This document shows positions 1-64,000 of a stretch of DNA of 64,000 nucleotides, one piece after another. Source of the stretch: Acetatifactor sp. (GTDB taxonomy: Bacteria; Bacillota; Clostridia; Lachnospirales; Lachnospiraceae). The DNA lies in the NCBI GenBank assembly GCA_045616525.1, contig JAZLGY010000095.1, forward strand, positions 18,849-82,848. Direction: 5' to 3'. A program made the translations under genes and the position numbers. The notes under the pieces were generated by a model, which was given only the letters and a program-made list of their open reading frames with translations, was not told the DNA's origin and did not search any database. Numbering within the stretch: the first letter of the stretch is position 1; each line of letters opens with the position of its first letter.

Positions 1-188
1 CCGTAGGTTTTGCTATGGTTGCAGATGATATTATGGAGGCTTTGGTTCGTCAGAAGCTTGCAAAAGAAGAGGAAGATTGTATCGAGAATATCTACTATAC
101 AAAAGCAGACTTTGCTGAAAAGCTGAAGGAAGCACAGGAGAAGAGAAAGCAGGGGGCTTTAGTAGCATTGCTTCCAAAGGAGAATTAA
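1..188 (+). CDS. 3' end of an ORF entering from the left edge; possibly hisZ (regulatory subunit for short-form HisG)
   Basis: Frame open from nt 3 to TAA at 186-188 (...EKRKQGALVALLPKEN*), 1 nt before the hisG ATG. Assignment rests only on operon context. Confidence 0.4.
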   Translation, partial: VGFAMVADDIMEALVRQKLAKEEEDCIENIYYTKADFAEKLKEAQEKRKQGALVALLPKEN

Positions 189-189
189 T

Positions 190-849
190 ATGAGTGAAGA
201 AAGATATTTAACCTTTGCACTTGGTAAGGGTAGACTTGCAAATAAAACATTGGAGTTATTTGAACAAATCGGCATTACCTGTGAAGAAATTAAAGATAAA
301 AATACCAGAAAACTGATTTTTGTAAACGAGGAATTAAAGCTTCGTTTCTTTCTGGCAAAAGGACCGGATGTACCTACCTATGTTGACTATGGTGCTGCCG
401 ATATTGGTGTTGTTGGTAGAGATACTATTTTGGAAGAGGATCGTAATGTATTTGAGGTACTTGATTTGAACTACGGAAAGTGTAGAATGTGTGTATGTGG
501 TCCTGCTAGTGCCAAGGAACTCTTACAGCATCATGAGAGAATCAGAGTAGCAAGTAAATATCCTAACATTGCCAAGGAATACTTCTATAATCAGAAGCAT
601 CAGACCGTTGATATTATTAAACTGAATGGTTCTGTAGAGTTAGGACCTATTGTAGAGCTTTCCGATGTCATCGTAGATATTGTTGAAACCGGTTCTACCT
701 TACGTGAAAATGGTTTGGAAGTATTAGAGGAGATTTGTCCTTTGTCTGCACGTATGATTGTGAATCCTGTAAGTATGCAGATGGACACAGAAAGAATCAA
801 AAAATTAATTCATGCGCTTCGTGAAAAGATTACTGAAAGCCAGAATTAA
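190..849 (+). CDS. hisG: ATP phosphoribosyltransferase, short form
   Basis: 219 aa; LTFALGKGRL N-terminus and DIVETGSTLRENGL PRPP-binding motif; AAGGAG RBS upstream. Confidence 0.95.
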   Translation: MSEERYLTFALGKGRLANKTLELFEQIGITCEEIKDKNTRKLIFVNEELKLRFFLAKGPDVPTYVDYGAADIGVVGRDTILEEDRNVFEVLDLNYGKCRMCVCGPASAKELLQHHERIRVASKYPNIAKEYFYNQKHQTVDIIKLNGSVELGPIVELSDVIVDIVETGSTLRENGLEVLEEICPLSARMIVNPVSMQMDTERIKKLIHALREKITESQN

Positions 850-867
850 TGAAGAGGGGATTAAATC

Positions 868-2160
868 ATGAGAATTATTAAATTAACAGAAGAAAGTAAG
901 AAGAATATTTTACAGGATTTATTAAAGAGAAGTCCTAATCAGTATGGTCAGTATGAGTCAGTTGTAAATGATATTTTAAATAATGTAAAGGAGAACGGAG
1001 ACAAGGCTGTATTTGATTACACCTTAAAGTTTGATAAGTTTCAGCTTACGCCGGAGAATTTACTTGTTACAAGAGAAGAAATCGATGCAGCTTACAAGGA
1101 GCTTGATCCTGAACTTGTACGTGTTATTCGAGACAGTGCAAAGAATGTTGAAGCATTTCACCAGAAGCAGCTTCGTAACAGCTGGTTTGATTCTAAGGAG
1201 GACGGTACCATTCTTGGTATGAAGATTACTCCAATCGGTAAAGTTGGTGTTTATGTACCCGGTGGTAAGGCTGCTTATCCTTCCAGCGTTATTATGAATG
1301 TAGTTCCTGCCAAGGTTGCAGGTGTTGAACACATCTATATGACAACTCCCTGTAACAGTGAAGGCAAGGTTAATCCGGGTACCTTGGTAGCTGCAGATAT
1401 TGCAGGTGTAGATACTATTTATAAGGTTGGTGGTGCACAGGCCATTGCAGCACTTGCGTTTGGTACAGAAAGTATTGAAAAGGTTGATAAGATTACCGGA
1501 CCCGGAAATATTTATGTAGCACTTGCCAAGAAGGCTGTTTACGGACATGTTAGTATTGATTCCATTGCCGGCCCAAGTGAAATCATGGTTCTTGCAGATG
1601 AGAGTGCTAATCCAAGATATATTGCTGCTGATTTATTATCTCAGGCAGAGCATGATGAGCTTGCAAGTGCAATCCTTGTTACAACCTCCATGGATGTAGC
1701 ACAGAAGGTTTCAGAGCATGTTGATAAATTTACGCAGGAATTATCAAGAAAAGAGATTATTGAGAAATCTTTAAACAACTACGGATATATTTTGGTTGCT
1801 GAAAATATGAAGGATGCAGTTGATGCAGTTAACGAAATTGCTTCAGAGCACTTAGAGATTTTAACAGTGAATCCTTTTGACACTATGACTAGAATTAAGA
1901 ATGCAGGTGCTATTTTCCTTGGAGAATATTCTTCAGAGCCTTTGGGAGATTATTACGCAGGTCCTAACCATATTTTACCAACCAATGGTACAGCAAAGTT
2001 CTTCTCCCCTGTAAATGTAGATGACTTTATCAAGAAAAGTTCTATTATTTCATACTCAAGAGAAGCTCTTGAGAAGGCGGCAGATGATATTGAATTGTTT
2101 GCTAAGAGCGAAGGCTTAACAGCACACGCAAACAGTATTCATGTTCGTTTCCATGACTAA
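868..2160 (+). CDS. hisD: histidinol dehydrogenase
   Basis: 430 aa; full-length HisD-like sequence (YVPGGKAAYPSSV, GPGNIYV, SQAEHD, GDYYAGPNHILPT). Confidence 0.95.
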   Translation: MRIIKLTEESKKNILQDLLKRSPNQYGQYESVVNDILNNVKENGDKAVFDYTLKFDKFQLTPENLLVTREEIDAAYKELDPELVRVIRDSAKNVEAFHQKQLRNSWFDSKEDGTILGMKITPIGKVGVYVPGGKAAYPSSVIMNVVPAKVAGVEHIYMTTPCNSEGKVNPGTLVAADIAGVDTIYKVGGAQAIAALAFGTESIEKVDKITGPGNIYVALAKKAVYGHVSIDSIAGPSEIMVLADESANPRYIAADLLSQAEHDELASAILVTTSMDVAQKVSEHVDKFTQELSRKEIIEKSLNNYGYILVAENMKDAVDAVNEIASEHLEILTVNPFDTMTRIKNAGAIFLGEYSSEPLGDYYAGPNHILPTNGTAKFFSPVNVDDFIKKSSIISYSREALEKAADDIELFAKSEGLTAHANSIHVRFHD

Positions 2161-2188
2161 TTAGTTTTAAAGTGGAGGGTATTATTTT

Positions 2189-2776
2189 ATGGCAAGAAGT
2201 ATAACAATCAATAGAAAAACAAAGGAAACAGAGATTTCTATTTCTATCGATATGGATGGCACCGGTAAGGCGCAGGTAAATACAGGAATTGGTTTCTTGG
2301 ATCATATGCTGGAAGGCTTTGCAAAGCATGGATTCTTTGATCTGATCTGTAATGTAAAGGGAGATCTGAACGTTGATGGACATCATACTGTGGAGGATAC
2401 AGGTATTGTTCTTGGTCAGGCTATTAAAAAGGCTTTGGGAGATAAGAAGGGTATTCGTAGGTATGGTTACTTTATTCTTCCTATGGATGAAGTGCTTGCT
2501 ATGTCAGCTGTTGACTTGTGTGGCAGACCTTATTTACAGTTCGACTGTGACTTTACAGTGGAAAGAATTGGAGATTTGGAAACAGAGCTTGTTCGTGAGT
2601 TCTTCTATGCAGTCAGCTATAGCGCAGGCATGAATCTTCACTTAAAGGTTATGACACCCGGAAATAATCATCATATGGTTGAAGCCATGTTTAAGGCTTT
2701 TGCAAAAGCCCTTGATATGGCTACGCAGATGGATGAACGTGTTGAGGATGTACTTAGTACAAAGGGAGCTTTATAA
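2189..2776 (+). CDS. hisB: imidazoleglycerol-phosphate dehydratase
   Basis: 195 aa; DGHHTVEDTGI and GNNHHMVEAMFKAF metal-binding motifs. Confidence 0.95.
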   Translation: MARSITINRKTKETEISISIDMDGTGKAQVNTGIGFLDHMLEGFAKHGFFDLICNVKGDLNVDGHHTVEDTGIVLGQAIKKALGDKKGIRRYGYFILPMDEVLAMSAVDLCGRPYLQFDCDFTVERIGDLETELVREFFYAVSYSAGMNLHLKVMTPGNNHHMVEAMFKAFAKALDMATQMDERVEDVLSTKGAL

Positions 2777-2816
2777 GTGGATATGCTTAGTGCAAAGAGA
2801 GACTTGTAATTCGTTT

Positions 2817-2850
2817 AGAACAACGCAGTATTTGCTGCGTTGTTTTTATA
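2817..2850 (+). terminator. rho-independent terminator after hisB
   Basis: AACAACGCAG-tatttg-CTGCGTTGTT stem followed by TTTTATAT. Confidence 0.75.
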
Positions 2851-2957
2851 TATGATAAAACTTGCGAAGCTTACTTTTCTCTTATATGCTTTGACCATAA
2901 CAGGAATATATATTATAATAAAGATTACGGTTATTAATAGGAAATGAGGTAGAAAAT

Positions 2958-3293
2958 ATGAAACCTGTATTACAGTGGAGTGATTTAAAAAAAGATGAAA
3001 ATGGGTTGATTCCTGTAGTTGTTCAGGATGCAGAAAATGGACAGGTGCTTCAGGTAGCTTATATGAATGAGAAGGCTTTTGAGGATACCTTTACAACAGG
3101 AAAGATGAATTATTATAGCAGAAGCAGAAAAACACAGTGGTTAAAGGGTGAAACCAGTGGTCATTTCCAGATTGTGAAGGAGCTTTATACAGATTGTGAC
3201 TATGATACTATTTTAGCCAAGGTGGAACAGATTGGTGCTGCGTGCCATACTGGTGCCAGAAGTTGTTTCTTTAGAGAGTTATCGACAAATTAG
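2958..3293 (+). CDS. hisI: phosphoribosyl-AMP cyclohydrolase (monofunctional, no HisE domain)
   Basis: 111 aa; ETSGHFQ...CDYDT...CHTGARSCF cyclohydrolase signature; GAGG RBS. Confidence 0.9.
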
Positions 3294-3303
3294 GAGTGAA
3301 TGC

Positions 3304-5199
3304 ATGGAAGAAAAGCTTGCTTTATCAGAAGATATATTAATGAGGGTTGAAAAACCAGCCAGATATATTGGTCATGAAGTGAATGCGGTCGTTAAGGATA
3401 AAAATCAGGTAAAGGTACGTTTTGCAATGTGCTTTCCGGATGTATATGAGATTGGTATGTCACATCTCGGTATCCAGATTCTTTATGATATGTTTAATCG
3501 TTGGGAGGATGTGTGGTGTGAACGTGTATATTCTCCATGGACTGATTTGGATCAGATTATGAGAGAAGAACATATTCCCTTATTTGGTTTGGAATCTCAG
3601 GAGCCAATTAAGGATTTTGATTTCCTAGGTGTGACGATTCAGTATGAGATGTGTTATACCAATATTCTTCAGGTACTGGATTTAAGTCAGATTCCATTGC
3701 TTTCTAAAGACAGAACCTGGGAACATCCCATTGTAATAGGTGGAGGTCCATGTTCCTATAATCCGGAACCAATTGCTGATTTCTTTGATATTTTCTATAT
3801 TGGAGAAGGAGAAACCAGATATAGAGAATTGTTGGATACTTATTTACAGGCCAGAGAAGAAGGCGCTTCCAGAGTAGAATTTTTACGTAGAGCTGCTAAG
3901 ATTCCGGGAATGTACGTTCCAATGTTTTATGAAGCTACATATAACCAGGATGGAACTCTAAAGAGCTTTGCACCGACAGAAGAAGGTATTCCCAAAACAA
4001 TCATCAAGGAAATGGTAATGGATGTCACCAATACGGTTTATCCTATGAAGCCGGTGGTTCCATATATTAAGGTTACGCAGGACAGAGTTGTTCTGGAAAT
4101 TCAAAGAGGCTGTATCAGAGGCTGCAGATTCTGTCAGGCGGGACAGCTTTACAGACCGGTAAGAGAGAAGGATGTAGAGGTTCTGAAAAACTATGCAGTC
4201 ACCATGCTGGATAATACAGGACATGAAGAGATTTCTCTTAGTAGCTTGAGCTCCAGTGACTATTCCAAGCTCCCTGAATTAATTGACTTTTTGATTGAAG
4301 ACTGTGATCGTAAGAAGATTAATATTTCCCTGCCTTCCTTACGTATTGATGCATTTTCACTGGATGTTATGAGTAAGGTACAGGATATTAAAAAATCTTC
4401 CCTTACTTTTGCACCGGAAGCCGGTAGTCAGAGACTTCGTAACGTTATTAATAAAGGGCTTACAGAGGAAAATATCTTAAATGGCTGTTCTATGGCATTT
4501 AAGGGTGGCTGGACCAGAGTAAAGCTTTATTTTATGCTGGGTCTTCCTACGGAAACAGAGGATGATATGAGAGGCATTGCAGAGCTTTCCAACAAGATTG
4601 CCTCTGTATTCTTTGATGAGATTCCCAAGGCTGCCAGAATCAATGGCAAGGTCCAAATTGTAAGTAGTACATCCTTCTTTGTGCCTAAGCCCTTTACTCC
4701 CTTCCAGTGGGCAAGACAGTGTACCAAGGAAGAGTTTATTGAGAAGGCTTACTTTACAAGAAAGGCTATATCAGAGCAGTTAAATCAAAAGAGTATTAAA
4801 TATAATTACCATGAGGCAGATGCCAGTGTTTGGGAAGGTGTTCTTGCAAGAGGTGACAGAAAATTAAATCAGTTTATTTTAAAACTCTACGAAAAAGGAT
4901 GCTTTTATGATGCCTGGAGTGAATACTTTAAGAATGATATCTGGGAAGAAACCATGGCAGAATGTGGCTTGGATGTAGACTTCTATACCCATCGTGAAAG
5001 ACCTATTGAGGAGTTGCTCCCTTGGGATTTCATTGATTGTGGTGTAACAAAGGAATTCTTTATTCGTGAATGGAAAAAAGCACATGAAGAAACAGTGAGT
5101 GAAAACTGTAAGAAGAAGTGTCAGGCATGTGGTGCTGCCAGATTTGGCTGTGGAATATGTTTTGAACCTAGAGAAGCTGTGGGAGGAGAGGAAGTATGA
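3304..5199 (+). CDS. TIGR03960-type B12-binding-domain radical SAM protein
   Basis: CxxxCxxC cluster motif (GCIRGCRFCQAG). Start moved to the ATG at 3304 (AGGAG RBS, MEEKLALSEDILMRVEKPARYIGHE); the 3232 start would overlap hisI. Confidence 0.85.
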   Translation: MEEKLALSEDILMRVEKPARYIGHEVNAVVKDKNQVKVRFAMCFPDVYEIGMSHLGIQILYDMFNRWEDVWCERVYSPWTDLDQIMREEHIPLFGLESQEPIKDFDFLGVTIQYEMCYTNILQVLDLSQIPLLSKDRTWEHPIVIGGGPCSYNPEPIADFFDIFYIGEGETRYRELLDTYLQAREEGASRVEFLRRAAKIPGMYVPMFYEATYNQDGTLKSFAPTEEGIPKTIIKEMVMDVTNTVYPMKPVVPYIKVTQDRVVLEIQRGCIRGCRFCQAGQLYRPVREKDVEVLKNYAVTMLDNTGHEEISLSSLSSSDYSKLPELIDFLIEDCDRKKINISLPSLRIDAFSLDVMSKVQDIKKSSLTFAPEAGSQRLRNVINKGLTEENILNGCSMAFKGGWTRVKLYFMLGLPTETEDDMRGIAELSNKIASVFFDEIPKAARINGKVQIVSSTSFFVPKPFTPFQWARQCTKEEFIEKAYFTRKAISEQLNQKSIKYNYHEADASVWEGVLARGDRKLNQFILKLYEKGCFYDAWSEYFKNDIWEETMAECGLDVDFYTHRERPIEELLPWDFIDCGVTKEFFIREWKKAHEETVSENCKKKCQACGAARFGCGICFEPREAVGGEEV

Positions 5200-6068
5200 A
5201 GGTAAGAGTGAAATTTTCCAAGAATGGTCCCATTCGTTTCATAGGTCATTTGGATGTCATGCGTTATTTTCAGAAAAACTTACGTAGGGCGCATATTGAT
5301 GTATCCTATACGACCGGTTTTAGCCCTCATCAGATTATGTCCTTTGCAGCGCCTCTTGGTGTAGGTCATACTAGTGATGGAGAATATATGGATATCGAAT
5401 GTGACAGTGTCTCTACCAGCAAGGAAATGATGCAGCAAATGAACGACGCTTCCGTAGATGGAATTCGAATTTTGAGTGTCAAGGAATTGCCGGCTGATTC
5501 TGAAAATGCTATGGCAAGTGTTGCGGCTGCGGCATATCTTATTACCTTTAGAGAGGGAAAAGAACCGGGATTTGATTATCTGAATGGTATTGATGCATTT
5601 ATGGCACAGGACCATATTATGATTACTAAGGAGACCAAGAAAAGTAGTCTGGAAGTAGATTTAAAGCAAGGGATCTATGAAATGGAAGCAAGAGACGGTG
5701 GAATTTATTTGTTTGTAGATGCTTCTTCAAGCGGAAATATTAAACCCTTGCATGTTATGGAGGCCTATGCGGCATTCTATGGTAAGACCTTGGCAGAGCA
5801 TGCGCTTCATGTTCATCGAATAGATACCTTTACCAGAAAGTCAGAGGAGGATCCGACTTTCATTTCTATGGGGGAAATTGGATTTGAAATCTTAGAACCC
5901 AGAAGAGATGAGGAGCGAATCCGCATTGCGGCAGACAATATTCGTAGAAAGAAAGAGGCAATGGAAGAGGCTAACAGACTAAGAGAGCAGTTACTTTTAG
6001 AAAAGAAAGCCGAAATCGAAGCCTGGAATAAAATGAAAAATGAGCAGATACATAAAGACCAGCAGTAG
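5196..6068 (+). CDS. TIGR03936/DUF2344 radical-SAM-associated protein with K/E-rich C-terminal tail
   Basis: 290 aa; MKVRVKFSKNGPIRFIGHLDVMR N-terminus typical of the family; ATGA overlap with the upstream radical SAM gene. Confidence 0.8.
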   Translation: MKVRVKFSKNGPIRFIGHLDVMRYFQKNLRRAHIDVSYTTGFSPHQIMSFAAPLGVGHTSDGEYMDIECDSVSTSKEMMQQMNDASVDGIRILSVKELPADSENAMASVAAAAYLITFREGKEPGFDYLNGIDAFMAQDHIMITKETKKSSLEVDLKQGIYEMEARDGGIYLFVDASSSGNIKPLHVMEAYAAFYGKTLAEHALHVHRIDTFTRKSEEDPTFISMGEIGFEILEPRRDEERIRIAADNIRRKKEAMEEANRLREQLLLEKKAEIEAWNKMKNEQIHKDQQ

Positions 6069-7248
6069 TTATGAAAAAAGCCCCTTTGAAAAAAGAGAGG
6101 GGCGCCTTGTTATAACTGAATATCGTGAAAAACAGGTTGCTATGTATATTGCTGATCAGAGAATTTATGGGGCAATGGTTCTTCCTAAGGAAGAAGATGA
6201 CAGAAATGGCAATATTTATGTGGGTAGAGTATCCGGTGTGGTGAAATCCAGCAAAACTTGTTTTGTTGAATATAAAAAGGGATGCGTTGGCTTTCTACCC
6301 TTGAAAGGGAAGGAACACCTAAAGGAAGGCGATATCCTCCCGGTCATGCTTGAAAAAGAACCCATTAAAACAAAACCCGCAACATTAACTGCCAATATTT
6401 CACTGGAAGGTGAATATTTTGTTTTTTCCAAGGAGCAGCCGGGCTTGTTTTTTTCAAAGAAATTATCTTCAGAGGTGAAAGAGCGTATTCGGGAAGTTTT
6501 TCTTGGTCAGGGCTGTGATTTTTCATTGTATGGTGTCGTTGTAAGGACCAATGCGGCTATATTGACGGAGGATTACTTTCTCGAAGTATTTCATAAGCAA
6601 AGAACAGATTTTGAGGATATTTTAAGAAAAGCATCTTTTTCTACTGCATTTCAATGTATCTATCGTAATACAGACCCTTGGAAAATGCTTCAGACGGCCT
6701 TTAAGAAGGATGAAGCACTAAATGTGGTCAGTGATAGCCCTGAAATGATAAATTGCCTTAAAACGTCTTTAAATAAACCACAAGGGGTAGAGAATATTTC
6801 ACTGTATGAGGATCAGTCTTTTAGCCTGATTCATTTGTATCGTGTAGATACCCTTATGACAGAGGCACTCCAAAAATCTGTATGGTTAAAAAATGGTGGA
6901 AATATTGTAATTGAACAGCTTGAAACCTTAACGGCAATTGATGTAAATGCGGCAAAAGGTTTTTCAATGAAGGAAAAAAATGATGGAGAAAGTGTTCAAT
7001 TAAGATGGAATAAGGAAGCTGCCCGGGAAATTGCGTTACAAATGCGCCTTCGTAATCTTACAGGCATGATTTTGGTGGATTTTATAAATATGGATTCCAA
7101 AACAGAAGAAAAAATCCTGTTAGATTACATGAAAAATTTATGTAAAGAGGATATTCAGGAGGTTTCCGTTTTGGATATAACAGCCTTAGGATTAATGGAA
7201 ATTACCAGAAAAAAAGGAACCAAATCTTTACGAGAGCAATTTTATTAA
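6040..7248 (+). CDS. rng: Rne/Rng-family ribonuclease (RNase G-like)
   Basis: 402 aa; S1-like N-terminal segment (GNIYVGRVSGVV), IDVNAAKG and ILVDFINM catalytic Asp motifs. The start is uncertain and overlaps the upstream gene by 29 nt. Confidence 0.8.
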   Translation: MSRYIKTSSSYEKSPFEKREGRLVITEYREKQVAMYIADQRIYGAMVLPKEEDDRNGNIYVGRVSGVVKSSKTCFVEYKKGCVGFLPLKGKEHLKEGDILPVMLEKEPIKTKPATLTANISLEGEYFVFSKEQPGLFFSKKLSSEVKERIREVFLGQGCDFSLYGVVVRTNAAILTEDYFLEVFHKQRTDFEDILRKASFSTAFQCIYRNTDPWKMLQTAFKKDEALNVVSDSPEMINCLKTSLNKPQGVENISLYEDQSFSLIHLYRVDTLMTEALQKSVWLKNGGNIVIEQLETLTAIDVNAAKGFSMKEKNDGESVQLRWNKEAAREIALQMRLRNLTGMILVDFINMDSKTEEKILLDYMKNLCKEDIQEVSVLDITALGLMEITRKKGTKSLREQFY

Positions 7249-7262
7249 AGAGGTGTCAGGTT

Positions 7263-7826
7263 ATGGAATTACTTACCATGGAAAAGGTTAAAGATGGGAA
7301 ATATTTAAAGAGTTACGAGTTAACCTATTTAAATAGATCCGGTAAAGAGAAAAAATATGAAATGGTTAGTAGAAGAGAGTTGAATACACCGCAGGATATT
7401 GGTAAGGTATCCAGTGGGGTATCGGTAATCTGTCTTTGTGATGGTAAATTACTGCTTTTACATGAGTTTCGTATGGGAGTTAATGCACGAGTTTATAATC
7501 TATGCGCCGGTATGCTTGAAGAGGGAGAAAGCCTGGAGGATTGTATTAAGAGAGAGCTTATGGAAGAAACAGGGCTTTGTCTTGAAAAGGTTATTGAGAT
7601 TTTACCACCGTCCTTTGCGGCAGTAGCCATTTCGGATACTGTAACGAATATTGCAATCGTAAAAGCAAGCGGAAGCCTAAACCCGCACCCCTCTGATAAT
7701 GAGGATATTATTCCACATCTTTTTACCAAGGAAGAGGTTCAAGGATTATTAAAAACAGAGAAATTTAGCTCCAGAGCACAGCTTTCTGCATATATGTTTT
7801 CTATAGGAGCTTTTGATAATTTATAG
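7263..7826 (+). CDS. Nudix hydrolase
   Basis: Nudix box GMLEEGESLEDCIKRELMEETG. Confidence 0.85.
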   Translation: MELLTMEKVKDGKYLKSYELTYLNRSGKEKKYEMVSRRELNTPQDIGKVSSGVSVICLCDGKLLLLHEFRMGVNARVYNLCAGMLEEGESLEDCIKRELMEETGLCLEKVIEILPPSFAAVAISDTVTNIAIVKASGSLNPHPSDNEDIIPHLFTKEEVQGLLKTEKFSSRAQLSAYMFSIGAFDNL

Positions 7827-7845
7827 AAAGAAAAGGTATAATAAT

Positions 7846-8070
7846 ATGAATCCAATGGATATTTTAACTTTAAAAAATGATTTTGCGAAATTTGGTGCGA
7901 ATCATCCCAAGTTTATTCAGTTTTGTCAGGTTGTTGCACAGTCCGGTATCGAAGAGGGGACAATTTTCGAATGTACTGTAAGAAAACCTGATGGTCAGGC
8001 TATGCAGGCCAATATCAAGATTACACAGGATGATTTGGATTTGATTGAGAAATTAAAAGGATTACGATGA
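7846..8070 (+). CDS. small hypothetical protein translationally coupled to the Y-family polymerase
   Basis: 74 aa from the ATG at 7846 (AAAAGG RBS); its stop overlaps the polymerase ATG (ATGA); no recognisable domain. Confidence 0.55.
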   Translation: MNPMDILTLKNDFAKFGANHPKFIQFCQVVAQSGIEEGTIFECTVRKPDGQAMQANIKITQDDLDLIEKLKGLR

Positions 8071-9503
8071 AACAAAACTATTTTGTAGCCATTGATTTGA
8101 AGTCTTTTTATGCATCGGTAGAGTGTATAGAAAGAGGTCTGGATCCATTAACCACAAGACTTGTGGTAGCAGATGAATCAAGAACAGAAAAGACAATATG
8201 TCTGGCTGTTACTCCCGCATTGAAGGCCTATGGAGTTCCGGGAAGAGCCAGACTTTTTGAAGTGGTACAAAAAGCAAAAGAATATGGATTGGAATTTTTA
8301 ATTGCAAAGCCCAGAATGGCTTTGTATGTAAAATATAGCACGCAAATCTATAATATTTATTTAAGATATGTGGCACCTGAGGATATACATGTTTACTCTA
8401 TAGATGAAGTTTTTATTGATTTAACTTCTTATTTGGAAACCTATCAGACTACCCCTGAGGAGCTGTCTCGTAAGATGGTACAGGCTGTATTTGAGGAAAC
8501 AGGTATTACCGCAACCGCCGGAATCGGCACGAATATGTATTTGGCGAAAATAGCCATGGATATTGTTGCAAAGCATACAAAACCCGATGAAAATGGGGTT
8601 CGCATGGCTTTTCTGGATGAAATGGAGTACAGAAAAAAATTATGGAATCATAGACCTCTCACTGACTTTTGGCGAGTAGGCAGAGGTTATCAGAAAAAAC
8701 TGGAAGAAAATGGCTTGTTCACTATGGGTGATATCGCCAGATGCTCTTTGGGGAAGGATAATGATTTTCATAATGAGGATTTATTGTTCAAATTATTTGG
8801 CGTAAATGCGGAGCTTTTGATTGACCATGCATGGGGATATGAACCATGTCCCATAAAGGAGATTAAGGTATATCAGCCGGAAACAAACAGCGTTAGTAAC
8901 GGACAGGTTTTACAACATCCTTATGATACAGAGGCTGCCAAGGTGGTTATGATGGAAATGACAGATATGATGGTCCTTGATTTAGTTGAAAAGAAGCTTT
9001 GTACGGACCAGATTGTCATTAATATTGGTTATGATATTGATAACTTTAAAAATCAAGAATTTATGGATGGATATAAAGGAGAGATTGTAGCAGATCACTA
9101 TGGAAGAAAGGTTCCCAAGCCTTCCCATGGTTCCATTAACTTATCCCCTGCAACCTCCTCTACAACAGAAATTATGAAGGCTGTATCAGAACTATTTGAT
9201 CGTGTTGCTTTGCCGGGAGTCTTAATTCGTAGGATGAATGTTACAGCAAATCATCTTATTCCTGAAGAAGATGTAGTATATGAAAAGGAATTTGAGCAGC
9301 TTGATTTGTTTACAGATTACTCTTTGGTAGAACAACAGAAGAAGGAAGAACAGGAAAAACGCCAAAAGGAAAAAAATCTGCAACAGGCAATTTTGAATGT
9401 GAAAAAGAAATATGGTAAAAATGCCATTTTAAGAGGAATGAATTTTAGAGAAGGCGCTACAGCCATTGAACGTAATGGGCAAATTGGTGGTCACAAAGCG
9501 TAG
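8067..9503 (+). CDS. Y-family (translesion) DNA polymerase, UvrX/YqjW-like
   Basis: 478 aa; FVAIDLKSFYASVE, VYSIDEVFIDLT catalytic Asp/Glu motifs; basic C-terminal tail. Confidence 0.9.
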   Translation: MKQNYFVAIDLKSFYASVECIERGLDPLTTRLVVADESRTEKTICLAVTPALKAYGVPGRARLFEVVQKAKEYGLEFLIAKPRMALYVKYSTQIYNIYLRYVAPEDIHVYSIDEVFIDLTSYLETYQTTPEELSRKMVQAVFEETGITATAGIGTNMYLAKIAMDIVAKHTKPDENGVRMAFLDEMEYRKKLWNHRPLTDFWRVGRGYQKKLEENGLFTMGDIARCSLGKDNDFHNEDLLFKLFGVNAELLIDHAWGYEPCPIKEIKVYQPETNSVSNGQVLQHPYDTEAAKVVMMEMTDMMVLDLVEKKLCTDQIVINIGYDIDNFKNQEFMDGYKGEIVADHYGRKVPKPSHGSINLSPATSSTTEIMKAVSELFDRVALPGVLIRRMNVTANHLIPEEDVVYEKEFEQLDLFTDYSLVEQQKKEEQEKRQKEKNLQQAILNVKKKYGKNAILRGMNFREGATAIERNGQIGGHKA

Positions 9504-9564
9504 CCTTAAGAAATGTAAATACGTAAAGTGTAGCTTATGAATGGTATGTTTAAGAAGGTTTAAT

Positions 9565-9783
9565 ATGCAGGAAAATAATAATGAAAATAAATATGATGAT
9601 ATTATCAATTTAAATAGACCGATTTCTAAAAATCATCCGCCCATGTCCATGCATCAAAGAGCTGCGCAGTTTGCACCCTTTGCAGCTTTGGTAGGACATA
9701 AGGATGCTATTGATGACACTGCAAAACTTGCAGAAGAAATGGTCAATGCAGAATTGGAGAAAATAGAAGTAGATGGAATTTAA
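9565..9783 (+). CDS. YolD-like protein (proposed UmuD-equivalent partner of Firmicutes Y-polymerases)
   Basis: 72 aa from the ATG at 9565; RAAQFAPFAALVGH motif resembling the YolD-like family; lies immediately downstream of the polymerase. Confidence 0.6.
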   Translation: MQENNNENKYDDIINLNRPISKNHPPMSMHQRAAQFAPFAALVGHKDAIDDTAKLAEEMVNAELEKIEVDGI

Positions 9784-10564
9784 AAGAGGATTAAAGGATG
9801 GTATTCCCATTGCCTTGGGATACTTTGCTGTAAGCTTTAGTGTTGGAATTATGGCTGTATCCGGAGGATTAAGTGTTTTACAGGGCTGTATTATGAGTCT
9901 GACCAATGTAACAAGCGCAGGTCAGTTCGCAGGTATTCAAATTATAGCGGTAGGCGGTACTTTAATTGAAATAGCGCTGACACAGTTAATTATTAATCTA
10001 AGATATGCATTAATGAGTTTGTCGTTATCACAGAAGCTGGATGACAGTGTTAAGCTTTGGCAGAGATTTGTCATTGCTTTTGCGAATACGGATGAAATAT
10101 TTGCAGTTGCTATGTCCAACAAGAAAACATTACGTTTCCCTTATATGGTTGGATTGCAATCCCTGCCTATTGTTGGCTGGGTTTCCGGCACCTTTTTAGG
10201 TAGCGTTGCCTGTAATTTGATGCCAAAGTCTGTCAGCGTTGCGATGAATGTAATGCTTTATGCAATGTTTATTGCAATTGTTATTCCGGATGCAAAGAAG
10301 AAACAGTCGGTGTTAATGGTAAGTATCTTTGCAGTGATTCTGAGCTGTTTATTTACATATGTTCCGGTTTTAAAGCTTGTTTCCGGCGGTATTTCTATTA
10401 TTCTTTGCACTGTAATCGCAGCTCTTTTGGGCGCCTTTATATGGCCCTTGGAGGATACTGAGGAGGTTTCTAAGGAAGTTTCTAAGGAGATATCTAAGGA
10501 GATTTCTTATGGAAACGTAGCTTCTAAGGAATTAGATTTGGAGCAAAAGGAGGATGTAGAATAA
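9773..10564 (+). CDS. azlC: AzlC-family branched-chain amino acid permease subunit
   Basis: 263 aa polytopic membrane protein; FKRGLKDGIPIALGYFAVSFSVG N-terminus; followed by azlD. Confidence 0.85.
   Translation: MEFKRGLKDGIPIALGYFAVSFSVGIMAVSGGLSVLQGCIMSLTNVTSAGQFAGIQIIAVGGTLIEIALTQLIINLRYALMSLSLSQKLDDSVKLWQRFVIAFANTDEIFAVAMSNKKTLRFPYMVGLQSLPIVGWVSGTFLGSVACNLMPKSVSVAMNVMLYAMFIAIVIPDAKKKQSVLMVSIFAVILSCLFTYVPVLKLVSGGISIILCTVIAALLGAFIWPLEDTEEVSKEVSKEISKEISYGNVASKELDLEQKEDVE
10461..10508 (+). repeat. about 4 tandem 15-bp repeats encoding (E/K)(V/I)SKE at the AzlC C-terminus
   Basis: GAGGTTTCTAAGGAA GTTTCTAAGGAGATA TCTAAGGAGATT... gives EEVSKEVSKEISKEIS. Confidence 0.8.
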
Positions 10565-10860
10565 TGGTTTACCTTTATATATTTACCATGGCATCTGTCA
10601 CTTATTTGATCCGAATGTTGCCCCTGACTATATTTAAAAAGAAAATTACGAATAAATATGTAAAAAGCTTTTTATATTATGTTCCCTATGCCTGCTTAAT
10701 GGCCATGACGTTTCCTTCGGTATTTTATGCAACCGGAAGTATGGTTAGTGCTATTTTAGGTGTTATGCTTGCTATTTTCCTTGCCTTAAAGGGAAAAGGT
10801 CTGGTTACGGTTTCTGTTTGCTCCTGTATACTGATTTTTATTATAGAGAGAATATTATAA
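10564..10860 (+). CDS. azlD: AzlD-family branched-chain amino acid transport protein
   Basis: 98-aa hydrophobic protein; start overlaps the azlC stop (TAATG). Confidence 0.8.
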   Translation: MVYLYIFTMASVTYLIRMLPLTIFKKKITNKYVKSFLYYVPYACLMAMTFPSVFYATGSMVSAILGVMLAIFLALKGKGLVTVSVCSCILIFIIERIL

Positions 10861-10961
10861 ATTGCTGACTCTACCTTGATTCTACTATGTTGGAATTGAT
10901 TCTACCTTACGTTGTAACATATGTTTGTATTACATATTAATTAGCGATAAGGAGAAAAAAT

Positions 10962-11375
10962 ATGATTCAAATTGCTTTTATTATTTTGATTATTGTTTTG
11001 GTTATTAGAGTGATAACTTCATCAATTATGGTCGGAGATTTTTGGTGTAGAGTTATTGGAACAACATTATGTATTACTCCTATTTTGGTATATTTGATAT
11101 TGATGTTTGCCCCTGTTAAAAATATTGCAATTTATGGACTGGCAATCAATTATTTTGGAAACACCTTAACGTATGTAGGGATTATATTTATTGTTGTTGG
11201 ATATTTGATAGCCTTTATCCTTAAAATAATTGAAAATATAAATGATATAATGATTGGAATAAAACAAATTTTTTTCATGTATGGGGCAAATGGGATTGTA
11301 TTCATTATAATGGGACCTTTATATTCATTACTTGGTTATGTTTTGAGTCAAGATTTTATAAGGATGATTCAATAA
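10962..11375 (+). CDS. hypothetical polytopic membrane protein
   Basis: 137 aa, about 4 hydrophobic segments; AAGGAG RBS. Confidence 0.6.
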   Translation: MIQIAFIILIIVLVIRVITSSIMVGDFWCRVIGTTLCITPILVYLILMFAPVKNIAIYGLAINYFGNTLTYVGIIFIVVGYLIAFILKIIENINDIMIGIKQIFFMYGANGIVFIIMGPLYSLLGYVLSQDFIRMIQ

Positions 11376-11668
11376 AGGCATATGACTATAATTAGAGTTT
11401 TTTATGATTTGGTCATAGGTATTGCTTATACTTCATGACCTGGATTCGAATATTTTGAATTAAAGTCATATATATGCATGTGAGTATTATTTACAAATGA
11501 TTACAAATGATTTCATGATTTACATTTACGTTGTGGATTATATATTAAATGTAACCTAATGCTAGATTTTACTTACTATATCAATGAAAGATGTAAATTA
11601 TATAGTGATTTTGCCGATAAACAAATAGGATGGTACATCCACATAATAAAAAAGAGAGGTATAAAACA

Positions 11669-11887
11669 ATGGATATTAAGAAACAGATTACAGACGCTGT
11701 AGAGAAGGTTACAAAGGACGCTAAGCTTCAGGAAGAATTTAAGAAGGATCCTGTAAAGGCTGTAGAAAAGGCAACTGGCGTTGATCTTCCGGACGATGTT
11801 GTAAAGCAGATTGTTGATGGAATCAAGACAAAGCTTGCAGTAGACAAGATTGGCGGCGTTGCAGATAAGATTAAGGGACTTTTCTAA
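11669..11887 (+). CDS. small hydrophilic K/D/V-rich hypothetical protein
   Basis: 72 aa from the ATG at 11669 (AGAGAGG RBS); the antisense ORF 11576-11905 is considered spurious. Confidence 0.6.
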   Translation: MDIKKQITDAVEKVTKDAKLQEEFKKDPVKAVEKATGVDLPDDVVKQIVDGIKTKLAVDKIGGVADKIKGLF

Positions 11888-11890
11888 GGA

Positions 11891-12304
11891 ATGACTATTA
11901 AGCATAGAAAGACATCCAGAGTTATCGGCATTTTATTAATCTTTTTTGGAATCATATATTTTTTATTTGCTATTCCTGTGTTTATGAGTGGACCGGAAGA
12001 GGTTACTGCAACGGTAACTCGTGTCTACAAGATGCATGGCCATAACATAAATAATGGCAAACAAAGAGAATATTATTCCTGTGTATGGCAGGATTTAGAA
12101 GGCAAGGAAGTAACAGAAACAAAGCTTTATAACAGTAATCATTATAAAGAGGGGGATCAATTGGCTGTTCAGGTCGATAGAAAAACCCACACAAAACTGT
12201 ATTCAAGCTTTATTCCTTCTTTTGTTGTTAGCGCTGTGTTTTTCATGATTGGAGTTTGGCTTTTTGTTATTACAAGAAAAAGGAATATCAAAACTCAACT
12301 ATAA
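11891..12304 (+). CDS. DUF3592-like membrane protein (TM, beta-rich domain, TM)
   Basis: 137 aa; N- and C-terminal TM segments flanking a soluble domain. Confidence 0.5.
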   Translation: MTIKHRKTSRVIGILLIFFGIIYFLFAIPVFMSGPEEVTATVTRVYKMHGHNINNGKQREYYSCVWQDLEGKEVTETKLYNSNHYKEGDQLAVQVDRKTHTKLYSSFIPSFVVSAVFFMIGVWLFVITRKRNIKTQL

Positions 12305-12308
12305 TAAG

Positions 12309-12338
12309 TAGCTCAGGTCTTACGGCTTGAGCTATTTT
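12309..12338 (+). terminator. rho-independent terminator
   Basis: TAGCTCAGG-tcttacgg-CTTGAGCTA followed by TTTT. Confidence 0.65.
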
Positions 12339-12391
12339 AAGTCTATTATGAGTCGATTTGGGGAATATAATTGCCGAATGTTTTTGGTATT

Positions 12392-12691
12392 TACGGAGTA
12401 TATTGAATAGTTAATCAGTGCTCCGTACGTTTTTGACATTCTTTACGGAGAAAATATCAATTTATATTTATTGCTCCGTATGTTTTTCTTGTTTTATACG
12501 GAGCAATTTTAAAATAATTCAAAAAGCTCCGTATAAAAATTCGATTTATTACGGAGCCTTTTATAATTATATAAAAATTCTCCGTAAAATGTTTCAATAT
12601 TATACGGAGATATTAGTGAAAAGTCAATTATCTCCGTAAATGACTCCAAAATCATACGGAGAAATAACATAATTACTGTATATGCTCCGTA
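12392..12691. repeat. phased array of 12 invariant heptamers, alternately TACGGAG and CTCCGTA, period 52-53 bp
   Basis: TACGGAG starts at 12392, 12444, 12497, 12550, 12603 and 12655. CTCCGTA starts at 12421, 12474, 12527, 12580, 12632 and 12685. CTCCGTA-N16-TACGGAG spacing is exact five times, and the spacers are unrelated AT-rich sequence. Confidence 0.9.
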
Positions 12692-13022
12692 ATATGCATG
12701 CGAAATTTTCTTAAATATGGATTTATGTATCGATTCCACTGTGCTAATAGTCACTCTGTCAGCAATATATTGGGTCTTGAATTGTTATATTATATATGTC
12801 ATGTAGAATAGTTACGAATTGTTTTATGATTTAAGGGGCTGGTTTACAAATTGATTAGTAATTTGATCTCTATTGTTCTAGAGTATGGAAAATATAATAA
12901 ATATTTAAGAGATAGAGCAGGCAATTTCTGATATAGTATATTTTAGTGACAGCTTATATGATCATTAGCAATAGTTTGTATGATAATCAGTATAGTTTAT
13001 ATTATAATTCGACATCACATAT

Positions 13023-13379
13023 ATGATCATTAATAATCACTTATACTATAAAAATCATCTATATTATATTGGAGAAAACGATAAGACAGCAATTATTTGG
13101 CCCATTTTATTAATTGTGTTGGGGATTTTTCTGGCTGTTAAATTTATTGGAATAGGAACAAAGCTTGATGAAACTGATTTGGAATATTGTAATGAATTGA
13201 AGGAATTAGGATTATCAGCAGAGGAATTATGGACACGTTCCAAGGAGTATGATCTAAGAAAAATGTACCGTATAGCTTTAGAGGTAAGGCTTAAGGAGCT
13301 TTCTAAGGATCGTGTGCCGGAGTGGTTTATGAGGGACTGTTATAAGGTTAGACTACCGGAATTAAAGGATTTTAAATAA
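13023..13379 (+). CDS. hypothetical single-pass membrane protein
   Basis: 118 aa, one TM segment (IIWPILLIVLGIFLAV); no convincing RBS, so it may not be expressed as annotated. Confidence 0.4.
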   Translation: MIINNHLYYKNHLYYIGENDKTAIIWPILLIVLGIFLAVKFIGIGTKLDETDLEYCNELKELGLSAEELWTRSKEYDLRKMYRIALEVRLKELSKDRVPEWFMRDCYKVRLPELKDFK

Positions 13380-13399
13380 ATTGTATAAGGTGTCAAAAT

Positions 13400-13963
13400 A
13401 TGAGATTAATAATGCTAAATAAAGAACAGTTGGCCGAGATTTATCGTACTAAAATGGTCAATGATTTTCCGCCAATGGAATTAAAACCCTTAGACAGAAT
13501 GTTTGAAGCATATGACAAGGGGAATTATGCATGTTATGCGATGATCAATGATGCAGAAGAAGTGTTAGGGTATGCATTGTTTGTAAAGATGGACAATCAT
13601 TATCTTTTTGATTATTTTGCAGTCAACATGGATCGCCGAAATGAAGGATTAGGAAGTAGCTTTTTAGAACTGATTCATGCGGAATTTAAAGATAGTGACA
13701 GCGTGATTGGTGAAGTAGAAGATCCGGAATATGCAGAAAATGAGACTGACAAATCACTTCAGACCAGAAGACTTAATTTTTACCTGAGAAATGGATATAT
13801 TAATACAGGAATTAAGGTTCGAATGTTTGATGTAGATTACATTGTTCTGGAAATGGATTTGGGCAAAAATGATTCCAAAGAAAAAATTGCTGATTTATAT
13901 CTGGCTCATTACAAAGCCATGCTTCCGGATGAATTATTTAGACAGAAGGTAATGGTAAAATAG
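13400..13963 (+). CDS. GNAT-family N-acetyltransferase
   Basis: 187 aa; acetyl-CoA motif A-like RRNEGLGSSFL. Confidence 0.7.
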   Translation: MRLIMLNKEQLAEIYRTKMVNDFPPMELKPLDRMFEAYDKGNYACYAMINDAEEVLGYALFVKMDNHYLFDYFAVNMDRRNEGLGSSFLELIHAEFKDSDSVIGEVEDPEYAENETDKSLQTRRLNFYLRNGYINTGIKVRMFDVDYIVLEMDLGKNDSKEKIADLYLAHYKAMLPDELFRQKVMVK

Positions 13964-13982
13964 CTTACAAAAGAGGTTTCTA

Positions 13983-14381
13983 ATGAATAGAGATAATATA
14001 AAACGTGACCGTATGATATTTGCTTTGATAACAATCTTCTTGATTATTGTGGAATTTATCATTGGTTTATTTGTTCATGACAATTTAATCAGACCCTTTG
14101 GCGGGGATGTCATAGTCGTAATTGTTTTGTATACCATTGTAAGAGTGATTATTCCACATACAAAGTATCCCATAGCTTTATATGTTTTTATTTTTTCGGC
14201 ATTATATGAATTTACACAAAAGATTCCCTTGGTAGATTTCCTTGGAATTAAAAATGGCTTTCTGAGAGCCTTAATCGGAACAACCTATTCAAGTAAGGAT
14301 ATCATATGTTATTTGATTGGATGCCTTGTATGTTTAGTTTATGATATCTATTATTTCATTCAGTTTAAAAAAGAGAATTAA
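13983..14381 (+). CDS. DUF2809-family membrane protein
   Basis: 132 aa; RPFGGDVIVVIVLY and LIGTTYSSKDIICYLIG resemble DUF2809 conserved blocks. Confidence 0.55.
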   Translation: MNRDNIKRDRMIFALITIFLIIVEFIIGLFVHDNLIRPFGGDVIVVIVLYTIVRVIIPHTKYPIALYVFIFSALYEFTQKIPLVDFLGIKNGFLRALIGTTYSSKDIICYLIGCLVCLVYDIYYFIQFKKEN

Positions 14382-14382
14382 A

Positions 14383-15129
14383 ATGAAAAGTAAAAAGAAA
14401 ATATTAATTAGATTTATTTTGGCTGTTGTTTTACTCCTGGTAACTTTCATGTATTTAATCCTCAGCAAAAAAATACAGTTAAACGGAATTCTTGCAGATA
14501 AATATGAGATAAAGGGAATTGATGTATCCCATTACCAGGGAGAAATTGACTGGGACCAGATGGAGGCTCAAAATATTACTTTTGCTTATATTAAAGCGAC
14601 AGAAGGTAGCAGCCATATAGATGATTATTTCTATGAAAATTGGGAATATATTGGATATACCAATATTTATGCCGGGGCTTATCATTTTTTCAGCTTTGAG
14701 AGTTCAGGAAAAACACAGGCTGAAAATTACATCAATGTTGTGGGAAGCCTTCAGGGTAAATTAAGACCGGCAGTTGATGTTGAGTATTATGGAAATAAAG
14801 CAAACGAACCTTTGGATTATGACATGATTAAAGGTGAATTAAAAGTTTTGCTTAAGACATTGGAAGAGGAATATGGAACAAAACCTGTCATTTACTGTAC
14901 CTACAAAGCCTATAATGACTTTATAAAGGGAACCTTTGATGAATATGATTTGTGGATAAGAAATGTTTATATAACGCCGAATCTCTTTGTAAAAGGAAAA
15001 TGGACCTATTGGCAGTATTCCGATAAGGGTGAACTACAAGGGATTTATGGGTATGAGAAATATGTGGATTTCAACGTATTTTATGGAGATCTGGATGAAT
15101 TTATCCGGTACAATATGTTAAGGGATTGA
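14383..15129 (+). CDS. glycoside hydrolase family 25 lysozyme (muramidase) with N-terminal membrane anchor
   Basis: IKGIDVSHYQGEIDWDQM...FAYIKATEG GH25 signature. Start set to the ATG at 14383, directly after the upstream stop. Confidence 0.85.
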   Translation: MKSKKKILIRFILAVVLLLVTFMYLILSKKIQLNGILADKYEIKGIDVSHYQGEIDWDQMEAQNITFAYIKATEGSSHIDDYFYENWEYIGYTNIYAGAYHFFSFESSGKTQAENYINVVGSLQGKLRPAVDVEYYGNKANEPLDYDMIKGELKVLLKTLEEEYGTKPVIYCTYKAYNDFIKGTFDEYDLWIRNVYITPNLFVKGKWTYWQYSDKGELQGIYGYEKYVDFNVFYGDLDEFIRYNMLRD

Positions 15130-15162
15130 TCTTTATTTAAATACAAAATGAGGAGTTTTAAG

Positions 15163-15711
15163 ATGAAAAAGCTTGCTGTTTATTTTCCGGGAATTGGATA
15201 TACCTGTGATAAACCCTTGTTATATTATGCAAGAGATATTGCTTATGAAAAAGGGTATGAAGAATATATAAATGTAAGTTATAACTATCAAAAGAAAACA
15301 GAAAATGTGAAAGACAGAATAGTAGAAATCGGAGAGGAGCTTTTGACCTTGGCAGAAGCATTTCTTGAAGACATTCCTTGGGATGAGTATGATGATGTTT
15401 TATTCGTTTCAAAAAGCATTGGTACAGCAATTGCAGTTTCTTATGCTGAAAGAAAACAAATCAAAAATATAAAACATATTTTATATACCCCATTAGAACA
15501 CACTTTTTCACATGATATTTGTAATGCACTTGCATTTATTGGAACGAAAGACGGATGGAGTGATGTATCTAAGATTATTGCTTTGGCAAAAGAAAAGAAT
15601 ATACCTTTAAATGTCTATTCTGATTGTAATCATTCCATGGAAACTGAGAATACGATTGTAAATCTTGAAATTCTTTCAGAAATTATGAAAAAAACAGCAG
15701 ATTTCTTGTAA
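15163..15711 (+). CDS. small alpha/beta-fold hydrolase
   Basis: 182 aa from the ATG at 15163 (AGGAG RBS); nucleophile-elbow-like SKSIG, late Asp/His (DCNHS). Confidence 0.5.
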   Translation: MKKLAVYFPGIGYTCDKPLLYYARDIAYEKGYEEYINVSYNYQKKTENVKDRIVEIGEELLTLAEAFLEDIPWDEYDDVLFVSKSIGTAIAVSYAERKQIKNIKHILYTPLEHTFSHDICNALAFIGTKDGWSDVSKIIALAKEKNIPLNVYSDCNHSMETENTIVNLEILSEIMKKTADFL

Positions 15712-15761
15712 AAACCTTCTTTTTTGTAAAAAATAATGTAATATTACTTGAATTGTGATAC

Positions 15762-15798
15762 AATTATATATACTTGAATTTATTAAGTATATATAATT
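15762..15798. promoter_or_regulatory. perfect 14-bp inverted repeat (candidate operator) just upstream of the GGDEF gene
   Basis: AATTATATATACTT-N9-AAGTATATATAATT. TACTTGAATT is also directly repeated at 15745 and 15771. Confidence 0.45.
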
Positions 15799-15819
15799 CG
15801 ATTGAAGAAGGTGATTGGT

Positions 15820-17772
15820 TTGAAAAGAAAAATAGCTGTTTTTTCAAATGCATGGAGTGAGAAAAGTTTAAGTGACGCGTTGGAAGGAATTAAAGAGCGT
15901 GCACAAGAAGAAGATTTTGATATTTTTGTCTTTTTGAGTCATGCTGCACCGGGAAATGATGCCAACGAACAACGAGAGGAAAAAAGAATATACCAATTAC
16001 CTGATTTGGAAGATTTTGATGGTGGAATTATTTTTTCTTCAGCCATGAATTTTCATGATTTGGTTGAAGATATTTGGCAAAGAGCTCGTAAGGCAGGGGT
16101 ACCATTAGTAAGTATAGGCGAAAAACTTGAAGGATGTCCACTGGTTGAATTTAATAATAAAGACAGTATGAAACAGCTTGTTGAACATTTAATTACTGTT
16201 CATGGAATAAAGGATATTGAGTTCATTGCCGGTATGAAGGATAGCGTTGATTCAAATATCAGAATTGAAGCAGCCAGAGAAGTTATGCAAAAATATAATT
16301 TAGTTTTGGATGAACCCAATCTTCATTATGGTGATTGGAGTGTTTTTGGTGCTATGAAAACTACGGCGGATATTATAGAAAGCCGAGAGGGAAAACTTCC
16401 AGATGCATTTATATGTGCCAATGACACACTGGCCATGAGTGTTTGTGTAGAATTAGAAAATCATGGATTTCATGTTCCGAACGATACAGTGGTTACTGGT
16501 TATGATCGTATTTATGATGGACAAATATTTGATCCGTCTCTTTGTACTGTAGGTCGTGATGACAAATTATCCGGTAAAATGGCGTTTGATTCATTATTGC
16601 TTGCTATCCAAGAACAAAAAAACGAAGATATAATTATTGACAGTGAATTTATTCCAAATCAAAGTTGTGGTTGTGTAAATTCTAATGCGAATAAACTTCG
16701 TTCTGATGAATGTAAAAGAGCTTTTTATAATAAAGTAGATTCACTTAATTTTGGTTGGAGTAACAGTTGGCTTTCGTCAAGAGTTTTAGATAGTAAGAAT
16801 CCTAAGGATATTCGTAATAATTTAGAGGAACACTTTAAGAATAGTCATATGTTTAAAAATGGTACAGCCTTCATTTTAGAGGATCCAATTGCAAAAATGT
16901 ACTTTGCAGGTAATGTTACCAATGATTTCGAGAATATTAGTTATTCTGAAGAATTAGAAGTTATGGTAGCAGTGGATCATTTTAATGTGATTGATAAAAG
17001 TAATACAATGCCACGTAAGCAAATGATTCCGGGATATAAAAAAATTGAAAATAATAGCAGATTATTTATATTTTTACCTATTCATTTTAAAGATCGTGTT
17101 TTTGGATATGCTGTAATAGAAGATTTCGTAGAAGGAATAGCAAATAGAAAGATTAAAATTTTTGTAGATAGTTTTAATCAGACAATAGACAAATTGAAAC
17201 AAAATATTGCACTTGAACAATTAAATGCTCGATTACAGGAACTTTATACAAAGGATGCATTAACCGGGATGTACAATCGATTTGGATTTGCAACGATTGG
17301 TAATTTAATGTACGAGAATTGCAGAGAGCATGAGAATGAAATGATTCTTATGTTCACAGATATTAACAGAATGAAGCTGATTAATGACTATTATGGTCAT
17401 TTGCAAGGGGATAAAGCAATTAAAACGACTGCAGAAGCCATTCTTGAATCAATTCCTGAAGATTGGATTGCTATTCGTTTTGGTGGTGACGAGTTTCTTA
17501 TTATGGGACAAAGTAATCATGCAGATAATATTGATGCTGTTAAGAATAAGATTGTTAATGAGGTTAAAAATAAAGGAAAAGAAGCGCAATATCCATTTTA
17601 TTTAAGTGTAAGCTGTGGATACTTAAAATTTGTTCCTGATTCAAATAAAACATTGGACAGTTATATAAAACAGGCAGATGAGGCCATGTATGAAATAAAG
17701 GCCTATATGCATTCCTGTGACCAGGAACTAAGAGATTTTGTAGAGAAGTGTAAAGGAAATACTTTAGAATAA
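15820..17772 (+). CDS. diguanylate cyclase with N-terminal LacI/PBP type-I sugar-binding sensor domain (no HTH, no TM)
   Basis: RFGGDEFLIMG active site; N-terminal half has the periplasmic-binding-fold motif FICANDTLAMSV. A TTG start at 15820 is preferred (AAGGTGA RBS 5 nt upstream); the alternative TTG is at 15802. Confidence 0.85.
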   Translation: MKRKIAVFSNAWSEKSLSDALEGIKERAQEEDFDIFVFLSHAAPGNDANEQREEKRIYQLPDLEDFDGGIIFSSAMNFHDLVEDIWQRARKAGVPLVSIGEKLEGCPLVEFNNKDSMKQLVEHLITVHGIKDIEFIAGMKDSVDSNIRIEAAREVMQKYNLVLDEPNLHYGDWSVFGAMKTTADIIESREGKLPDAFICANDTLAMSVCVELENHGFHVPNDTVVTGYDRIYDGQIFDPSLCTVGRDDKLSGKMAFDSLLLAIQEQKNEDIIIDSEFIPNQSCGCVNSNANKLRSDECKRAFYNKVDSLNFGWSNSWLSSRVLDSKNPKDIRNNLEEHFKNSHMFKNGTAFILEDPIAKMYFAGNVTNDFENISYSEELEVMVAVDHFNVIDKSNTMPRKQMIPGYKKIENNSRLFIFLPIHFKDRVFGYAVIEDFVEGIANRKIKIFVDSFNQTIDKLKQNIALEQLNARLQELYTKDALTGMYNRFGFATIGNLMYENCREHENEMILMFTDINRMKLINDYYGHLQGDKAIKTTAEAILESIPEDWIAIRFGGDEFLIMGQSNHADNIDAVKNKIVNEVKNKGKEAQYPFYLSVSCGYLKFVPDSNKTLDSYIKQADEAMYEIKAYMHSCDQELRDFVEKCKGNTLE

Positions 17773-17806
17773 ATTTGACATTTTGATATTACTTGATGAG
17801 GTTTTT

Positions 17807-18517
17807 ATGCTGAGGTTTGTATTTGTTATTTGTGTTTCTATTTTTTCTATTATTATTTTTTTATGGGGAGTTTCATATATTGAAAGACATGGAAGTCAGT
17901 ATACTGAAGAATACCGATATGAAATAGCACAAAGAGTTGTTGACCGAATAAAAAAGAATGGTTTTATAGAAACAAAGGTATATGGAAAGGAAAATTTACC
18001 AAATACAGGCGGCTATATAATGTACTCTAATCATCAGGGAAAGTATGATGCTTTAGGTATCATATACGGACATGAAAAGCCTTGCACCGTGATGATTGAT
18101 GAGAAACGTTCCAGGCTGTTAATTGCGGATCAATTTATCAGTTTAATTAAAGGCTGTCGAATTGATAGAACCAGTATAAAAACACAAATAAAAGCTATAA
18201 AACAGGTTACAGATGAGGTTTCTAAGGGTAGAAGATATATTATTTTCCCTGAAGGTGGTTATGAACATAATCATAATAATGTTCAGGAATTTTTGCCCGG
18301 GGCATTTAAATGTGCAATAAATTCAGGTGTTCCGATTGTTCCTGTTGCACTGATTGATTCTTACAAGCCTTTTGAGATTAATTCTTTAAGAAAAGTAACA
18401 ACACAGGTTCATTATTTACCGCCCATTGAGTATGAACAATATAAAGATATGAAGACATCTGAATTGGCCGAATTTGTGAGAAAACAGATTGTAGATAAGA
18501 TTGAATGTGTTATATAA
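17807..18517 (+). CDS. 1-acyl-sn-glycerol-3-phosphate acyltransferase-like (PlsC family)
   Basis: HX4D motif (NHQGKYD) and FPEGG; N-terminal TM; ATG at 17807 with a GAGG RBS. Confidence 0.8.
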   Translation: MLRFVFVICVSIFSIIIFLWGVSYIERHGSQYTEEYRYEIAQRVVDRIKKNGFIETKVYGKENLPNTGGYIMYSNHQGKYDALGIIYGHEKPCTVMIDEKRSRLLIADQFISLIKGCRIDRTSIKTQIKAIKQVTDEVSKGRRYIIFPEGGYEHNHNNVQEFLPGAFKCAINSGVPIVPVALIDSYKPFEINSLRKVTTQVHYLPPIEYEQYKDMKTSELAEFVRKQIVDKIECVI

Positions 18518-18520
18518 TAT

Positions 18521-19600
18521 CTAACTGTTCTTATGGATTAAGCTATCTGCATAGGTAGCTGCTTTCATACGTCGTTGTTCAGTCATGTCTGCGTAATGCT
18601 TGGCGGTTGTTTGTACATTAGAATGTCCCAATGCATCTGCTGTTAAATAAATATCGCCGGTTGCTAAATATAGATTTGTACCATATGTAGATCGTAATTT
18701 GTGTGGTGATATTTTATTACCAACACCTAATGCAGCATTTGCATATTTCTTTATCATACGTTCCACAGCACTGACAGAAATTCGATTCCCTTTTTGTGAG
18801 AGGAAGAGGGCTCTTTCGGCTTCATCCGGATTGAAATGACTTCTGGCTGTATCAATATATAAATATAAAGCGTCTAAAACACCACTGCTAAGGTAAACAT
18901 TTTGAATTTTATTACCTTTTCGTGTAACTAATATACAGCTGTTAATATCATTTATGTCTTCTAGGTTAATGCCAACAAGCTCGGATACACGGATTCCGGT
19001 ACCTAAAAATAGCGTTAAAATTGCGTTATCTCTACACTTTAAAAAATCATTGTTATTTTTTTGACGATCTATTAAACCGACGCCTTTATCCAAGGAATTA
19101 TACATGCTTTCTTGTTCTTTATCAGCAAGTCTTATAATTGGTTTTTCCTTTATTTTAGGCATATCAACGCCAATGCATGGATTATCCTCAAGGCGATGAT
19201 GTATATTTAAGTAATTATAAAGGCTACGTATAGTTGATAATTTACGCGCCTTGGAGGCAGCTGAATTTGAACGAATTTGACCGTCATCTGTATGATAAGC
19301 TGTTAAAAATGACAAATAATCCGAGATATTTCGATAGGTTAATTTTGATAAAATATCCAGGTTAATATCGATAGGCTTTTTCCCGGAAAAAACGTGAGAA
19401 TCCATGCATAAATAGTTAAAGAAAAGCTGCAAATCACAGGCATATGCATAACAGGTTCTAGGCTGGAATTTTTCAGAGGATAATTTATCATTAATAAAGT
19501 CCGTGCAATAATCAGGTAATGATGCAAGGATTTCTCTTGATTTTTCCAAATTACGAACACGTTGTTCATAAGAATATGTATGTTGCTTAGTATTTGCCAT
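18521..19600 (-). CDS. tyrosine-type site-specific recombinase/integrase
   Basis: 359 aa; catalytic set GIRVSEL (Arg), HKLRSTYGT (His-x-x-Arg), LGHSNVQTTAKHYA (His, Tyr). Confidence 0.9.
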   Translation of the reverse strand: MANTKQHTYSYEQRVRNLEKSREILASLPDYCTDFINDKLSSEKFQPRTCYAYACDLQLFFNYLCMDSHVFSGKKPIDINLDILSKLTYRNISDYLSFLTAYHTDDGQIRSNSAASKARKLSTIRSLYNYLNIHHRLEDNPCIGVDMPKIKEKPIIRLADKEQESMYNSLDKGVGLIDRQKNNNDFLKCRDNAILTLFLGTGIRVSELVGINLEDINDINSCILVTRKGNKIQNVYLSSGVLDALYLYIDTARSHFNPDEAERALFLSQKGNRISVSAVERMIKKYANAALGVGNKISPHKLRSTYGTNLYLATGDIYLTADALGHSNVQTTAKHYADMTEQRRMKAATYADSLIHKNS

Positions 19601-19778
19601 GGATTTTCCTTTCTATAACAGATTCCCTGATTTTGGGGAAGAACTGCTATTCTAATCAAAATTATAGCTAAAATGCATATAAACTATTATTTAACGGCGT
19701 TTTATATCTATCTCTCATTATACAAAAATCGATATATAAAATCAAGAGGTAAAAAACAGATATGCAGAAAATTCTAAA

Positions 19779-19803
19779 TAGCCCCAGCTTAAAGCCGGGG
19801 CTA
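19779..19803 (-). terminator. hairpin terminator downstream of the surface-protein gene
   Basis: TAGCCCC-agcttaaagcc-GGGGCTA with T-rich flanks on both strands. Confidence 0.6.
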
Positions 19804-19828
19804 TTTTATATTATTCATATATTACATA

Positions 19829-21724
19829 TTATTGAAGCATGGATTTCCAAGCAATTCCTAAATCTTCCCATCCGATAGAAACAAGATATTCATATTCCTT
19901 CTTATTAGAAGTATAGAAATATTCTCCTAACTTAGCATTAGGATTCTTAACTCTGTAAGCTGCTTTATCACCATCTGAGTACCACGCGATACCTTCATCG
20001 TCCCATCCATTAGCTACAAGTGCATCGATTTCTGTTTTATTAACTGTATAGTAATGATCACCGGTTTTAGGATTGTATGCTCTGTAAACAGCTGCGCCAT
20101 ACTCAGGTGCATAGAATTCAATACCTTCATCCTTCCATCCGAGATTTACAAGATAATCCTTCTCGAATTCACTTGCTGTATAGAAATGAATACCATTATT
20201 TGGATTGTAAACTCTGTAAATAGCCTTGGTTACAATTTCTTTTACAGGTTCATTTTCTTCAACAGGAGTTTCTTCCGGAGCAGGTGTTTCATCCGGTGTC
20301 TCAGCAGGTGTTTCATCCGGTGTCACATTTGGTGTTTCATCCGGTGTCACATTTGGTGTTTCGTCCGGTGTTTCATCCGGTGTTTCGTCAGGTGTTTCAT
20401 CCTGTATTCTAGGATCTTTTACTACTATATAATCTCTAAGCATTGATGTTGAATATCTGTCTTCAAGATCTTGATATACTTCATATTTTAAGAAGCCCTC
20501 CGCATTTTCACCATTTGTACTGAAGAAACATTCTGCTTTTACATCCGGTTCATAAATATAAAACATATAGAACTTTGTCTTTGAACCTACCCATTCATCT
20601 TTTTTTACAATATCGCCTTCTTTAAATGTAGTAAAATCTGTATATTCATGTAATACTTCAACAGTAATTGTTGCAGACTTATCACTGCCATCCTTTGCTG
20701 TAACAATTATTTGGGCTGTTCCATTTGATACAGCTGTTACTACTCCATCTTCAACTGTTGCAACAGCTGGATTATTTGATAACCAAGATAATGTTTTATC
20801 GGTTGCATCATCTGGGGTAACAGTTACAACTAATGTCTCTGTATCACCTATTTCCATTTTTAAATAAGTATTATTAACGGTTATATTTTCTATAGGTACA
20901 ACTGGGTTACCAATTTTAAATGCCTTAACTGCAGTAGCTTCTCCTACAGTAAGGGATGCATAGTAATATCCATCTGCGGAAGGTGTTCCTTCAACTAACG
21001 TTCCTCCGGTGGTTGTATCATTCGAGTTAACTTTATAGAATTTAACGTCGGATTCAGATATATTTTCATCTGTTGCAGCGGTAAATGCATCTAAGTTATC
21101 AATACCGGAATAGTTCGGAGAGGTTGCGGTGAGGGTAAGGGATACTTTATTATCACTCAGTTCACAATTTCCATCTTCGTTAGCGCATGTTGCAACAATC
21201 GTATTCTTTGCTGTATCAGGAACAGAATAGGTGAATGAATGAGTATGTGATGGAGACAATTCTCGACTAAACACTATATCGCCAAACCAATCTACATATG
21301 CTAAATAATGAACGCTTTTAACCTGATTATTTTCAAAATCAACACTTAAATAGTCACCACCATCATAAGTCCATTTATTCTCACTTTCTATGAAAATAAG
21401 TTCTTGATCTTCTGAAACATGAACCTTGACAACCCAGTCTTCTAATTTTTGACAATCCTCATCCTCACCTCCCATCATTACTATAAAATCTTTAAATGAC
21501 CTATCTTCGCCAAACATCTCACTACCACCCATCAGTTCTTCACTGACAGCATCTACTTTTTGGCACAATGCTATCTCATTTGCTGTTGGTTCGTCAGCTG
21601 GAGTATTAGCTTTAACATCAGTACTAATTCCCATAACCATAGAAAAAACCATAGTTGCTGTAACTACCATTGCAGTCAGTTTATTTTTCAAAAACTTGCC
21701 TTTCATTTTTTTCCTTTTGTTCAT
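19829..21724 (-). CDS. secreted surface protein: signal peptide, Big_2 Ig-like domain, Pro/Thr/Asp/Glu linker, three C-terminal YRxYNPNxGxHFYT...GWxDEGI repeats
   Basis: 631 aa; MNKRKKMKGKF...ANT signal peptide; LSWLSNNPAVATVEDGVVTAVSNGTAQIIVTA (Big_2); DETPDETP... linker; three DUF5648-like repeats; no LPXTG. Confidence 0.85.
   Translation of the reverse strand: MNKRKKMKGKFLKNKLTAMVVTATMVFSMVMGISTDVKANTPADEPTANEIALCQKVDAVSEELMGGSEMFGEDRSFKDFIVMMGGEDEDCQKLEDWVVKVHVSEDQELIFIESENKWTYDGGDYLSVDFENNQVKSVHYLAYVDWFGDIVFSRELSPSHTHSFTYSVPDTAKNTIVATCANEDGNCELSDNKVSLTLTATSPNYSGIDNLDAFTAATDENISESDVKFYKVNSNDTTTGGTLVEGTPSADGYYYASLTVGEATAVKAFKIGNPVVPIENITVNNTYLKMEIGDTETLVVTVTPDDATDKTLSWLSNNPAVATVEDGVVTAVSNGTAQIIVTAKDGSDKSATITVEVLHEYTDFTTFKEGDIVKKDEWVGSKTKFYMFYIYEPDVKAECFFSTNGENAEGFLKYEVYQDLEDRYSTSMLRDYIVVKDPRIQDETPDETPDETPDETPNVTPDETPNVTPDETPAETPDETPAPEETPVEENEPVKEIVTKAIYRVYNPNNGIHFYTASEFEKDYLVNLGWKDEGIEFYAPEYGAAVYRAYNPKTGDHYYTVNKTEIDALVANGWDDEGIAWYSDGDKAAYRVKNPNAKLGEYFYTSNKKEYEYLVSIGWEDLGIAWKSMLQ
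20270..20405 (-). repeat. tandem 12/24-bp repeats encoding the (D/N)(E/V)TP linker
   Basis: Reiterated GGTGTTTCATCC / GGTGTCACATTT units on the plus strand. Confidence 0.85.
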
Positions 21725-21802
21725 AAATTTTTGCCCTCCTTAAAAGTTATTTTTATCTATATAAACTTGTTTTTCACATGGTAAATCGGAAATAATTTAG
21801 TC

Positions 21803-21950
21803 CGCGGTGCCACCCTCGATTCCGCCTTCGGCTTCACCTCGTGTTCGCGCTGTCGCGCTATACATCCAAGCGCAAATATGTCTGCTTGTGAGCAAGCTCC
21901 CAGCAGCCAATTTGGCTTGTCTGTGCACCGCTCATAGTTTCGCGACTATT
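21803..21950 (-). promoter_or_regulatory. GC-rich structured 5' leader element ending in a T-box-like core (AAUCGAGGGUGGCACCGCGG); class unresolved
   Basis: The minus-strand RNA contains the GGGUGGCACCGCG core at 21815-21803. It has several hairpins (AGCCAAAUUGGCU; CUGCU..GAG-CUUG-CUC..AGCAG; GUCGCG...CGCGAC closing helix). It lies about 80 nt upstream of the surface-protein ATG. No canonical Stem I boxes or terminator partner were seen. Confidence 0.35.
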
Positions 21951-22035
21951 GAAATATTCCTTAACGATTGGGGGTTCATTTAGACATATATTAGTTAACC
22001 TATTTACATATCTGGATATAATTTTATATACGCTA

Positions 22036-22065
22036 ATTATACGCATGGACGTAATTCCAAGACAA
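22036..22065 (-). promoter_or_regulatory. candidate sigma-A promoter for the leader and surface-protein gene
   Basis: Minus strand TTGTCT-18 nt-TATAAT. Confidence 0.4.
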
Positions 22066-22103
22066 AAAAGTAACCGCCCCAGTCTGGTAAACTAAGCGGT
22101 TAC
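22064..22103 (-). terminator. rho-independent terminator inside the ribH/surface-protein intergenic region
   Basis: Minus strand GTAACCGC-ttagtttaccagactgg-GCGGTTAC followed by TTTTTTG. Confidence 0.7.
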
Positions 22104-22274
22104 TAAAATCGTAAAATATATCAGGCGAACCGTCATCGGTAGCACCTTTTTGTTATTAATATGATAACACCGCTCTCCAGTTATGTCAAAACAAATCTTC
22201 TATATTCAGTTTTTCCAAATGAAATAGTTTGGATTGTAAATAAATATTATTTGTTAATAATATACAATGACTAT
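22104..22274 (-). ncRNA. candidate short transcript (sRNA or leader) between an orphan promoter and the 22064-22103 terminator
   Basis: A promoter-like TTGTGC-17 nt-TATAAT (22309-22281, minus) is followed about 170 nt later by a strong terminator. The only ORF is a 14-codon MTVRLIYFTILVTA (22136-22092) with an AAGGTG RBS. Confidence 0.25.
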
Positions 22275-22374
22275 GTTGTAATTATACAGTTTTTCGCGAA
22301 AATGCACAAGATATAAATTGAATTATTTTAGTCCACACAACCCTATCATTTTTAATAGTGTGAAGTTAATAATA

Positions 22375-22409
22375 AATAAAAGCTACCAAACCATTTGGTC
22401 TGGTAGCTT
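22375..22409 (-). terminator. ribH terminator
   Basis: AGCTACCAAACC-atttg-GGTCTGGTAGCT hairpin with T-runs on both strands. Confidence 0.8.
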
Positions 22410-22415
22410 TTTATA

Positions 22416-22889
22416 TTACATCTGATCTAATAAATTAACCATTTCAACTGCAGATAATGCACAATCATAACCCTTGTTGCCAGCCTTGCTTCCGGCACGT
22501 GCAATTGCCTGTTCAATGTTTTCTGTTGTTACGATACCAAAAAGTACAGGTACTTTTGAGGAAAGTGAAACCTGAGCGATTCCCTTGGATACTTCATTAC
22601 ATACATAATCGTAATGAGAAGTATCTCCACGAATTACTGCACCAACACAAATAATAGCATCATATTTTCCTGAAAGAGCCATCTTCTGAGCTACAATGGG
22701 GATTTCAAATGCACCGGGTACCCAAGCAGCTGTAATATTCTTCTCATCTACTCCATGACGAACAAGTCCGTCTACGGCACCACCAAGAAGCTTATTAACG
22801 ATGATTTCGTTAAATCTTGAAGCAACAATACCAACCTTCATACCTTTCTTTGCAACTACTTTGCCTTCTAATAAATTGATTTCTTTCAT
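22416..22889 (-). CDS. ribH: 6,7-dimethyl-8-ribityllumazine synthase
   Basis: 157 aa; [25 protein letters not shown] motifs. Confidence 0.95.
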
Positions 22890-22938
22890 GTCTTTTCTCC
22901 TTTTCGTTGTAATGTATTTGAATTATTTTATCTACAAA

Positions 22939-24153
22939 TTATAAATTTAATTCGTTAAAAATATGGCCCATTTTTTCTTTTTTGGTACGCATATATTTAA
23001 TATCAAATTGCTGTGGTTCGATTTCTATAGCTACTCTTTCATTGATTTTTAATCCAAAACCTTCCAAGCCATATACTTTTTCAGGGTTATTGGTTAATAA
23101 ACGAAGGCTCTTTACACCTAAATCAGATAATATTTGAGCGCCTACCCAGTATTCTCTCAAATCGGGTGCAAAACCAAGCTTTACATTGGCTTCTACTGTA
23201 TCATAGCCCTGTTCCTGGAGTTCATAAGCCTTTAATTTATTGATTAAGCCAATTCCGCGACCTTCCTGACGCATATAAAGTAAAATACCCTTGCCTTCTC
23301 TTTCGATTTGTTCCATTGCAGATTGTAACTGTTCGCCACAATCACATCTTTTGGAACCAAAGGTATCACCTGTAAGGCATTCTGAATGAACACGACATAA
23401 AATATTCTCACCGTCCCCAATATCACCCTTTAATAATGCAACATGATGTTCGCCGGTAATATCATTTATATATCCAATCATTCTGAAATCACCATACTTA
23501 GTAGGTAATTTTGCATCAGCCATTTTCTGAACATGTTTTACATGAACATGGATATAATCCTGTAATGCCTTGATGGTAATATATTTTAAATGATATTCTT
23601 TCGCTAGCTTATATATATTCTCAGCCTTCATCATGGTACCGTCTTCTTCCATGATTTCACAGCAAACACCACATTCCTTTAAGCCGGCCAGCTTCATTAA
23701 ATCAACTGTAGCCTCTGTGTGGCCATTACGCACCAATACACCGCCTTCTTTGGCAACTAGAGGAAATACATGTCCCGGATGTCTAAAGTCGCTGGGTTTG
23801 GCATTATCATCACAGCAACTCATCATTGTCATGGAACGTTCAGCGGCTGAAATACCGGTTGTTGTATTAATATGATCGATAGAAACGGTAAATGCAGTTT
23901 GATGATTATCAGTATTATTCTGTACCATTGCCGGAAAACCAAGCTTATTTGCAAGGCTGATACTCATAGGTGTACAAATCAATCCTTTTGCATATTTGGC
24001 CATGAAGTTGATGTTTTCCTGTGTTGCAAATTCACCGGCACAAATCATATCACCTTCATTTTCTCTGTTTTCATCATCAGAGACTAGGATGATTTTACCA
24101 TTTTTTAAATCCTCTAATGCTTCTTCCACTGTATTGTAAGTAAAGTTTTCCAT
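22939..24153 (-). CDS. ribBA: bifunctional 3,4-dihydroxy-2-butanone-4-phosphate synthase / GTP cyclohydrolase II
   Basis: 404 aa; [10 protein letters not shown] (DHBPS) and [11 protein letters not shown]...RCDCG (GCH II zinc site). Confidence 0.95.
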
Positions 24154-24165
24154 GAATTTCTCCTT

Positions 24166-24810
24166 TTAAAAATCTAAGTCTTTTAGCATGTCATAGGTTA
24201 AGGTACTCTTCTCTTCTTTAGGGGCAGGAAACATTAACTTTTGAACATATTTTCCTACGATGTCATTTTCTAAATTTACAAGGGAGCCTTTTCTCTTGTG
24301 CAATAATGTGGTTTCTTTCGCTGTATGTGGAATGATGGAAACCTTGAAGCACTTATGATCAACGTAAGCAACTGTTAGGCTGATTCCATCTATACATATG
24401 GATCCTTTTTCAACAATAAGCTTTAGAATTTCATCAGAAGTATTTATTGTAACCCAAACAGCATTTTCTTCTTCTTTGTATTCTGTAATTTCACCGGTAC
24501 CATCAATATGACCTGATACGATATGACCACCAAATCTTCCATCTGCAGCCATTGCTCTTTCGAGGTTAACTTTGTCACCTTTTTTTGCATTGGATAAAGC
24601 AGAGCGTCTTACTGTTTCGGCCATAATGTCTGCAGTAAATCCGTCCTTTTGTAAACTGGTTACAGTTAGACATATTCCATTAACAGCAATAGAATCTCCT
24701 ATGTGCGTGTTTTCTAAAACTTTTTTGGCTTGAATGGCAATTGCTCCCGAAGTACCTTTTATGGAAAGATTCTTTATTATTCCGGTCTCTTCTACAATTC
24801 CTGTAAACAT
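24166..24810 (-). CDS. ribE: riboflavin synthase alpha subunit
   Basis: 214 aa; MFTGIVEE N-terminus, duplicated GxSLTV barrel motifs. Confidence 0.95.
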   Translation of the reverse strand: MFTGIVEETGIIKNLSIKGTSGAIAIQAKKVLENTHIGDSIAVNGICLTVTSLQKDGFTADIMAETVRRSALSNAKKGDKVNLERAMAADGRFGGHIVSGHIDGTGEITEYKEEENAVWVTINTSDEILKLIVEKGSICIDGISLTVAYVDHKCFKVSIIPHTAKETTLLHKRKGSLVNLENDIVGKYVQKLMFPAPKEEKSTLTYDMLKDLDF

Positions 24811-25907
24811 TATGCCTCCTCCATTCGTTTCACGTAGGTTAATAATACATCCTGATCAATTTGTTTTATTGATTTTAAGGTATATAAAGAAGCATCCTGC
24901 ACTTCTACTATTCCTTGTCCCTCTACCGGACTTTTGGCATCCTGGCCACCGAATATTTTGGGCGCGATAAAGACCTCTACTTGATTAATCAGCTTGTTTC
25001 TGGTAAAGGTATCGTTAATAATTCCACCGCCTTCTACCAAAATACTATCAATGCCCTCAGTGCCTAAATATTCTACTAATTTTTCAATATCTACTTCTCC
25101 ATTTTTATCAGGTAAACATTTAACAGTTAAACCTAACTTAGTTAATTCGTTGGCTTTTTCTTCACAAGAATTGGCGCAAATAATATAGGTTTTATATTCT
25201 TTCGCTGTTTTAACAATCTGACTGTCTAATGGAATACGAAGCTTGCTGTCACAGATGATACGAATAGGACTTTTTAAGCCATCAATTCTGACATTTAACA
25301 TGGGATCATCTTTTAATACGGTGCCTATACCAACTAGTATACCCATGTATTTATGTCTCATTAATTGAACTTCGTGGCGTGCTTTTTCACCTGTTATCCA
25401 TTTGGATAAGCCTGCCTTGGTTGCAATCTTACCATCCATAGTCATGGCATATTTCATTACCATATAAGGTCTCTTGGTTGTAATATAATGAAAGAATACA
25501 GGATTAATCTCATCACACTCTTCTCTCATAAAGTCCTGAATGACCTCTATTCCATGCTCCTGTAAAAGCTTTGCCCCTTTTCCTGAAACCAAAGGATTGG
25601 GATCTCTTGAGCCAATCACAACACGAGCAATCTTATTTTCTATGATTGCTTCTGTACATGGAGGTGTTTTTCCGTAGTGACAACATGGCTCTAATGTAAC
25701 ATAAATGGTTGCACCTTCAGCTGATTCGGTCAGATGCTTAAAGGCATTTCTTTCTGCATGAAGCTCACCACATCTTTCATGATAACCTTCACCAATGATC
25801 CTGCCATCCTTTACAATAACAGCACCAACCATTGGATTCGGATTGGTATATCCCATTGCTTTTTTTGCAAGCTCTATGGCTCGTAACATGTATTGCTTCT
25901 CTGCCAT
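24810..25907 (-). CDS. ribD: bifunctional riboflavin biosynthesis deaminase/reductase
   Basis: 365 aa; HAERNA...LEPCCHYGKTPPC deaminase zinc motif plus a C-terminal reductase domain. Confidence 0.95.
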   Translation of the reverse strand: MAEKQYMLRAIELAKKAMGYTNPNPMVGAVIVKDGRIIGEGYHERCGELHAERNAFKHLTESAEGATIYVTLEPCCHYGKTPPCTEAIIENKIARVVIGSRDPNPLVSGKGAKLLQEHGIEVIQDFMREECDEINPVFFHYITTKRPYMVMKYAMTMDGKIATKAGLSKWITGEKARHEVQLMRHKYMGILVGIGTVLKDDPMLNVRIDGLKSPIRIICDSKLRIPLDSQIVKTAKEYKTYIICANSCEEKANELTKLGLTVKCLPDKNGEVDIEKLVEYLGTEGIDSILVEGGGIINDTFTRNKLINQVEVFIAPKIFGGQDAKSPVEGQGIVEVQDASLYTLKSIKQIDQDVLLTYVKRMEEA

Positions 25908-25924
25908 TTAAATTTCCTTTCACA

Positions 25925-26148
25925 TAAAAAGCCCTGAAGTTAAAACTTCAGGGCTAAACATCAAAAATATGATCATAGAAACATATCAATATGGATATAT
26001 TGATACATTCATTTTGTTTCTTTCATCCAGACTTTCATATCAAAGATATGTACATAAAATGTAACTGTCGGCCTCGGAGTTTCACCGAATCTGCCTTACG
26101 GCTCGCGGGCTATACCGCCGGTAGGGAATTACACCCTGCCCTGAAACA
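25925..26148 (-). promoter_or_regulatory. FMN riboswitch (RFN element) with terminator expression platform
   Basis: Minus-strand aptamer 26148-26015: UUCAGGGCAGGGUGUAAUUCCCUACCGGCGGUAUAGCCCGCGAGCC...GCCGACAGU...AAAGUCUGGAUGAAAGAAACA. Terminator AGCCCTGAAGTT-tt-AACTTCAGGGCT plus TTTTT at 25955-25925. Confidence 0.92.
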
Positions 26149-26167
26149 TATTTAATTTTCATTTAGA

Positions 26168-26197
26168 AGTATATGTGGACAAGATATCCTTTGTCAA
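26168..26197 (-). promoter_or_regulatory. rib operon promoter
   Basis: Minus strand TTGACA-18 nt-TATACT immediately upstream of the riboswitch. Confidence 0.6.
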
Positions 26198-26205
26198 GCT
26201 ATTTC

Positions 26206-26667
26206 CTACTGTGGAAATATAATATCGCTATCTAATACAATAGTAAACGGTCCATCATTCAAAAGTGATACTTTCATATCCGCACCAAAGATTCCTGTGC
26301 CAACTTTAGTATCACCAATGGCGGTTTTACTTTGGCTTATAATATATTCGTATAACTCGTTTGCAAAATCTGTCTTAGCTGCATTTACAAAGGAAGGACG
26401 ATTTCCTTTTTTACAATCTGCGTACAATGTAAACTGCGAAACCAAAAGTAAACTGCCATCTACATCAAGTAAAGATAAATTAGTTTTACCATCTTGATCT
26501 TGAAAGATGCGAAGATTCAGTAATTTCTGTAACATTTTATCTGCTAAAGCCTTTGTGTCATTCTGGTGAATTCCAATAAATACCAGAAAACCCTCTCCAA
26601 TGGAGCCTGTAATTTGATTATCTACTTTTACTTCTGCAGAGTTAACTCTTTGTATTACAAATTTCAT
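26206..26667 (-). CDS. dtd: D-aminoacyl-tRNA deacylase
   Basis: 153 aa; MKFVIQRV...SQFTLYAD...GNRPSF motifs. Confidence 0.93.
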
Positions 26668-26687
26668 GGTGTATTCCTTACATAGTG

Positions 26688-28184
26688 TTATTTACTTTCG
26701 GATGAATCATTTATATCCTTATGCTCAACGGAGTTTGATTCATTTTGTTTGAAAGAAATAATAGTACTTGTTCGCGTTTGGGCATCATCCCATTTGACCG
26801 GAACTCTGCGAACCCACTCCTCTGCTCCGCTCATATATTTCATTCCGGATATAATTTCAGCGTTATGAACTTCATGATGTTGTGCTTTTGTTTTATTGAT
26901 TTCATTAATATACTTCATTCTTTCGTCTGAATTATATTCATGAATACCTGCATCATCGATACATTCTATATGTTCATACACACTTTCTTCAATTGGTAAT
27001 GATTTCTTAATCAAAGCACCATTAATAAAGGATCTTAAAGCAGCATAAATAACTGCAAATAATGGTACACCGATAATCATTCCGAATACACCAAAGATAC
27101 CACCAAAGAAGGTGATTGCAAAAATAACCCAGAAGCTTGATAAGCCGGTACTATCACCTAAGATCTTAGGTCCAATAATATTTCCGTCAACCTGTTGCAA
27201 GATTACAACAAAAATAAGGAAATACAAGCAGTTCAATGGATGAAGTGGATCTACAATCAATATCAATATTCCGGAAGGTATTGCACCAAGGAATGGTCCA
27301 AAGAAAGGAATAATATTGGTTAATCCAATAATTAAACTTACTAAGGCTGCATAAGGTGTACTCATAATGGTTGTTACAATGAAACAGATCAAACCAATAA
27401 TAAGAGAATCTACTAATTTTCCACCAATAAATCCAATAAATGTATTGTGTGTAAATCTCAAATTATTTAAGAATACATTGGCAGAATCCTTGTCTAAAAA
27501 GGCATATAAGAACTTTTTACCTTGAACAGCAAACTTTTCCTTGTTGGAAAGTAAATAAAAGGAAATAATAAAACCAATTACAAAGTTCCATAAAACCTTG
27601 AAGATACCAAATAAACTTGCAGATAAGGTTTTTACAATGTCTGTTGCCTTTGTAACAACATTAAAATCATAACCGGATAAGAACTCTTCTATGTTACCTG
27701 AATAAGTATCTACAAGGCCCATGACTGTTGTTTTAAATTCATTTTCGTCATTCATGAAATTATTGACCCAGTTTACAACGGTTTCCTCATATACATCATA
27801 GTTTTCAATAATCTTTTGAATACTCGGTACAATCTGGGAAATCATCATTCTGATCATCATATAAATCAATAAGAAAAATAATACGGTTGTTAAGGTTACG
27901 GAAACCTTACGAGTAAAGCTTCTTCTATTTTTTTCATTTTTGAATTTAATCTTGATGAAAATTTTATTTAAAAACTTCTTTTCTATAAAATTCAAAACAG
28001 GTGATAAGATATAAGCAAGAATAAAACCAAAAAAGACAGGCATTAAAACATGATATAACCCGGCAAAAATAATACCAATATTGGCTGTATTAAAGATTAA
28101 ATAATAGAATAAAATACTGGCTGCAATAGTTAAGAACCCTGTAGCTCCCCATCGAACATATTGATTGTTCCACTTGATTTTCAT
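26688..28184 (-). CDS. AI-2E (PerM/YtvI-like) family transporter with an extended C-terminal cytoplasmic tail
   Basis: 498 aa polytopic protein; UPF0118-type core ([13 protein letters not shown]). Confidence 0.8.
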
Positions 28185-28364
28185 GTTGCTGTACCCTCAG
28201 CTTTCTATAATTAAGATATTGAATATTAATATATAATTTGCTATAAATAATACGATATACATATATGTTAATCGTATAAGTGACCCATATTTCAATAATA
28301 CTCTTTTTGAGTTTTTAACTCAATAGAATAATAAAAAATTTATAGATTTTTCAGAGGAAATTAA

Positions 28365-29102
28365 ATGAAATTACAACAAGTTATGAGCCGCGTAAGAAAA
28401 GCGGTAGATGATTACAATATGATCGAGGAAGGGGATAAGATTGCCATAGGAATTTCAGGTGGAAAAGACTCTCTTGCTCTCCTCTATGCACTTTCCGGTT
28501 TAAGTAAATATTATCCTAAGAAGTTTACAGTCCATGCTGTTACTGTAGATTTAGGCTTCAATAATCTAAATCTGGAAGAAATAAAAAGCTTGTGTAGCGA
28601 ACTAAATGTTGAATATACAATCGTAAAAACAGATATTGCCAATATTGTATTTGATGAACGTAAAGAAAATAATCCATGTTCCCTGTGTGCTAAAATGCGT
28701 AAAGGTGCTTTAAATGATGCTATGAAAAGTATTGGCTGTAACAAAATTGCTTATGCACATCATAAGGATGATGTTGTTGAGACTATGTTGCTATCGCTGT
28801 TTTACGAGGGAAGGTTTCATACTTTCCAACCGGTAACCTTCCTGGATCGAACAGAGGTTACGGTAATCAGACCATTAATGTATATGAATGAAGCAGATGT
28901 GATTGGATTTGTTCATAAATATAATGTCCCCGTAGTTAAGAGCCCCTGTCCTGCAGATGGTCATACCAAACGCGAATATGTAAAACAGGTGCTCCAAAAC
29001 CTTAATAGAGAAAATCCGGGGATTAAAGAAAGAATGTTTTCTGCAATTATGAGTGGTATTCCGGGCTATAATATGGAATTACAAGATTCTGTCCTGAAAT
29101 AA
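28365..29102 (+). CDS. ttcA: TtcA-family tRNA 2-thiocytidine synthetase (PP-loop ATPase)
   Basis: 245 aa; PP-loop SGGKDS, CSLCAKMRKG cysteine motif. Confidence 0.85.
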   Translation: MKLQQVMSRVRKAVDDYNMIEEGDKIAIGISGGKDSLALLYALSGLSKYYPKKFTVHAVTVDLGFNNLNLEEIKSLCSELNVEYTIVKTDIANIVFDERKENNPCSLCAKMRKGALNDAMKSIGCNKIAYAHHKDDVVETMLLSLFYEGRFHTFQPVTFLDRTEVTVIRPLMYMNEADVIGFVHKYNVPVVKSPCPADGHTKREYVKQVLQNLNRENPGIKERMFSAIMSGIPGYNMELQDSVLK

Positions 29103-29421
29103 GGTCGCCATTTAATAGGTTATTGCTATATTTTATCTCCAGAATAAAATCTTCTACTGTAGCATAATGATCTTCATCATAGTACAGGTTCGCGATATCA
29201 GTTAAGGTGTCTCCTACCTGTACTTTTATTACTGTAAAATATTTATAATCATTGTGCTTTTCGTTTGTTGCATTGGCTTTTATGCCTTTTACTGTTAGAC
29301 AAACAGTAATTGCAAAAATTAATGTCAGAACAGTTAAAAAGAATTTTCTTCTTCTTTCTCTTGCTCTTCTTTTTTCAGCTAAACGTCTTCTTCGTTCTCT
29401 TTCATAATTAGTATTGTTCAT
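29047..29421 (-). CDS. LysM-domain membrane protein, YneA-like SOS cell-division inhibitor candidate
   Basis: 124 aa; Arg-rich N-terminus, one TM, C-terminal LysM (VQVGDTLTDIANLYY...GQNLVIP). Divergent from lexA and preceded by LexA boxes. Confidence 0.75.
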   Translation of the reverse strand: MNNTNYERERRRRLAEKRRARERRRKFFLTVLTLIFAITVCLTVKGIKANATNEKHNDYKYFTVIKVQVGDTLTDIANLYYDEDHYATVEDFILEIKYSNNLLNGDLISGQNLVIPYYSPEYHS

Positions 29422-29455
29422 AATATATTCTCCCTTTTTGAAATCTTTTTTATTC

Positions 29456-29509
29456 GGAACAAATGTTCAGAACATCTGTTCTAAATGCATTATAGCGAAC
29501 AAATATTCG
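29456..29509. promoter_or_regulatory. three LexA (Cheo) boxes
   Basis: GAACAAATGTTC (29457-29468), GAACATCTGTTC (29470-29481), CGAACAAATATTCG (29496-29509). A weaker GAACATATTTTT is at 29528-29539. Confidence 0.88.
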
Positions 29510-29517
29510 ATTGTCAA
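29489..29517 (-). promoter_or_regulatory. consensus sigma-A promoter of the YneA-like gene
   Basis: Minus strand TTGACA-17 nt-TATAAT. Box 3 lies in the spacer, and boxes 1 and 2 cover the start-site region. Confidence 0.75.
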
Positions 29518-29550
29518 CACTAAAATCGAACATATTTTTGGAATATATGT

Positions 29551-29579
29551 TTGCTTTTTGCTAATTGCTATGCTATAAT
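29551..29579 (+). promoter_or_regulatory. lexA promoter
   Basis: TTGCTT-17 nt-TATAAT with an extended TGn. Confidence 0.55.
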
Positions 29580-29631
29580 TTATAAAAATGATAGTTCATG
29601 TATACTTATTATATTTAAGGAGAGTTTATTT

Positions 29632-30249
29632 ATGGGATACGGTAAGATTACTGCTAAGCAGCAACAGATTCTTGATTATATTAAAGAAGAAATCTTAAAA
29701 AGAGGCTATCCACCGACTGTTAGAGAGATTTGTGAAACGGTAAATTTAAAATCCACCTCTTCTGTTCACTCTCATTTAGAGACCTTAGAGAAGAACGGAT
29801 ACCTTCGTCGTGATCCGACCAAGCCCAGAGCTATTGAAATCTGTGATGATAGTTTCCAGGCTGTTCGTACCGAAACAGTCAGTATTCCTATTGTAGGTCA
29901 GGTTGCAGCCGGTGTTCCTATTTTAGCTGAACAGAATATTGAAGAATACTTTCCGGTTCCTGCTGATATGGTACCTAAGGGGGAATCCTTCATCCTCAAG
30001 GTAAAGGGTGATTCTATGATTAATGTTGGTATTTTTAATGGAGATCGCATTTTTGTTCAGAGCTGTAACAGTGCATCTAATGGTGATTTGGTGGTTGCCC
30101 TTGTGGATGATTCGGCTACAGTAAAGACTTTTTATAAGGAAAAAGGACATATTCGTCTTCAGCCTGAAAATGATTCCATGGACCCTATTATTGTTGATGA
30201 TTGTCAGATTTTAGGTAAGGTATTCGGCGTTTATAGATTTTATAAATAA
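29632..30249 (+). CDS. lexA: LexA repressor
   Basis: 205 aa from the ATG at 29632 (AAGGAG RBS); winged-helix N-terminus, AAG cleavage site (VAAGVP), S...K dyad (GDSM...VKTF). Confidence 0.95.
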   Translation: MGYGKITAKQQQILDYIKEEILKRGYPPTVREICETVNLKSTSSVHSHLETLEKNGYLRRDPTKPRAIEICDDSFQAVRTETVSIPIVGQVAAGVPILAEQNIEEYFPVPADMVPKGESFILKVKGDSMINVGIFNGDRIFVQSCNSASNGDLVVALVDDSATVKTFYKEKGHIRLQPENDSMDPIIVDDCQILGKVFGVYRFYK

Positions 30250-30316
30250 TATGTATAATATTTGCTTTCCTGGATACTCTAAAGATAAATATTAATGATT
30301 ATTTGGAGGTGTTCTT

Positions 30317-30529
30317 ATGGGAAGTAAGTTTTTAGATTGTACCGCTTTAACCTTAACAATTGTTGGTGCAATTAATTGGGGATTAATAGGTTTCTTGAAA
30401 TTTGATTTAGTTGCATACCTGTTTGGAAATATGTCTATGCTTTCAAGGATTATTTATGGAATTGTTGGGATTTGTGGTTTATATCTTATTGGATTTTATA
30501 AATATCTTGGTCGTGACAATCGTATTTAA
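30317..30529 (+). CDS. DUF378 small membrane protein
   Basis: 70 aa; LTIVGAINWGLIGF motif. Confidence 0.75.
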   Translation: MGSKFLDCTALTLTIVGAINWGLIGFLKFDLVAYLFGNMSMLSRIIYGIVGICGLYLIGFYKYLGRDNRI

Positions 30530-30531
30530 AC

Positions 30532-30567
30532 AAAAAAAACGAAGGTATTTTTACCTTCGTTTTTTAT
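30532..30567. terminator. bidirectional terminator
   Basis: AAAAAAA-ACGAAGGT-attttt-ACCTTCGT-TTTTTT. Confidence 0.85.
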
Positions 30568-30576
30568 TATCCTAAA

Positions 30577-30924
30577 TTAAAGATTTTCAAGATCTACAGG
30601 CTTTCCATCTCTCCAAATTCTTTCTAAATCATAGAGAAGTCGATTTTCCTTATCGAAAATATGAACAATAATATCGCCAAAATCCATAAGAATCCAATTG
30701 GCTGTATTATATCCTTCAATCTGCTTAGGGTGAGCACCTGCACGTCCCAATGTCTCTTCTACATTGTTGGACATAGCCTGAATCTGGCTGATATTACTAC
30801 CACCTGCGATTATGAAATAATCTGCAATCACAGAAACCTCGCTGATATCAATTACCTTGATGTCTTCTGCTTTTTTATCTTCTAATGCAGATATTGCAAG
30901 TTTTAACATTTCTTTAGATGTCAT
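30577..30924 (-). CDS. rsfS: ribosome silencing factor
   Basis: 115 aa; DYFIIAGGSN...NWILMDFGDIIVHIF. Confidence 0.92.
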   Translation of the reverse strand: MTSKEMLKLAISALEDKKAEDIKVIDISEVSVIADYFIIAGGSNISQIQAMSNNVEETLGRAGAHPKQIEGYNTANWILMDFGDIIVHIFDKENRLLYDLERIWRDGKPVDLENL

Positions 30925-31502
30925 TATTTTAACTCCTTTTTATAATAATCATATGTTGCCTGGGTAACAGGGTCAATTACCTCGTTTGTATCTTGGAGAT
31001 AGCTTAATGTTCCTTCCATTGAAAGAACTAGGGCTTCATCAATATTCTGAAAAGCTGCTTTGCGTATTTCAGACATTTTAGGAAGCTGTTTTCTGCCGGG
31101 TTCAATATAGTCTGCAATATAAATAATTTTTTCAAGCATACTCATACCGGGTCTACCTGTTGTATGATACAAAATTGCATTCAAAATATCTTCATCATCA
31201 ATATCATAATCTTTTTTGGCCAAATACATACCTACTTTAGCATGTAATAAAGATGGTTTTTCGTATTCAACCTTTGTGATTTCGATTTTTTTCTTTTCAC
31301 AGATAGAGATACGTTTTTCGTCAGATAAGCATTTGGCACAATCATGAAGCAGTCCTGCAACAATTGCTTTATTAAGATCAATATCATATACCATAGCAAG
31401 GGAAGCGGCAGTATATGCAACGCCCAATGTATGCTCAAAACGCTTTGCATCCAGTTCTTTTTCCATTGCTTTACGTAATTTCGCTATATCAGTCTTTTTC
31501 AT
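30924..31502 (-). CDS. yqeK: HD-domain bis(5'-nucleosyl)-tetraphosphatase YqeK
   Basis: 192 aa; RFEHTLGV...LLHDCAK HD motif; nadD-yqeK-rsfS context. Confidence 0.88.
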   Translation of the reverse strand: MKKTDIAKLRKAMEKELDAKRFEHTLGVAYTAASLAMVYDIDLNKAIVAGLLHDCAKCLSDEKRISICEKKKIEITKVEYEKPSLLHAKVGMYLAKKDYDIDDEDILNAILYHTTGRPGMSMLEKIIYIADYIEPGRKQLPKMSEIRKAAFQNIDEALVLSMEGTLSYLQDTNEVIDPVTQATYDYYKKELK

Positions 31503-31522
31503 TGCTTTACCCCAATACTCTA

Positions 31523-32134
31523 TTACTTATATAGAGCTTCTTTTTCGATGAATTCTAAACAGGCATCAGGAACCATATATTTTATACTTTCCCCTGCTTT
31601 TACTTTATTGCGAATGTCTGTGGATGACAGGTCTATTGTTGGGAAAGAAATAAGTTCAATTCTACATTGAAACCTATCTTCTAATTCTTTTTTCTTGGCC
31701 TGCATCGCTGTATCATCGATTCCATTTCTATTTGCGGCAATTAATATACAGTTTTTGAATATTTCTTCAACTTTGTACCATTTTTCAATAAAAAACAGGC
31801 AATCCGCACCTACAATGAAATATAGATCTGCATCCACATATATTTTCTTTAATTCCTGTAGGGTTTCATAAGTGTACGTGTCACCTTGACGCAATACTTC
31901 TATATTGCTGCTGGTAAAACAGGGATTATCCTTAATGGCGAGATTTACCATTTCAAATCGTATTTCCCCCGGTAGTACATTATCGTTTTTCTTTAAATAG
32001 GAACAGCCTGTGGGTATAAAGATAATCTGATCCAAATCAAACCGATCCCTGGCCCATTGTCCTAACATAAGATGTCCGTTATGAATGGGATTAAAGGTAC
32101 CTCCCATAATGCCTATTTTTTTCTTGTTTTCCAT
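31523..32134 (-). CDS. nadD: nicotinate-nucleotide adenylyltransferase
   Basis: 203 aa; GGTFNPIHNGH motif. Confidence 0.93.
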   Translation of the reverse strand: MENKKKIGIMGGTFNPIHNGHLMLGQWARDRFDLDQIIFIPTGCSYLKKNDNVLPGEIRFEMVNLAIKDNPCFTSSNIEVLRQGDTYTYETLQELKKIYVDADLYFIVGADCLFFIEKWYKVEEIFKNCILIAANRNGIDDTAMQAKKKELEDRFQCRIELISFPTIDLSSTDIRNKVKAGESIKYMVPDACLEFIEKEALYK

Positions 32135-32147
32135 GAAATATCACCTA

Positions 32148-32438
32148 TTATCTTGGTAATTCAATTTTAGGATTTTCTTTATCCGGTTTATATAATACTA
32201 TTTTCTTGCCAATAACCTGTACAACTTGGGCATGTGCTCTTTCTGCAAGAACCTGCGCAATCTCATTAGGGTCATCCATACAGTTCTTTAATACAGCAAT
32301 TTTAATTAATTCTCGTTTATTAAAGCTTTCTGCAATAGCTTCTGTAAATTCAGGTGTAAGACTTGATTTTCCGACCTGAAAAATAGGATCAAGATTACTT
32401 GCAAGACTCTTTAAATAAGCTCTTTGTTTGCTTGTCAT
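32148..32438 (-). CDS. yhbY: YhbY-like CRM-domain RNA-binding protein
   Basis: 96 aa; LTSKQRAYLKSLA...GKSSLT. Confidence 0.85.
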   Translation of the reverse strand: MTSKQRAYLKSLASNLDPIFQVGKSSLTPEFTEAIAESFNKRELIKIAVLKNCMDDPNEIAQVLAERAHAQVVQVIGKKIVLYKPDKENPKIELPR

Positions 32439-32452
32439 AATGATATCCCTTT

Positions 32453-33751
32453 CTATTTATAATAATCAAATGCAAGACCATACATTCTTACGGTATCGCC
32501 TTCCTGGATGCCCAATGCTTCAAGCTCATCTAAGATACCGGTATCCTTTAAGAAATTCTGGAAGAATGTAAAGCCCTTTTCACTGTCTAAGTTAGTGTAA
32601 CCAAGCATTTTTTCAATACGAGGACCTTCTACTACATATTCACCGGTTTCCTCGTTATGAACAGCTGTATAAGGTAGATTTCTATAACCTAAGCCCTCTT
32701 CTTCAGGGAAGTATTCCTGGTGGAATACAACAGGCTCTGTCTTAATCTCACCAAGCATTGTATTTACAGCATACAATAGTTCTTTTACTCCTTCACCTGT
32801 TACGGCTGAAATTGGAAAGATTTTGTACCCTAAAGGTTCAAATTCTTTTTTTAATTTGTCCAAAGGGTTTTCCTCGCCCTCCTGTAAATAAATGGAATCT
32901 ATTTTGTTTGCAGCGATTACCTGAGGTCTCTTGGAAATGTCTGCATTATATTTTTCTAATTCTTTATTAATGGTGTAGATATCCTCGATTGGATCTCGGC
33001 CTTCTGTTCCTGCAGCATCAACTACATGAATCATCATCTTGGTTCTTTCAATGTGTCTTAAAAACTCATGACCAAGACCTGCACCATCGCTGGCACCTTC
33101 TATAAGTCCGGGAATATCTGCAATAACAAAACCATTTATATCATCCAAATCAACAACACCTAAGTTAGGATTTAAGGTTGTGAAATGGTAATTGGCTATC
33201 TTAGGTCTGGCATTAGTTACTCTGGAAAGAAAGGTTGATTTACCAACGTTAGGAAATCCAACTAAACCAACATCTGCAATAACCTTTAATTCTAGCTGTA
33301 AGGTAAGTTCAATAGCAGGCTGACCGGGTTGTGCATATTTTGGTACCTGCATGGTACTTGTTGCATAATGCTGGTTACCATTGCCGCCTTTACCACCCTT
33401 TAATACTACAACTCGTCTATTATCACCAGACATATCAATTAATACTTTACCGGTTTCTGCTTCTTTTACAACAGTTCCTTCCGGTACTTTGATCACAATG
33501 TCTTCACCGTCTTTACCGTGACAATTCCTTTTACCGCCTTGTTCGCCGTCTTCTGCAGCATATTTACGAATATGACGGAAATTAGTAAGAGTATTCATAC
33601 CCTCATCAATCTCGAAAATGACATCGCCACCTTTTCCTCCATCACCGCCATCTGGTCCACCGGCTGCTACAAATTTTTCTCTTCTAAATGATACATGTCC
33701 GTCGCCGCCTTTTCCACTTTTGACGAAAACCGTTGCTCTATCTGCAAACAT
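32453..33751 (-). CDS. obg: GTPase Obg/CgtA
   Basis: MFADRATVFVKSGKGGDGHVSFRREK Obg fold, GFPNVGKST P-loop, C-terminal OCT domain. The start is trimmed to the ATG at 33751 (GGAAGGAG RBS), because the longer ORF runs through a terminator hairpin. Confidence 0.93.
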   Translation of the reverse strand: MFADRATVFVKSGKGGDGHVSFRREKFVAAGGPDGGDGGKGGDVIFEIDEGMNTLTNFRHIRKYAAEDGEQGGKRNCHGKDGEDIVIKVPEGTVVKEAETGKVLIDMSGDNRRVVVLKGGKGGNGNQHYATSTMQVPKYAQPGQPAIELTLQLELKVIADVGLVGFPNVGKSTFLSRVTNARPKIANYHFTTLNPNLGVVDLDDINGFVIADIPGLIEGASDGAGLGHEFLRHIERTKMMIHVVDAAGTEGRDPIEDIYTINKELEKYNADISKRPQVIAANKIDSIYLQEGEENPLDKLKKEFEPLGYKIFPISAVTGEGVKELLYAVNTMLGEIKTEPVVFHQEYFPEEEGLGYRNLPYTAVHNEETGEYVVEGPRIEKMLGYTNLDSEKGFTFFQNFLKDTGILDELEALGIQEGDTVRMYGLAFDYYK

Positions 33752-33776
33752 CTTTGAACTCCTTCCTGTAAAAGGT

Positions 33777-33810
33777 TGAAAAAAGGCTTCAAACAAAGAT
33801 GTTTGAAGCC
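33777..33810 (-). terminator. terminator/attenuator between rpmA and obg
   Basis: Minus strand GGCTTCAAACA-tctt-TGTTTGAAGCC followed by TTTTTT. Confidence 0.75.
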
Positions 33811-33862
33811 CGCATAAAAGTTAAATTACTTTCTTAAGGTTATTCCTGTTTGAGGATTGATC

Positions 33863-34147
33863 TTACTGCTCAACGGGATAAACAGAAGCCTGCTTCTTGT
33901 CTCTTCCTTTTCTCTCAAACTTAAGAACTCCATCAACCAAAGCGAATAATGTATCATCGCCACCGATACCTACATTAACACCGGGATGAATCTTGGTACC
34001 ACGCTGTCTGTACAGAATGTTACCAGCCTTTACGAACTGTGCGTCAGCTCTCTTAGCACCTAATCTCTTGGACTCGGAATCTCTACCGTTCTTAGTAGAA
34101 CCAACTCCCTTTTTATGAGCGAAGAATTGAAGGTTCATATTTAACAT
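33863..34147 (-). CDS. rpmA: 50S ribosomal protein L27 with cleavable N-terminal extension
   Basis: 94 aa; [14 protein letters not shown] Prp cleavage motif. Confidence 0.95.
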
Positions 34148-34150
34148 GGT

Positions 34151-34483
34151 TTACACCTCCTCGAATTTTACTAATAAAAATTTTTCACCATAGCTATTGC
34201 TCAGATCCTGTAATCCGAAAACCATGGCATCCATCAATGCGATGGACTGCAATGATAAAGTACCTTGAAACTCACAGGATAAAAATCCGGTGTCCTGATT
34301 CTGCTTTACAACAAAATCCTCATGGAATAACTCTTCCATACAATTCAAAGTATTAATAGTAAGTACTGAAACAGCACTACATAAAATATCAGGCTTTCCC
34401 TTCTTGGCATACTCAGCATGACCAAAACAATGAAATCCTATATATTCACCTTTATCATTTTTCTTGATTGTAACTGTTGTCAT
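34151..34483 (-). CDS. prp: ribosomal-processing cysteine protease Prp
   Basis: 110 aa; GHAEY...DILCSAVS catalytic His/Cys; lies between rplU and rpmA. Confidence 0.9.
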   Translation of the reverse strand: MTTVTIKKNDKGEYIGFHCFGHAEYAKKGKPDILCSAVSVLTINTLNCMEELFHEDFVVKQNQDTGFLSCEFQGTLSLQSIALMDAMVFGLQDLSNSYGEKFLLVKFEEV

Positions 34484-34499
34484 AATCTTCCACTAAAAA

Positions 34500-34805
34500 T
34501 TAAGCATTAATCTTGTCAATCTTAACCTGAGTGTATGCTTGTCTATGACCGTTCTTCTTGTGGTAACCGGATTTTCTCTTGTACTTGTATACAATAACCT
34601 TCTTACCTCTTCCCTGCTCCATAACAGTTGCAGCTACAGTAGCGTTAGCTACATCAGCACCAACCTTAAGAGTAGAATCACTTACTGCGATTACCTGGTC
34701 AAAAGTAACAGTAGAACTAACTTCTGCGTCGATCTTCTCAATCTTGATCACATCTCCTTCAGAAACTTTGTACTGCTTTCCACCTGTTGCAATAATTGCG
34801 TACAT
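34500..34805 (-). CDS. rplU: 50S ribosomal protein L21
   Basis: [14 protein letters not shown] from the ATG at 34805 with an AGGAGG RBS. Confidence 0.95.
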
Positions 34806-34941
34806 AAGGCACCTCCTATTCACGAACCTGGGACTACCAGCGTTCTTTTACTCGCTAACTTTGGTGTTGTCATTTGGACAAACTTCTACCTAGCTATGCG
34901 GCATACCATGAAAGAATATCATGCGATTCCTTATGTGTCAA
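34806..34941 (-). promoter_or_regulatory. rplU promoter plus structured 5' UTR of about 100 nt (candidate L21 leader)
   Basis: Minus strand TTGACA-17 nt-TATTCT (34941-34913). The UTR has hairpins (UUGUC-caaau-GACAA; GCG..CGC; CUGG..CCAG). L21 leaders are known upstream of rplU in Firmicutes. Confidence 0.45.
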
Positions 34942-34947
34942 TAGTTT

Positions 34948-35583
34948 TTAAACATTTTTTGCTCTATTTTTTTCGAATTCTTCTACATATTTAATAATAA
35001 GCTCTACTGTTCCATCAATACCAAGGACACTGGAGTTTAAACATAGATCATAGCTGTCTGCACGACCCCATTTCTTGGAACTATAATAATTATAGTAGCT
35101 CTGACGCTGCTTATCCTTCTTGTTCATCATTTCCTTTGCTTTATCTTCCTTTAAATCGTATTTTTCCATAATACGTTTAACTTTTGTTTTTTCATCAGCA
35201 TAAATAAAAAGATGAACACAGTTTTCATATTCATTTAAGGCGTAATCAGCACATCGTCCTACAATCACGCAACCGCCTTCGTCAGCAATCTTCTTAATCG
35301 TATCGAACTGTGCAAGAAATACCTTGTGGCTAATAGGCATATCTACAAAGGAGGATGCATTGTAACCAAATGAATAGGTATCCATAACTAAATTATATAA
35401 GAATGAATTTGTTGGTCTCTCGTCATGATTCTGAATCATTTCCTCGCAAAAACCACTCTCTTTGGCAGCACGACTTAGTAATTCCTTGTCATAGCATTTC
35501 ACATTAAAATGTTCTGCTAATTTTTCGCCGATTTCTCGTCCGCCTGAACCAAACTGTCTTCCGATTGTAATAATTGTATTCAT
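34948..35583 (-). CDS. cytidylate kinase-like family protein
   Basis: 211 aa; ITIGRQFGSGGREIGEKLA P-loop variant typical of this family. Confidence 0.8.
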   Translation of the reverse strand: MNTIITIGRQFGSGGREIGEKLAEHFNVKCYDKELLSRAAKESGFCEEMIQNHDERPTNSFLYNLVMDTYSFGYNASSFVDMPISHKVFLAQFDTIKKIADEGGCVIVGRCADYALNEYENCVHLFIYADEKTKVKRIMEKYDLKEDKAKEMMNKKDKQRQSYYNYYSSKKWGRADSYDLCLNSSVLGIDGTVELIIKYVEEFEKNRAKNV

Positions 35584-35727
35584 AAATTACCCTCCATTCA
35601 CCAATGCAATTGGATTTTTGTTTTTGTATAATAAAGTACAAATTATATTCTAATTATATACTTTATTGGGTAATTTTGCTAGTAAATTTTACAAATTTAA
35701 TATCAAATTGTGAATAATATACATAAT

Positions 35728-36645
35728 TTATTCTTCCATAACATCCAATAAATGCTTGAAGTATTCTGGCAGGGGGGCATTTACTTCCACATACTCTTTT
35801 GTGCAGGGATGAATAAAACCAAGAGTCATTGCATGTAAAGTCTGGCCCTGCAGTTTATAAGGGCATTTTCGCTCACCTGCATACAGTGTATCTCCTATAA
35901 GAGGATGACCTATACTAGCCATATGCACACGAATTTGATGTGTTCTGCCTGTCTCAAGGATACATTGAATATACGTAAAATTCTTAAAGCGTTTTAATAC
36001 TTTATAATGGGTAACTGCCGGTTTGCCGGAAATATCATTGATTGCCATCTTTTTTCGATCAACAGCATGTCTTGCGATTCCACCCTTGATGGTTCCTTCG
36101 TCTTCGCTGATTCTGCCAAAGCATATAGCATGGTAGATTCGATGGATGGAATGGACCTTTAGCTGCTCGGCAATATCATTATGTGACAAATCGTTCTTAC
36201 ATATAATCAGAGAACCTGTTGTGTCCATGTCAATACGATGTACAATACCGGGGCGCATAACACCGTTAATACCTGATAATTCATGTCCACAATGATGCAT
36301 GACGGCATTCACAACGGTTCCGGTATAATGGCCTGCAGCGGGATGAACGACCATACCCTTAGGTTTATTGATTACAAGTACATCCTGATCCTCATATAAA
36401 ATATCTAAGGGGATATCTTCCGGTACAATATCCGGGGCCTCATTGGGGGGAAGCAAAAAAACAATTTCGTCCCCTTCACACACCTTATAACTACTTTTGA
36501 CCAGGTTGCCATTTACAGTGACAGCCTGGTCCTTCATTAATTTTTGAATATAACTTCGAGATATGGTATCAATCAGATTACTGATACATTTATCAATTCG
36601 TTCTCCCTCCATCTCCGGAGAAACCTGAAAATGAAATTCTTCCAT
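35728..36645 (-). CDS. rluD: RluA-family 23S rRNA pseudouridine synthase (RluD-like)
   Basis: 305 aa; S4 domain, then HRIDMDTTG catalytic motif. Confidence 0.9.
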   Translation of the reverse strand: MEEFHFQVSPEMEGERIDKCISNLIDTISRSYIQKLMKDQAVTVNGNLVKSSYKVCEGDEIVFLLPPNEAPDIVPEDIPLDILYEDQDVLVINKPKGMVVHPAAGHYTGTVVNAVMHHCGHELSGINGVMRPGIVHRIDMDTTGSLIICKNDLSHNDIAEQLKVHSIHRIYHAICFGRISEDEGTIKGGIARHAVDRKKMAINDISGKPAVTHYKVLKRFKNFTYIQCILETGRTHQIRVHMASIGHPLIGDTLYAGERKCPYKLQGQTLHAMTLGFIHPCTKEYVEVNAPLPEYFKHLLDVMEE

Positions 36646-37170
36646 TTAATTCTCTTTCTGCTCTATGGATTCATCCTTTTTATCTTCGGAAAAGAATAAA
36701 ATATAGATGCTTATTAAGATTGTTCCGCAAACAATATAAATATCAGCAACATTAAATACAGGAAAATGAATCAGTACAAAGGAAAATAAGTCAGTTACAA
36801 ATCCATTAACAATACGATCAATCATATTTCCTATACCACCGGCAGCAATCATAATCAAACAGATTCTGCCAAAAAGACCATGTGGCATATCCTTAACTTT
36901 ATGAAGGAAAAATAGAATTGCAAGCATAAGTATAATGGTTACAGTTAAGATCATTCCTTTTTGGTTTTGCATCATACCAAAGGCTACACCACGGTTTTCT
37001 ACATAGTATAATTCAAATACATCCTTTATGATAGGAAATCCATCGGTGCCTTTCAGCTTCTGAACAGTCAATGCTTTTGTCCATTGGTCCAATAGAATTA
37101 ATAGTCCGATAAAAATAATGTTAATACCATGATATATGATATTTTTCTTATTTAAAATACTCTTATTCAT
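36646..37170 (-). CDS. lspA: lipoprotein signal peptidase II
   Basis: NRGVAFG, GGIGNMIDR, FPVFNVAD motifs; start set to the ATG at 37170 (GAGGA RBS). Confidence 0.88.
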   Translation of the reverse strand: MNKSILNKKNIIYHGINIIFIGLLILLDQWTKALTVQKLKGTDGFPIIKDVFELYYVENRGVAFGMMQNQKGMILTVTIILMLAILFFLHKVKDMPHGLFGRICLIMIAAGGIGNMIDRIVNGFVTDLFSFVLIHFPVFNVADIYIVCGTILISIYILFFSEDKKDESIEQKEN

Positions 37171-38272
37171 GTGCATCCTCTTCATCAAAATTAATTTCAT
37201 TTACAGCATCTATAATCTCCTGCTCTGTTACGGAGGTGTCAATAAATGCCTTACCGATTTTGTTCAATAAAACAAACTTAATGGTACTGTTTTCCATCTT
37301 TTTATCAGATTTCGTAAGCTTTAAAATCTGATTAGCATCTACATTATCAACTGATATAGGAAGGTAGAAGGGTACAAACATATCTCTGATTTCATAATAT
37401 TCATCCATAGAGATTAAATCTTTTTTGTATGAAATATAAGCCGCTGCTACACATCCTAAAGCGACACATTCGCCATGATACATAGTAAAGTTCATGTACT
37501 TTTCAATAGCATGTCCAATGGTATGTCCAAAGTTAAGTAAAGCGCGATCGCCCTTTTCTGTAGGGTCCTTTTCTACAACAAGACGCTTAATATTACAGCT
37601 CTTTACGATCATTTCCTCTAATGTAGTCATATCTCTTTCACAGATTTCATACATGTTATCAATTAACCATGTATAAAACTTGGCATCCTTAATAAGTCCG
37701 TGCTTCATTACTTCAGCAAAGCCTGAGAAGTATTGACGATCATCCAAGGTGGTTAAGGTATGAAGGTTCATATATACCAGTCTGGGCATTTTAAATGCAC
37801 CAACCATATTTTTGTATCCATCAAAATCAACACCGGTTTTTCCACCGATAGAGCTGTCTGTCTGTGCAAGCAAGGTAGTTGGAATTTGAACAAAATCAAT
37901 CCCTCTAAGGTAAGTAGCTGCAGTATAACCGGTCATATCACCAATAACACCACCACCTAAGGCAAGTAACAAATCTTTACGGTCAAACCCTTCTTCTATT
38001 AAGAATTTATATAATTCTTTAATCTGGTCAAGATTTTTATTTTCTTCTCCGGCAGGAATTGTAAAGACAACCGCTTTCTTAGATATTTTTGAAAGAATAG
38101 CTTTAACCTCGTCTGCATAGATGGGACCAACATTACTATCTGTTACAATACAAAGTCTTTTGTTTTCAGTTTCAAGGAAAGCAAGCTGCTCAGCTAAGCT
38201 GTCAAAATTATTTGTAAAAAATATATCATAGCAGGGCTTGCTATTAAAATTTACTGTCATAGACTGTGACAT
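37163..38272 (-). CDS. aroB: 3-dehydroquinate synthase
   Basis: GGGVIGDMTGY, ...GHTIGHAIE motifs; ATG at 38272 preferred (AAGAGG RBS). Confidence 0.92.
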   Translation of the reverse strand: MSQSMTVNFNSKPCYDIFFTNNFDSLAEQLAFLETENKRLCIVTDSNVGPIYADEVKAILSKISKKAVVFTIPAGEENKNLDQIKELYKFLIEEGFDRKDLLLALGGGVIGDMTGYTAATYLRGIDFVQIPTTLLAQTDSSIGGKTGVDFDGYKNMVGAFKMPRLVYMNLHTLTTLDDRQYFSGFAEVMKHGLIKDAKFYTWLIDNMYEICERDMTTLEEMIVKSCNIKRLVVEKDPTEKGDRALLNFGHTIGHAIEKYMNFTMYHGECVALGCVAAAYISYKKDLISMDEYYEIRDMFVPFYLPISVDNVDANQILKLTKSDKKMENSTIKFVLLNKIGKAFIDTSVTEQEIIDAVNEINFDEEDAHE

Positions 38273-38347
38273 ATTATTACCTCTTTTCATATATGATGAT
38301 AGTTAAAAAGGAGCCGCCTAAAAGGCAACTCCTTGTAAAATCTTATT

Positions 38348-38857
38348 TTAGAGACCTGAATTTAATGGTGAATCAAAGGTGCTTCCGAATAATTCCTGGA
38401 AATCACCGGAAATATCTACACTGGAAGGAGTGATAATGAAGATGTATCTTGAAATCTTCTGAAGATTTCCATTAATTGCAAAACAAGAACCTGATGCAAA
38501 ATCGATAATTCTCTGCGCAATATCAACATCCACACCTTCAAGATTAATTACAACTGCTCTGTTAGCCAAAAGCATATCTGTAATCTCTGTAGCTTCCTCA
38601 AAGGACTTGGGTCTCTTTATACAAAGCTCCATACCATTGCCTGCGGTAACTCTTCTTGTGTGCTTGATAGAAGTAACCTTATTAGGTACAGCTCTCTTTG
38701 CTGAGTCATCACTCTCGGTAGCAGCTTCTTTTACAGGAGAAAATAATTTCTTTGGTGCTTCTTCTACTTCGTTGTCATCATAATCGCCGTAATCATCGTC
38801 ATCTTCCTGATCACCATTCATATTCATAAAGTTTAAAAACTTATCCATTACACCCAT
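38348..38857 (-). CDS. sepF: cell division protein SepF
   Basis: 169 aa; acidic linker plus conserved C-terminal SepF domain (AVVINLEG...IAQRIIDFASG). Confidence 0.88.
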   Translation of the reverse strand: MGVMDKFLNFMNMNGDQEDDDDYGDYDDNEVEEAPKKLFSPVKEAATESDDSAKRAVPNKVTSIKHTRRVTAGNGMELCIKRPKSFEEATEITDMLLANRAVVINLEGVDVDIAQRIIDFASGSCFAINGNLQKISRYIFIITPSSVDISGDFQELFGSTFDSPLNSGL

Positions 38858-39559
38858 TTATTCATTCGCTCCTTTATAATCTCTTACGCCAAAAATATTT
38901 GTTCCAATTCTAATATAAGTGGCGCCTTCTTCTATTGCAATATGATAATCTCCGGACATACCCATCGACAACACACTCATAGAAACATTATCAATGTTTT
39001 CTTTTGTAATGTCAACAGATAATTGTTTTAATTTGCGAAAATATACACGATTTTCTTCAGGATGATCAGTAAATGGTGCTACCGTCATCAAGCCCTTAAT
39101 TCTAACATTGGATAATTGGGCTATATCACGTACCATTGACAGTACTTCTTCATTACCCAGACCAAATTTACTTTCTTCCTCTGCAACATTTACTTCCAAA
39201 AGAATATCCATAACCTTGTTTCTTTTGGCAGCTTCCTTATGAATTGCTTCGGCCAGATGATAGGTATCCACACTATGAATTAAATATGCCTTATCAATAA
39301 TATATTTTATCTTGTTGGTTTGTAAATGACCAATCATATGCCAACGAATATCCTTAGGACAAACCTCAAATTTGGCGGTTAACTCCTGGACCTTGTTTTC
39401 ACCAAAGTCTCTCTCTCCTGCTTCATAAGCTTCCATAACCATTTCTACAGGCTTTGTTTTACTTACATCAATCAGAGTAACGGAGTTTACATCTCGGCCA
39501 CACTCATTACATATTCTTTGAATATCATCCTTTATTACTTTAATATTGTCTGCAATCAT
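38858..39559 (-). CDS. yggS: YggS/YlmE-family pyridoxal-phosphate homeostasis protein
   Basis: 233 aa; FGENKVQE, WHMIGHLQTNK, SMGMSGDY motifs. Confidence 0.92.
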   Translation of the reverse strand: MIADNIKVIKDDIQRICNECGRDVNSVTLIDVSKTKPVEMVMEAYEAGERDFGENKVQELTAKFEVCPKDIRWHMIGHLQTNKIKYIIDKAYLIHSVDTYHLAEAIHKEAAKRNKVMDILLEVNVAEEESKFGLGNEEVLSMVRDIAQLSNVRIKGLMTVAPFTDHPEENRVYFRKLKQLSVDITKENIDNVSMSVLSMGMSGDYHIAIEEGATYIRIGTNIFGVRDYKGANE

Positions 39560-39577
39560 TTTACGCCTCTATATTAG

Positions 39578-41014
39578 TTAGTAAATTAACTGATCTTCTT
39601 CAACGCTTTCAGCATTTAATACAATGTAATCATATACATTTAAACCATACTGAACATTGGGCTTTACAATGGAATATTCCTCGTTTTGATATAAAATATT
39701 GATTTTACGAAATTCGGCATAACCTTTGTTCATGTTATAAACACCGGTTAAGGTTCCGCGACGGCTTATGGTATATTTTTCCTGACCATTGGGCTTAATC
39801 AAATTCGTACCCAGACTTAATATTGAATTGTCCATGTAATATTCTTTATTTTCCTGATCATAATGATATACACCGACTACGACATATTCTGTATAAATTT
39901 GTCCGTCCTCGCCATAACGCTCAATCATAATTCCCTTATCATCACCGGCTTCATTAACGGTATATTCTTCAGGAATCAGGAAGAATTCCTTTTCTGTAAT
40001 GGAACTGTTTGGAATCTTAAGTCCAACATCATCATGCAAAATCAATTCGATATCTACAAAACGATCAAAGGAAAAGGTACACATGGAATTGGTAAAGGTT
40101 AAGGTTAGATAATATGCATTGTCTGAACCCTGAATTAAACCAACCTGACCCCAGGATTCGTACTGATTCTTTAAAAATTTAACCTTGATGTACTCCTCTT
40201 CCAGCAATTCTTCTCCCAATTCCTTTTCAATGGGAAATACAACCTGCCATTCTTCACTGGTTAACAGCTTATAAACAGGATCACCGCTTGTAATAATATC
40301 CGTATTTAAAAGCTGTGTCTTCTCATACTTACTTTCATCGAAATCATCCTTATTGACCATCTCCGGTGTAACCTGTTCCAAACCGTCTACCCAGTAAGAA
40401 ACAATTCCGGTTGACTGGCTATTACAGAAATTAATCATACTTGGAAGATTATTCTCTGAATTAATGTTATTGATACTTTCCATTAATCCTGAGTTAGCCA
40501 GCTTCATAACAGTACTTTTCATGGAATATTTGAAGCTGTATACATTTGAAAAGTTTTCAGGATCAAAGCCATGAGCAAAATCTACGATATCCGAACGTAG
40601 TTCAGACAATTCCTTTTCAGACAGCTGGCTTTCTCCTGTTTCAGCATTTTTTAAATAATCATTTAATTTACCGGTCTCATCAACAGTATAGATCAGGTTT
40701 CCCTTCGCTACACGTTCTCCTTCACGAGCGTAGTAATTAATATATCCTGCATGATCACTATTAACAATGACTTCTTCTCGTAAAGCGATACCTCGATAAG
40801 TATAGTTTGTTGCAAGAGAGCCTTCTTTTACTTCATAGGGAGACACATGGGTGGATTTAAAGGATAAAACAACCATAACAACTATATAACAAATGATACC
40901 AAGAAAAACAAAAAGACCAATATTTAGGTTGATTGGTTTTCTGTAATGAACTACATTTTTGTAACGTTCACCACGTACTGTACGTGTTTTATTTTTGTCC
41001 AATTTTCTTGCCAT
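39578..41014 (-). CDS. membrane-anchored HlyD-like (biotin-lipoyl-like barrel) protein
   Basis: 478 aa; basic N-terminus, one TM, then YINYYAREGERVAKGNLIYTVDE lipoyl-like hairpin and a coiled-coil segment. Confidence 0.5.
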   Translation of the reverse strand: MARKLDKNKTRTVRGERYKNVVHYRKPINLNIGLFVFLGIICYIVVMVVLSFKSTHVSPYEVKEGSLATNYTYRGIALREEVIVNSDHAGYINYYAREGERVAKGNLIYTVDETGKLNDYLKNAETGESQLSEKELSELRSDIVDFAHGFDPENFSNVYSFKYSMKSTVMKLANSGLMESINNINSENNLPSMINFCNSQSTGIVSYWVDGLEQVTPEMVNKDDFDESKYEKTQLLNTDIITSGDPVYKLLTSEEWQVVFPIEKELGEELLEEEYIKVKFLKNQYESWGQVGLIQGSDNAYYLTLTFTNSMCTFSFDRFVDIELILHDDVGLKIPNSSITEKEFFLIPEEYTVNEAGDDKGIMIERYGEDGQIYTEYVVVGVYHYDQENKEYYMDNSILSLGTNLIKPNGQEKYTISRRGTLTGVYNMNKGYAEFRKINILYQNEEYSIVKPNVQYGLNVYDYIVLNAESVEEDQLIY

Positions 41015-41043
41015 GCTCTCACCTCATTTCCTTTGTATTTTCT

Positions 41044-41076
41044 TCAAAACAAAAGCCTCAGACTTGCCGAGGCCTT
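41044..41076 (-). terminator. rho-independent terminator
   Basis: Minus strand AAGGCCTC-ggcaagtct-GAGGCTT followed by TTGTTTTG. Confidence 0.6.
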
Positions 41077-41092
41077 GAAAACCAATTCGATT

Positions 41093-41512
41093 TTATAAGC
41101 TAATAATAATATCCTTTTTAATACTTTCAGGTAATTCTGATTCATCCAAAGACATACTGATTACAAAATCAATCTTTGTCTTTTCACTAATCTGTTCTAA
41201 TTTTACAATTGCAGCTTCTACATTGCTATCCTTGATGCATGCAATATTTAAAAAGCTGTCTAAATACATCTGTTGTAAATCATGATCCTGTGAAATAATT
41301 CCACTGATAAAACCAGTAAACTCATCCGTATTATCAATTACATATTCTGAAACATCTATCAATCTAACCTTGTTGTTCAATTCGTACATATGCTTGGTAC
41401 TTTTGTCCAGATAGACGATATCTCCGGAAATGTTTTTGATTTCTTCATTTACCTTATCAAGTAAATATTTTGTTTTTCCTTTTCCTTTGTTACCTACAAT
41501 TAATTGAACCAT
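41093..41512 (-). CDS. small P-loop NTPase of unknown function
   Basis: 139 aa; Walker A GNKGKGKT at residues 7-14. Confidence 0.55.
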   Translation of the reverse strand: MVQLIVGNKGKGKTKYLLDKVNEEIKNISGDIVYLDKSTKHMYELNNKVRLIDVSEYVIDNTDEFTGFISGIISQDHDLQQMYLDSFLNIACIKDSNVEAAIVKLEQISEKTKIDFVISMSLDESELPESIKKDIIISL

Positions 41513-41637
41513 ATGGGTATCCTCCTGTAGTTAGATATATTTTAAATACCACCCGGTATTTAGAACAATAGAATATAACAAAAATAGTTTACTTACATGT
41601 ATTTAATTATAGATGAAAAAGACCTAAAAAACAATCA

Positions 41638-42633
41638 TTAATTATTGATTCCGCTTAACAAATTCGTCATATCTGCGTATAACGAATCCCCTGATTCAGA
41701 TTTCAAAATAACCGAAATATAGGATTGACCGTACTGGTCTTTGGAAAGGAGAATCAAACAATGCCCTGCAGCAGCTGTCGTACCGGTTTTTCCGCCGATA
41801 ACAGTAACATTTTCGGGAACACTTCGTTCTCCTCTAATATATAAATTAGTAGTTTTAATATTTAAATCTTTGGAATTGCCGGCTGCATCATAATATACGG
41901 TCTCATAAGTATTTTTATTGATGATTTCCATAATTGCATCATATTTTGTTGCTTCCTGGAAAATCAAATATAAATCATATGCAGAAGTATAATGCTCTTC
42001 ATTGGTCAAACCATGGGGATTGGCAAAATGGGTATTGGTTGCACCAAGTAAAGCTGCTTCCTGATTCATAAGATCAATAAAATGTTCGGGAGTGCCACCT
42101 ATATTCTCTGCAATTAACATGGAAATGTCATTGGCTGAATATAATAACAGTATATTTAAGGCTTGCTCTAAAGTCATGGTATCACCAGGCTTTATACCGC
42201 ATAACTGCGCACCCTTTTCATTGATAATAACACTGTTTCCGGCAACAAGACGCTGATCCAGAGAACCATATTTCAGAGCAACAATAGCTGTCATAATCTT
42301 GGTTAAACTGGCCGGATTCATTCTTTCATGAACATTTTTTGCGTAAATTACTTTATTATTATCAATAGCAAATAAAGCGGCACTTTCTGATTTGGATAAA
42401 TCAGCTGTAATGCTGCCACTTACATCCCCTGTTACCACGCATAAATCAGCTGCAAAGGTTGTTGGATAGACTTCAATATTAGGCAATCCAGTGCTGACAG
42501 CACCTAATTTACTGTCAGTTGAAAACGGAAGATCTATTTCCTCCTTACCACAACCTGAACAAACTAAAAGTAGCATACATAAAAACAGAGAGATGAATCT
42601 GTATTTATTATTTGTACATTTCACGCCACTCAA
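41638..42633 (-). CDS. D-alanyl-D-alanine carboxypeptidase (S11, low-molecular-weight PBP), lipoprotein-type signal
   Basis: 331 aa; SLTK (SxxK), YSAND (SxN), KTGTT motifs; LLVCSGC lipobox. Confidence 0.88.
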   Translation of the reverse strand: MSGVKCTNNKYRFISLFLCMLLLVCSGCGKEEIDLPFSTDSKLGAVSTGLPNIEVYPTTFAADLCVVTGDVSGSITADLSKSESAALFAIDNNKVIYAKNVHERMNPASLTKIMTAIVALKYGSLDQRLVAGNSVIINEKGAQLCGIKPGDTMTLEQALNILLLYSANDISMLIAENIGGTPEHFIDLMNQEAALLGATNTHFANPHGLTNEEHYTSAYDLYLIFQEATKYDAIMEIINKNTYETVYYDAAGNSKDLNIKTTNLYIRGERSVPENVTVIGGKTGTTAAAGHCLILLSKDQYGQSYISVILKSESGDSLYADMTNLLSGINN

Positions 42634-43003
42634 AATCTCCTCTGTCTAGGGACTTAATCAAGAGTTCCGCACTTGCAAGATTTGTTGCAAGGGGAATGTT
42701 ATGAATATCACATAGCTTCACAACATTATTTACATCCGGTTCATGTGACTTCGGAGTCAATGGATCTCTCAAAAAGATAACAAGGTCAATCTGATTGGTT
42801 TCAATCTGTGCACCAACCTGCTGTTCTCCACCTAAATGACCGGCAAGGTATTTGTGTACATTCAAATTAGTAACCTCTTCAATCAATCTTCCGGTTGTGC
42901 CGGTTGCATATAATTCGTTTTTACTAAGGATTCCTCGATACGCAATACAAAAATTTTGCATTAATTTCTTTTTTGCGTCGTGTGCGATAAGTGCAATATT
43001 CAC
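42608..43003 (-). CDS. mgsA: methylglyoxal synthase
   Basis: VNIALIAHDAKKK...ATGTTG...; GTG start at 43003 with an AGGTGGAG RBS. The longer ATG ORF has no RBS. Confidence 0.88.
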   Translation of the reverse strand: MNIALIAHDAKKKLMQNFCIAYRGILSKNELYATGTTGRLIEEVTNLNVHKYLAGHLGGEQQVGAQIETNQIDLVIFLRDPLTPKSHEPDVNNVVKLCDIHNIPLATNLASAELLIKSLDRGDFEWREMYK

Positions 43004-43043
43004 TCTAATCTCCACCTTTCTACATTTAGTTTCACTATACCAC

Positions 43044-44147
43044 TTAATTAGACTGTAGTCGAACATTCAAAACAAAGCCAATACCAATATACAGACTTAA
43101 TAAGCTGGTTAATCCATAACTTACAAAAGGTAATGTTACACCGGTATTTGGAATTAAGAATGTGGCTACGGCCACGTTTACAAAGCTTTGAAAACCAATC
43201 AATCCACCCATACCTGCTGCGATAATGGTGCCCGTTAGATCTCTTGCTTTTCTAGCTATATTAAAACATTCAAGACTAATCAGCGTAAAAAGAATAATTA
43301 CAACTGAACATCCTTTAAACCCTAATTCTTCACCTATGACAGCAAAAATAAAGTCTGTCTGTGGTTCTGAAATAAAATTACCGTTTTTTACACTGTTAGC
43401 TGAGGTATTCTTATATCCTTTTCCGTCTAACATCCCAGATGCAATTGCAGTAACAGAATTTAACTGTTGATATGCAGTGGTTGTCTTGTAAGCTTCAGGA
43501 TCAACGAATGCCAAGATTCGACCTCTCTGATAGGTGTCAAAGACTTCACTATCCGGCTGAAGTGCAAGCGATATAACAACAATAACAGCAGGTATCGCAA
43601 TCGCTAAAGCACCTATTACAACCTTAATACTGATTCCACCGGCAAACATAATAACGCAGAAAAGCACAATTAATATAATACTGGTAGACAAATCCGGCTG
43701 TTTATAGACGAAATACCAAGGGATTACCATAAGTATACAACTGAGCCCAATTATATATACGGTATTTAATTTATCTCTATGTTTCATAATAAACTGTGCA
43801 AAGAATAAAATCAATAAAATTTTAGCTGTTTCTGATGGTTGAAAACGAAAAACGCCACCGATATCCAGCCATCTTTGTGCACCTTTGGAACTGTCACCAA
43901 AAAAATGTACAAGCATAAGTAAACCAAGGTTTGCAATGTACATAATCCAGTACAGCCTAAGGAGTACCCTGTAATCCAAAAAGGCAATAACAATCATAAT
44001 CAGAGTGCCTAAACATACACCGATCAACTGCTTTTTTTGATCCGGTTCATGTGCACTTCCAACCATGTAGATTCCAATACAGGATAAACATAAAACATAA
44101 ATTATTAACTTTAAGTCAAATTTTCTTAAACTTAAATCTTTAAACAT
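43044..44147 (-). CDS. rodA: FtsW/RodA/SpoVE-family peptidoglycan polymerase (RodA)
   Basis: 367 aa, about 10 TM; RFQPSE, SEPQTDFIFAVIGEELGF motifs; mre/min context. Confidence 0.9.
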   Translation of the reverse strand: MFKDLSLRKFDLKLIIYVLCLSCIGIYMVGSAHEPDQKKQLIGVCLGTLIMIVIAFLDYRVLLRLYWIMYIANLGLLMLVHFFGDSSKGAQRWLDIGGVFRFQPSETAKILLILFFAQFIMKHRDKLNTVYIIGLSCILMVIPWYFVYKQPDLSTSIILIVLFCVIMFAGGISIKVVIGALAIAIPAVIVVISLALQPDSEVFDTYQRGRILAFVDPEAYKTTTAYQQLNSVTAIASGMLDGKGYKNTSANSVKNGNFISEPQTDFIFAVIGEELGFKGCSVVIILFTLISLECFNIARKARDLTGTIIAAGMGGLIGFQSFVNVAVATFLIPNTGVTLPFVSYGLTSLLSLYIGIGFVLNVRLQSN

Positions 44148-44163
44148 TGTAATTCACATATCC

Positions 44164-44436
44164 TCATGTTTTGTTGTATTTTAATTCCAAAATCGGAATG
44201 TTTGCATATAAGCATGGTGTTTTGGAGGCTTTTATGGGATTCACCCCTGTTTTGCTTATTTGCACCTCCATATTTCCAACATCTATCATCATATATTTTG
44301 ATATAACCAGAGCCAGTTCCTTCTTTATGACTTCCATCATTTCGGGGGAACAATTTACACGATCAGAAATGAGTAATATCTTTAATCTGTCTTTTGCTAT
44401 TTCACATGACTTTTTTGCCCTTAAAAATCCAAACAT
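44164..44436 (-). CDS. minE: cell division topological specificity factor MinE
   Basis: 90 aa; MFGFLRAKK...AKDRLKILL N-terminus. Confidence 0.9.
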   Translation of the reverse strand: MFGFLRAKKSCEIAKDRLKILLISDRVNCSPEMMEVIKKELALVISKYMMIDVGNMEVQISKTGVNPIKASKTPCLYANIPILELKYNKT

Positions 44437-44470
44437 AAGCTATCCTTTCTAAACTAACAAACTATTTGCA

Positions 44471-45277
44471 TTATATATTGACGGGATGTTTCATTTTGAA
44501 TACTTCAGAAATTTTAGTCCAAAACGAAAAGCTCCCGGTGATGGAGGTAATTGGAACCTCTTCTCCCATAATTCGTTTGCAAATATTTAGATAGGCCATG
44601 CCTGCAGGCGTTCCTGAGCCTACCAAGGGCTCGCCCTGGTTTGTAGAAATAACAATTCCCTGATCATCAGGTACAATTCCGAGTAAAGGGACAGATAATA
44701 TATCCACCACATCCGTTGCGGACATCATTTCCCCCTTTTTTACCATATCCGTTCTCAATCGATTGATAATTAAGTCCTTTTGATCAATTCCATTTGCTTC
44801 CAAAAGTCCCACAATTCGATCAGCATCTCTAATGGCGGATACTTCAGGTGTTGTAACTATAATCGCCCTGTCAGCACCTGCAATCGCATTCTGAAATCCC
44901 TGTTCAATCCCTGCGGGACAGTCTAAAAGAATATAATCAAATTCTTCTCTTAGCTGATCTGTTAATTTTATCATTTGTCCGGGATTTACAGCGGATTTAT
45001 CTCTTGTTTGCGCTGAGGGCATCATATATAGGCCCGGAATACGTTTGTCCTTGATTAAGGCCTGTTTTACTCTGCATATTCCTTCTACAACGTCTACAAG
45101 ATTATATACAATTCGATTTTCAAGTCCCATCACCACATCAAGGTTTCTTAAACCTATGTCTGTGTCAATTAAACAGACTTTTTTGCCGGCCTGTGCAAGA
45201 CCGGTTCCTACATTTGCACTGGTTGTGGTTTTTCCAACCCCGCCTTTTCCTGATGTTATAACAATCACTTCACTCAT
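44471..45277 (-). CDS. minD: septum site-determining ATPase MinD
   Basis: MSEVIVITSGKGGVGKTT deviant Walker A; ATG at 45277 with an AAGGAGG RBS; C-terminal amphipathic helix. Confidence 0.95.
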   Translation of the reverse strand: MSEVIVITSGKGGVGKTTTSANVGTGLAQAGKKVCLIDTDIGLRNLDVVMGLENRIVYNLVDVVEGICRVKQALIKDKRIPGLYMMPSAQTRDKSAVNPGQMIKLTDQLREEFDYILLDCPAGIEQGFQNAIAGADRAIIVTTPEVSAIRDADRIVGLLEANGIDQKDLIINRLRTDMVKKGEMMSATDVVDILSVPLLGIVPDDQGIVISTNQGEPLVGSGTPAGMAYLNICKRIMGEEVPITSITGSFSFWTKISEVFKMKHPVNI

Positions 45278-45351
45278 GATGCCTCCTTTTGACTGCAAAG
45301 TCTATATATTCCCATCATTAAGGGTTCATCATTGGTGATTTCGTTATGAAT

Positions 45352-46014
45352 TTAGAAAATTACTTTATCTTTGGTAAGGGGATCAATTACGATCTTCTTT
45401 CCATCACAATGTGCAATTTGAGGGGTGATTTTATTTCCCCATTTCATCCCTTTTTTAGATAATTTATAATTGAAAGTGCCAATTGTTATTTCTTCAGGCA
45501 TCATTTCAAGCGCAACAATATATGCATTATCATCTCCGCCGGCACCGGCAACTGCTTCGCCATAAAGACTTCCCATAACAAAAACATTCTTTTCGGAAAT
45601 AACCTTACAGCCGATTTTAACATCGCCAAGAACTATGATATTTCCCTGTGCCTCAACTACTGCACCATTTTTTAAGGACTCTTCAACAATCAGTCCCTGC
45701 TCCGGCTTAGGAATTAAATCCAAGATTTTCTGAAGAGCCTTTATATAGGTCTTATTTGTATTTTCATCTTTACTCATAATACAAATAACTTCCAAATCAC
45801 AATGCTCTGTAACGGTATCAACCAGCTGAACTTCCTCAGCGTCAGAAAGAATACGTCCGGATACTGTAAGCGCAACCTGTGCATTACCAAAAAAACTTCT
45901 GGATTTTTCCAGTTTATCGGAAAGTGTTGATAATATGGTATCATAATTCAAATCAGGATCCATAATCATATGTAAGCCATTTTGAAAATTTTTAATAACT
46001 ACAGCTTCTTTCAT
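45352..46014 (-). CDS. minC: septum site-determining protein MinC
   Basis: 220 aa; C-terminal beta-helix repeats (GNIIVLGDV..., VFVMGSLYGEA). Confidence 0.88.
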   Translation of the reverse strand: MKEAVVIKNFQNGLHMIMDPDLNYDTILSTLSDKLEKSRSFFGNAQVALTVSGRILSDAEEVQLVDTVTEHCDLEVICIMSKDENTNKTYIKALQKILDLIPKPEQGLIVEESLKNGAVVEAQGNIIVLGDVKIGCKVISEKNVFVMGSLYGEAVAGAGGDDNAYIVALEMMPEEITIGTFNYKLSKKGMKWGNKITPQIAHCDGKKIVIDPLTKDKVIF

Positions 46015-46027
46015 CTAAATTGCCTCT

Positions 46028-48946
46028 CTATATTTCATTATTGGAAACACCATCTTCGGGTGTATCCGCAGTACCGTTCAAAATATCGTCTGCATCCTTA
46101 AGCTTGAAATAATAACAAATAATATCTTTGGTTGTCTGTGCTGCGTAGTCAGAAGAATATCCGAAAGGAATTCTGACAGTAATAGCAATCTGAGGTTCTT
46201 TATATGGCGCAAAACCAACAAATAAAGCATGGTTTGGTCTGGATTTAGTCTGCTCAGCTGTACCGGTTTTTCCGGCACATTCAATTTCCAGCTCACGGAA
46301 GTATTTCTTTCCTTCTACTACACGCTTCATACCAAGTTTAATGGCGGACCAGTATTGCTCAGGCATATCTACATGATTACGAATATCAGGACTATAATCG
46401 TATAATTTATTTCCCTGGGCATCTGTGGAGTGCTGTAATAAAGTAAGATCATAACAGGTACCACCATTGGCAATGGTAGATACATATCGGGTTAATCCAA
46501 CTGCAGTGAAACTGTTAGTACCCTGTCCGATTGCAGAAGGAACAGGAAGCTCATCAGAAACACTGGGAGCATACTCCTCAATTTCAACCCCTGTTTTATC
46601 TGTCAAACCATATAAATCAGCATATTTAGCCAAGGTTTCCAAGCCTTCCTGGGCATTATAGCTTCCGCTTCTGGTTGAAAGCTTATAACCTACATCATAG
46701 AAATAATAGTTGCAGGAATTTTGGATAGCTCCTGTAACATCCAAATCACCATGTCCTACGTGCTTCCAACACCATGGAGAAGGTGTAATCTGTTTATACT
46801 GACCAACACAACGGGTCTTACTATTCACGGTAATAACACCTTCCATGAGTCCTGCGGTTGCACTAACCATCTTGTAAGTAGAACCCGGTGCCGCTTTATA
46901 CTGGGTGGCGTAATTCATTAAAGGTCCGGTTTTATCGTTTAACAGCTTTGAATAATATTCCGGGTCTACAGAATTGGCCATCTTATTGTTATCATAACCG
47001 GGATAAGAAACCATGGCCTTTACATGACCTTCCATGTCTGTAATAACAACTGTACCGCTACATGGGTCCAATGCAAGCTGAGCAGGTGTGATTTCAAGGT
47101 TTTTAATACGATCAACCATAAATTGATAAGAAGAAATCTTGCCATCATAGAAATCCTGCACTACCTGTTCCGGAAGAATGACCTGTCCCTGTTCACAGAT
47201 CAGCTTACAGATTTCTTTTCCTGTAAGGACATCGTTTTTGATCATAAAACGGTAGATCTTCTTTTGAAATTCTACATTATCAGGAAGCTGTTCAAATACA
47301 TAATCTATGACACTTTTATAGATTTCTTCGGAATCCAAATACTGTTGTGGAAGCTTTAACAGGTCTGTATTTATCCAGTTCTGAGAAATACAATACTGCA
47401 AATATTCCTTCATACTGATGACTTCATCATTGGTCCAGGCAATATACATGGAATCCTCCTGATTTACAAGAGACATATCCAAAACACCATTTTTAATCAA
47501 AATGGAATTGACAATAAACAATTCATAATTCTGATATTCCAAAGAAAGATGGTTATAAGAGGTAGCACTTTGTGTCATTTCTTTTCGTAATTTTTCGTAT
47601 ACCCCATCCTTATAGCTGATATATTTACTGTACACGGTTCTCTCTGTATCAGTGGCATTTTCAGAAGTAAAATGACCAATATCAATTAAACCATTATTGA
47701 TGGTTGCAAAATAAACATCATAAATGGGAATCTTAATATCACCGGCAGTTGAATTGGCGGAAGGATTGTATTCCTTCGCATTTATGATTTTATCGCTCAA
47801 TATACCTGCAATATGCTGCTCCAAAATATGGTAGCAGGCAATCTGTAAATCCATGTCAATGGTAAGATATACATTGTTTCCGGCAACAGAATCTTCTCTT
47901 TCAAGAATACCAATTACCTTACCCATGTTATCTACACTAACTCTTTCATATCCCTTTTGTCCCTGCAAAAGAAGCTCCATGGATTCTTCAATTCCGCCTT
48001 TACCCACAATGTCATTCGTGCTATATCGTTCCGGGGAACCACCCTCTGCTTCGCTTCGCTCGTTAAAGTTTTTTACCTCATCGGCATCAATCTTGCCTAC
48101 ATAACCCAATATATGGGCAAAATATTTACTGTAGTTATAACGACGAATGGTATCTTCTACAATACTTACGCCGGGTAAAACATCGTTATTTTCCATCAAC
48201 ATGGCAACCGTTGTGGGCTGTATATCTTTTGCAATAATTGTTCCAATATATTTCTGATAGCTGGTAAGCTGCATGTTATATCGTATGGTTAAAACCTTTA
48301 AAAGCTCTTCCTTGGAATACCCCTTTCCAACGATAAATACATCCTTATCATTGCTGTCCTTTTCATATTCACCTATAGCAAACATAGATTTGCCACATAA
48401 ATAATTAATGACATCCTCTACAGAGGAATTACGTTCCTGTAATGTCATTTTATCTATGGTGGTTCTTCCGTATACATCCGCCAGGAAACGTAACTTACGT
48501 GTACCCTCCACGTTGAAAACGTATTGATTATTTTCATCAAGAATGATATTAAAATCAGAAACCACATGATCTCCGTTTTTCTCAATCATGGTGATTAATA
48601 AACGAATGGTAGCATTCAAATCTTTATTTTTAGTTGTTGATTTTTCAAAAACGTCTTCGATTTTAACAGAATAAGCCAGTTCATCGTATGCAAGTAAATT
48701 GCCATTACAGTCGTAGATACTTCCTCTGGAGGAGGGAATATCTCTGGTTTTCTCTGTGAACAGCATAAACTTGTCCATGTATTCCTGACCATGTACAATC
48801 TGAAGATCAAAACATCTTTTCATAAGTACAATGGATAATGCCAGGAAAACGATTGTAAGAACTGTTAATCTGCTTGTTAGAAAATTGAAAATGTTTTCTC
48901 TGATTTTCTCAAACAAATTTTCTAGCTCTCTTTCTTTCAAACTCAT
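46028..48946 (-). CDS. mrdA: class B penicillin-binding protein 2 (elongasome transpeptidase), unusually long
   Basis: 972 aa; N-terminal TM, PBP-dimer domain, STYK, SCN, KTGTA transpeptidase motifs in the last third; about 300 extra residues between pedestal and TPase. Confidence 0.9.
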   Translation of the reverse strand: MSLKERELENLFEKIRENIFNFLTSRLTVLTIVFLALSIVLMKRCFDLQIVHGQEYMDKFMLFTEKTRDIPSSRGSIYDCNGNLLAYDELAYSVKIEDVFEKSTTKNKDLNATIRLLITMIEKNGDHVVSDFNIILDENNQYVFNVEGTRKLRFLADVYGRTTIDKMTLQERNSSVEDVINYLCGKSMFAIGEYEKDSNDKDVFIVGKGYSKEELLKVLTIRYNMQLTSYQKYIGTIIAKDIQPTTVAMLMENNDVLPGVSIVEDTIRRYNYSKYFAHILGYVGKIDADEVKNFNERSEAEGGSPERYSTNDIVGKGGIEESMELLLQGQKGYERVSVDNMGKVIGILEREDSVAGNNVYLTIDMDLQIACYHILEQHIAGILSDKIINAKEYNPSANSTAGDIKIPIYDVYFATINNGLIDIGHFTSENATDTERTVYSKYISYKDGVYEKLRKEMTQSATSYNHLSLEYQNYELFIVNSILIKNGVLDMSLVNQEDSMYIAWTNDEVISMKEYLQYCISQNWINTDLLKLPQQYLDSEEIYKSVIDYVFEQLPDNVEFQKKIYRFMIKNDVLTGKEICKLICEQGQVILPEQVVQDFYDGKISSYQFMVDRIKNLEITPAQLALDPCSGTVVITDMEGHVKAMVSYPGYDNNKMANSVDPEYYSKLLNDKTGPLMNYATQYKAAPGSTYKMVSATAGLMEGVITVNSKTRCVGQYKQITPSPWCWKHVGHGDLDVTGAIQNSCNYYFYDVGYKLSTRSGSYNAQEGLETLAKYADLYGLTDKTGVEIEEYAPSVSDELPVPSAIGQGTNSFTAVGLTRYVSTIANGGTCYDLTLLQHSTDAQGNKLYDYSPDIRNHVDMPEQYWSAIKLGMKRVVEGKKYFRELEIECAGKTGTAEQTKSRPNHALFVGFAPYKEPQIAITVRIPFGYSSDYAAQTTKDIICYYFKLKDADDILNGTADTPEDGVSNNEI

Positions 48947-49427
48947 CTAATCCGCGCTCAATCACAAGTAACAACGGATATAATGCACAGGTGATAATTA
49001 ATGTATAAATCACTTCCGGAATAATAATATTTCGGAAATAGAAACCAAAATCAAATTTACCTCTTAACATGAATAAAAATACATAATTAAGCATACCATA
49101 GGATAAATCACTGGTAACAATTAAGGCCATGGGCAGCTTTATGTCTTCCGGATAGAATATTCTTGAGAAGAACCCGTTTAAAAATCCGATATACATAAAT
49201 ATTAGTGCCTGAAATCCAATGACATCGCTGAAAAAAACATCAAAAATTAATCCGGCAAAAAAACCGATGATTAATCCGTTCTTTTCATCACGCATAAATC
49301 CTATGCTGGCTGTTAATATAATCAGCAGATTAGGGACGATACCGCCAAAAGCAAGTGCTCTAAACAGTGTCGTTTGTAATATAAAGCATATTAATATGCA
49401 TAAGGCATATACCAATTTCCTTAGCAT
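48909..49427 (-). CDS. mreD: rod shape-determining protein MreD
   Basis: 172-aa polytopic protein following mreC. Confidence 0.85.
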   Translation of the reverse strand: MLRKLVYALCILICFILQTTLFRALAFGGIVPNLLIILTASIGFMRDEKNGLIIGFFAGLIFDVFFSDVIGFQALIFMYIGFLNGFFSRIFYPEDIKLPMALIVTSDLSYGMLNYVFLFMLRGKFDFGFYFRNIIIPEVIYTLIITCALYPLLLVIERGLDEFERKRARKFV

Positions 49428-49430
49428 TCG

Positions 49431-50303
49431 CTACTCCTCTATCAAATATTCCTTTTGATCAGTAATAATCAAAACCTCTTCTAAATGTTCAAAATCCACA
49501 GCCGGAACTAAAAATCCGGATTTGGTAAGGTTGTTGGAATCCTTATCCACTGTATCAATGGTACCAATTAAAATATTAGGTAGATATTTATCGCTAATAT
49601 GGCTGGTAACAACCTTGTCTCCTACCTGTACCTGATCTTTACTATCAATTAACTGGCTGAAATGAATTACTCCGTCCTTCATGGTTTGTAAATCACCCGT
49701 AACAATCATTGTATCTGATACATTAATTGTTTTTGCAGAAACATTGGAGTTATCGGCTATAATGGAAACCACCTTGGACCAGTTGGGACCAACCTGTGTT
49801 ACTCTGCCAACAAGACCACCACCTGCTATAACATTCATATCTACACAAATGCCATCATTTGAGCCTTTATCAATAATAAAGCTACTATACCAGTTGCCTG
49901 CATCTCTGCCGATAATTCTGGCACCAACCTTGTGGTATTCATCATACTGGCTATCAAGCTTATAGAGCTCTCTTAATCTGTTCAGTTCGTTTTTTTCCTG
50001 AATCAGCAATGTATTTTCTACTGTTAATTCATCAATTTGTGCCTTTAATGCAGCATTTTCATCCATTAACTGATTAATGGTCTGTACATCATCAAAACGA
50101 TTGGTTATCCAATGTCCCATATTACTGAAGCCTTGCTGGAAAGGAACAATAATATAACCCACTGCTGTGTTTAAAGGACGATTAAAGATATTCGTACTTA
50201 CGGTTGCAGCCATTAAGATTGTACATAAAATTGTAAGTATAAAAAGGAGATATTTACTTGGAATAGAAAATTTATCTCCGCCTTTTTTTATTACCGGACT
50301 CAT
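49431..50303 (-). CDS. mreC: rod shape-determining protein MreC
   Basis: 290 aa; TM, coiled coil (ENAALKAQIDELTVEN), beta-barrel domains (GGLVGRV). Confidence 0.9.
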   Translation of the reverse strand: MSPVIKKGGDKFSIPSKYLLFILTILCTILMAATVSTNIFNRPLNTAVGYIIVPFQQGFSNMGHWITNRFDDVQTINQLMDENAALKAQIDELTVENTLLIQEKNELNRLRELYKLDSQYDEYHKVGARIIGRDAGNWYSSFIIDKGSNDGICVDMNVIAGGGLVGRVTQVGPNWSKVVSIIADNSNVSAKTINVSDTMIVTGDLQTMKDGVIHFSQLIDSKDQVQVGDKVVTSHISDKYLPNILIGTIDTVDKDSNNLTKSGFLVPAVDFEHLEEVLIITDQKEYLIEE

Positions 50304-51316
50304 CGATTCATCCCTTCAATTGAATATGCTAGGTTTTTATAGCTGTTATCTTGAATAATCTTGGCAAGACCAAATGCAACGCTATTTGCACCATTTTTAC
50401 TTATATTAACATTTAAGTTTGTAATTTCGGCCATTTTCTCTTTAAGGCCCAATATTCCTGAGCTTCCACCGGTTAAATAAATTCCATGTTTATATATATC
50501 CGAACTTAATTCCGGTGGAATGCGTTCCAAGGTACCCTTAACCGCATCAATGATGGTATTAAAATGTTCTTCAAAGCATTTTACAATTAATTTGTTAGGA
50601 ATGGCTTTTTCGGCAGGAAGACCTGAAACGATATCTCTTCCAAAAACAACAGCTTCCATATTTTTCTTTTCAAGATCACTAATGGACATTTTTACATTTT
50701 CTGCTGTTTTTCCACCAATTAAAAGATTATATTCCTTTTTTACAATGGCTTTGATGGAATCATCAAATTTAGAACCACCAATTTTTAATAGTCTGCTAAG
50801 TACGATACCGCCCTTGGATACGATTGAGATTTCCGTTGTATCATAACCGATATTCACAATAAAAAGCGCTGCCGGAGTTTTTTCTTCAAGTTCCAGGCCA
50901 AAGCTATCCGCTACAGCTTTATCAATTGCCATAATCTTTTTGGCCTTTACGGAGCTACTGCGAATCAAATCGAAAAATGCTCTTTTTTCAACTTCAGTAA
51001 TCTCTGTGGGAACAGCCAGCAAAAAATCTGCATTAGAAAGCCTTCCCCTTTGAATATCGGTTAAAAGGTACTTCATCAGCTGTTGCATATTATTAATATC
51101 TGAAATAGTTCCAAAGCTTAAGGGGAAACTGACTTTGATATTGGCCGGAGCCTTTTCATACATATCAAAAGCATCATCTCCATAAGCATAAATGGTATTT
51201 CTGTTTTCTACTGCAATTACATTTTTTTCGACAACAATATTATCATCATTCTTGCTGTAGATTTTAATACTGCTTGTACCCAAATCTATTCCAAATACAT
51301 TCGTAGAGAAAAACAT
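50300..51316 (-). CDS. mreB: rod shape-determining actin homologue MreB
   Basis: 338 aa; GIDLGTSSIKIY phosphate-1 motif, YLTGGSS. Confidence 0.92.
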   Translation of the reverse strand: MFFSTNVFGIDLGTSSIKIYSKNDDNIVVEKNVIAVENRNTIYAYGDDAFDMYEKAPANIKVSFPLSFGTISDINNMQQLMKYLLTDIQRGRLSNADFLLAVPTEITEVEKRAFFDLIRSSSVKAKKIMAIDKAVADSFGLELEEKTPAALFIVNIGYDTTEISIVSKGGIVLSRLLKIGGSKFDDSIKAIVKKEYNLLIGGKTAENVKMSISDLEKKNMEAVVFGRDIVSGLPAEKAIPNKLIVKCFEEHFNTIIDAVKGTLERIPPELSSDIYKHGIYLTGGSSGILGLKEKMAEITNLNVNISKNGANSVAFGLAKIIQDNSYKNLAYSIEGMNR

Positions 51317-51333
51317 AAAGATTTCCTTTCGGT

Positions 51334-51999
51334 TTAAAGATCATTGTGTTCTGCAAAGCTAAAGTAAACATTATCACCAATGACAATATGATCTAACAAA
51401 GGAATTCCAAGTAGCTCACCTAATTCACTGATTTTCTTTGTTGATTCATAATCACTTTCGCTAGGAGTAGGATCTCCACTGGGATGATTATGAAGCAAAA
51501 CTATATTTACTGCTTTTCTGTGTAAGGCCTCCAAAAATATTTCTCTTGGGGGAACCAAAGACATTCTGACACTTCCACTGGTTATAATATCGTGACAGAT
51601 CATTTTGCATTTGTTATCAAGACACAAAAGAACAAGACATTCCGTTTTTTTGTGTCTTAATTGTTCCATAAAATAGGAAGCAATACTGCTTGGAGAACTT
51701 AAGCATAAATTAACTTTCGTTTTTTGCATGGAAATACGCTTGGATATTTCTGTAATGCACAGTAACTTTACTGCCTTTACTTCTCCAATTCCCTTGATTT
51801 TTTGTAAATCCTCTGCTGTTAAATTGTAAAGTGTCAGCAGATTTTCATCCGTGCCGTTTAAAGATAGGATTTCTTCTGCCAAGGAAAGGGCATCCTTATT
51901 GGAAGTACCTGTTCGAAGAATAATTGCCAAAAGCTCTGCATCTGTTAAGCTTTCCGCTCCCATCTTCATAAATTTTTCATACGGCTTAATATGATTCAT
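51334..51999 (-). CDS. radC: RadC-family JAB-domain protein
   Basis: 221 aa; HhH (GIGEVKAVKL) plus HNHPSGDPTPS JAMM motif. Confidence 0.9.
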   Translation of the reverse strand: MNHIKPYEKFMKMGAESLTDAELLAIILRTGTSNKDALSLAEEILSLNGTDENLLTLYNLTAEDLQKIKGIGEVKAVKLLCITEISKRISMQKTKVNLCLSSPSSIASYFMEQLRHKKTECLVLLCLDNKCKMICHDIITSGSVRMSLVPPREIFLEALHRKAVNIVLLHNHPSGDPTPSESDYESTKKISELGELLGIPLLDHIVIGDNVYFSFAEHNDL

Positions 52000-52094
52000 A
52001 TAGCCACCTTTCTACTCAAAGAAAGCGACTTCTCCCATTTATCAACAGATATATTAGCACACTTGTAAGGAACTGTATACCAATTGAAATTTAT

Positions 52095-53420
52095 TTATTT
52101 CGATGTTTTATTTAATTCTTCTGTAAGTTTCACCACATCCTTTGTCGAAACAAGACCTTTATTTACGAGGGATTGTAAAGACATCAAAATACCAAATTTG
52201 GCATGCTGCCATGTAAGACCGCCCTGGAAATATACAGCATAGGGAGGCTTGATTGGACCGTCTGCAGACAATTCAATAGAAGATCCTGAAACAAAGGCGC
52301 CTGCGGCCATGATAACTTTTGCATCATAACCGGGCATATCCCAGGGCTCAGGAGTAACATAGCTATCTATTGGAGCTGCGGCCTGGATTCCTTCACAGAA
52401 GGCAACTACACCCTCAGGTGTTCCAAAGGTAACTGCTTGAATAATATCATGTCTTGACTCTGTGCTGTTTGGTACAACCTGATAGCCTAATTTTTCATAG
52501 ATATTAGCTGCAAAAATTGCACCCTTTAAAGCACCTGCTGTAACAGTCGGTGATAAAAATAATCCCTGGTAAAAGGAACTTAAAATACCTAAGGATGCAC
52601 CAACCTCCTTGCCAAGTCCGGGACTGGTTAAACGGTAAGCTGCATTCTCTATGCACTCTTTTTTACCTGCAATATATCCACCAATTGGTGCAAGTCCACC
52701 GCCGGGATTTTTAATCAAAGAACCAACCACCATATCAGCGCCTACATTTGAGGGCTCCAGGGTTTCTACAAATTCACCGTAGCAGTTATCTACCATACAG
52801 ATGACATCCGGTTTAATGTTTTTGATAAAGGAAATTAGTTCACCAATTCTGGAAACAGACAAGGTAGGTCTGGTCTGATAGCCCTTGGAACGCTGAATTG
52901 TAACTAATTTTGTCTTTTCATTGATTGCTTTCTTGATATTTTCATAATCAAAAGAACCATCCTGAAGTAAATCAACCTGTTTGTAGGTAATCCCATATTC
53001 AGCAAGAGAACCCTTGGAAGATCTAATACCAATGACTTCCTCCAGGGTATCATAGGGCTTGCCTACAGGGGAAAGCAATTCATCCCCCGGTCTTAAATTA
53101 CTCATTAATGCAAGGGCAAGGGCATGGGTTCCACAGGTAATCTGTGGGCGTACCAATGCATCTTCTGTACCAAAGATACTTGCATATACCTTTTCGAGAG
53201 TATCCCTGCCAATATCGTTATAACCATAACCGGTAGTACCAAGTAAGCATGCCTCTCCTACTTGATTTTCCTGCATTGCCTTCAGAACCTTTAACTGATT
53301 ATATTCAGCATTCCGGTCAATATTTTCAAAACGCTCCTTCAAAGACTTTAATACAGCCTCTCCAAAGTCATATACTTCAGAGCTGATTTTCATTGCATTA
53401 TAATATGATTTTAAATCCAT
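52095..53420 (-). CDS. methionine gamma-lyase-family PLP protein (YnbB / aluminium-resistance family)
   Basis: 441 aa; GYGYNDIGRDTLEKVYA, SLIKNPGGG (PLP Lys) blocks. Confidence 0.85.
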   Translation of the reverse strand: MDLKSYYNAMKISSEVYDFGEAVLKSLKERFENIDRNAEYNQLKVLKAMQENQVGEACLLGTTGYGYNDIGRDTLEKVYASIFGTEDALVRPQITCGTHALALALMSNLRPGDELLSPVGKPYDTLEEVIGIRSSKGSLAEYGITYKQVDLLQDGSFDYENIKKAINEKTKLVTIQRSKGYQTRPTLSVSRIGELISFIKNIKPDVICMVDNCYGEFVETLEPSNVGADMVVGSLIKNPGGGLAPIGGYIAGKKECIENAAYRLTSPGLGKEVGASLGILSSFYQGLFLSPTVTAGALKGAIFAANIYEKLGYQVVPNSTESRHDIIQAVTFGTPEGVVAFCEGIQAAAPIDSYVTPEPWDMPGYDAKVIMAAGAFVSGSSIELSADGPIKPPYAVYFQGGLTWQHAKFGILMSLQSLVNKGLVSTKDVVKLTEELNKTSK

Positions 53421-53421
53421 T

Positions 53422-54381
53422 TTAATTCCTTTCCAGAATCCCTTTTTCCCTGCAAAGAGATAATATATATTCTAATATCTTATTTTTGTCATAATCAAAC
53501 CTTTGTTTATCCAGCCAGCAGACATCTTTTTCTCTTCGAAACCAGGTAAGCTGTCTTTTGGCAAAATGACGTGTTTCTTTCTGAATCAGTTCCTTGGCGT
53601 CCGTCAGGCTCATTTCTCCGTCCAGAGCTTTTAAAATTTCTTTATAACCAATTCCCTGCATAGAAACCATATCCTTATGATAACCTTTGGCTTTTAATCC
53701 TTTGACTTCTTCAACCAGACCCTGTTCAAACATAATTTCCACACGTTTGTCTATATTTTTGTAAAGCTTTTCTCTATCATCGTTTAAAACAAAGTATAAA
53801 GAATTATAAGCAGATTCTTTTTCCTTTTCTACTTCATTATGTTCTGAAATAAGGTTCCCTGTCTGATGGTAATATTCTAAGGCGCGAATCGTTCGTTTTA
53901 CATTATTTTGGTGTATTGCTTCGGCTGATTTTGGATCCACTTCCTTTAGCATTTCATGTAAAACTTCAGGTCCTTTTTCAAGGGCAAGCTTTTCTAATTC
54001 TTCTCTGTAAGAGGTATCAGCGGGATTTTCCGTAAAATCAATATCTCTTAATACTGCCTGAATATAAAAACCTGTTCCACCGGTTAAGATAGGGATTTTT
54101 CCTTTTGCATATATTTGTTCCAGAGCTTCCTTACATTTTTCCTGAAAAAACATAACGTTAAATTCATCTTCCGGATTCAAGATATCAATTAAATGATGCG
54201 GAACCCCATCCATTTCTTCCTGGGTAATCTTGGCACTGCCAATATCCATTCCACGATAAACCTGCATAGAATCAGCAGATATAATCTCACCATTTATGGC
54301 CTTGGCCAGAGAAATAGATAAATCAGTTTTTCCAACAGCTGTGGGCCCTGTTAATACTAATAAAGGTTTCTTATTGGTCAT
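53422..54381 (-). CDS. miaA: tRNA dimethylallyltransferase
   Basis: 319 aa; GPTAVGKT P-loop, DSMQVYRGMDIGSAK. Confidence 0.95.
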   Translation of the reverse strand: MTNKKPLLVLTGPTAVGKTDLSISLAKAINGEIISADSMQVYRGMDIGSAKITQEEMDGVPHHLIDILNPEDEFNVMFFQEKCKEALEQIYAKGKIPILTGGTGFYIQAVLRDIDFTENPADTSYREELEKLALEKGPEVLHEMLKEVDPKSAEAIHQNNVKRTIRALEYYHQTGNLISEHNEVEKEKESAYNSLYFVLNDDREKLYKNIDKRVEIMFEQGLVEEVKGLKAKGYHKDMVSMQGIGYKEILKALDGEMSLTDAKELIQKETRHFAKRQLTWFRREKDVCWLDKQRFDYDKNKILEYILSLCREKGILERN

Positions 54382-56291
54382 CGTTTAAATTTTTTCTCCA
54401 TTTCATATTTGGATACAGAGATAATAGTTGGTCTGCCATGGGGACAGTTATAAGGATTCTCCAAGGTTAATAGCTCATCAATTAACTTGTGGGCTTCTTC
54501 GAAGCTTAATGTGTTATTTCCCTTTACGGCAGCCTTGCAGGACATAGAAGCGATTTTATCGGTAATAACACGCAAATCTCCCTTGATGCCCAAATCCGCA
54601 AGCTCGTCTAAAACCTCTATAAACAATTCCTTTTCATTGCAGCCATATAAATCAACGGGTACAGCTCGGATTGTATATTCTTTGCCTCCAAAAGGATCTA
54701 TTTCATAGCCTAAGCTTTCAAAAACATGAGCATATTCAAGATAGGTTCGCTCTTCAAGTCCATTTAGGCTTACTACCATAGCCGGCATTAAATTTTGACT
54801 GACCACATTCTTTTCATGATATTGCTTCATGAATCTTTCGTATTTTACCTTCTCATGAGCAGCATGCTGGTCAATAATCAAAAGCTTTTGATCATATTCA
54901 ATCATCCAGTAGGTATCGAAAACCTGTCCGATGATTCTAAAATCCTTTCTGTTTTCCGGTGTTAATACTTTTTCGTCAAATAAATTTTGCTGTGTATATT
55001 CTTCGATTTCCTCACGTACCTTTTTGTAAGCGACCTCTTCCTTAACAACAAATTCCTGTTTTCTGTTTACTTCAAAGGGTTCCGGCGCTTTTACCGGGTG
55101 ATTTTCTTTGGGCTCTTCTTTCACACTAACCGGCACAGTCAATGTTTGAACAGTTTCGTTGACTGCACCAGTCACAGATTTGGCTATAGGTGCAACCGAC
55201 ACATCCACATATCTCTTCTCTTTTAAACTTATGGTAGACTGCAGAGAAGGATTTGCAACCGGGATTTTCTCTCCCTGAAAGCTCACAGAGGGAATCATCT
55301 CTTTGTGAGTTAATTTATAGGCTACAGCTTCACTTAATAATTTAAAAATGCCTGGTTCATCCTGGAATCGAACCTCCATTTTGGATGGATGCACGTTAAC
55401 GTCAACCTTGCTCAAATCATTTAAGGTAATTTCAAGAAAGCATAACGGGAATTTATGCTGCATCAAATACTGTCGAAAACCCTCTTCCACCGCTTTGGAT
55501 AAGAGCATGCTCTTAACATATCTTCCGTTTAAAAAGAAAATTTCAAAATTACGATTGGATCGAACAACGGAAGGGGTTCCTAAATATCCCTTTATTGTAA
55601 GATCTTCATTTTCCACCTTAAATGGCACCAGGTTTTTAACAAAATCCTTACCATAGATTCGATAAATCACTTCTTTGATATCGCCATTGCCGGAGGTGTA
55701 AAATCTAGTCTGATTTCCCAAAATAAATTTCATGGCAATATCAGGCCTTGATAATGCCAAATGCTCCATTAAATCAGTAATTGCACCGCCTTCTGCAGCC
55801 GGACTTTTCAAAAATTTCTTTCTTGCAGGGGTATTAAAGAATAGGTTTCGAATTAAAAAGGTGGTACCATTGGGTGCACCAATTTCTTCAAAATTGACTT
55901 CTTTTTCTCCTTCCATTATGAGGTGGGAACCTGTTAGGGAATCTGCAGTTTTTGTAATCAGTTCTACCTGTGATACCGCACAAATACTGGATAATGCTTC
56001 CCCTCGAAAGCCCAGAGAGGAAATATGACTTAAATCATCTGCATTTTGAATCTTACTGGTTGCATGTCGTAGAAAAGCCTTACGAATCTGGTCTTTTTCT
56101 ATACCATGTCCATTATCTGTAATGCGCATGAAGCTAATACCACCCTCTTTAATCTCAACGGTAATAGAGGTGGCTCCGGCATCTATAGCATTTTCTACCA
56201 ATTCTTTTATTACACTGGAAGGTCTTTCAACTACTTCACCTGCCGCTATTCTGTTTATGGTCGCACTATCAAGTACTCTAATTTCAGGCAT
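54378..56291 (-). CDS. mutL: DNA mismatch repair protein MutL
   Basis: 637 aa; AAGEVVERPSSVIKELVENAIDA GHKL ATPase; C-terminal endonuclease motif DQHAAHEKV. Confidence 0.95.
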   Translation of the reverse strand: MPEIRVLDSATINRIAAGEVVERPSSVIKELVENAIDAGATSITVEIKEGGISFMRITDNGHGIEKDQIRKAFLRHATSKIQNADDLSHISSLGFRGEALSSICAVSQVELITKTADSLTGSHLIMEGEKEVNFEEIGAPNGTTFLIRNLFFNTPARKKFLKSPAAEGGAITDLMEHLALSRPDIAMKFILGNQTRFYTSGNGDIKEVIYRIYGKDFVKNLVPFKVENEDLTIKGYLGTPSVVRSNRNFEIFFLNGRYVKSMLLSKAVEEGFRQYLMQHKFPLCFLEITLNDLSKVDVNVHPSKMEVRFQDEPGIFKLLSEAVAYKLTHKEMIPSVSFQGEKIPVANPSLQSTISLKEKRYVDVSVAPIAKSVTGAVNETVQTLTVPVSVKEEPKENHPVKAPEPFEVNRKQEFVVKEEVAYKKVREEIEEYTQQNLFDEKVLTPENRKDFRIIGQVFDTYWMIEYDQKLLIIDQHAAHEKVKYERFMKQYHEKNVVSQNLMPAMVVSLNGLEERTYLEYAHVFESLGYEIDPFGGKEYTIRAVPVDLYGCNEKELFIEVLDELADLGIKGDLRVITDKIASMSCKAAVKGNNTLSFEEAHKLIDELLTLENPYNCPHGRPTIISVSKYEMEKKFKR

Positions 56292-56294
56292 ATT

Positions 56295-58979
56295 TTATCC
56301 TTTCCAGCGATTCTTTAACTTGTTTTGCAAACGATACAAAGCATTCATGGCATCTAAGGGCGTCATGGTTTGAATTTCAAGTTCTGTAAGCTCCTTTAAT
56401 ACATCCTCATCAGTGGTAGTATCAAAAAGAGAAATCTGTGCCAAATCAACTTCATCATATTTTTTCTTTTTTACAGGTGCATCAGAAGTCTTATTCTCTA
56501 CAGTAATTCCTTGTATTTTTTCCGTAATATCATGATCAGAAAGCTCTTTTGCAATCTCCTTTGCTCTGTCAATAACCATATCCGGAACACCGGCCAGCTT
56601 AGCAACCTGAATACCATAGCTTCGGTCAGCGCCGCCATTGATGATTTTACGAAGGAACACGATATCATCACCATCTTCCTTAACTGCGATACAGTAATTA
56701 TTTACATTGCTTATTTTACCTTCCAATTCAGTTAATTCATGATAATGTGTTGCAAACAATGTTTTGGCACCTAAAAGCTTCTTGTTGCTGATGTGTTCTA
56801 CAACAGCCCATGCAATACTTAACCCATCAAAGGTTGAAGTTCCGCGTCCAATTTCATCCAGAATCAGCAAACTGTTTGATGTAGCATTTCGAAGTATATT
56901 AGCCACCTCATTCATTTCAACCATAAAGGTAGACTGGCCACTGGCGAGATCATCACTGGCACCAACTCTTGTAAATATTCGGTCAACCACACCGATATTG
57001 GCTGATTTCGCAGGAACAAAGCATCCTATTTGTGTCATCAGAACGATTAATGCTGTCTGACGCATATATGTAGATTTACCGGCCATATTAGGACCTGTAA
57101 TAATGGAAATCAAATGATTGCTATTATCAAGATAGGTGTCATTGGAAACAAACATATCATTCTGTGTCATCTGTTCAACAACGGGATGACGGCCCTCTTT
57201 GATATCAATAATGCCCTTTTTATTAAGCTTAGGTCTTACATATTGGTTTCTCTCTGAAATATAAGCAAGGGATGCAAACATATCAAGATTTGCAATGGCC
57301 TTGGCAGTTTTCTGAATACGTTCGATTTCAGAAGCGATTGCATTTCTGATTTTACAAAACATATCATATTCCAGGGTTGAAAGCTTATCTTCAGCATTTA
57401 ATATAGTATCCTCCAGCTCCTTTAAACGCTGAGAAGTATATCGTTCCGAGCCGGAAAGAGTTTGTTTACGAACGTAATCTTCAGGTACCAAATGCTGGTA
57501 GGAATTGGTAACATCAAAATAATAACCAAATACTTTATTATACTTAATCTTTAGATTTTTGATACCGGTTCTTTCTTTATCATTGTTTTCCAGCTCCTGG
57601 AGCCAATTTTTTCCTTCTGTTTTGGCCTTTCTTAATGTATCAATATCCTGATCAAAGCCATCCTTTATAATTCCACCCTCACGAATAGAAATAGGAGGTT
57701 CCTCATCAATGGATTCTCCAATTAAATGATATAAATCAGATAAGGAATCTAAATCTCTGTCGATATTTTCAAAAATCTCCCCTTTTAAATCGCGTAAATT
57801 CTCTTTGATACTTGGTAAATACTCCAAGGAATTACGAAACGCAAGTAAATCTCTGGGATTCGCTGTTCCGTAGGTAACCTTACATAATAATCGTTCTAAA
57901 TCATAAATAGGATTTAAACATTCACGAATCTCAGCATTTACCATGGGATTTTTACAAAGGCTTTCCACTGCATCTAATCTTTTTTCAATCTCATCTGCAT
58001 TTGTCAGAGGCTGCTCAATTGCTCTACGTAGAGTTCTTCCACCCATAGCTGTTTTTGTTTTATCCAAAACCCATAAAAGAGAACCTTTTTTCTGCTTTTC
58101 GCGTAAGGTTTCTGATAGCTCTAAGTTTCTTCTGGTAGAACTGTCAAGCAACATGTACATACCGGTGCTATACGAAATGATCTGTCTGATATTGGATAAA
58201 TCAGTCTTTTGAATATCACTTAAATAATGTAAAATCGCCCCCACAGATATAGTACCGATAGGATAACTGTCAAGTCCAAGACCTATCATACTGTTTACCT
58301 TAAAATGCTTAAAAATCCACTGTTTACATGAGTTATCATCAAAATAATAGGGATCAATTGCACTTACCGCTATACCAAGTCGATTTCTAAAATCTGAAAA
58401 ATCTAAGCCGCACATTAAGAAGCTTTCATTACATACAATCTCCTTGGGTTCATATTTCATCATTTCATCTACAAATTTCTTGGTATCATCCACTTCAGTT
58501 AAGAAAAAATCACCTGTTGTGACATCACAGATTGCCATACCAATTCCATTAGAGGTATAGGTCACGCACATAAGATAGTTATTTTTATTTTCATCTAAGC
58601 TTTGGGTACTTAAATTGGTACCTGGCGTAGCTACTCTTATGACCTCTCTCTTTACCAGACCTTTGGCAAGCTTGGGATCTTCCACCTGTTCGCAAATAGC
58701 AACCTTATACCCATTCTTTATGAGTTTATCCAAGTATGTTTCCATAGCATGGTAAGGAACACCACACATAGCCACTCTGTCCTCTAAACCGCAGCTTTTG
58801 CCTGTTAAAGTGATTTCCAGGGTTTTGGATGCATTCATGGCATCCTCAAAGAACATTTCATAGAAGTCCCCCAGTCTGTAAAATAAAATACAGTCCGAAT
58901 ATTCTTCCTTGGTTTCCAGGTATTTTTGCATCATTGGGGTTAAAGCCCCTCTATCAATGTTTTCAACTGATTCAATCAT
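56295..58979 (-). CDS. mutS: DNA mismatch repair protein MutS
   Basis: 894 aa; TPMMQKYL, GDFYEMF mismatch-binding motif, GPNMAGKST Walker A. Confidence 0.95.
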   Translation of the reverse strand: MIESVENIDRGALTPMMQKYLETKEEYSDCILFYRLGDFYEMFFEDAMNASKTLEITLTGKSCGLEDRVAMCGVPYHAMETYLDKLIKNGYKVAICEQVEDPKLAKGLVKREVIRVATPGTNLSTQSLDENKNNYLMCVTYTSNGIGMAICDVTTGDFFLTEVDDTKKFVDEMMKYEPKEIVCNESFLMCGLDFSDFRNRLGIAVSAIDPYYFDDNSCKQWIFKHFKVNSMIGLGLDSYPIGTISVGAILHYLSDIQKTDLSNIRQIISYSTGMYMLLDSSTRRNLELSETLREKQKKGSLLWVLDKTKTAMGGRTLRRAIEQPLTNADEIEKRLDAVESLCKNPMVNAEIRECLNPIYDLERLLCKVTYGTANPRDLLAFRNSLEYLPSIKENLRDLKGEIFENIDRDLDSLSDLYHLIGESIDEEPPISIREGGIIKDGFDQDIDTLRKAKTEGKNWLQELENNDKERTGIKNLKIKYNKVFGYYFDVTNSYQHLVPEDYVRKQTLSGSERYTSQRLKELEDTILNAEDKLSTLEYDMFCKIRNAIASEIERIQKTAKAIANLDMFASLAYISERNQYVRPKLNKKGIIDIKEGRHPVVEQMTQNDMFVSNDTYLDNSNHLISIITGPNMAGKSTYMRQTALIVLMTQIGCFVPAKSANIGVVDRIFTRVGASDDLASGQSTFMVEMNEVANILRNATSNSLLILDEIGRGTSTFDGLSIAWAVVEHISNKKLLGAKTLFATHYHELTELEGKISNVNNYCIAVKEDGDDIVFLRKIINGGADRSYGIQVAKLAGVPDMVIDRAKEIAKELSDHDITEKIQGITVENKTSDAPVKKKKYDEVDLAQISLFDTTTDEDVLKELTELEIQTMTPLDAMNALYRLQNKLKNRWKG

Positions 58980-59159
58980 GTTTTTTCCTCAAATATTTGT
59001 TATTTCGTAAAATTTTACAACAAAATCAGACACAATATTTCGTGTGCCGTTCATATCATACCACTAAATACCTTATTTGTAAATTTTATGTTGCTTTATA
59101 AAGGAAGGATTGTTAAACTAATTACAGTTATTTTAATTACCAGAAAGTGAGATAAAATT

Positions 59160-60263
59160 ATGCAGGTTAATGAGGTTGGCTTTATTGGTCTGGGACTCAT
59201 CGGAGGCTCCATTGCCAAGTCTATTAAAGCCAATATAAAAGGTGTAAAAATCACCGCTTATGATATTCATGAAGAAACTTTAAAAACCGCTGTACAAGAA
59301 GGCATTGTAGATATTGCAGCAGACAAAATAGATGTAAGATTTTCTAACTGCGACTATATCTTCCTTTGTGCTCCTGTACAGAAAAATGATAATAATTTGA
59401 TGTATTTAAAATCGATTATATCAGAAAACTGTATTATTACTGATGTGGGAAGTGTAAAAACCGACATTCATCATCACGTCATCGAAATGGGATTAGAGGA
59501 CTTCTTTATAGGTGGCCATCCCATGGCAGGAAGTGAAAGATTCGGATATATCAATTCTAAAGCGAAGCTTTTGGAAAATATATATTATATTCTTACCCCA
59601 ACTTCAAAAACAAGTGAAGACAAACTCAATAATTACAAGGAACTGGTTAATGCCATGGGAGCGATTCCTTTAATCCTTGACTATGAACAGCACGACTTTT
59701 TTACCGCCGGTATCTCTCATTTACCACATGTAATTGCCGCATCTTTGGTAAATCTAGTGCGTGATAATGATTCAAAAGAAGGTATTATGAAGCTGATTGC
59801 AGCCGGTGGCTTTAAGGATATCACTCGTATTGCTTCCTCTTCCGCTACCATGTGGCAGCAGATTTGTCTGACCAATACTGAAAATATTAAGGATCTATTG
59901 GATAAATATATTGCATCCTTGACGAATATTCGTAGTGACCTTGAAAAACGTGACGCAGATAAGCTCTATAGTTTGTTTGATGAAGCCAGAATCTATCGAG
60001 AATCCTTCATTAATGCATCCAGTGGTCCTATTAAACGCGTATATGCATTTACCATCGACATTGATGACCGTCCGGGTATGCTTGCTCAGGTTGTATCTAC
60101 TCTTGCATTTAATAGTATTAATATAAAAAACATTGGTATTGTACATAATCGTGAATATGAGGAAGGTGTTCTTAGAATCGAATTTTATGATGAAGAATCC
60201 GAGGCGAAAGCAAAAGAACTACTGAATACTCCACAATTTATGATACATGAAAAGAAAATGTAA
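59160..60263 (+). CDS. tyrA: prephenate dehydrogenase with C-terminal ACT domain
   Basis: 367 aa; GLGLIGGS Rossmann motif, GGHPMAGSE, C-terminal ACT-like segment. Confidence 0.9.
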   Translation: MQVNEVGFIGLGLIGGSIAKSIKANIKGVKITAYDIHEETLKTAVQEGIVDIAADKIDVRFSNCDYIFLCAPVQKNDNNLMYLKSIISENCIITDVGSVKTDIHHHVIEMGLEDFFIGGHPMAGSERFGYINSKAKLLENIYYILTPTSKTSEDKLNNYKELVNAMGAIPLILDYEQHDFFTAGISHLPHVIAASLVNLVRDNDSKEGIMKLIAAGGFKDITRIASSSATMWQQICLTNTENIKDLLDKYIASLTNIRSDLEKRDADKLYSLFDEARIYRESFINASSGPIKRVYAFTIDIDDRPGMLAQVVSTLAFNSINIKNIGIVHNREYEEGVLRIEFYDEESEAKAKELLNTPQFMIHEKKM

Positions 60264-60297
60264 AAAAGCCCGCTAGTTCATCTAGCGGGTTTCTTTG
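60264..60297. terminator. bidirectional terminator shared by tyrA and the VanZ gene
   Basis: AAAAA-GCCCGCTAG-ttcat-CTAGCGGGT-TTCTTT; overlaps the last codons of the minus-strand gene. Confidence 0.75.
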
Positions 60298-60815
60298 TAA
60301 TATAATCCTTCGTTTTGAAAAATCTTCCATTTTTTTAGCAATTTATAAATAAGATACATCATGAAGAAGCCGGTAATGCCCCCTGAAGTATCAAGGAGAA
60401 CATCCATGAAGTTTCCGCTTCTTCCAGGAATAAATAACTGGTGTATTTCATCAAAGGCAGCAGAAAGAAAAACCCAGATGGTTGCAATAAATAACTGTGG
60501 TTTCAACTTATATCGAATATTAAACAAAATAATAGATATAAGGCTTCCCATTATAGCATACTCTGTAAAATGGGCCAGCTTTCGAATAGGATGTTCAAAA
60601 TAGGCTGCAATGGATTCCATAACCTCTTCTGTCCAGTGTTTACCGGCTATTTTGTTAAAAAAATCCGTACACATCATAGTAATTTTAAAGCTTAATGAGG
60701 AAGATTCTTCTCCATCCTGCTCAGAAAATCTAAATATGAAACTATATAGTATTATCAATAAAATGGCAGCCACAATAGTAACTGCCATTTTTTTAATATT
60801 AATATTTCGAAACAT
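60282..60815 (-). CDS. VanZ-family membrane protein
   Basis: 177 aa; KLAHFTEYAIMG and DEIHQLFIPGRSG...DVLLDTSG motifs. Confidence 0.8.
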   Translation of the reverse strand: MFRNINIKKMAVTIVAAILLIILYSFIFRFSEQDGEESSSLSFKITMMCTDFFNKIAGKHWTEEVMESIAAYFEHPIRKLAHFTEYAIMGSLISIILFNIRYKLKPQLFIATIWVFLSAAFDEIHQLFIPGRSGNFMDVLLDTSGGITGFFMMYLIYKLLKKWKIFQNEGLYYKETR

Positions 60816-61156
60816 TATTTGGATTCACTTTCTGTTATTGTTTCATATACACTGATTCTGGATGCATCCAATTCAGACATACCAACAAAAATAGCACCAT
60901 AATGGAAGCTTTGAGAGTCCTTCATTTCAATTCTGACAATCTGTAAGAAAGCGTGAATTACTTCCTTGGTCCAAATGGTTAAATATGTTTCATAAACAGC
61001 ACCAATATCGAGCTTTTCCAGGCTGCTGAAGCCTACACCTGTTCTGGAAACATCTGTAATATCAATAACAACTGCATGCTTCTCATCTGAATCCAAACGC
61101 TTAACCATAAGCTTAGCCTCAAGATCCATACGTTTATTTCTTCTTCTGTCTTCCAT
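60815..61156 (-). CDS. stand-alone PilZ-domain (c-di-GMP receptor) protein
   Basis: 113 aa; RRRNKR (RxxxR) and DVSRTG (DxSxxG) motifs at the canonical spacing. Confidence 0.8.
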   Translation of the reverse strand: MEDRRRNKRMDLEAKLMVKRLDSDEKHAVVIDITDVSRTGVGFSSLEKLDIGAVYETYLTIWTKEVIHAFLQIVRIEMKDSQSFHYGAIFVGMSELDASRISVYETITESESK

Positions 61157-61242
61157 TATTTGCCTCCCAATATTTCAATTGATTTCAATACAAATAAATA
61201 CAATATTATTTTATTAGATTTAGAGATAAAAGTCAATCAAAG

Positions 61243-62292
61243 CTAGTTTTCATTATTAATAAACATTGCATCTCCAAAACTGAAAAAACGATATCTTTCC
61301 TTGATGGCTTCCTCGTAAGCATGTAGTACATTTTCTCTTCCTGCAAGTGCAGAAACCAGCATCACCAAGGTGGATTCCGGTAAATGGAAATTGGTAATTA
61401 AAGCATCCAAAATCTTGAATTCATAACCGGGATAAATAAAGATTTCGGTGTTGCCACAGCCTGCTTCTAAAACACCTTTTTCTCTGGAGGCACTCTCCAC
61501 TGTTCTACAGCTGGTTGTTCCTACACAGATGACTCTTCCGCCATTTTTCTTGGTTTCATTAACAAGCTTTGCTGTTTCTTCTGTTACTTCATAATACTCA
61601 GAATGCATATGATGATTTAAGACATTGTCTTCCTTCACAGGACGAAATGTTCCCAGACCTACATGCAATGTCACATATGCGATATTAATCCCTTTTTCTT
61701 TGATATTTTCAAGAAGTTCATTGGTAAAATGTAAGCCTGCAGTAGGTGCTGCCGCAGAACCCTCATATTTAGCATATACGGTCTGATATCTGTTTTTGTC
61801 CTGTAATTTATGAGTGATATAAGGCGGAAGCGGCATTTCCCCAAGCTGATCCAGCACTTCTTCCCAGATTCCTTCATATTCAAATCGAATCAGACGGTTT
61901 CCTTCGTCTACTGTTTCCAATACTTCAGCTTTTAATATTCCGTTTCCAAAGACCAATCGACTTCCGGGTTTACATTTTTTGCCGGGTTTTACAAGGGTTT
62001 CCCAGATATTTTCTTCTTTTCTTTTAAGAAGTAACACTTCTACATGTCCGCCGGTGCCTTCTCTTTCTCCCAAAAGTCTTGCCGGAATGACCTTGGTATT
62101 ATTTAAAACCAAACAGTCTCCGGGCTTTAAGTAATCAATAATATCCTTAAATATTTTATGCTGGATTTCACCACTTTTTCTTCCTAAAACCAAAAGCCTA
62201 GAGCTTGAGCGGTCCAAAAGGGGATCCTGTGCTATTAATTCTTCCGGTAAATCAAAATAAAAATCAGATTTTTTTAATACTGCATCCTGCAT
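61243..62292 (-). CDS. queA: S-adenosylmethionine:tRNA ribosyltransferase-isomerase
   Basis: 349 aa; [23 protein letters not shown] motifs. Confidence 0.95.
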
Positions 62293-62293
62293 C

Positions 62294-63715
62294 TTAAATA
62301 TCTCCTAAACCTTCTGCAAATGCTTTATATCCTTTGTATGCTTCATAAATATCAGCTTTACTTGTTGCTTCCCAAGGTGCGTGCATATTCATAACAGCTA
62401 CGCCGCTATCAATAACATTCATGCCATATAAAGCAAGGATATAGGCAATGGTTCCGCCGCCGCCCAAATCGACCTTGCCAAGTTCGGCTGTCTGATAATT
62501 TACACCCTTTTCATCAAAGGTCTTTCTAAGATATGCAAGATATTCTGCATTGGCATCATTACTGCCACTTTTTCCTCTGGCTCCGGTAAATTTATTAATG
62601 ACCATTCCTTTGCCCAGATATGCTACGTTCTTTTTGTCAAAGCTACCTGCAAAGCTTGGGTCATAAGCACTGCTGACATCTGATGAAAGCATGCAGGAAT
62701 TCTGAAGTGCTCTTCTAAGATTTAATTCACTATACTCTCCGCAGAGCTCCATAATATATGCAACTGTATTTTCAAAGAAATGAGATTGCATGCCGGTTGC
62801 ACCAACAGAACCTATTTCCTCTTTGTCTGTTAAAATCAAGCAGAGAGTTCTATCTACCTCTTTGGTATCTAGCATTGCCTTTAAAGAAGTAAAAGCACAT
62901 ACTCTGTCATCCTGGCCATAGGCCAAAATCATACTTCTGTCAAGACCGGCTTCTCTAGCTTTTCCGGCAGGAACCACTTCAAGTTCTGCGGAAATAAAGT
63001 CCTCCTCTTCCATTCCGTAGGTGTTTTTCAGAATGTCAAGAATGCCATCCTTTACGCTATTTTTTTCTTTTGCCTTTTCTTCCTTTTTTTCTTTCTTTTT
63101 ATCAATAATCAGAGGTTTATTTCCAATGATAATATCTAATGCTTCTCCTTCAATTACCTTTGCAGCCTTTTTTTCAAGCTGCTCTTGAGATAAATGAATC
63201 AATAAATCTGAAACAAAAAATACAGGATCATCTTCATTGTCACCAATGTTGATTTCAATCGTAGAACCATCCTTCTTTACAACCACACCATGTAATGATA
63301 ACGGAATTGTAACCCACTGGTATTTCTTAACACCACCATAATAATGTGTATCAAGATATGCAAAGCCGTTATCTTCATACAAAGGATTCTGCTTAATATC
63401 CATTCTGGGGCTATCAATATGTGCACCTAAAATATTCATACCGTTTTTAAGGGGCTGTTTTCCAATCTGCATCATAACAATGGCTTTGTTCATGCAAACA
63501 CTGTAAACCTTATCACCGGTTTTAAGAGTCACACCTTCTTTTTCAAGCTTACTTAATTCTCTATATCCTTCTTTTTCAATTGTATTTACTATTGTATCTA
63601 CACATTCTCTTTCAGTTTTTCCCATATCAAGGAACTCTCTGTATTCAGCATTAATTGCTTCCAACTCTTTTAACTGTTTTGTACTATAAGTTGTCCAAGC
63701 ATTTTTTCTTTCCAT
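62294..63715 (-). CDS. M18-family aminopeptidase
   Basis: 473 aa; GAHIDSP, DKEEIGS, metal-ligand blocks typical of aspartyl-aminopeptidase-like enzymes. Confidence 0.8.
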
Positions 63716-63789
63716 AACATTACCTTCCTTATAAATTTCATTAAAAAAGTGTACTATCCTATTATATCCGATTTTAGGAAATAAACAAT

Positions 63790-63826
63790 AAAAAACCTTG
63801 AGATCATCCTTTATCCCAAGGTTTTA
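63790..63826 (-). terminator. terminator downstream of pheT
   Basis: AAAACCTTG-N16-CAAGGTTTT hairpin with T-runs on both strands. Confidence 0.7.
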
Positions 63827-63829
63827 TTA

Positions 63830-64000
63830 TTAGCTACGAAGATCAATATCTAAATGGAACTTTAAGTTCTTTAAGATTTTTGTTACAAAACGATCAACTG
63901 CATCAGCTTCAAATGCTTCTTCTCCGGGTACAAATTCCAATGAGAATGCCATGCTTCTCTTATCCTGAGGAATCTGACCACCCTCATATACATCAAATAA
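63830..64000 (-). CDS. pheT: 3' end of phenylalanine-tRNA ligase beta subunit (runs off the right edge)
   Basis: Minus-strand translation ...LFDVYEGGQIPQDKRSMAFSLEFVPGEEAFEADAVDRFVTKILKNLKFHLDIDLRS* matches the PheT C-terminal FDX-ACB domain pattern. Confidence 0.75.
   Translation of the reverse strand, partial: LFDVYEGGQIPQDKRSMAFSLEFVPGEEAFEADAVDRFVTKILKNLKFHLDIDLRS

What the first reader, a model, noticed from the sequence alone, without database searches (positions are those of the whole stretch)
12392..12691. Twelve invariant, alternately oriented TACGGAG heptamers phased every 52-53 bp in a 718-bp non-coding gap
**Layout.** Six TACGGAG copies (starts 12392, 12444, 12497, 12550, 12603, 12655) interleave with six CTCCGTA copies (12421, 12474, 12527, 12580, 12632, 12685). 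The CTCCGTA-N16-TACGGAG spacing is exactly 16 nt in all five complete pairs. TACGGAG-N22/23-CTCCGTA fills the rest. The unit length of 52-53 bp is close to five helical turns, so every site faces the same side of the duplex.

**Conservation pattern.** All 12 heptamers are perfect, whereas the AT-rich spacers share no sequence. Some pairs extend to 8-11 bp, for example TTGCTCCGTAT...ATACGGAGCAA. That pattern argues for selection on the heptamer sequence and its phasing. It does not fit a recent tandem duplication, and it does not fit a structure-only hairpin, which would tolerate compensatory changes.

**Context.** By eye I saw only one other TACGGAG in the window (37229, inside aroB). The array starts about 55 bp after a terminator and ends about 330 bp before the next, weakly supported, gene. 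No DNA-binding protein gene is adjacent.

**Why it is unassigned.** It does not fit a CRISPR array, since there is no conserved full-length repeat and no cas gene. It does not resemble plasmid iterons, or any Firmicutes operator I recognise.

**Hypotheses.**
1. A phased landing pad for a dimeric DNA-binding protein, such as a centromere-like, silencing or nucleoprotein-filament site.
2. A transcript carrying five or six tandem hairpins with identical 7-8 bp stems, acting as a protein sponge or processing substrate.
3. A lineage-specific REP/BIME-like extragenic palindrome cluster.
Basis: seen in the sequence. Interest (0 to 1): 0.85.

Follow-up and report, generated by a model that had tools for sequence, protein, structure and literature searches.

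The report
Dispersed heptamer-bounded palindrome arrays in Lachnospiraceae
The twelve invariant heptamers are real and kept by selection, and they belong to an apparently undescribed family of intergenic repeat arrays scattered through a few Lachnospiraceae genomes, most like REP/BIME elements and probably docking sites for an unknown protein.

Summary
Twelve perfect TACGGAG/CTCCGTA copies lie at 12392-12691. The CTCCGTA-to-TACGGAG gap is always 16 nt and the other gap is 22-23 nt. Everything else in the array has drifted to chance-level similarity.

The locus is not unique. The same heptamers, spacing and 52-53 bp period recur in 24 stretches of three Lachnospiraceae genomes assembled from metagenomes (MAGs), which represent two lineages, and in one metagenome contig. 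All arrays are intergenic. They sit beside unrelated housekeeping genes and usually abut a gene's 3' end.

Across these arrays the gap is 16 nt in 94 of 94 cases, against 22, 23 or 24 nt for the other gap. Orthologous arrays show 0/70 heptamer changes against 30/179 elsewhere, and their copy number varies. No base-pair covariation supports either hairpin model.

Array ends favour a 36-37 bp palindromic unit, TACGGAG-N22/23-CTCCGTA, joined by 16-bp linkers. There is no Rfam family, no cas gene, no Nop-domain (tas) gene, no Y1 transposase and no recurrent neighbouring gene.

My best reading is a new REP/BIME-like dispersed repeat family. Its heptamers would be half-sites for a sequence-specific protein encoded elsewhere, bound in phase every five helical turns. 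RNA-hairpin and transposase-substrate readings remain open.

The parts
12392..12691 (.). Whole array: six palindromic units joined by five 16-bp linkers, with a period of 52-53 bp.
   Evidence: All 12 heptamers are perfect. The window holds 14 copies against 2.3 expected.
12392..12427 (.). Unit 1: TACGGAG-N22-CTCCGTA.
12444..12480 (.). Unit 2: TACGGAG-N23-CTCCGTA.
12497..12533 (.). Unit 3: TACGGAG-N23-CTCCGTA. The palindrome extends outward to TTTATACGGAGC...GCTCCGTATAAA.
   Evidence: (inverted repeat I3).
12550..12586 (.). Unit 4: TACGGAG-N23-CTCCGTA.
12603..12638 (.). Unit 5: TACGGAG-N22-CTCCGTA. The arms extend to TACGGAGATA...TATCTCCGTA.
12655..12691 (.). Unit 6: TACGGAG-N23-CTCCGTA.
12428..12443 (.). 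First of five linkers of exactly 16 bp. The others are 12481-12496, 12534-12549, 12587-12602 and 12639-12654.
   Evidence: this gap is 16 nt in 94 of 94 cases across all arrays; linker sequences are near chance similarity.
12372..12378 (.). Decayed half-site TGCCGAA, 13 nt before the first TACGGAG. It is a relic of a further unit at the array edge.
   Evidence: direct-repeat family D2 aligns 12374-12391 with 12423-12440.
12306..12337 (+). Context only: terminator-like hairpin AAGTAGCTCA...TGAGCTATTT after the 137-aa membrane-protein gene (11891-12304).
   Evidence: inverted repeat I11; conserved in the relative with 82% protein identity (L026).

Best explanation
**What it is.** The array is one locus of a dispersed family of non-coding repeats found in a few Lachnospiraceae chromosomes. 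The building block is a 36-37 bp palindromic unit, TACGGAG-N22/23-CTCCGTA. The fuller half-site consensus is Y-TACGGAG-A followed by A/T. Units are strung head to tail with a linker of exactly 16 bp, so equivalent sites recur every 52-53 bp, which is five turns of the double helix.

**How I think it works.** The heptamers are half-sites read on double-stranded DNA by a sequence-specific dimeric or higher-order protein encoded elsewhere in the genome. Neighbouring protein units touch across the rigid 16-bp linker. The array therefore loads a phased row of proteins just downstream of genes. This would be a BIME-like structural or boundary element, for example a transcription or topology barrier or a recombination hot spot, rather than a gene-specific operator.

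**How arrays change.** They grow and shrink by whole-unit slippage or unequal exchange, and they decay from their edges.

**Shown here.**
- The anatomy of the unit and array.
- Dispersal to many intergenic sites.
- Selection on the heptamers and on the 16-bp spacing.
- Absence of base-pair covariation.
- Copy-number turnover between relatives.

**Inferred, not shown.**
- That it reads duplex DNA.
- What the bound array does.

**Confidence.** The figure of 0.4 is for the whole statement, mechanism included. That this is a dispersed, selected repeat family I hold at about 0.9.
For: **Dispersal.**
- The two-unit pattern occurs in 24 stretches of 3 MAGs out of 185,579 species representatives.
- It occurs in 1 metagenome contig and in no viral contig.
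- All arrays are intergenic and beside unrelated genes such as guaB, ilvD, ABC transporters and AraC, LysR or PadR regulators. No neighbour is shared by all arrays.

**Sequence constraint rather than structure constraint.**
- The logo over 86 units is WWWW-T-CTCCGTA-R...Y-TACGGAG-A-WWWW.
- The R and Y positions vary independently: G-C 31, G-T 19, A-C 16, A-T 14.
- No covariation appears across either gap.
- Decayed copies keep TACGG/CCGTA and are not compensated.

**Spacing.** The gap is 16 nt in 94 of 94 cases, against 22 (20 cases), 23 (79) and 24 (1) for the other gap. The mean period is about 52.8 bp, or 5.0 turns at 10.5 bp per turn.

**Selection.**
- In the window, 84 of 84 heptamer bases are perfect while the rest is at chance similarity.
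- Orthologous arrays L011 and L025 differ at 0/70 heptamer columns against 30/179 other array columns, Fisher p = 4e-5. Their unit counts are 6, 5 and 3 when L017 is included.

**Unit definition.**
- By my tally, 26 of 37 untruncated array ends finish on a complete TACGGAG...CTCCGTA unit.
- Ten of the other 11 ends have a degenerate partner at the correct distance.

**Placement.** Arrays abut gene 3' ends. About 5 lie between convergent genes, about 9 between tandem genes and 0-1 between divergent genes.

**Precedent, from my own knowledge.** The NikR operator GTATGA-N16-TCATAC shows that a tetramer can read half-sites 16 bp apart. BIMEs bind gyrase and IHF.
Against: - No candidate binding protein was identified, and nothing DNA-binding is adjacent in the window.
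- A tolerant spacing within the unit (22-24) combined with a rigid spacing between units (16) is the reverse of what most dimeric operators show.
- The 22/23-nt segment is more self-complementary than shuffles, with mean z of -1.2 over 26 arrays and p about 1e-6. Duplex binding does not require this; a hairpin or cruciform form would.
- Young arrays have a polarity. The 22/23-nt segment is T-rich on the sense strand of the upstream gene in about 11 cases against 3-4. This hints at a transcript-level role or at directional insertion.
- The family's very patchy distribution fits an accessory or selfish system as well as a host function.
Confidence: 0.4

Rival explanations
1. REPIN/REP-like non-autonomous mobile element. 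The 36-37 nt unit folds as a hairpin in single-stranded DNA. A dedicated single-copy transposase-type enzyme, analogous to a RAYT, recognises the invariant stem base and copies or moves units. Self-targeted insertion next to an existing unit would give arrays with a fixed 16-nt offset.
For: - The repeats are dispersed, extragenic and placed at gene 3' ends.
- The unit is palindromic and its centre is self-complementary.
- Arrays within one genome are internally homogeneous but differ from each other, and copy number changes between close relatives.
- A subfamily (L001, L008, L022) carries a shared leader hairpin, giving a mosaic element like a BIME.
- Synteny between L011 and L017 breaks exactly at the array edge.
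- In L003 two arrays flank a gene for a protein with a PD-(D/E)XK nuclease-like domain. Its homologue sits next to the L009 array in another genus.
Against: - The window array is old, with interiors randomised, yet all 12 heptamers are intact. That needs selection in place, not recent copying.
- No solitary units occur in about 165 kb of flanking sequence or in the 64-kb window, unlike REPs.
- No Y1/RAYT family appears among the most frequent families in 134 flanking ORFs.
- There is no GT(A/G)G head outside the palindrome, and units are in direct rather than alternating orientation (PMC2817692).
- The nuclease-like protein is absent from the window. A homologue in MT839528 has no array.
Confidence: 0.22
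2. Transcript-level element. Read-through or independent transcription yields RNA with tandem hairpins, whose stems are UACGGAGA/UCUCCGUA. These would protect upstream mRNAs from 3' exonucleases, act as weak tandem terminators, or titrate an RNA-binding protein or nuclease.
For: - Arrays lie directly after stop codons or terminators. Their T-rich strand matches the sense strand of the upstream gene in about 11 cases against 3-4.
- In that orientation, CTCCGTA-N16-TACGGAG is followed by A and then TTTT.
- Folding potential is strong, with z of -11.7 and -12.1.
- Several units extend to 13-17 pairs with G.U pairs on the T-rich strand.
- REPs are known to stabilise mRNA.
Against: - No compensatory changes appear in more than 100 units, and A-C combinations are common at the flanking pair.
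- An RNA role gives no reason for an exact 16-nt linker.
- The polarity is absent from the old window array.
- Loops of 16-23 nt make poor terminators.
- There is no Rfam match, even below threshold.
- Both strands fold equally well.
Confidence: 0.2
3. Guide-RNA array of a CRISPR-like or TIGR-like system whose effector is encoded elsewhere. The 16-nt or 22/23-nt segments would serve as guides.
For: - Short conserved motifs alternate regularly with variable segments of fixed length.
- TIGR arrays are described as lacking the sequence conservation that annotation tools need (bioRxiv 10.64898/2026.09.09.750476).
Against: - Variable segments within young arrays are near-copies of each other, so they arose by duplication and not by acquisition.
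- TIGR units are 36 nt, with two distinct 8-12 nt repeats and 9-12 nt spacers flanked by box C (CCA) and box D (UG), and they lie next to a tas gene (PMC12045711). None of this is seen here.
- Arrays lie at about 16 separate loci per genome, with no shared leader or gene.
- No cas or Nop-domain gene lies near the window array.
Confidence: 0.04
4. Neutral relic of a tandem duplication, or a decayed coding repeat.
For: Young arrays in the Ca. Pseudolachnospira avium MAG clearly expand by tandem duplication.
Against: - Heptamers are invariant while the rest is saturated.
- The same heptamers and spacing occur in genomes of 35% to 61% G+C.
- A 52-53 bp period is not a multiple of three.
- CTCCGTA followed by a purine (A or G in 81 of 86 units) places a stop codon in shifting frames on both strands.
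Confidence: 0.01

Closest known systems
REP/BIME elements of Gammaproteobacteria (palindromic units, REPINs, RAYT transposases)
   Same: - Units are short imperfect palindromes of about 35-40 nt.
- They are extragenic, at gene 3' ends or between convergent genes.
- They are clustered at regular spacing and dispersed at many loci.
- They are mosaic with other short motifs and serve as protein-binding platforms.
   Different: - Only 8-9 bp at each end of the unit is conserved.
- Units are in direct rather than alternating orientation.
- There is no GT(A/G)G head.
- No solitary units were seen and no RAYT was found.
- Hosts are Firmicutes, and there are tens rather than hundreds of copies.
- In-place selection is evident.
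Neisseria intergenic mosaic elements (NIME) with dRS3 repeats ATTCCC-N8-GGGAAT (from my own knowledge)
   Same: - A short invariant inverted repeat with fixed internal spacing alternates with variable repeat units.
- These form intergenic arrays and are linked to recombination or integration.
   Different: - The motif, the spacing and the host phylum all differ.
- dRS3 is a known phage integration target, and no such link is shown here.
F-plasmid centromere sopC: 12 tandem 43-bp repeats, each with a 7-bp inverted repeat bound by SopB (from my own knowledge)
   Same: - It is a tandem array of units that each carry a 7-bp inverted repeat.
- Copy number is similar.
- It is read by a dimeric DNA-binding protein.
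   Different: - sopC is a single locus next to sopAB, with fully conserved units and closely spaced arms.
- Here arrays lie at many chromosomal loci, have no partition genes, and have arms 22-23 bp apart.
CRISPR arrays
   Same: A palindromic repeat of 36-37 nt is regularly interspaced by a segment of fixed length.
   Different: - The repeat interior is not conserved.
- The 'spacers' are only 16 nt and are copies of each other in young arrays.
- There are no cas genes and no leader.
- Each genome carries many small arrays.
TIGR-Tas arrays (PMC12045711)
   Same: Two short alternating conserved motifs separate short variable segments. Overall sequence conservation is low.
   Different: - TIGR has a 36-nt unit, two unrelated repeats, 9-12 nt spacers with box C and box D, and an adjacent tas gene.
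- Here the period is 53 nt and the two motifs are reverse complements of each other.
- No tas gene is nearby.
Streptococcus pneumoniae BOX elements and Staphylococcus aureus STAR repeats (from my own knowledge)
   Same: - They are dispersed intergenic repeats of Firmicutes.
- They have a tandemly amplified module or short conserved motifs separated by variable spacers.
- Their function is unknown.
   Different: There is no sequence relationship. BOX modules are conserved along their whole length, and STAR motifs are direct repeats.

Membership tests
REP/BIME-RAYT | Extragenic, dispersed and multi-copy. | tested here: met
   - 24 stretches in 3 MAGs, about 16 independent arrays in one of them.
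- All arrays are intergenic.
- Copy number is tens, not the more than 100 typical of REPs (PMC2817692).
REP/BIME-RAYT | Imperfect palindrome able to form a hairpin, with palindromy kept by complementary changes. | tested here: inconclusive
   - The 8-bp arms are perfect.
- The centre is more self-complementary than shuffles, z -1.2.
- No covariation in a fixed register was found.
REP/BIME-RAYT | GT(A/G)G head 5' of the palindrome. | tested here: not met
   GTAG occurs only as part of CTCCGTA followed by G, in 51 of 86 units. That places it inside the arm, not as a head outside the palindrome.
REP/BIME-RAYT | Alternating orientation of units in clusters. | tested here: not met
   Units are direct repeats with a common T-rich polarity.
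REP/BIME-RAYT | A rayt (Y1 transposase) gene flanked by the repeats. | not testable with these tools
   - Whole genomes could not be scanned.
- None appears among the most frequent Pfam families of 134 flanking ORFs.
- None appears in the annotated parts of the window.
CRISPR | Direct repeats conserved along their full length. | tested here: not met
   Only 7 + 7 nt of each 36-37 nt unit are conserved in the window.
CRISPR | Unique spacers of about 26-72 nt. | tested here: not met
   Linkers are 16 nt and are mutually similar in young arrays.
CRISPR | Adjacent cas genes. | tested here: not met
   Pfam scans of 9.8-15.7 kb, 0.2-9.8 kb and 15.8-28.2 kb of the window show none. No recurrent family appears in the loci.
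TIGR-Tas | [quoted passage not shown] | tested here: not met
   - The period is 52-53 nt and the variable segments are 16 and 22-23 nt.
- The motifs are mutual reverse complements, without CCA or UG boxes (PMC12045711).
TIGR-Tas | Adjacent tas gene with a Nop domain. | tested here: not met
   None lies near the window array. No shared neighbour exists in the loci.
Plasmid or phage centromere (sopC or parC type) | A single array next to partition genes. | tested here: not met
   There are many chromosomal loci, no par genes nearby, and no match in plasmids or phages.
Type III toxin-antitoxin RNA repeats (ToxI-like) | Near-identical tandem repeats directly upstream of the toxin gene. | tested here: not met
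   Window units have diverged. Downstream genes differ between loci.
Any Rfam RNA family | A match at or near the family's gathering score. | tested here: not met
   - One search finds only the FMN riboswitch, elsewhere in the window.
- Searches give only weak hits to generic AT-rich hairpins.

The most novel reading that the evidence does not exclude
The arrays could be the cis component of an undescribed system encoded elsewhere in the genome and restricted to a few Lachnospiraceae. Two versions are open.

- A nuclease or recombinase might use the heptamer-bounded units as recombination or integration sites. One candidate lead is the protein with a PD-(D/E)XK nuclease-like domain found beside arrays in two genera.
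- Alternatively, the arrays might be processed into RNAs of about 53 nt whose fixed 16-nt segment has a guide or decoy role.

Either version would be a new kind of repeat-protein partnership rather than a REP analogue.
Probability: 0.1. Interest if true: 0.85.

Novelty: new variant of a known kind. Interest (0 to 1): 0.55.

Why it matters
Dispersed extragenic repeats are well studied in Proteobacteria, but I know of few described examples in gut Clostridia. This family has an unusually clean signature: two invariant heptamers and a rigid 16-bp ruler survive complete drift of everything else, across genomes of 35% to 61% G+C. That makes the unknown reader of the motif directly fishable, because one 53-bp oligonucleotide serves as bait. 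It also gives a simple search pattern for annotating these arrays, which break short-read assemblies: several arrays lie at contig ends. If it is a chromosome-structuring or barrier protein, it would add a new cis element at gene 3' ends.

Tried and rejected
- **Phage or plasmid origin.** BLAST of the region and of the arrays found nothing relevant. The viral two-unit scan gave 0 hits. Single-unit viral hits are homologous coding sequences without arrays.
- **Known RNA family.** None matched.
- **Hairpin proven by covariation.** I tested pairing across N16 and across N22/23, at flanking and internal positions, weighted by locus. No signal appeared.
- **Common neighbouring gene.** All-against-all BLASTP and Pfam over 134 ORFs found only generic families.
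- **Conserved leader or tail.** There is only a loose purine-rich tail (CCAGGAAAA-like) and a subfamily-specific leader hairpin.
- **Orthologous array in relatives of the window.**
  - The contig of the 82%-identical neighbour protein ends 70 nt after the gene.
  - Relatives with a 67-71% identical GNAT acetyltransferase have different neighbouring genes.
  - The 118-aa downstream ORF has no homologue.
- **Promoter or terminator scan.** No excess was found.
- **sigma-54 or ECF-sigma promoter readings of the unit.** I rejected these by inspecting the spacing.
- **Replication-terminus role.**
  - A GC-skew switch lies 6 kb away.
  - No dif-like site was found.
  - Arrays in other genomes lie beside many unrelated genes.
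- **Literature.** No paper describing the motif was found.

Full report
**1. The observation.**

Reading 12100-13300 and an exact search confirm six TACGGAG and six CTCCGTA copies at the stated coordinates.
- The window has 14 copies in all, against 2.3 +/- 1.4 in shuffles, and 0 of 100 shuffles reached 14.
- The two copies outside the array are at 37229 and 50948.
- CTCCGTA-N16-TACGGAG is exact five times. The other gap is 22, 23, 23, 23, 22, 23.
- Apart from the heptamers the units have drifted to chance. The 16-nt segments are 39% alike against 33% for shuffles, and the 22/23-nt segments are 42% against 40% and 36% against 34%.
- Tandem Repeats Finder detects only 2.2 copies.
- No other pair with up to two mismatches exists in the 64 kb, except a chance-level match in hisD.

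**2. It is a dispersed family.**

A scan of one genome per species (185,579 species) for two adjacent units found 24 stretches in only three genomes assembled from metagenomes (MAGs).
- Candidatus Pseudolachnospira avium has 17 stretches, about 16 arrays, because L004 and L018 are the two sides of one array.
- A closely related uncultured Lachnospiraceae MAG has 2. It is 96% identical to P. avium over 400 nt of flank.
- An Acetatifactor MAG has 5 stretches holding 6 arrays.
- The metagenome collection gave one more contig. Viral contigs gave none.
- The loci range from 40% to 61% G+C, and the window region is 35%.

Every array has the same heptamers and the same 52-53 bp period. Inside a young array the units are near-copies, which shows tandem amplification. 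Between arrays the interiors differ.

**3. Anatomy.**

- Over 86 units the logo is WWWW-T-CTCCGTA-R...Y-TACGGAG-A-WWWW.
- The CTCCGTA-to-TACGGAG gap is 16 nt in 94 of 94 cases. The other gap is 22 (20 cases), 23 (79) or 24 (1).
- Decayed copies keep TACGG/CCGTA and vary in the outer two bases.
- By my tally, arrays usually start with TACGGAG and end with CTCCGTA: 26 of 37 untruncated ends. Ten of the remaining 11 ends show a degenerate partner at the right distance.
- This favours a 36-37 bp palindromic unit, TACGGAG-N22/23-CTCCGTA, joined by 16-bp linkers. The window then holds six complete units.
- The 22/23-nt centre is more self-complementary than shuffles, with mean z of -1.2 over 26 arrays and p about 1e-6. 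The linker is not, at z -0.3.
- Young arrays are polar. The centre reads A-TTTT-GGGCA-nTTT-GyCnC-ATTTT on one strand.

**4. No support for a structure-only element.**

- The purine after CTCCGTA and the pyrimidine before TACGGAG vary independently: G-C 31, G-T 19, A-C 16, A-T 14.
- Neither pairing model shows covariation at informative positions.
- The 23-mers show none in a fixed register.
- Both strands fold equally well.
- Rfam has nothing, even below threshold.

**5. Selection and turnover.**

- Orthologous arrays L011 and L025 differ at 0 of 70 heptamer columns but at 30 of 179 other array columns, Fisher p = 4e-5.
- Unit number is 6, 5 and 3 in L011, L025 and L017.
- In L017 synteny with L011 ends exactly at the array edge.
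- In the window, 84 of 84 heptamer bases are intact although the rest is saturated. Recent copying cannot explain this; selection in place can.

**6. Context.**

- Arrays are intergenic and next to unrelated genes: IMP dehydrogenase, dihydroxy-acid dehydratase, ABC transporters, AraC, LysR and PadR regulators, and radical SAM enzymes.
- They abut a gene's 3' end. About 5 lie between convergent genes, about 9 between tandem genes and 0-1 between divergent genes. The T-rich strand is the sense strand of the upstream gene in about 11 cases against 3-4.
- In the window the array follows the terminator-like hairpin of a 137-aa membrane-protein gene. It lies in a low-G+C stretch with orphan small ORFs.
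- No DNA-binding protein, transposase, cas gene or Nop-domain gene is nearby.
- The closest relatives available do not share this gene order.

**7. Interpretation.**

The data require a sequence-specific reader of both heptamers and a ruler for the 16-bp linker.

I favour a protein reading duplex DNA in a phased row, for three reasons:
- the period is five helical turns;
- the constraint is on sequence rather than on pairing;
- the spacing is rigid.

In this reading the array is a BIME-like structural or boundary element at gene ends. My confidence in the mechanism is about 0.4. My confidence that this is a dispersed, selected repeat family is about 0.9.

Three points weigh against the duplex reading:
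- the self-complementary centre;
- the polarity of young arrays;
- the reversed pattern of tolerant spacing within the unit and rigid spacing between units.

These keep two rivals alive.
- **A REPIN-like element** handled as a DNA hairpin by a transposase-type enzyme.
- **A transcript-level hairpin array.**

A guide-RNA reading, CRISPR-like or TIGR-like, fails each defining feature I could test (PMC12045711).

**8. Leads.**

- Three P. avium arrays share a leader, the hairpin GCCRGAG-N16-CTCYGGC followed by CTGTCYGGWAATAT. The element is therefore mosaic.
- A 264-274 aa protein lies beside arrays in both P. avium (L009) and Acetatifactor (L003, between two arrays).
  - Its C-terminal PD-(D/E)XK nuclease-like domain resembles the candidate defence proteins PDC-S68 and PDC-S69.
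  - The two copies are 43% identical and their surroundings are not syntenic.
  - It is absent from the window, and a homologue elsewhere has no array. It remains only a lead.

**9. Verdict.**

The feature is real and under selection. I found no Rfam family or paper that describes it. It is best filed as a new variant of the REP/BIME kind of extragenic repeat. It is not a member of the REP-RAYT family, because the head motif and alternating orientation are not met and a RAYT gene could not be tested.

Noticed in passing
window 17000-21000: GC skew flips from about +0.23 to about -0.15, and gene orientation turns from all-plus to all-minus at about 18.5 kb. A Xer-like tyrosine recombinase gene lies at the junction (18521-19600, minus strand; best NCBIfam hits XerS, XerC and XerD, all below cut-off). 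This could be a replication terminus or an inversion boundary. No B. subtilis-like dif site was found.
   Followed up: partly
window 26011-26152 (minus strand): An FMN riboswitch (103.5 bits) lies upstream of the riboflavin operon ribD-E-BA-H at 22416-25907.
   Followed up: no
window 12943-13068: Just upstream of and overlapping the start of the orphan 118-aa ORF (13023-13379) there are 22-bp (x3.1) and 18-bp (x2.1) tandem repeats and two ATGATCAT palindromes, at 12958 and 13023. This may be an operator or promoter region. The ORF has no homologue in 5.8 billion proteins.
   Followed up: partly
window 10800-13400: A low-G+C stretch (26-29% against 35-40% around it) lies between azlCD and a GNAT acetyltransferase gene. 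It holds small membrane-protein ORFs and an 85-aa protein with a weak match to NHLP leader peptides (20 bits, cut-off 51). It may be an acquired islet. Relatives with a 67-71% identical GNAT have different neighbouring genes.
   Followed up: partly
window 12328-12358; L026 1100-1140: An 11-nt tandem repeat, TGAGTCTATTA x2.9, lies between the terminator-like hairpin and the array. The relative with 82% protein identity has a similar TTTCGAGTCTG repeat there, and its contig ends at that point.
   Followed up: no
window 20283-20402 and 10450-10507: There are 12-bp tandem repeats inside coding sequence: x10 in the Big_2/DUF5648 surface-protein gene and x4.8 in azlC.
   Followed up: no
L001 1507-1536, L008 1721-1750, L022 1945-1974: A second repeated element occurs in Ca. 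Pseudolachnospira avium: the hairpin GCCRGAG-N16-CTCYGGC, with compensatory changes in its inner stem, followed by CTGTCYGGWAATAT. It lies 70-90 nt before three of the arrays.
   Followed up: partly
L003 5315-6136; L009 329-1120: An uncharacterised 264-274 aa protein has a C-terminal PD-(D/E)XK nuclease-like domain (PADLOC PDC-S68/S69, HEAT_CxxC_PD-DEXK). It lies 88-138 bp from arrays in two genera, and in L003 it sits between two arrays.
   Followed up: partly
L002, L004, L009, L018 (starts); L006, L011, L013, L019 (ends): Many P. avium contigs begin or end inside an array, and L004 and L018 carry the two halves of one array. These repeats therefore break short-read assemblies, and their true copy number is underestimated.
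   Followed up: no

What the first reader, a model, noticed from the sequence alone, without database searches (positions are those of the whole stretch)
21725..22063. GC-rich structured leader with a T-box core but no terminator partner, upstream of a surface-protein gene
**What is there.** The 5' region of the secreted Big_2/DUF5648-repeat protein gene is about 300 nt long, measured from a TTGTCT-18-TATAAT promoter at 22065-22036. It contains a sharply GC-rich island (about 21803-21950) within AT-rich DNA. On the minus strand the island ends with AAUCGAGGGUGGCACCGCGG. That matches the T-box antiterminator core GGGUGGNACCGCG at every fixed position, and UGGC would pair with a tRNA carrying discriminator G.

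**Why it is unusual.**
1. I cannot find canonical Stem I elements (AGAGA bulge, AGUA box, distal GGUGNRA loop). Instead the island folds into a closing helix GUCGCG/CGCGAC around two hairpins, one with a stable CUUG tetraloop.
2. The sequence 3' of the core is AT-rich, with no complementary strand to form either antiterminator or terminator.
3. The downstream gene is an adhesin-like protein, not an aminoacyl-tRNA synthetase, biosynthetic or transporter gene.

**Interpretations.**
- This may be a truncated, orphaned T-box left by a rearrangement. A tyrosine recombinase gene lies just beyond the surface-protein gene, and the core abuts a 13/15 direct repeat.
- It may be a different or novel structured RNA class that shares this motif. 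Clostridial adhesin genes are often riboswitch-controlled, for example by c-di-GMP, and the 5' part GUCGCGAAACUAUGAGCGG faintly recalls kink-turn-containing aptamers.
Basis: partly seen in the sequence, partly recalled or inferred. Interest (0 to 1): 0.7.

Follow-up and report, generated by a model that had tools for sequence, protein, structure and literature searches.

The report
Divergent Clostridiales-1 RNA, not a T-box
The GC-rich island ahead of the surface-protein gene is a divergent copy of a known, multi-copy gut-Clostridia structured RNA (Clostridiales-1) of unknown function, and its T-box-like motif is just one strand of that RNA's closing helix.

Summary
The island is real. It is a 130-nt, about 59% GC element at 21931-21802 (minus strand) in AT-rich DNA, and it contains an exact GGGUGGCACCGCG. 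It is not a T-box.

- **Rfam:** no T-box or c-di-GMP riboswitch match at E<=10. The only relevant hit is a full-length, sub-threshold match to Clostridiales-1 RNA (RF01699): 27.4 bits against a gathering score of 48.
- **Relatives:** I recovered 23 homologous copies from Lachnospiraceae/Clostridia assemblies, up to 6 per genome. Their RF01699 scores run from 24.7 to 50.2 bits, and one passes the threshold.
- **Independent model:** a covariance model built without the window copy finds it at 94.6 bits (E about 1e-21).
- **Structure:** covariation supports a closing helix GCGGUGC/GCACCGC and a long GCUUGC-capped hairpin. 19 of 34 pairs show compensatory changes, against 6.6±1.6 in shuffles.
- **The motif:** the "T-box core" is the 3' strand of the closing helix. 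It is absent from every relative.
- **Gene context:** only 5 of 24 copies lie just upstream of a same-strand gene. The nearest relative (L207) also precedes a secreted multi-domain protein.

**Verdict:** a subfamily variant of a known orphan RNA; its function is unresolved. Moderate-to-low interest.

The parts
21802..21931 (-). The whole Clostridiales-1-like RNA element (closing helix P1 plus hairpins H1, H2 and H3)
   Evidence: Rfam RF01699 gives a full-length match at 21805-21930, 27.4 bits, E=0.001 in a 1-kb search. Model R1, built from 22 relatives without the window copy or L207, gives 94.6 bits, E=8.8e-22, and this is its only hit in the window. The minimum-free-energy fold has z = -3.8.
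21925..21931 (-). P1 5' strand, GCGGUGC
   Evidence: It pairs with 21804-21810. Compensatory changes are seen in L215 and L216, and G-U pairs in L208 and L218.
21804..21810 (-). P1 3' strand, GCACCGC. It lies inside the 'T-box core' GGGUGGCACCGCG (21803-21815).
   Evidence: The motif is absent from all relatives.
21866..21919 (-). H1: long bulged hairpin capped by the invariant GCUUGC (21892-21897)
   Evidence: 16 of its 21 pairs (helices 3 and 4) show changes on both sides across 24 sequences. GCUUGC is invariant and is the conserved loop in the Rfam consensus.
21851..21867 (-). Invariant junction block GGAUGUAUAGCGCGACA (end of H1, junction, 5' arm and loop of H2)
   Evidence: Identical in all 24 copies except one Y/G position. 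I used it as the search pattern, so its invariance among the retrieved copies is partly by construction. It was first seen conserved between the window and L196, which was found independently.
21847..21858 (-). H2: short hairpin GCGC-GACA-GCGC
   Evidence: Predicted in the MFE fold and in the alignment fold. It is nearly invariant, so there is no covariation for or against it. Its 3' arm is missing in L196.
21817..21841 (-). H3: CGA-GGUGA-AGCC-GAA-GGC-GGAA-UCG, a hairpin with a purine-rich internal loop and a GAA triloop
   Evidence: cmscan aligns it to the third hairpin of RF01699. The same design occurs with different stem sequences in L216 (GCC GGAG AUGC GAA GCAU CGGA GGC) and L221 (CCGAC GA AUGC GAA GCAU UUG GCGG).
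21932..21970 (-). Conserved 5' flank (…CAAUCGUUAAGGAAUAUUUCAAUAGUCGCGAAACUAUGA)
   Evidence: Conserved with L207. The CGCG…CUAy part matches the family's 5' flank UUGCGCGUUUCUAC. It is absent from L201 and L203.
22036..22065 (-). Candidate promoter TTGTCT-18-TATAAT
   Evidence: 10 of 12 consensus matches. This is not above the chance frequency, and the site is not conserved in L207. Unverified.
21725..21801 (-). AT-rich spacer with the Shine-Dalgarno sequence AAGGAGG (21735-21741), leading to the ATG at 21724
   Evidence: Read directly from the sequence. No terminator was found. The UG..AAAAACAAGU stretch is shared with L207.
19829..21724 (-). Downstream gene: 631-aa protein with a signal-peptide-like N-terminus (by eye) and Big_2 and DUF5648 domains
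   Evidence: Pfam. The database holds no full-length orthologue.

Best explanation
**What it is.** The island is a divergent member of the Clostridiales-1 structured-RNA family. It belongs to a subfamily marked by the invariant block GGAUGYAUAGCGCGACA.

**How it folds.** It folds on the minus strand as a four-way junction:
- closing helix P1, GCGGUGC/GCACCGC;
- a long hairpin capped by GCUUGC;
- a short GACA-loop hairpin;
- a hairpin with a purine-rich internal loop and a GAA triloop.

The apparent T-box core is the last junction nucleotides plus the 3' strand of P1. The resemblance is coincidental.

**Shown:** homology to the family, the P1 and H1 pairings, the RNA-sense strand, multiple copies per genome, and no consistent downstream gene.

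**Inferred:**
- The element acts as a self-contained folded RNA module. Its invariant junction and loops are probably recognised by a conserved partner, more likely a protein than a metabolite.
- The element is carried inside other genes' transcripts rather than having a conserved promoter and terminator of its own.
- In this window no terminator separates it from the adhesin-like gene, so it is probably part of that gene's 5' leader. There it could affect mRNA stability or translation.
- It does not sense tRNA.
For: - **Rfam on the window:** RF01699 is the only relevant family hit. The match is full-length, 27.4 bits, E=0.001 over 1 kb and 0.065 over 64 kb.
- **An independent relative:** a six-frame pseudo-protein search found L196/L197, which also scores on RF01699 at 29.1 bits.
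- **More relatives:** a pattern scan of 185,579 species genomes gave 21 true sites in Lachnospiraceae/Clostridia assemblies and 5 chance sites.
- **Link to the known family:** on the 14 loci I scanned, RF01699 scores form a continuum from 24.7 to 50.2 bits. L216 passes the gathering score of 48.
- **Model R1**, trained without the window copy or L207, scores the window copy at 94.6 bits and L207 at 86.1 bits.
- **Covariation:** 95.1% of cells are paired. 19 of 34 pairs show double changes against 6.6±1.6 in shuffles (0 of 500 reach the observed value); slid controls give 2-11.
- **Strand:** G-U cells number 33 and A-C cells 9, so the RNA is on the strand given.
- **T-box motif:** found in 0 of 224 fetched loci.
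- **Context:** only 5 of 24 copies have a same-strand gene within 100 nt downstream. Neighbouring genes are unrelated to one another.
- **Copy number:** up to 6 copies per assembly, and short contigs break inside the element.
Against: - The window copy is 20 bits below Rfam's gathering score. It lacks the canonical UGAG..GAAG/CGGAAUGCGAA internal-loop motif of the second hairpin.
- The relatives were fished with a pattern taken from the window, so the invariance of the 22 pattern positions is partly by construction.
- H2 has no covariation, and its 3' arm is missing in L196.
- There is no transcription data. The predicted promoter is at chance level and is not conserved in L207.
- The window and L207 copies both lie 80-95 nt upstream of secreted multi-domain proteins that share a module. 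That hints at a cis role which the family-wide picture does not predict.
- The partner (protein or ligand) is pure inference.
Confidence: 0.85

Rival explanations
1. It is a truncated or orphaned T-box riboswitch whose Stem I and terminator were lost in a rearrangement.
For: GGGUGGCACCGCG matches the T-box core exactly, against 0.04 matches expected by chance with up to one mismatch allowed. The element lies in a 2.66-kb strain-variable segment next to an integrase gene.
Against: - The Rfam T-box model gives no match at E<=10.
- The motif's pairing partner lies 5' of it and covaries with it as a closing helix.
- No 3' complementary strand, terminator or sequestrator is present.
- The motif is absent from all 23 homologues, including the 92%-identical L207 copy.
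- The downstream gene is not an amino-acid-related gene.
Confidence: 0.01
2. In this subclade (window plus L207) the element has been co-opted as a cis-acting 5'-leader regulator of secreted or adhesin-like protein genes. It would be riboswitch-like or protein-responsive and would control translation or mRNA stability.
For: - In both the window and L207 the RNA sits 80-95 nt upstream of a Shine-Dalgarno sequence and ATG, with no terminator between.
- The two downstream genes encode different multi-domain proteins, each with a signal-peptide-like N-terminus (by eye). They share one module of about 120 aa (33% identity, E=1e-5).
- About 35 nt of 5' flank and a UG..AAAAACAAGU stretch in the spacer are also conserved between them.
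- L216/L224 (RNase II/R-type gene, 39 nt), L214 (MoxR ATPase gene, 80 nt) and L206b (GNAT gene) are likewise placed in leader position.
Against: - Only two members of this subtype are known.
- The one homologue of the window protein's N-terminal region (P0021 in L003, 57% identity) has no such RNA upstream.
- 19 of 24 copies are not in leader position, and the downstream genes have nothing in common.
- No expression platform is visible: there is no terminator, and the fold predicts no pairing with the Shine-Dalgarno sequence.
Confidence: 0.25
3. The family is a dispersed, possibly mobile, intergenic repeat, comparable to MITE, BOX or ERIC elements. Its helices would be maintained for propagation or as a side effect, and the copy in the window would have no dedicated function.
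For: - Up to 6 copies per assembly, and contigs end inside the element.
- P1 amounts to 7-9-bp terminal inverted repeats.
- Direct repeats of 12-13 nt flank the copies in L219 (12/12), L200 (12/13) and L201 (11/12), at consistent offsets.
- Partial tandem duplicates occur in L196/L221, L202 and L218.
- The 3' hairpins are swappable modules.
- There is no conserved promoter or terminator. Other tandem arrays lie adjacent in several genomes.
Against: - Structure is conserved by compensatory change across distinct genera, with a strand-specific G-U bias, which points to selection on a single-stranded form.
- The flanking repeats are significant in only 3-4 of 24 copies; the permutation p for the mean is 0.057.
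- No transposase or integrase is associated with the copies outside the window.
- No empty site was found: 8 of 8 contigs carrying the identical neighbouring gene also carry the element.
Confidence: 0.3
4. It is a free-standing trans-acting small RNA, which is how Rfam types the family, and it merely happens to lie upstream of the adhesin-like gene.
For: Rfam and Weinberg et al. classify the family as 'Gene; sRNA' and as not cis-regulatory. Most copies are divergent from or convergent with their neighbours.
Against: - No intrinsic terminator follows the RNA in the window or in L207, and I saw none in the flanks of most other copies.
- In L214, L215 and L216 the U-run of the upstream gene's terminator abuts the element, leaving no room for a promoter.
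Confidence: 0.3

Closest known systems
Clostridiales-1 RNA motif (Rfam RF01699; Weinberg et al. 2010, Genome Biol 11:R31)
   Same: - Four-stem architecture: a 7-bp closing helix followed by AG, then three hairpins.
- A long first hairpin capped by GCUUGC.
- A third hairpin with a G(N)GA / G(N)A purine-rich internal loop and a GNA triloop.
- Found in gut Clostridiales/Lachnospiraceae, with many copies and no consistent gene association.
- One homologue (L216/L224) passes the Rfam gathering score.
   Different: - The window copy scores 27.4 bits against a gathering score of 48.
- The canonical second hairpin (outer stem plus the UGAGcAuGaAG…CGGAaUgCGAA internal loop) is replaced by a 12-nt GCGC-GACA-GCGC hairpin.
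- That hairpin is preceded by the invariant block GGAUGYAUAGCGCGACA, which I did not find in the 2010 alignment (gap characters could hide it).
- In most relatives the canonical UGAGCAUGAAG…CGGAAUGCGAA motif is present but sits where the window copy has H3. The 3' hairpins therefore behave as interchangeable modules.
T-box riboswitch (RF00230)
   Same: A 13-nt string identical to the T-box core consensus GGGUGGNACCGCG, located in a 5' leader in a Firmicute.
   Different: It has no Stem I, specifier loop, antiterminator partner or terminator. The string is the 3' strand of a covarying closing helix, and it is not conserved in homologues. The downstream gene is unrelated to amino-acid metabolism.
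Structured intergenic repeats such as pneumococcal BOX and enterobacterial ERIC elements (comparison from general knowledge, not tested)
   Same: About 130 nt, multi-copy, intergenic, modular, carried within neighbours' transcripts, and folding into stable stem-loops.
   Different: No sequence relationship is known. This element is a multi-helix junction with strongly conserved unpaired nucleotides and strand-specific covariation, which is more typical of a functional RNA.

Membership tests
T-box riboswitch | Stem I with K-turn, specifier loop and distal tRNA-elbow platform | tested here: not met
   The RF00230 model gives no match at E<=10 in 21500-22500 on either strand. The sequence 5' of the motif is taken up by the covariation-supported P1, H1, H2 and H3.
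T-box riboswitch | T-box sequence forming the antiterminator bulge with a 3' partner strand, alternating with a terminator or a Shine-Dalgarno sequestrator | tested here: not met
   The motif string is present, but it pairs with the 5' strand GCGGUGC. No 3' complement and no terminator were found.
T-box riboswitch | Core motif conserved among homologues | tested here: not met
   0 matches in 224 loci, including 23 homologous copies. L207 reads GGGUAGUGCACCGCG.
T-box riboswitch | Controls an aminoacyl-tRNA synthetase, amino-acid biosynthesis or transport gene | tested here: not met
   The downstream gene encodes a Big_2/DUF5648 protein.
Clostridiales-1 RNA (RF01699) | Score at or above the Rfam gathering threshold (48 bits) | tested here: not met
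   The window copy scores 27.4 bits. Homologues score 24.7-50.2 bits, and L216/L224 (50.2) passes.
Clostridiales-1 RNA (RF01699) | Four-stem structure: a closing helix enclosing three hairpins | tested here: met
   MFE fold, RNAalifold on 24 sequences, covariation counts, and a full-length alignment to the model (positions 1-166).
Clostridiales-1 RNA (RF01699) | Long first hairpin capped by the conserved GCUUGC | tested here: met
   Invariant in all 24 copies and aligned to the model's GCUUGC. It was part of the search pattern for 21 of the copies.
Clostridiales-1 RNA (RF01699) | Second hairpin with the UGAGcAuGaAG / CGGAaUgCGAA internal loop | tested here: not met
   Deleted in the window copy (cmscan alignment). 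Most relatives have it, in the position where the window copy has H3.
Clostridiales-1 RNA (RF01699) | Third hairpin with a purine-rich internal loop and a GNA triloop | tested here: met
   The window copy reads CGA GGUGA AGCC GAA GGC GGAA UCG and aligns to model positions 127-158. The stems differ in L216 and L221 while the design is kept.
Clostridiales-1 RNA (RF01699) | Clostridiales/gut distribution, many copies, not consistently in 5' UTRs | tested here: met
   The homologues come from Lachnospiraceae/Clostridia assemblies, some labelled horse faeces or sheep rumen. There are up to 6 copies per genome, and 5 of 24 are in leader position.
c-di-GMP-I / c-di-GMP-II riboswitch | Match to the aptamer covariance model | tested here: not met
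   Neither family appears at E<=10 in 21500-22500 or at E<=1 in the whole window.
MITE-like mobile repeat | Target-site duplication and presence/absence polymorphism (an empty site) | tested here: inconclusive
   Direct repeats of 12-13 nt flank 3 of 24 copies. No empty site was found for the L201 copy. In the window the polymorphic unit is a 2.66-kb segment, not the RNA alone.

The most novel reading that the evidence does not exclude
Clostridiales-1-type elements may be mobile, self-folding RNA modules. On this reading they spread through Lachnospiraceae intergenic regions with about 12-nt target duplications and interchangeable 3' hairpins. They would become embedded in host transcripts, and in one subclade (window and L207) they would have been domesticated as a 5'-leader control element for surface or adhesin-like protein genes, read by a still-unknown protein or ligand through the invariant GGAUGYAUAGCGCGACA junction.
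Probability: 0.12. Interest if true: 0.6.

Novelty: new variant of a known kind. Interest (0 to 1): 0.3.

Why it matters
- It removes a false lead. There is no orphan T-box upstream of an adhesin gene here.
- It shows that the current Rfam model for Clostridiales-1 misses a well-defined Lachnospiraceae subfamily: only 1 of the 15 copies scanned on 14 loci reaches the threshold.
- The subfamily supplies an invariant junction block, modular 3' hairpins and a set of genomic contexts. These could help in working out what this common gut-bacterial RNA does, which has been unknown since 2010.
- Two related copies lie in the leaders of secreted-protein genes. This gives a concrete, testable case for a cis effect.

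Tried and rejected
- **Gene-based search for orthologous leaders.** The 631-aa protein has no exact record and no full-length orthologue. The only relative of its N-terminal region (P0021 in L003) has no RNA upstream.
- **BLASTN of the island against plasmids and phages.** Only chance GC-rich fragments.
- **Three viral-contig pattern scans.** Nothing, or chance hits in purine-rich coding sequence.
- **Metagenome scan for H3-type copies.** A single contig, identical to L216.
- **Flanking direct repeats as target-site duplications.** Significant in 3-4 copies only.
- **Empty-site test through the GNAT gene next to the L201 copy.** All syntenic contigs carry the element, and more distant homologues are not syntenic.
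The 3' side is invariant, and the 5' CGCG is missing in 5 of 24 copies (L198, L201, L203, L208, L213). It has no covariation support.
- **Alternative-sigma promoter motifs in the conserved 5' flank.** I compared by eye with sigma-54, sigma-H, ECF and sporulation sigma consensus sequences recalled from memory. The spacing did not fit any of them.
- **Search of the 2010 supplementary alignment for the subfamily's block.** Not found, although gap characters could hide it.

Full report
**1. What is in the sequence**

Read on the minus strand, the interval between the rib operon and the 631-aa Big_2/DUF5648 gene contains the following, in order:
- ribH, which ends at 22416. An FMN riboswitch lies at 26011-26152.
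- The rib terminator at 22411-22378.
- A strong promoter-like site at 22189-22161 (TTGACA-17-TGnTATCAT).
- A 14-codon ORF and a terminator hairpin with a U-run (22103-22064).
- About 100 nt of AT-rich sequence.
- A sharp GC-rich island: GC is 0.53-0.60 over about 21780-21930, against 0.22-0.30 in the flanks.
- A 77-nt AT-rich spacer with AAGGAGG, then the ATG at 21724.

GGGTGGCACCGCG occurs once in the window, at 21815-21803. With up to one mismatch allowed, 0.04 matches are expected by chance. The promoter-like site is no better than chance frequency (7 sites found, 5.0±2.0 expected).

**2. Known-family search**

At gathering thresholds the only Rfam match in the window is the FMN riboswitch. 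I then ran permissive filters on 21500-22500.
- No T-box, c-di-GMP-I, c-di-GMP-II or raiA match appears at E<=10.
- The only relevant hit is a full-length alignment of 21930-21805 (minus strand) to Clostridiales-1 RNA, RF01699. It scores 27.4 bits against a gathering score of 48, with E=0.001 and E=0.065 when the whole window is searched.
- The alignment uses CGGUGC…GCACCG as the closing helix. The GCUUGC-capped hairpin is stem 2.
- The minimum-free-energy fold gives the same topology (-58.8 kcal/mol, z = -3.8).

This already places the "T-box core" as the 3' strand of a closing helix.

**3. Finding relatives**

The downstream protein was of no help. It has no exact record and no full-length orthologue. 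The one relative of its N-terminal region (P0021, 57% identity) has no such RNA upstream.

Contigs that encode the identical ribH protein (L001, L002; about 90% DNA identity) run from ribH straight to the same integrase gene. They lack window 22402-19747 altogether. The RNA and the surface-protein gene therefore lie in a 2.66-kb strain-variable segment.

To find the RNA itself I translated the island in six frames and searched the protein database for spurious ORFs. This gave one hit, P0121, and through it L196 and L197. These carry a clear homologue that also scores on RF01699, at 29.1 bits.

I turned the blocks conserved between the window and L196 into a pattern (GCTTGC N{14,34} GGATGNATAGCGCGAC). 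Scanning one genome per GTDB species gave 26 sites:
- 21 true sites, all with the same 46-nt spacing, in Lachnospiraceae/Clostridia assemblies, with up to 6 per assembly;
- 5 chance sites in unrelated GC-rich genomes.

A metagenome scan for copies with the window's type of 3' end returned only a contig identical to L216.

**4. Is it Clostridiales-1?**

On 14 of the new loci, RF01699 scores run continuously from 24.7 to 50.2 bits. L216 (50.2) passes the gathering score, L214 reaches 46.5 and L202 reaches 42. L216 has the same architecture as the window copy: P1, H1, the short GACA hairpin, and H3.

A covariance model built from 22 relatives, with the window copy and L207 left out, finds the window copy at 21931-21802. 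The score is 94.6 bits (E=8.8e-22), and it is the only hit in 64 kb. The same model scores L207 at 86.1 bits. Part of these scores comes from the 22 pattern positions, which are shared by construction. Those positions cannot account for more than about 44 bits.

[quoted passage not shown] They list 206 representatives and rate it not cis-regulatory and not a riboswitch. They also note that the structure looks less conserved once more distant homologues are added. I conclude that the island is a divergent member of this family, in a subfamily the Rfam model largely misses.

**5. Structure and strand**

In the 24-sequence alignment the consensus fold has 34 pairs.
- 95.1% of cells are paired. 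19 pairs show changes on both sides, against 6.6±1.6 in column shuffles (0 of 500 reach the observed value). Versions with the 3' partner slid by 1-3 columns give 2-11.
- P1 covaries: GCGAUG/CAUCGC in L215 and GCGAAGUG/CACUUCGC in L216.
- Of H1's 21 pairs (helices 3 and 4), 16 show double changes.
- The short hairpin GCGC-GACA-GCGC is nearly invariant, so it is untested. Its 3' arm is absent in L196.
- G-U cells outnumber A-C cells 33 to 9, so the functional single strand is the one given.
- H3 of the window copy (CGA GGUGA AGCC GAA GGC GGAA UCG) has counterparts with different stem sequences in L216 and L221.
- Most relatives instead carry CAUGAGCAUGAAGCGnAGCGGAAUGCGAAUGG at that position. 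This holds the canonical UGAG…GAAG/CGGAAUGCGAA motif of RF01699. The 3' hairpins thus behave as interchangeable modules.
CGCGAC lies in the invariant block, and the upstream CGCG is missing in five copies.

**6. T-box test**

Every defining feature fails.
- No Stem I or specifier region.
- The motif's partner lies 5' of it, not 3'.
- No terminator or sequestrator.
- No amino-acid-related gene downstream.
- The motif is absent from all 224 fetched loci, which include the 23 homologous copies.
- The 92%-identical L207 copy reads GGGUAGUGCACCGCG. That sequence makes a perfect 9-bp P1.

**7. Context and likely mode of action**

- Only 5 of 24 copies have a same-strand gene within 100 nt downstream: the window, L207, L216/L224, L214 and L206b. 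Most copies are divergent from the upstream gene or convergent with the downstream one.
- Neighbouring genes have nothing in common: RNase II/R-type, MoxR ATPase, GNAT, XRE regulator, response regulator, nitroreductase, beta-CASP nuclease and Mn catalase. No transposase is among them.
- I saw no conserved promoter or terminator. In L214, L215 and L216 the U-run of the upstream gene's terminator abuts the conserved 5' flank.
- Several features resemble dispersed intergenic repeats:
  - multiple copies per genome;
  - contigs that break inside the element;
  - partial tandem duplicates in L196/L221, L202 and L218;
  - 12-13-nt flanking direct repeats in L219, L200 and L201;
  - adjacent 52-74-nt tandem arrays in several assemblies.
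- The compensatory, strand-specific conservation across genera argues for a function at the single-strand level.

My best reading is a self-contained folded RNA module that rides in host transcripts and is recognised through its invariant junction and loops. In the window it most likely forms part of the adhesin-like gene's leader, because no terminator intervenes.

The window and L207 copies share the leader arrangement. They also share about 35 nt of 5' flank and a spacer motif, and each sits in front of a different secreted protein; the two proteins share one module. A cis role in this subclade therefore remains possible; I put it at about 25%. The mobility test was inconclusive: every syntenic contig found for the L201 copy carries the element.

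**8. Verdict**

- The T-box interpretation is refuted.
- The "other structured RNA" interpretation is right in kind, but the class is known.
- Novelty: a subfamily variant of Clostridiales-1, whose function remains unknown.
- Interest: moderate to low, 0.3.

Noticed in passing
window 26011-26152 (-): An FMN riboswitch (RF00050, 103.5 bits) lies ahead of four ORFs at 25907..22416 that look like a ribD-ribE-ribBA-ribH operon. Only ribH was confirmed (DMRL synthase, Pfam).
   Followed up: partly
window 19747-22402: This 2.66-kb segment holds the small ORF unit, the RNA, the 631-aa gene and its terminator. It is absent from two contigs (L001, L002) that encode the identical ribH protein and the same integrase at about 90% DNA identity. 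It is a strain-variable insertion or deletion directly upstream of the integrase gene (18521-19600, minus strand). I found no clear repeats at its boundaries.
   Followed up: partly
window 22064-22189 (-): A separate mini transcription unit. It has a near-consensus extended -10 promoter (TTGACA-17-TGnTATCAT) and a hairpin that holds the Shine-Dalgarno sequence and AUG. A 14-codon hydrophobic ORF follows (MTVRLIYFTILVTA, 22136-22092), then a strong hairpin and U-run terminator (22103-22064). It could be a small RNA, a leader peptide or a degenerate type-I-toxin-like gene.
   Followed up: no
L213 1703-2038; L208 6492-6753; L218 6688-6914; L220 3598-3705; L200 3041-3314; L205 4997-5196: In two unrelated assemblies the RNA copies are followed directly by tandem arrays of 72-74-nt units. 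Each unit contains a conserved inverted repeat (CGGGGTATAG…CTATACCCCG, or TTTTACCTATA…TATAGGTAAAA). Contigs often end in these arrays. Arrays with 52-nt (L202) and 66-nt (L203) periods lie near other copies. They do not look like CRISPR arrays, because the sequence between the inverted repeats is also repeated.
   Followed up: partly
L219 7184-7344, L200 2826-2986, L201 5829-5989: Direct repeats of 12-13 nt (AAATAGGAATTT 12/12; AAATTGGAAGCTG 12/13; TCTACAACTTGA 11/12) lie 22-26 nt upstream of P1 and again 0-6 nt after it. They could be target-site duplications or remnants of tandem duplication.
   Followed up: partly
L196 5384-5440 and 5690-5785; L221 equivalent: The RNA is followed by a partial second copy: an H3-like hairpin and a second GGCACCGCG. 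About 250 nt further on there is a 30-codon hydrophobic ORF (MTVLTVISIVVTVTSIVVTLVSMHRDNDNK) with its own terminator, which resembles a type I toxin. A gene caller had merged the whole GC-rich stretch into a spurious 175-aa ORF (P0121).
   Followed up: no
L227, L228, L229, L231 (contig ends): Short Logan contigs that carry the GNAT gene next to the L201 copy end inside the RNA element. This is what assembly breaks at a multi-copy repeat would produce.
   Followed up: no
window 15802-17772 (+): A protein with a periplasmic-binding domain and a GGDEF diguanylate cyclase domain is encoded about 2 kb beyond the integrase gene. No c-di-GMP riboswitch model matches anywhere in the window at E<=1.
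   Followed up: partly
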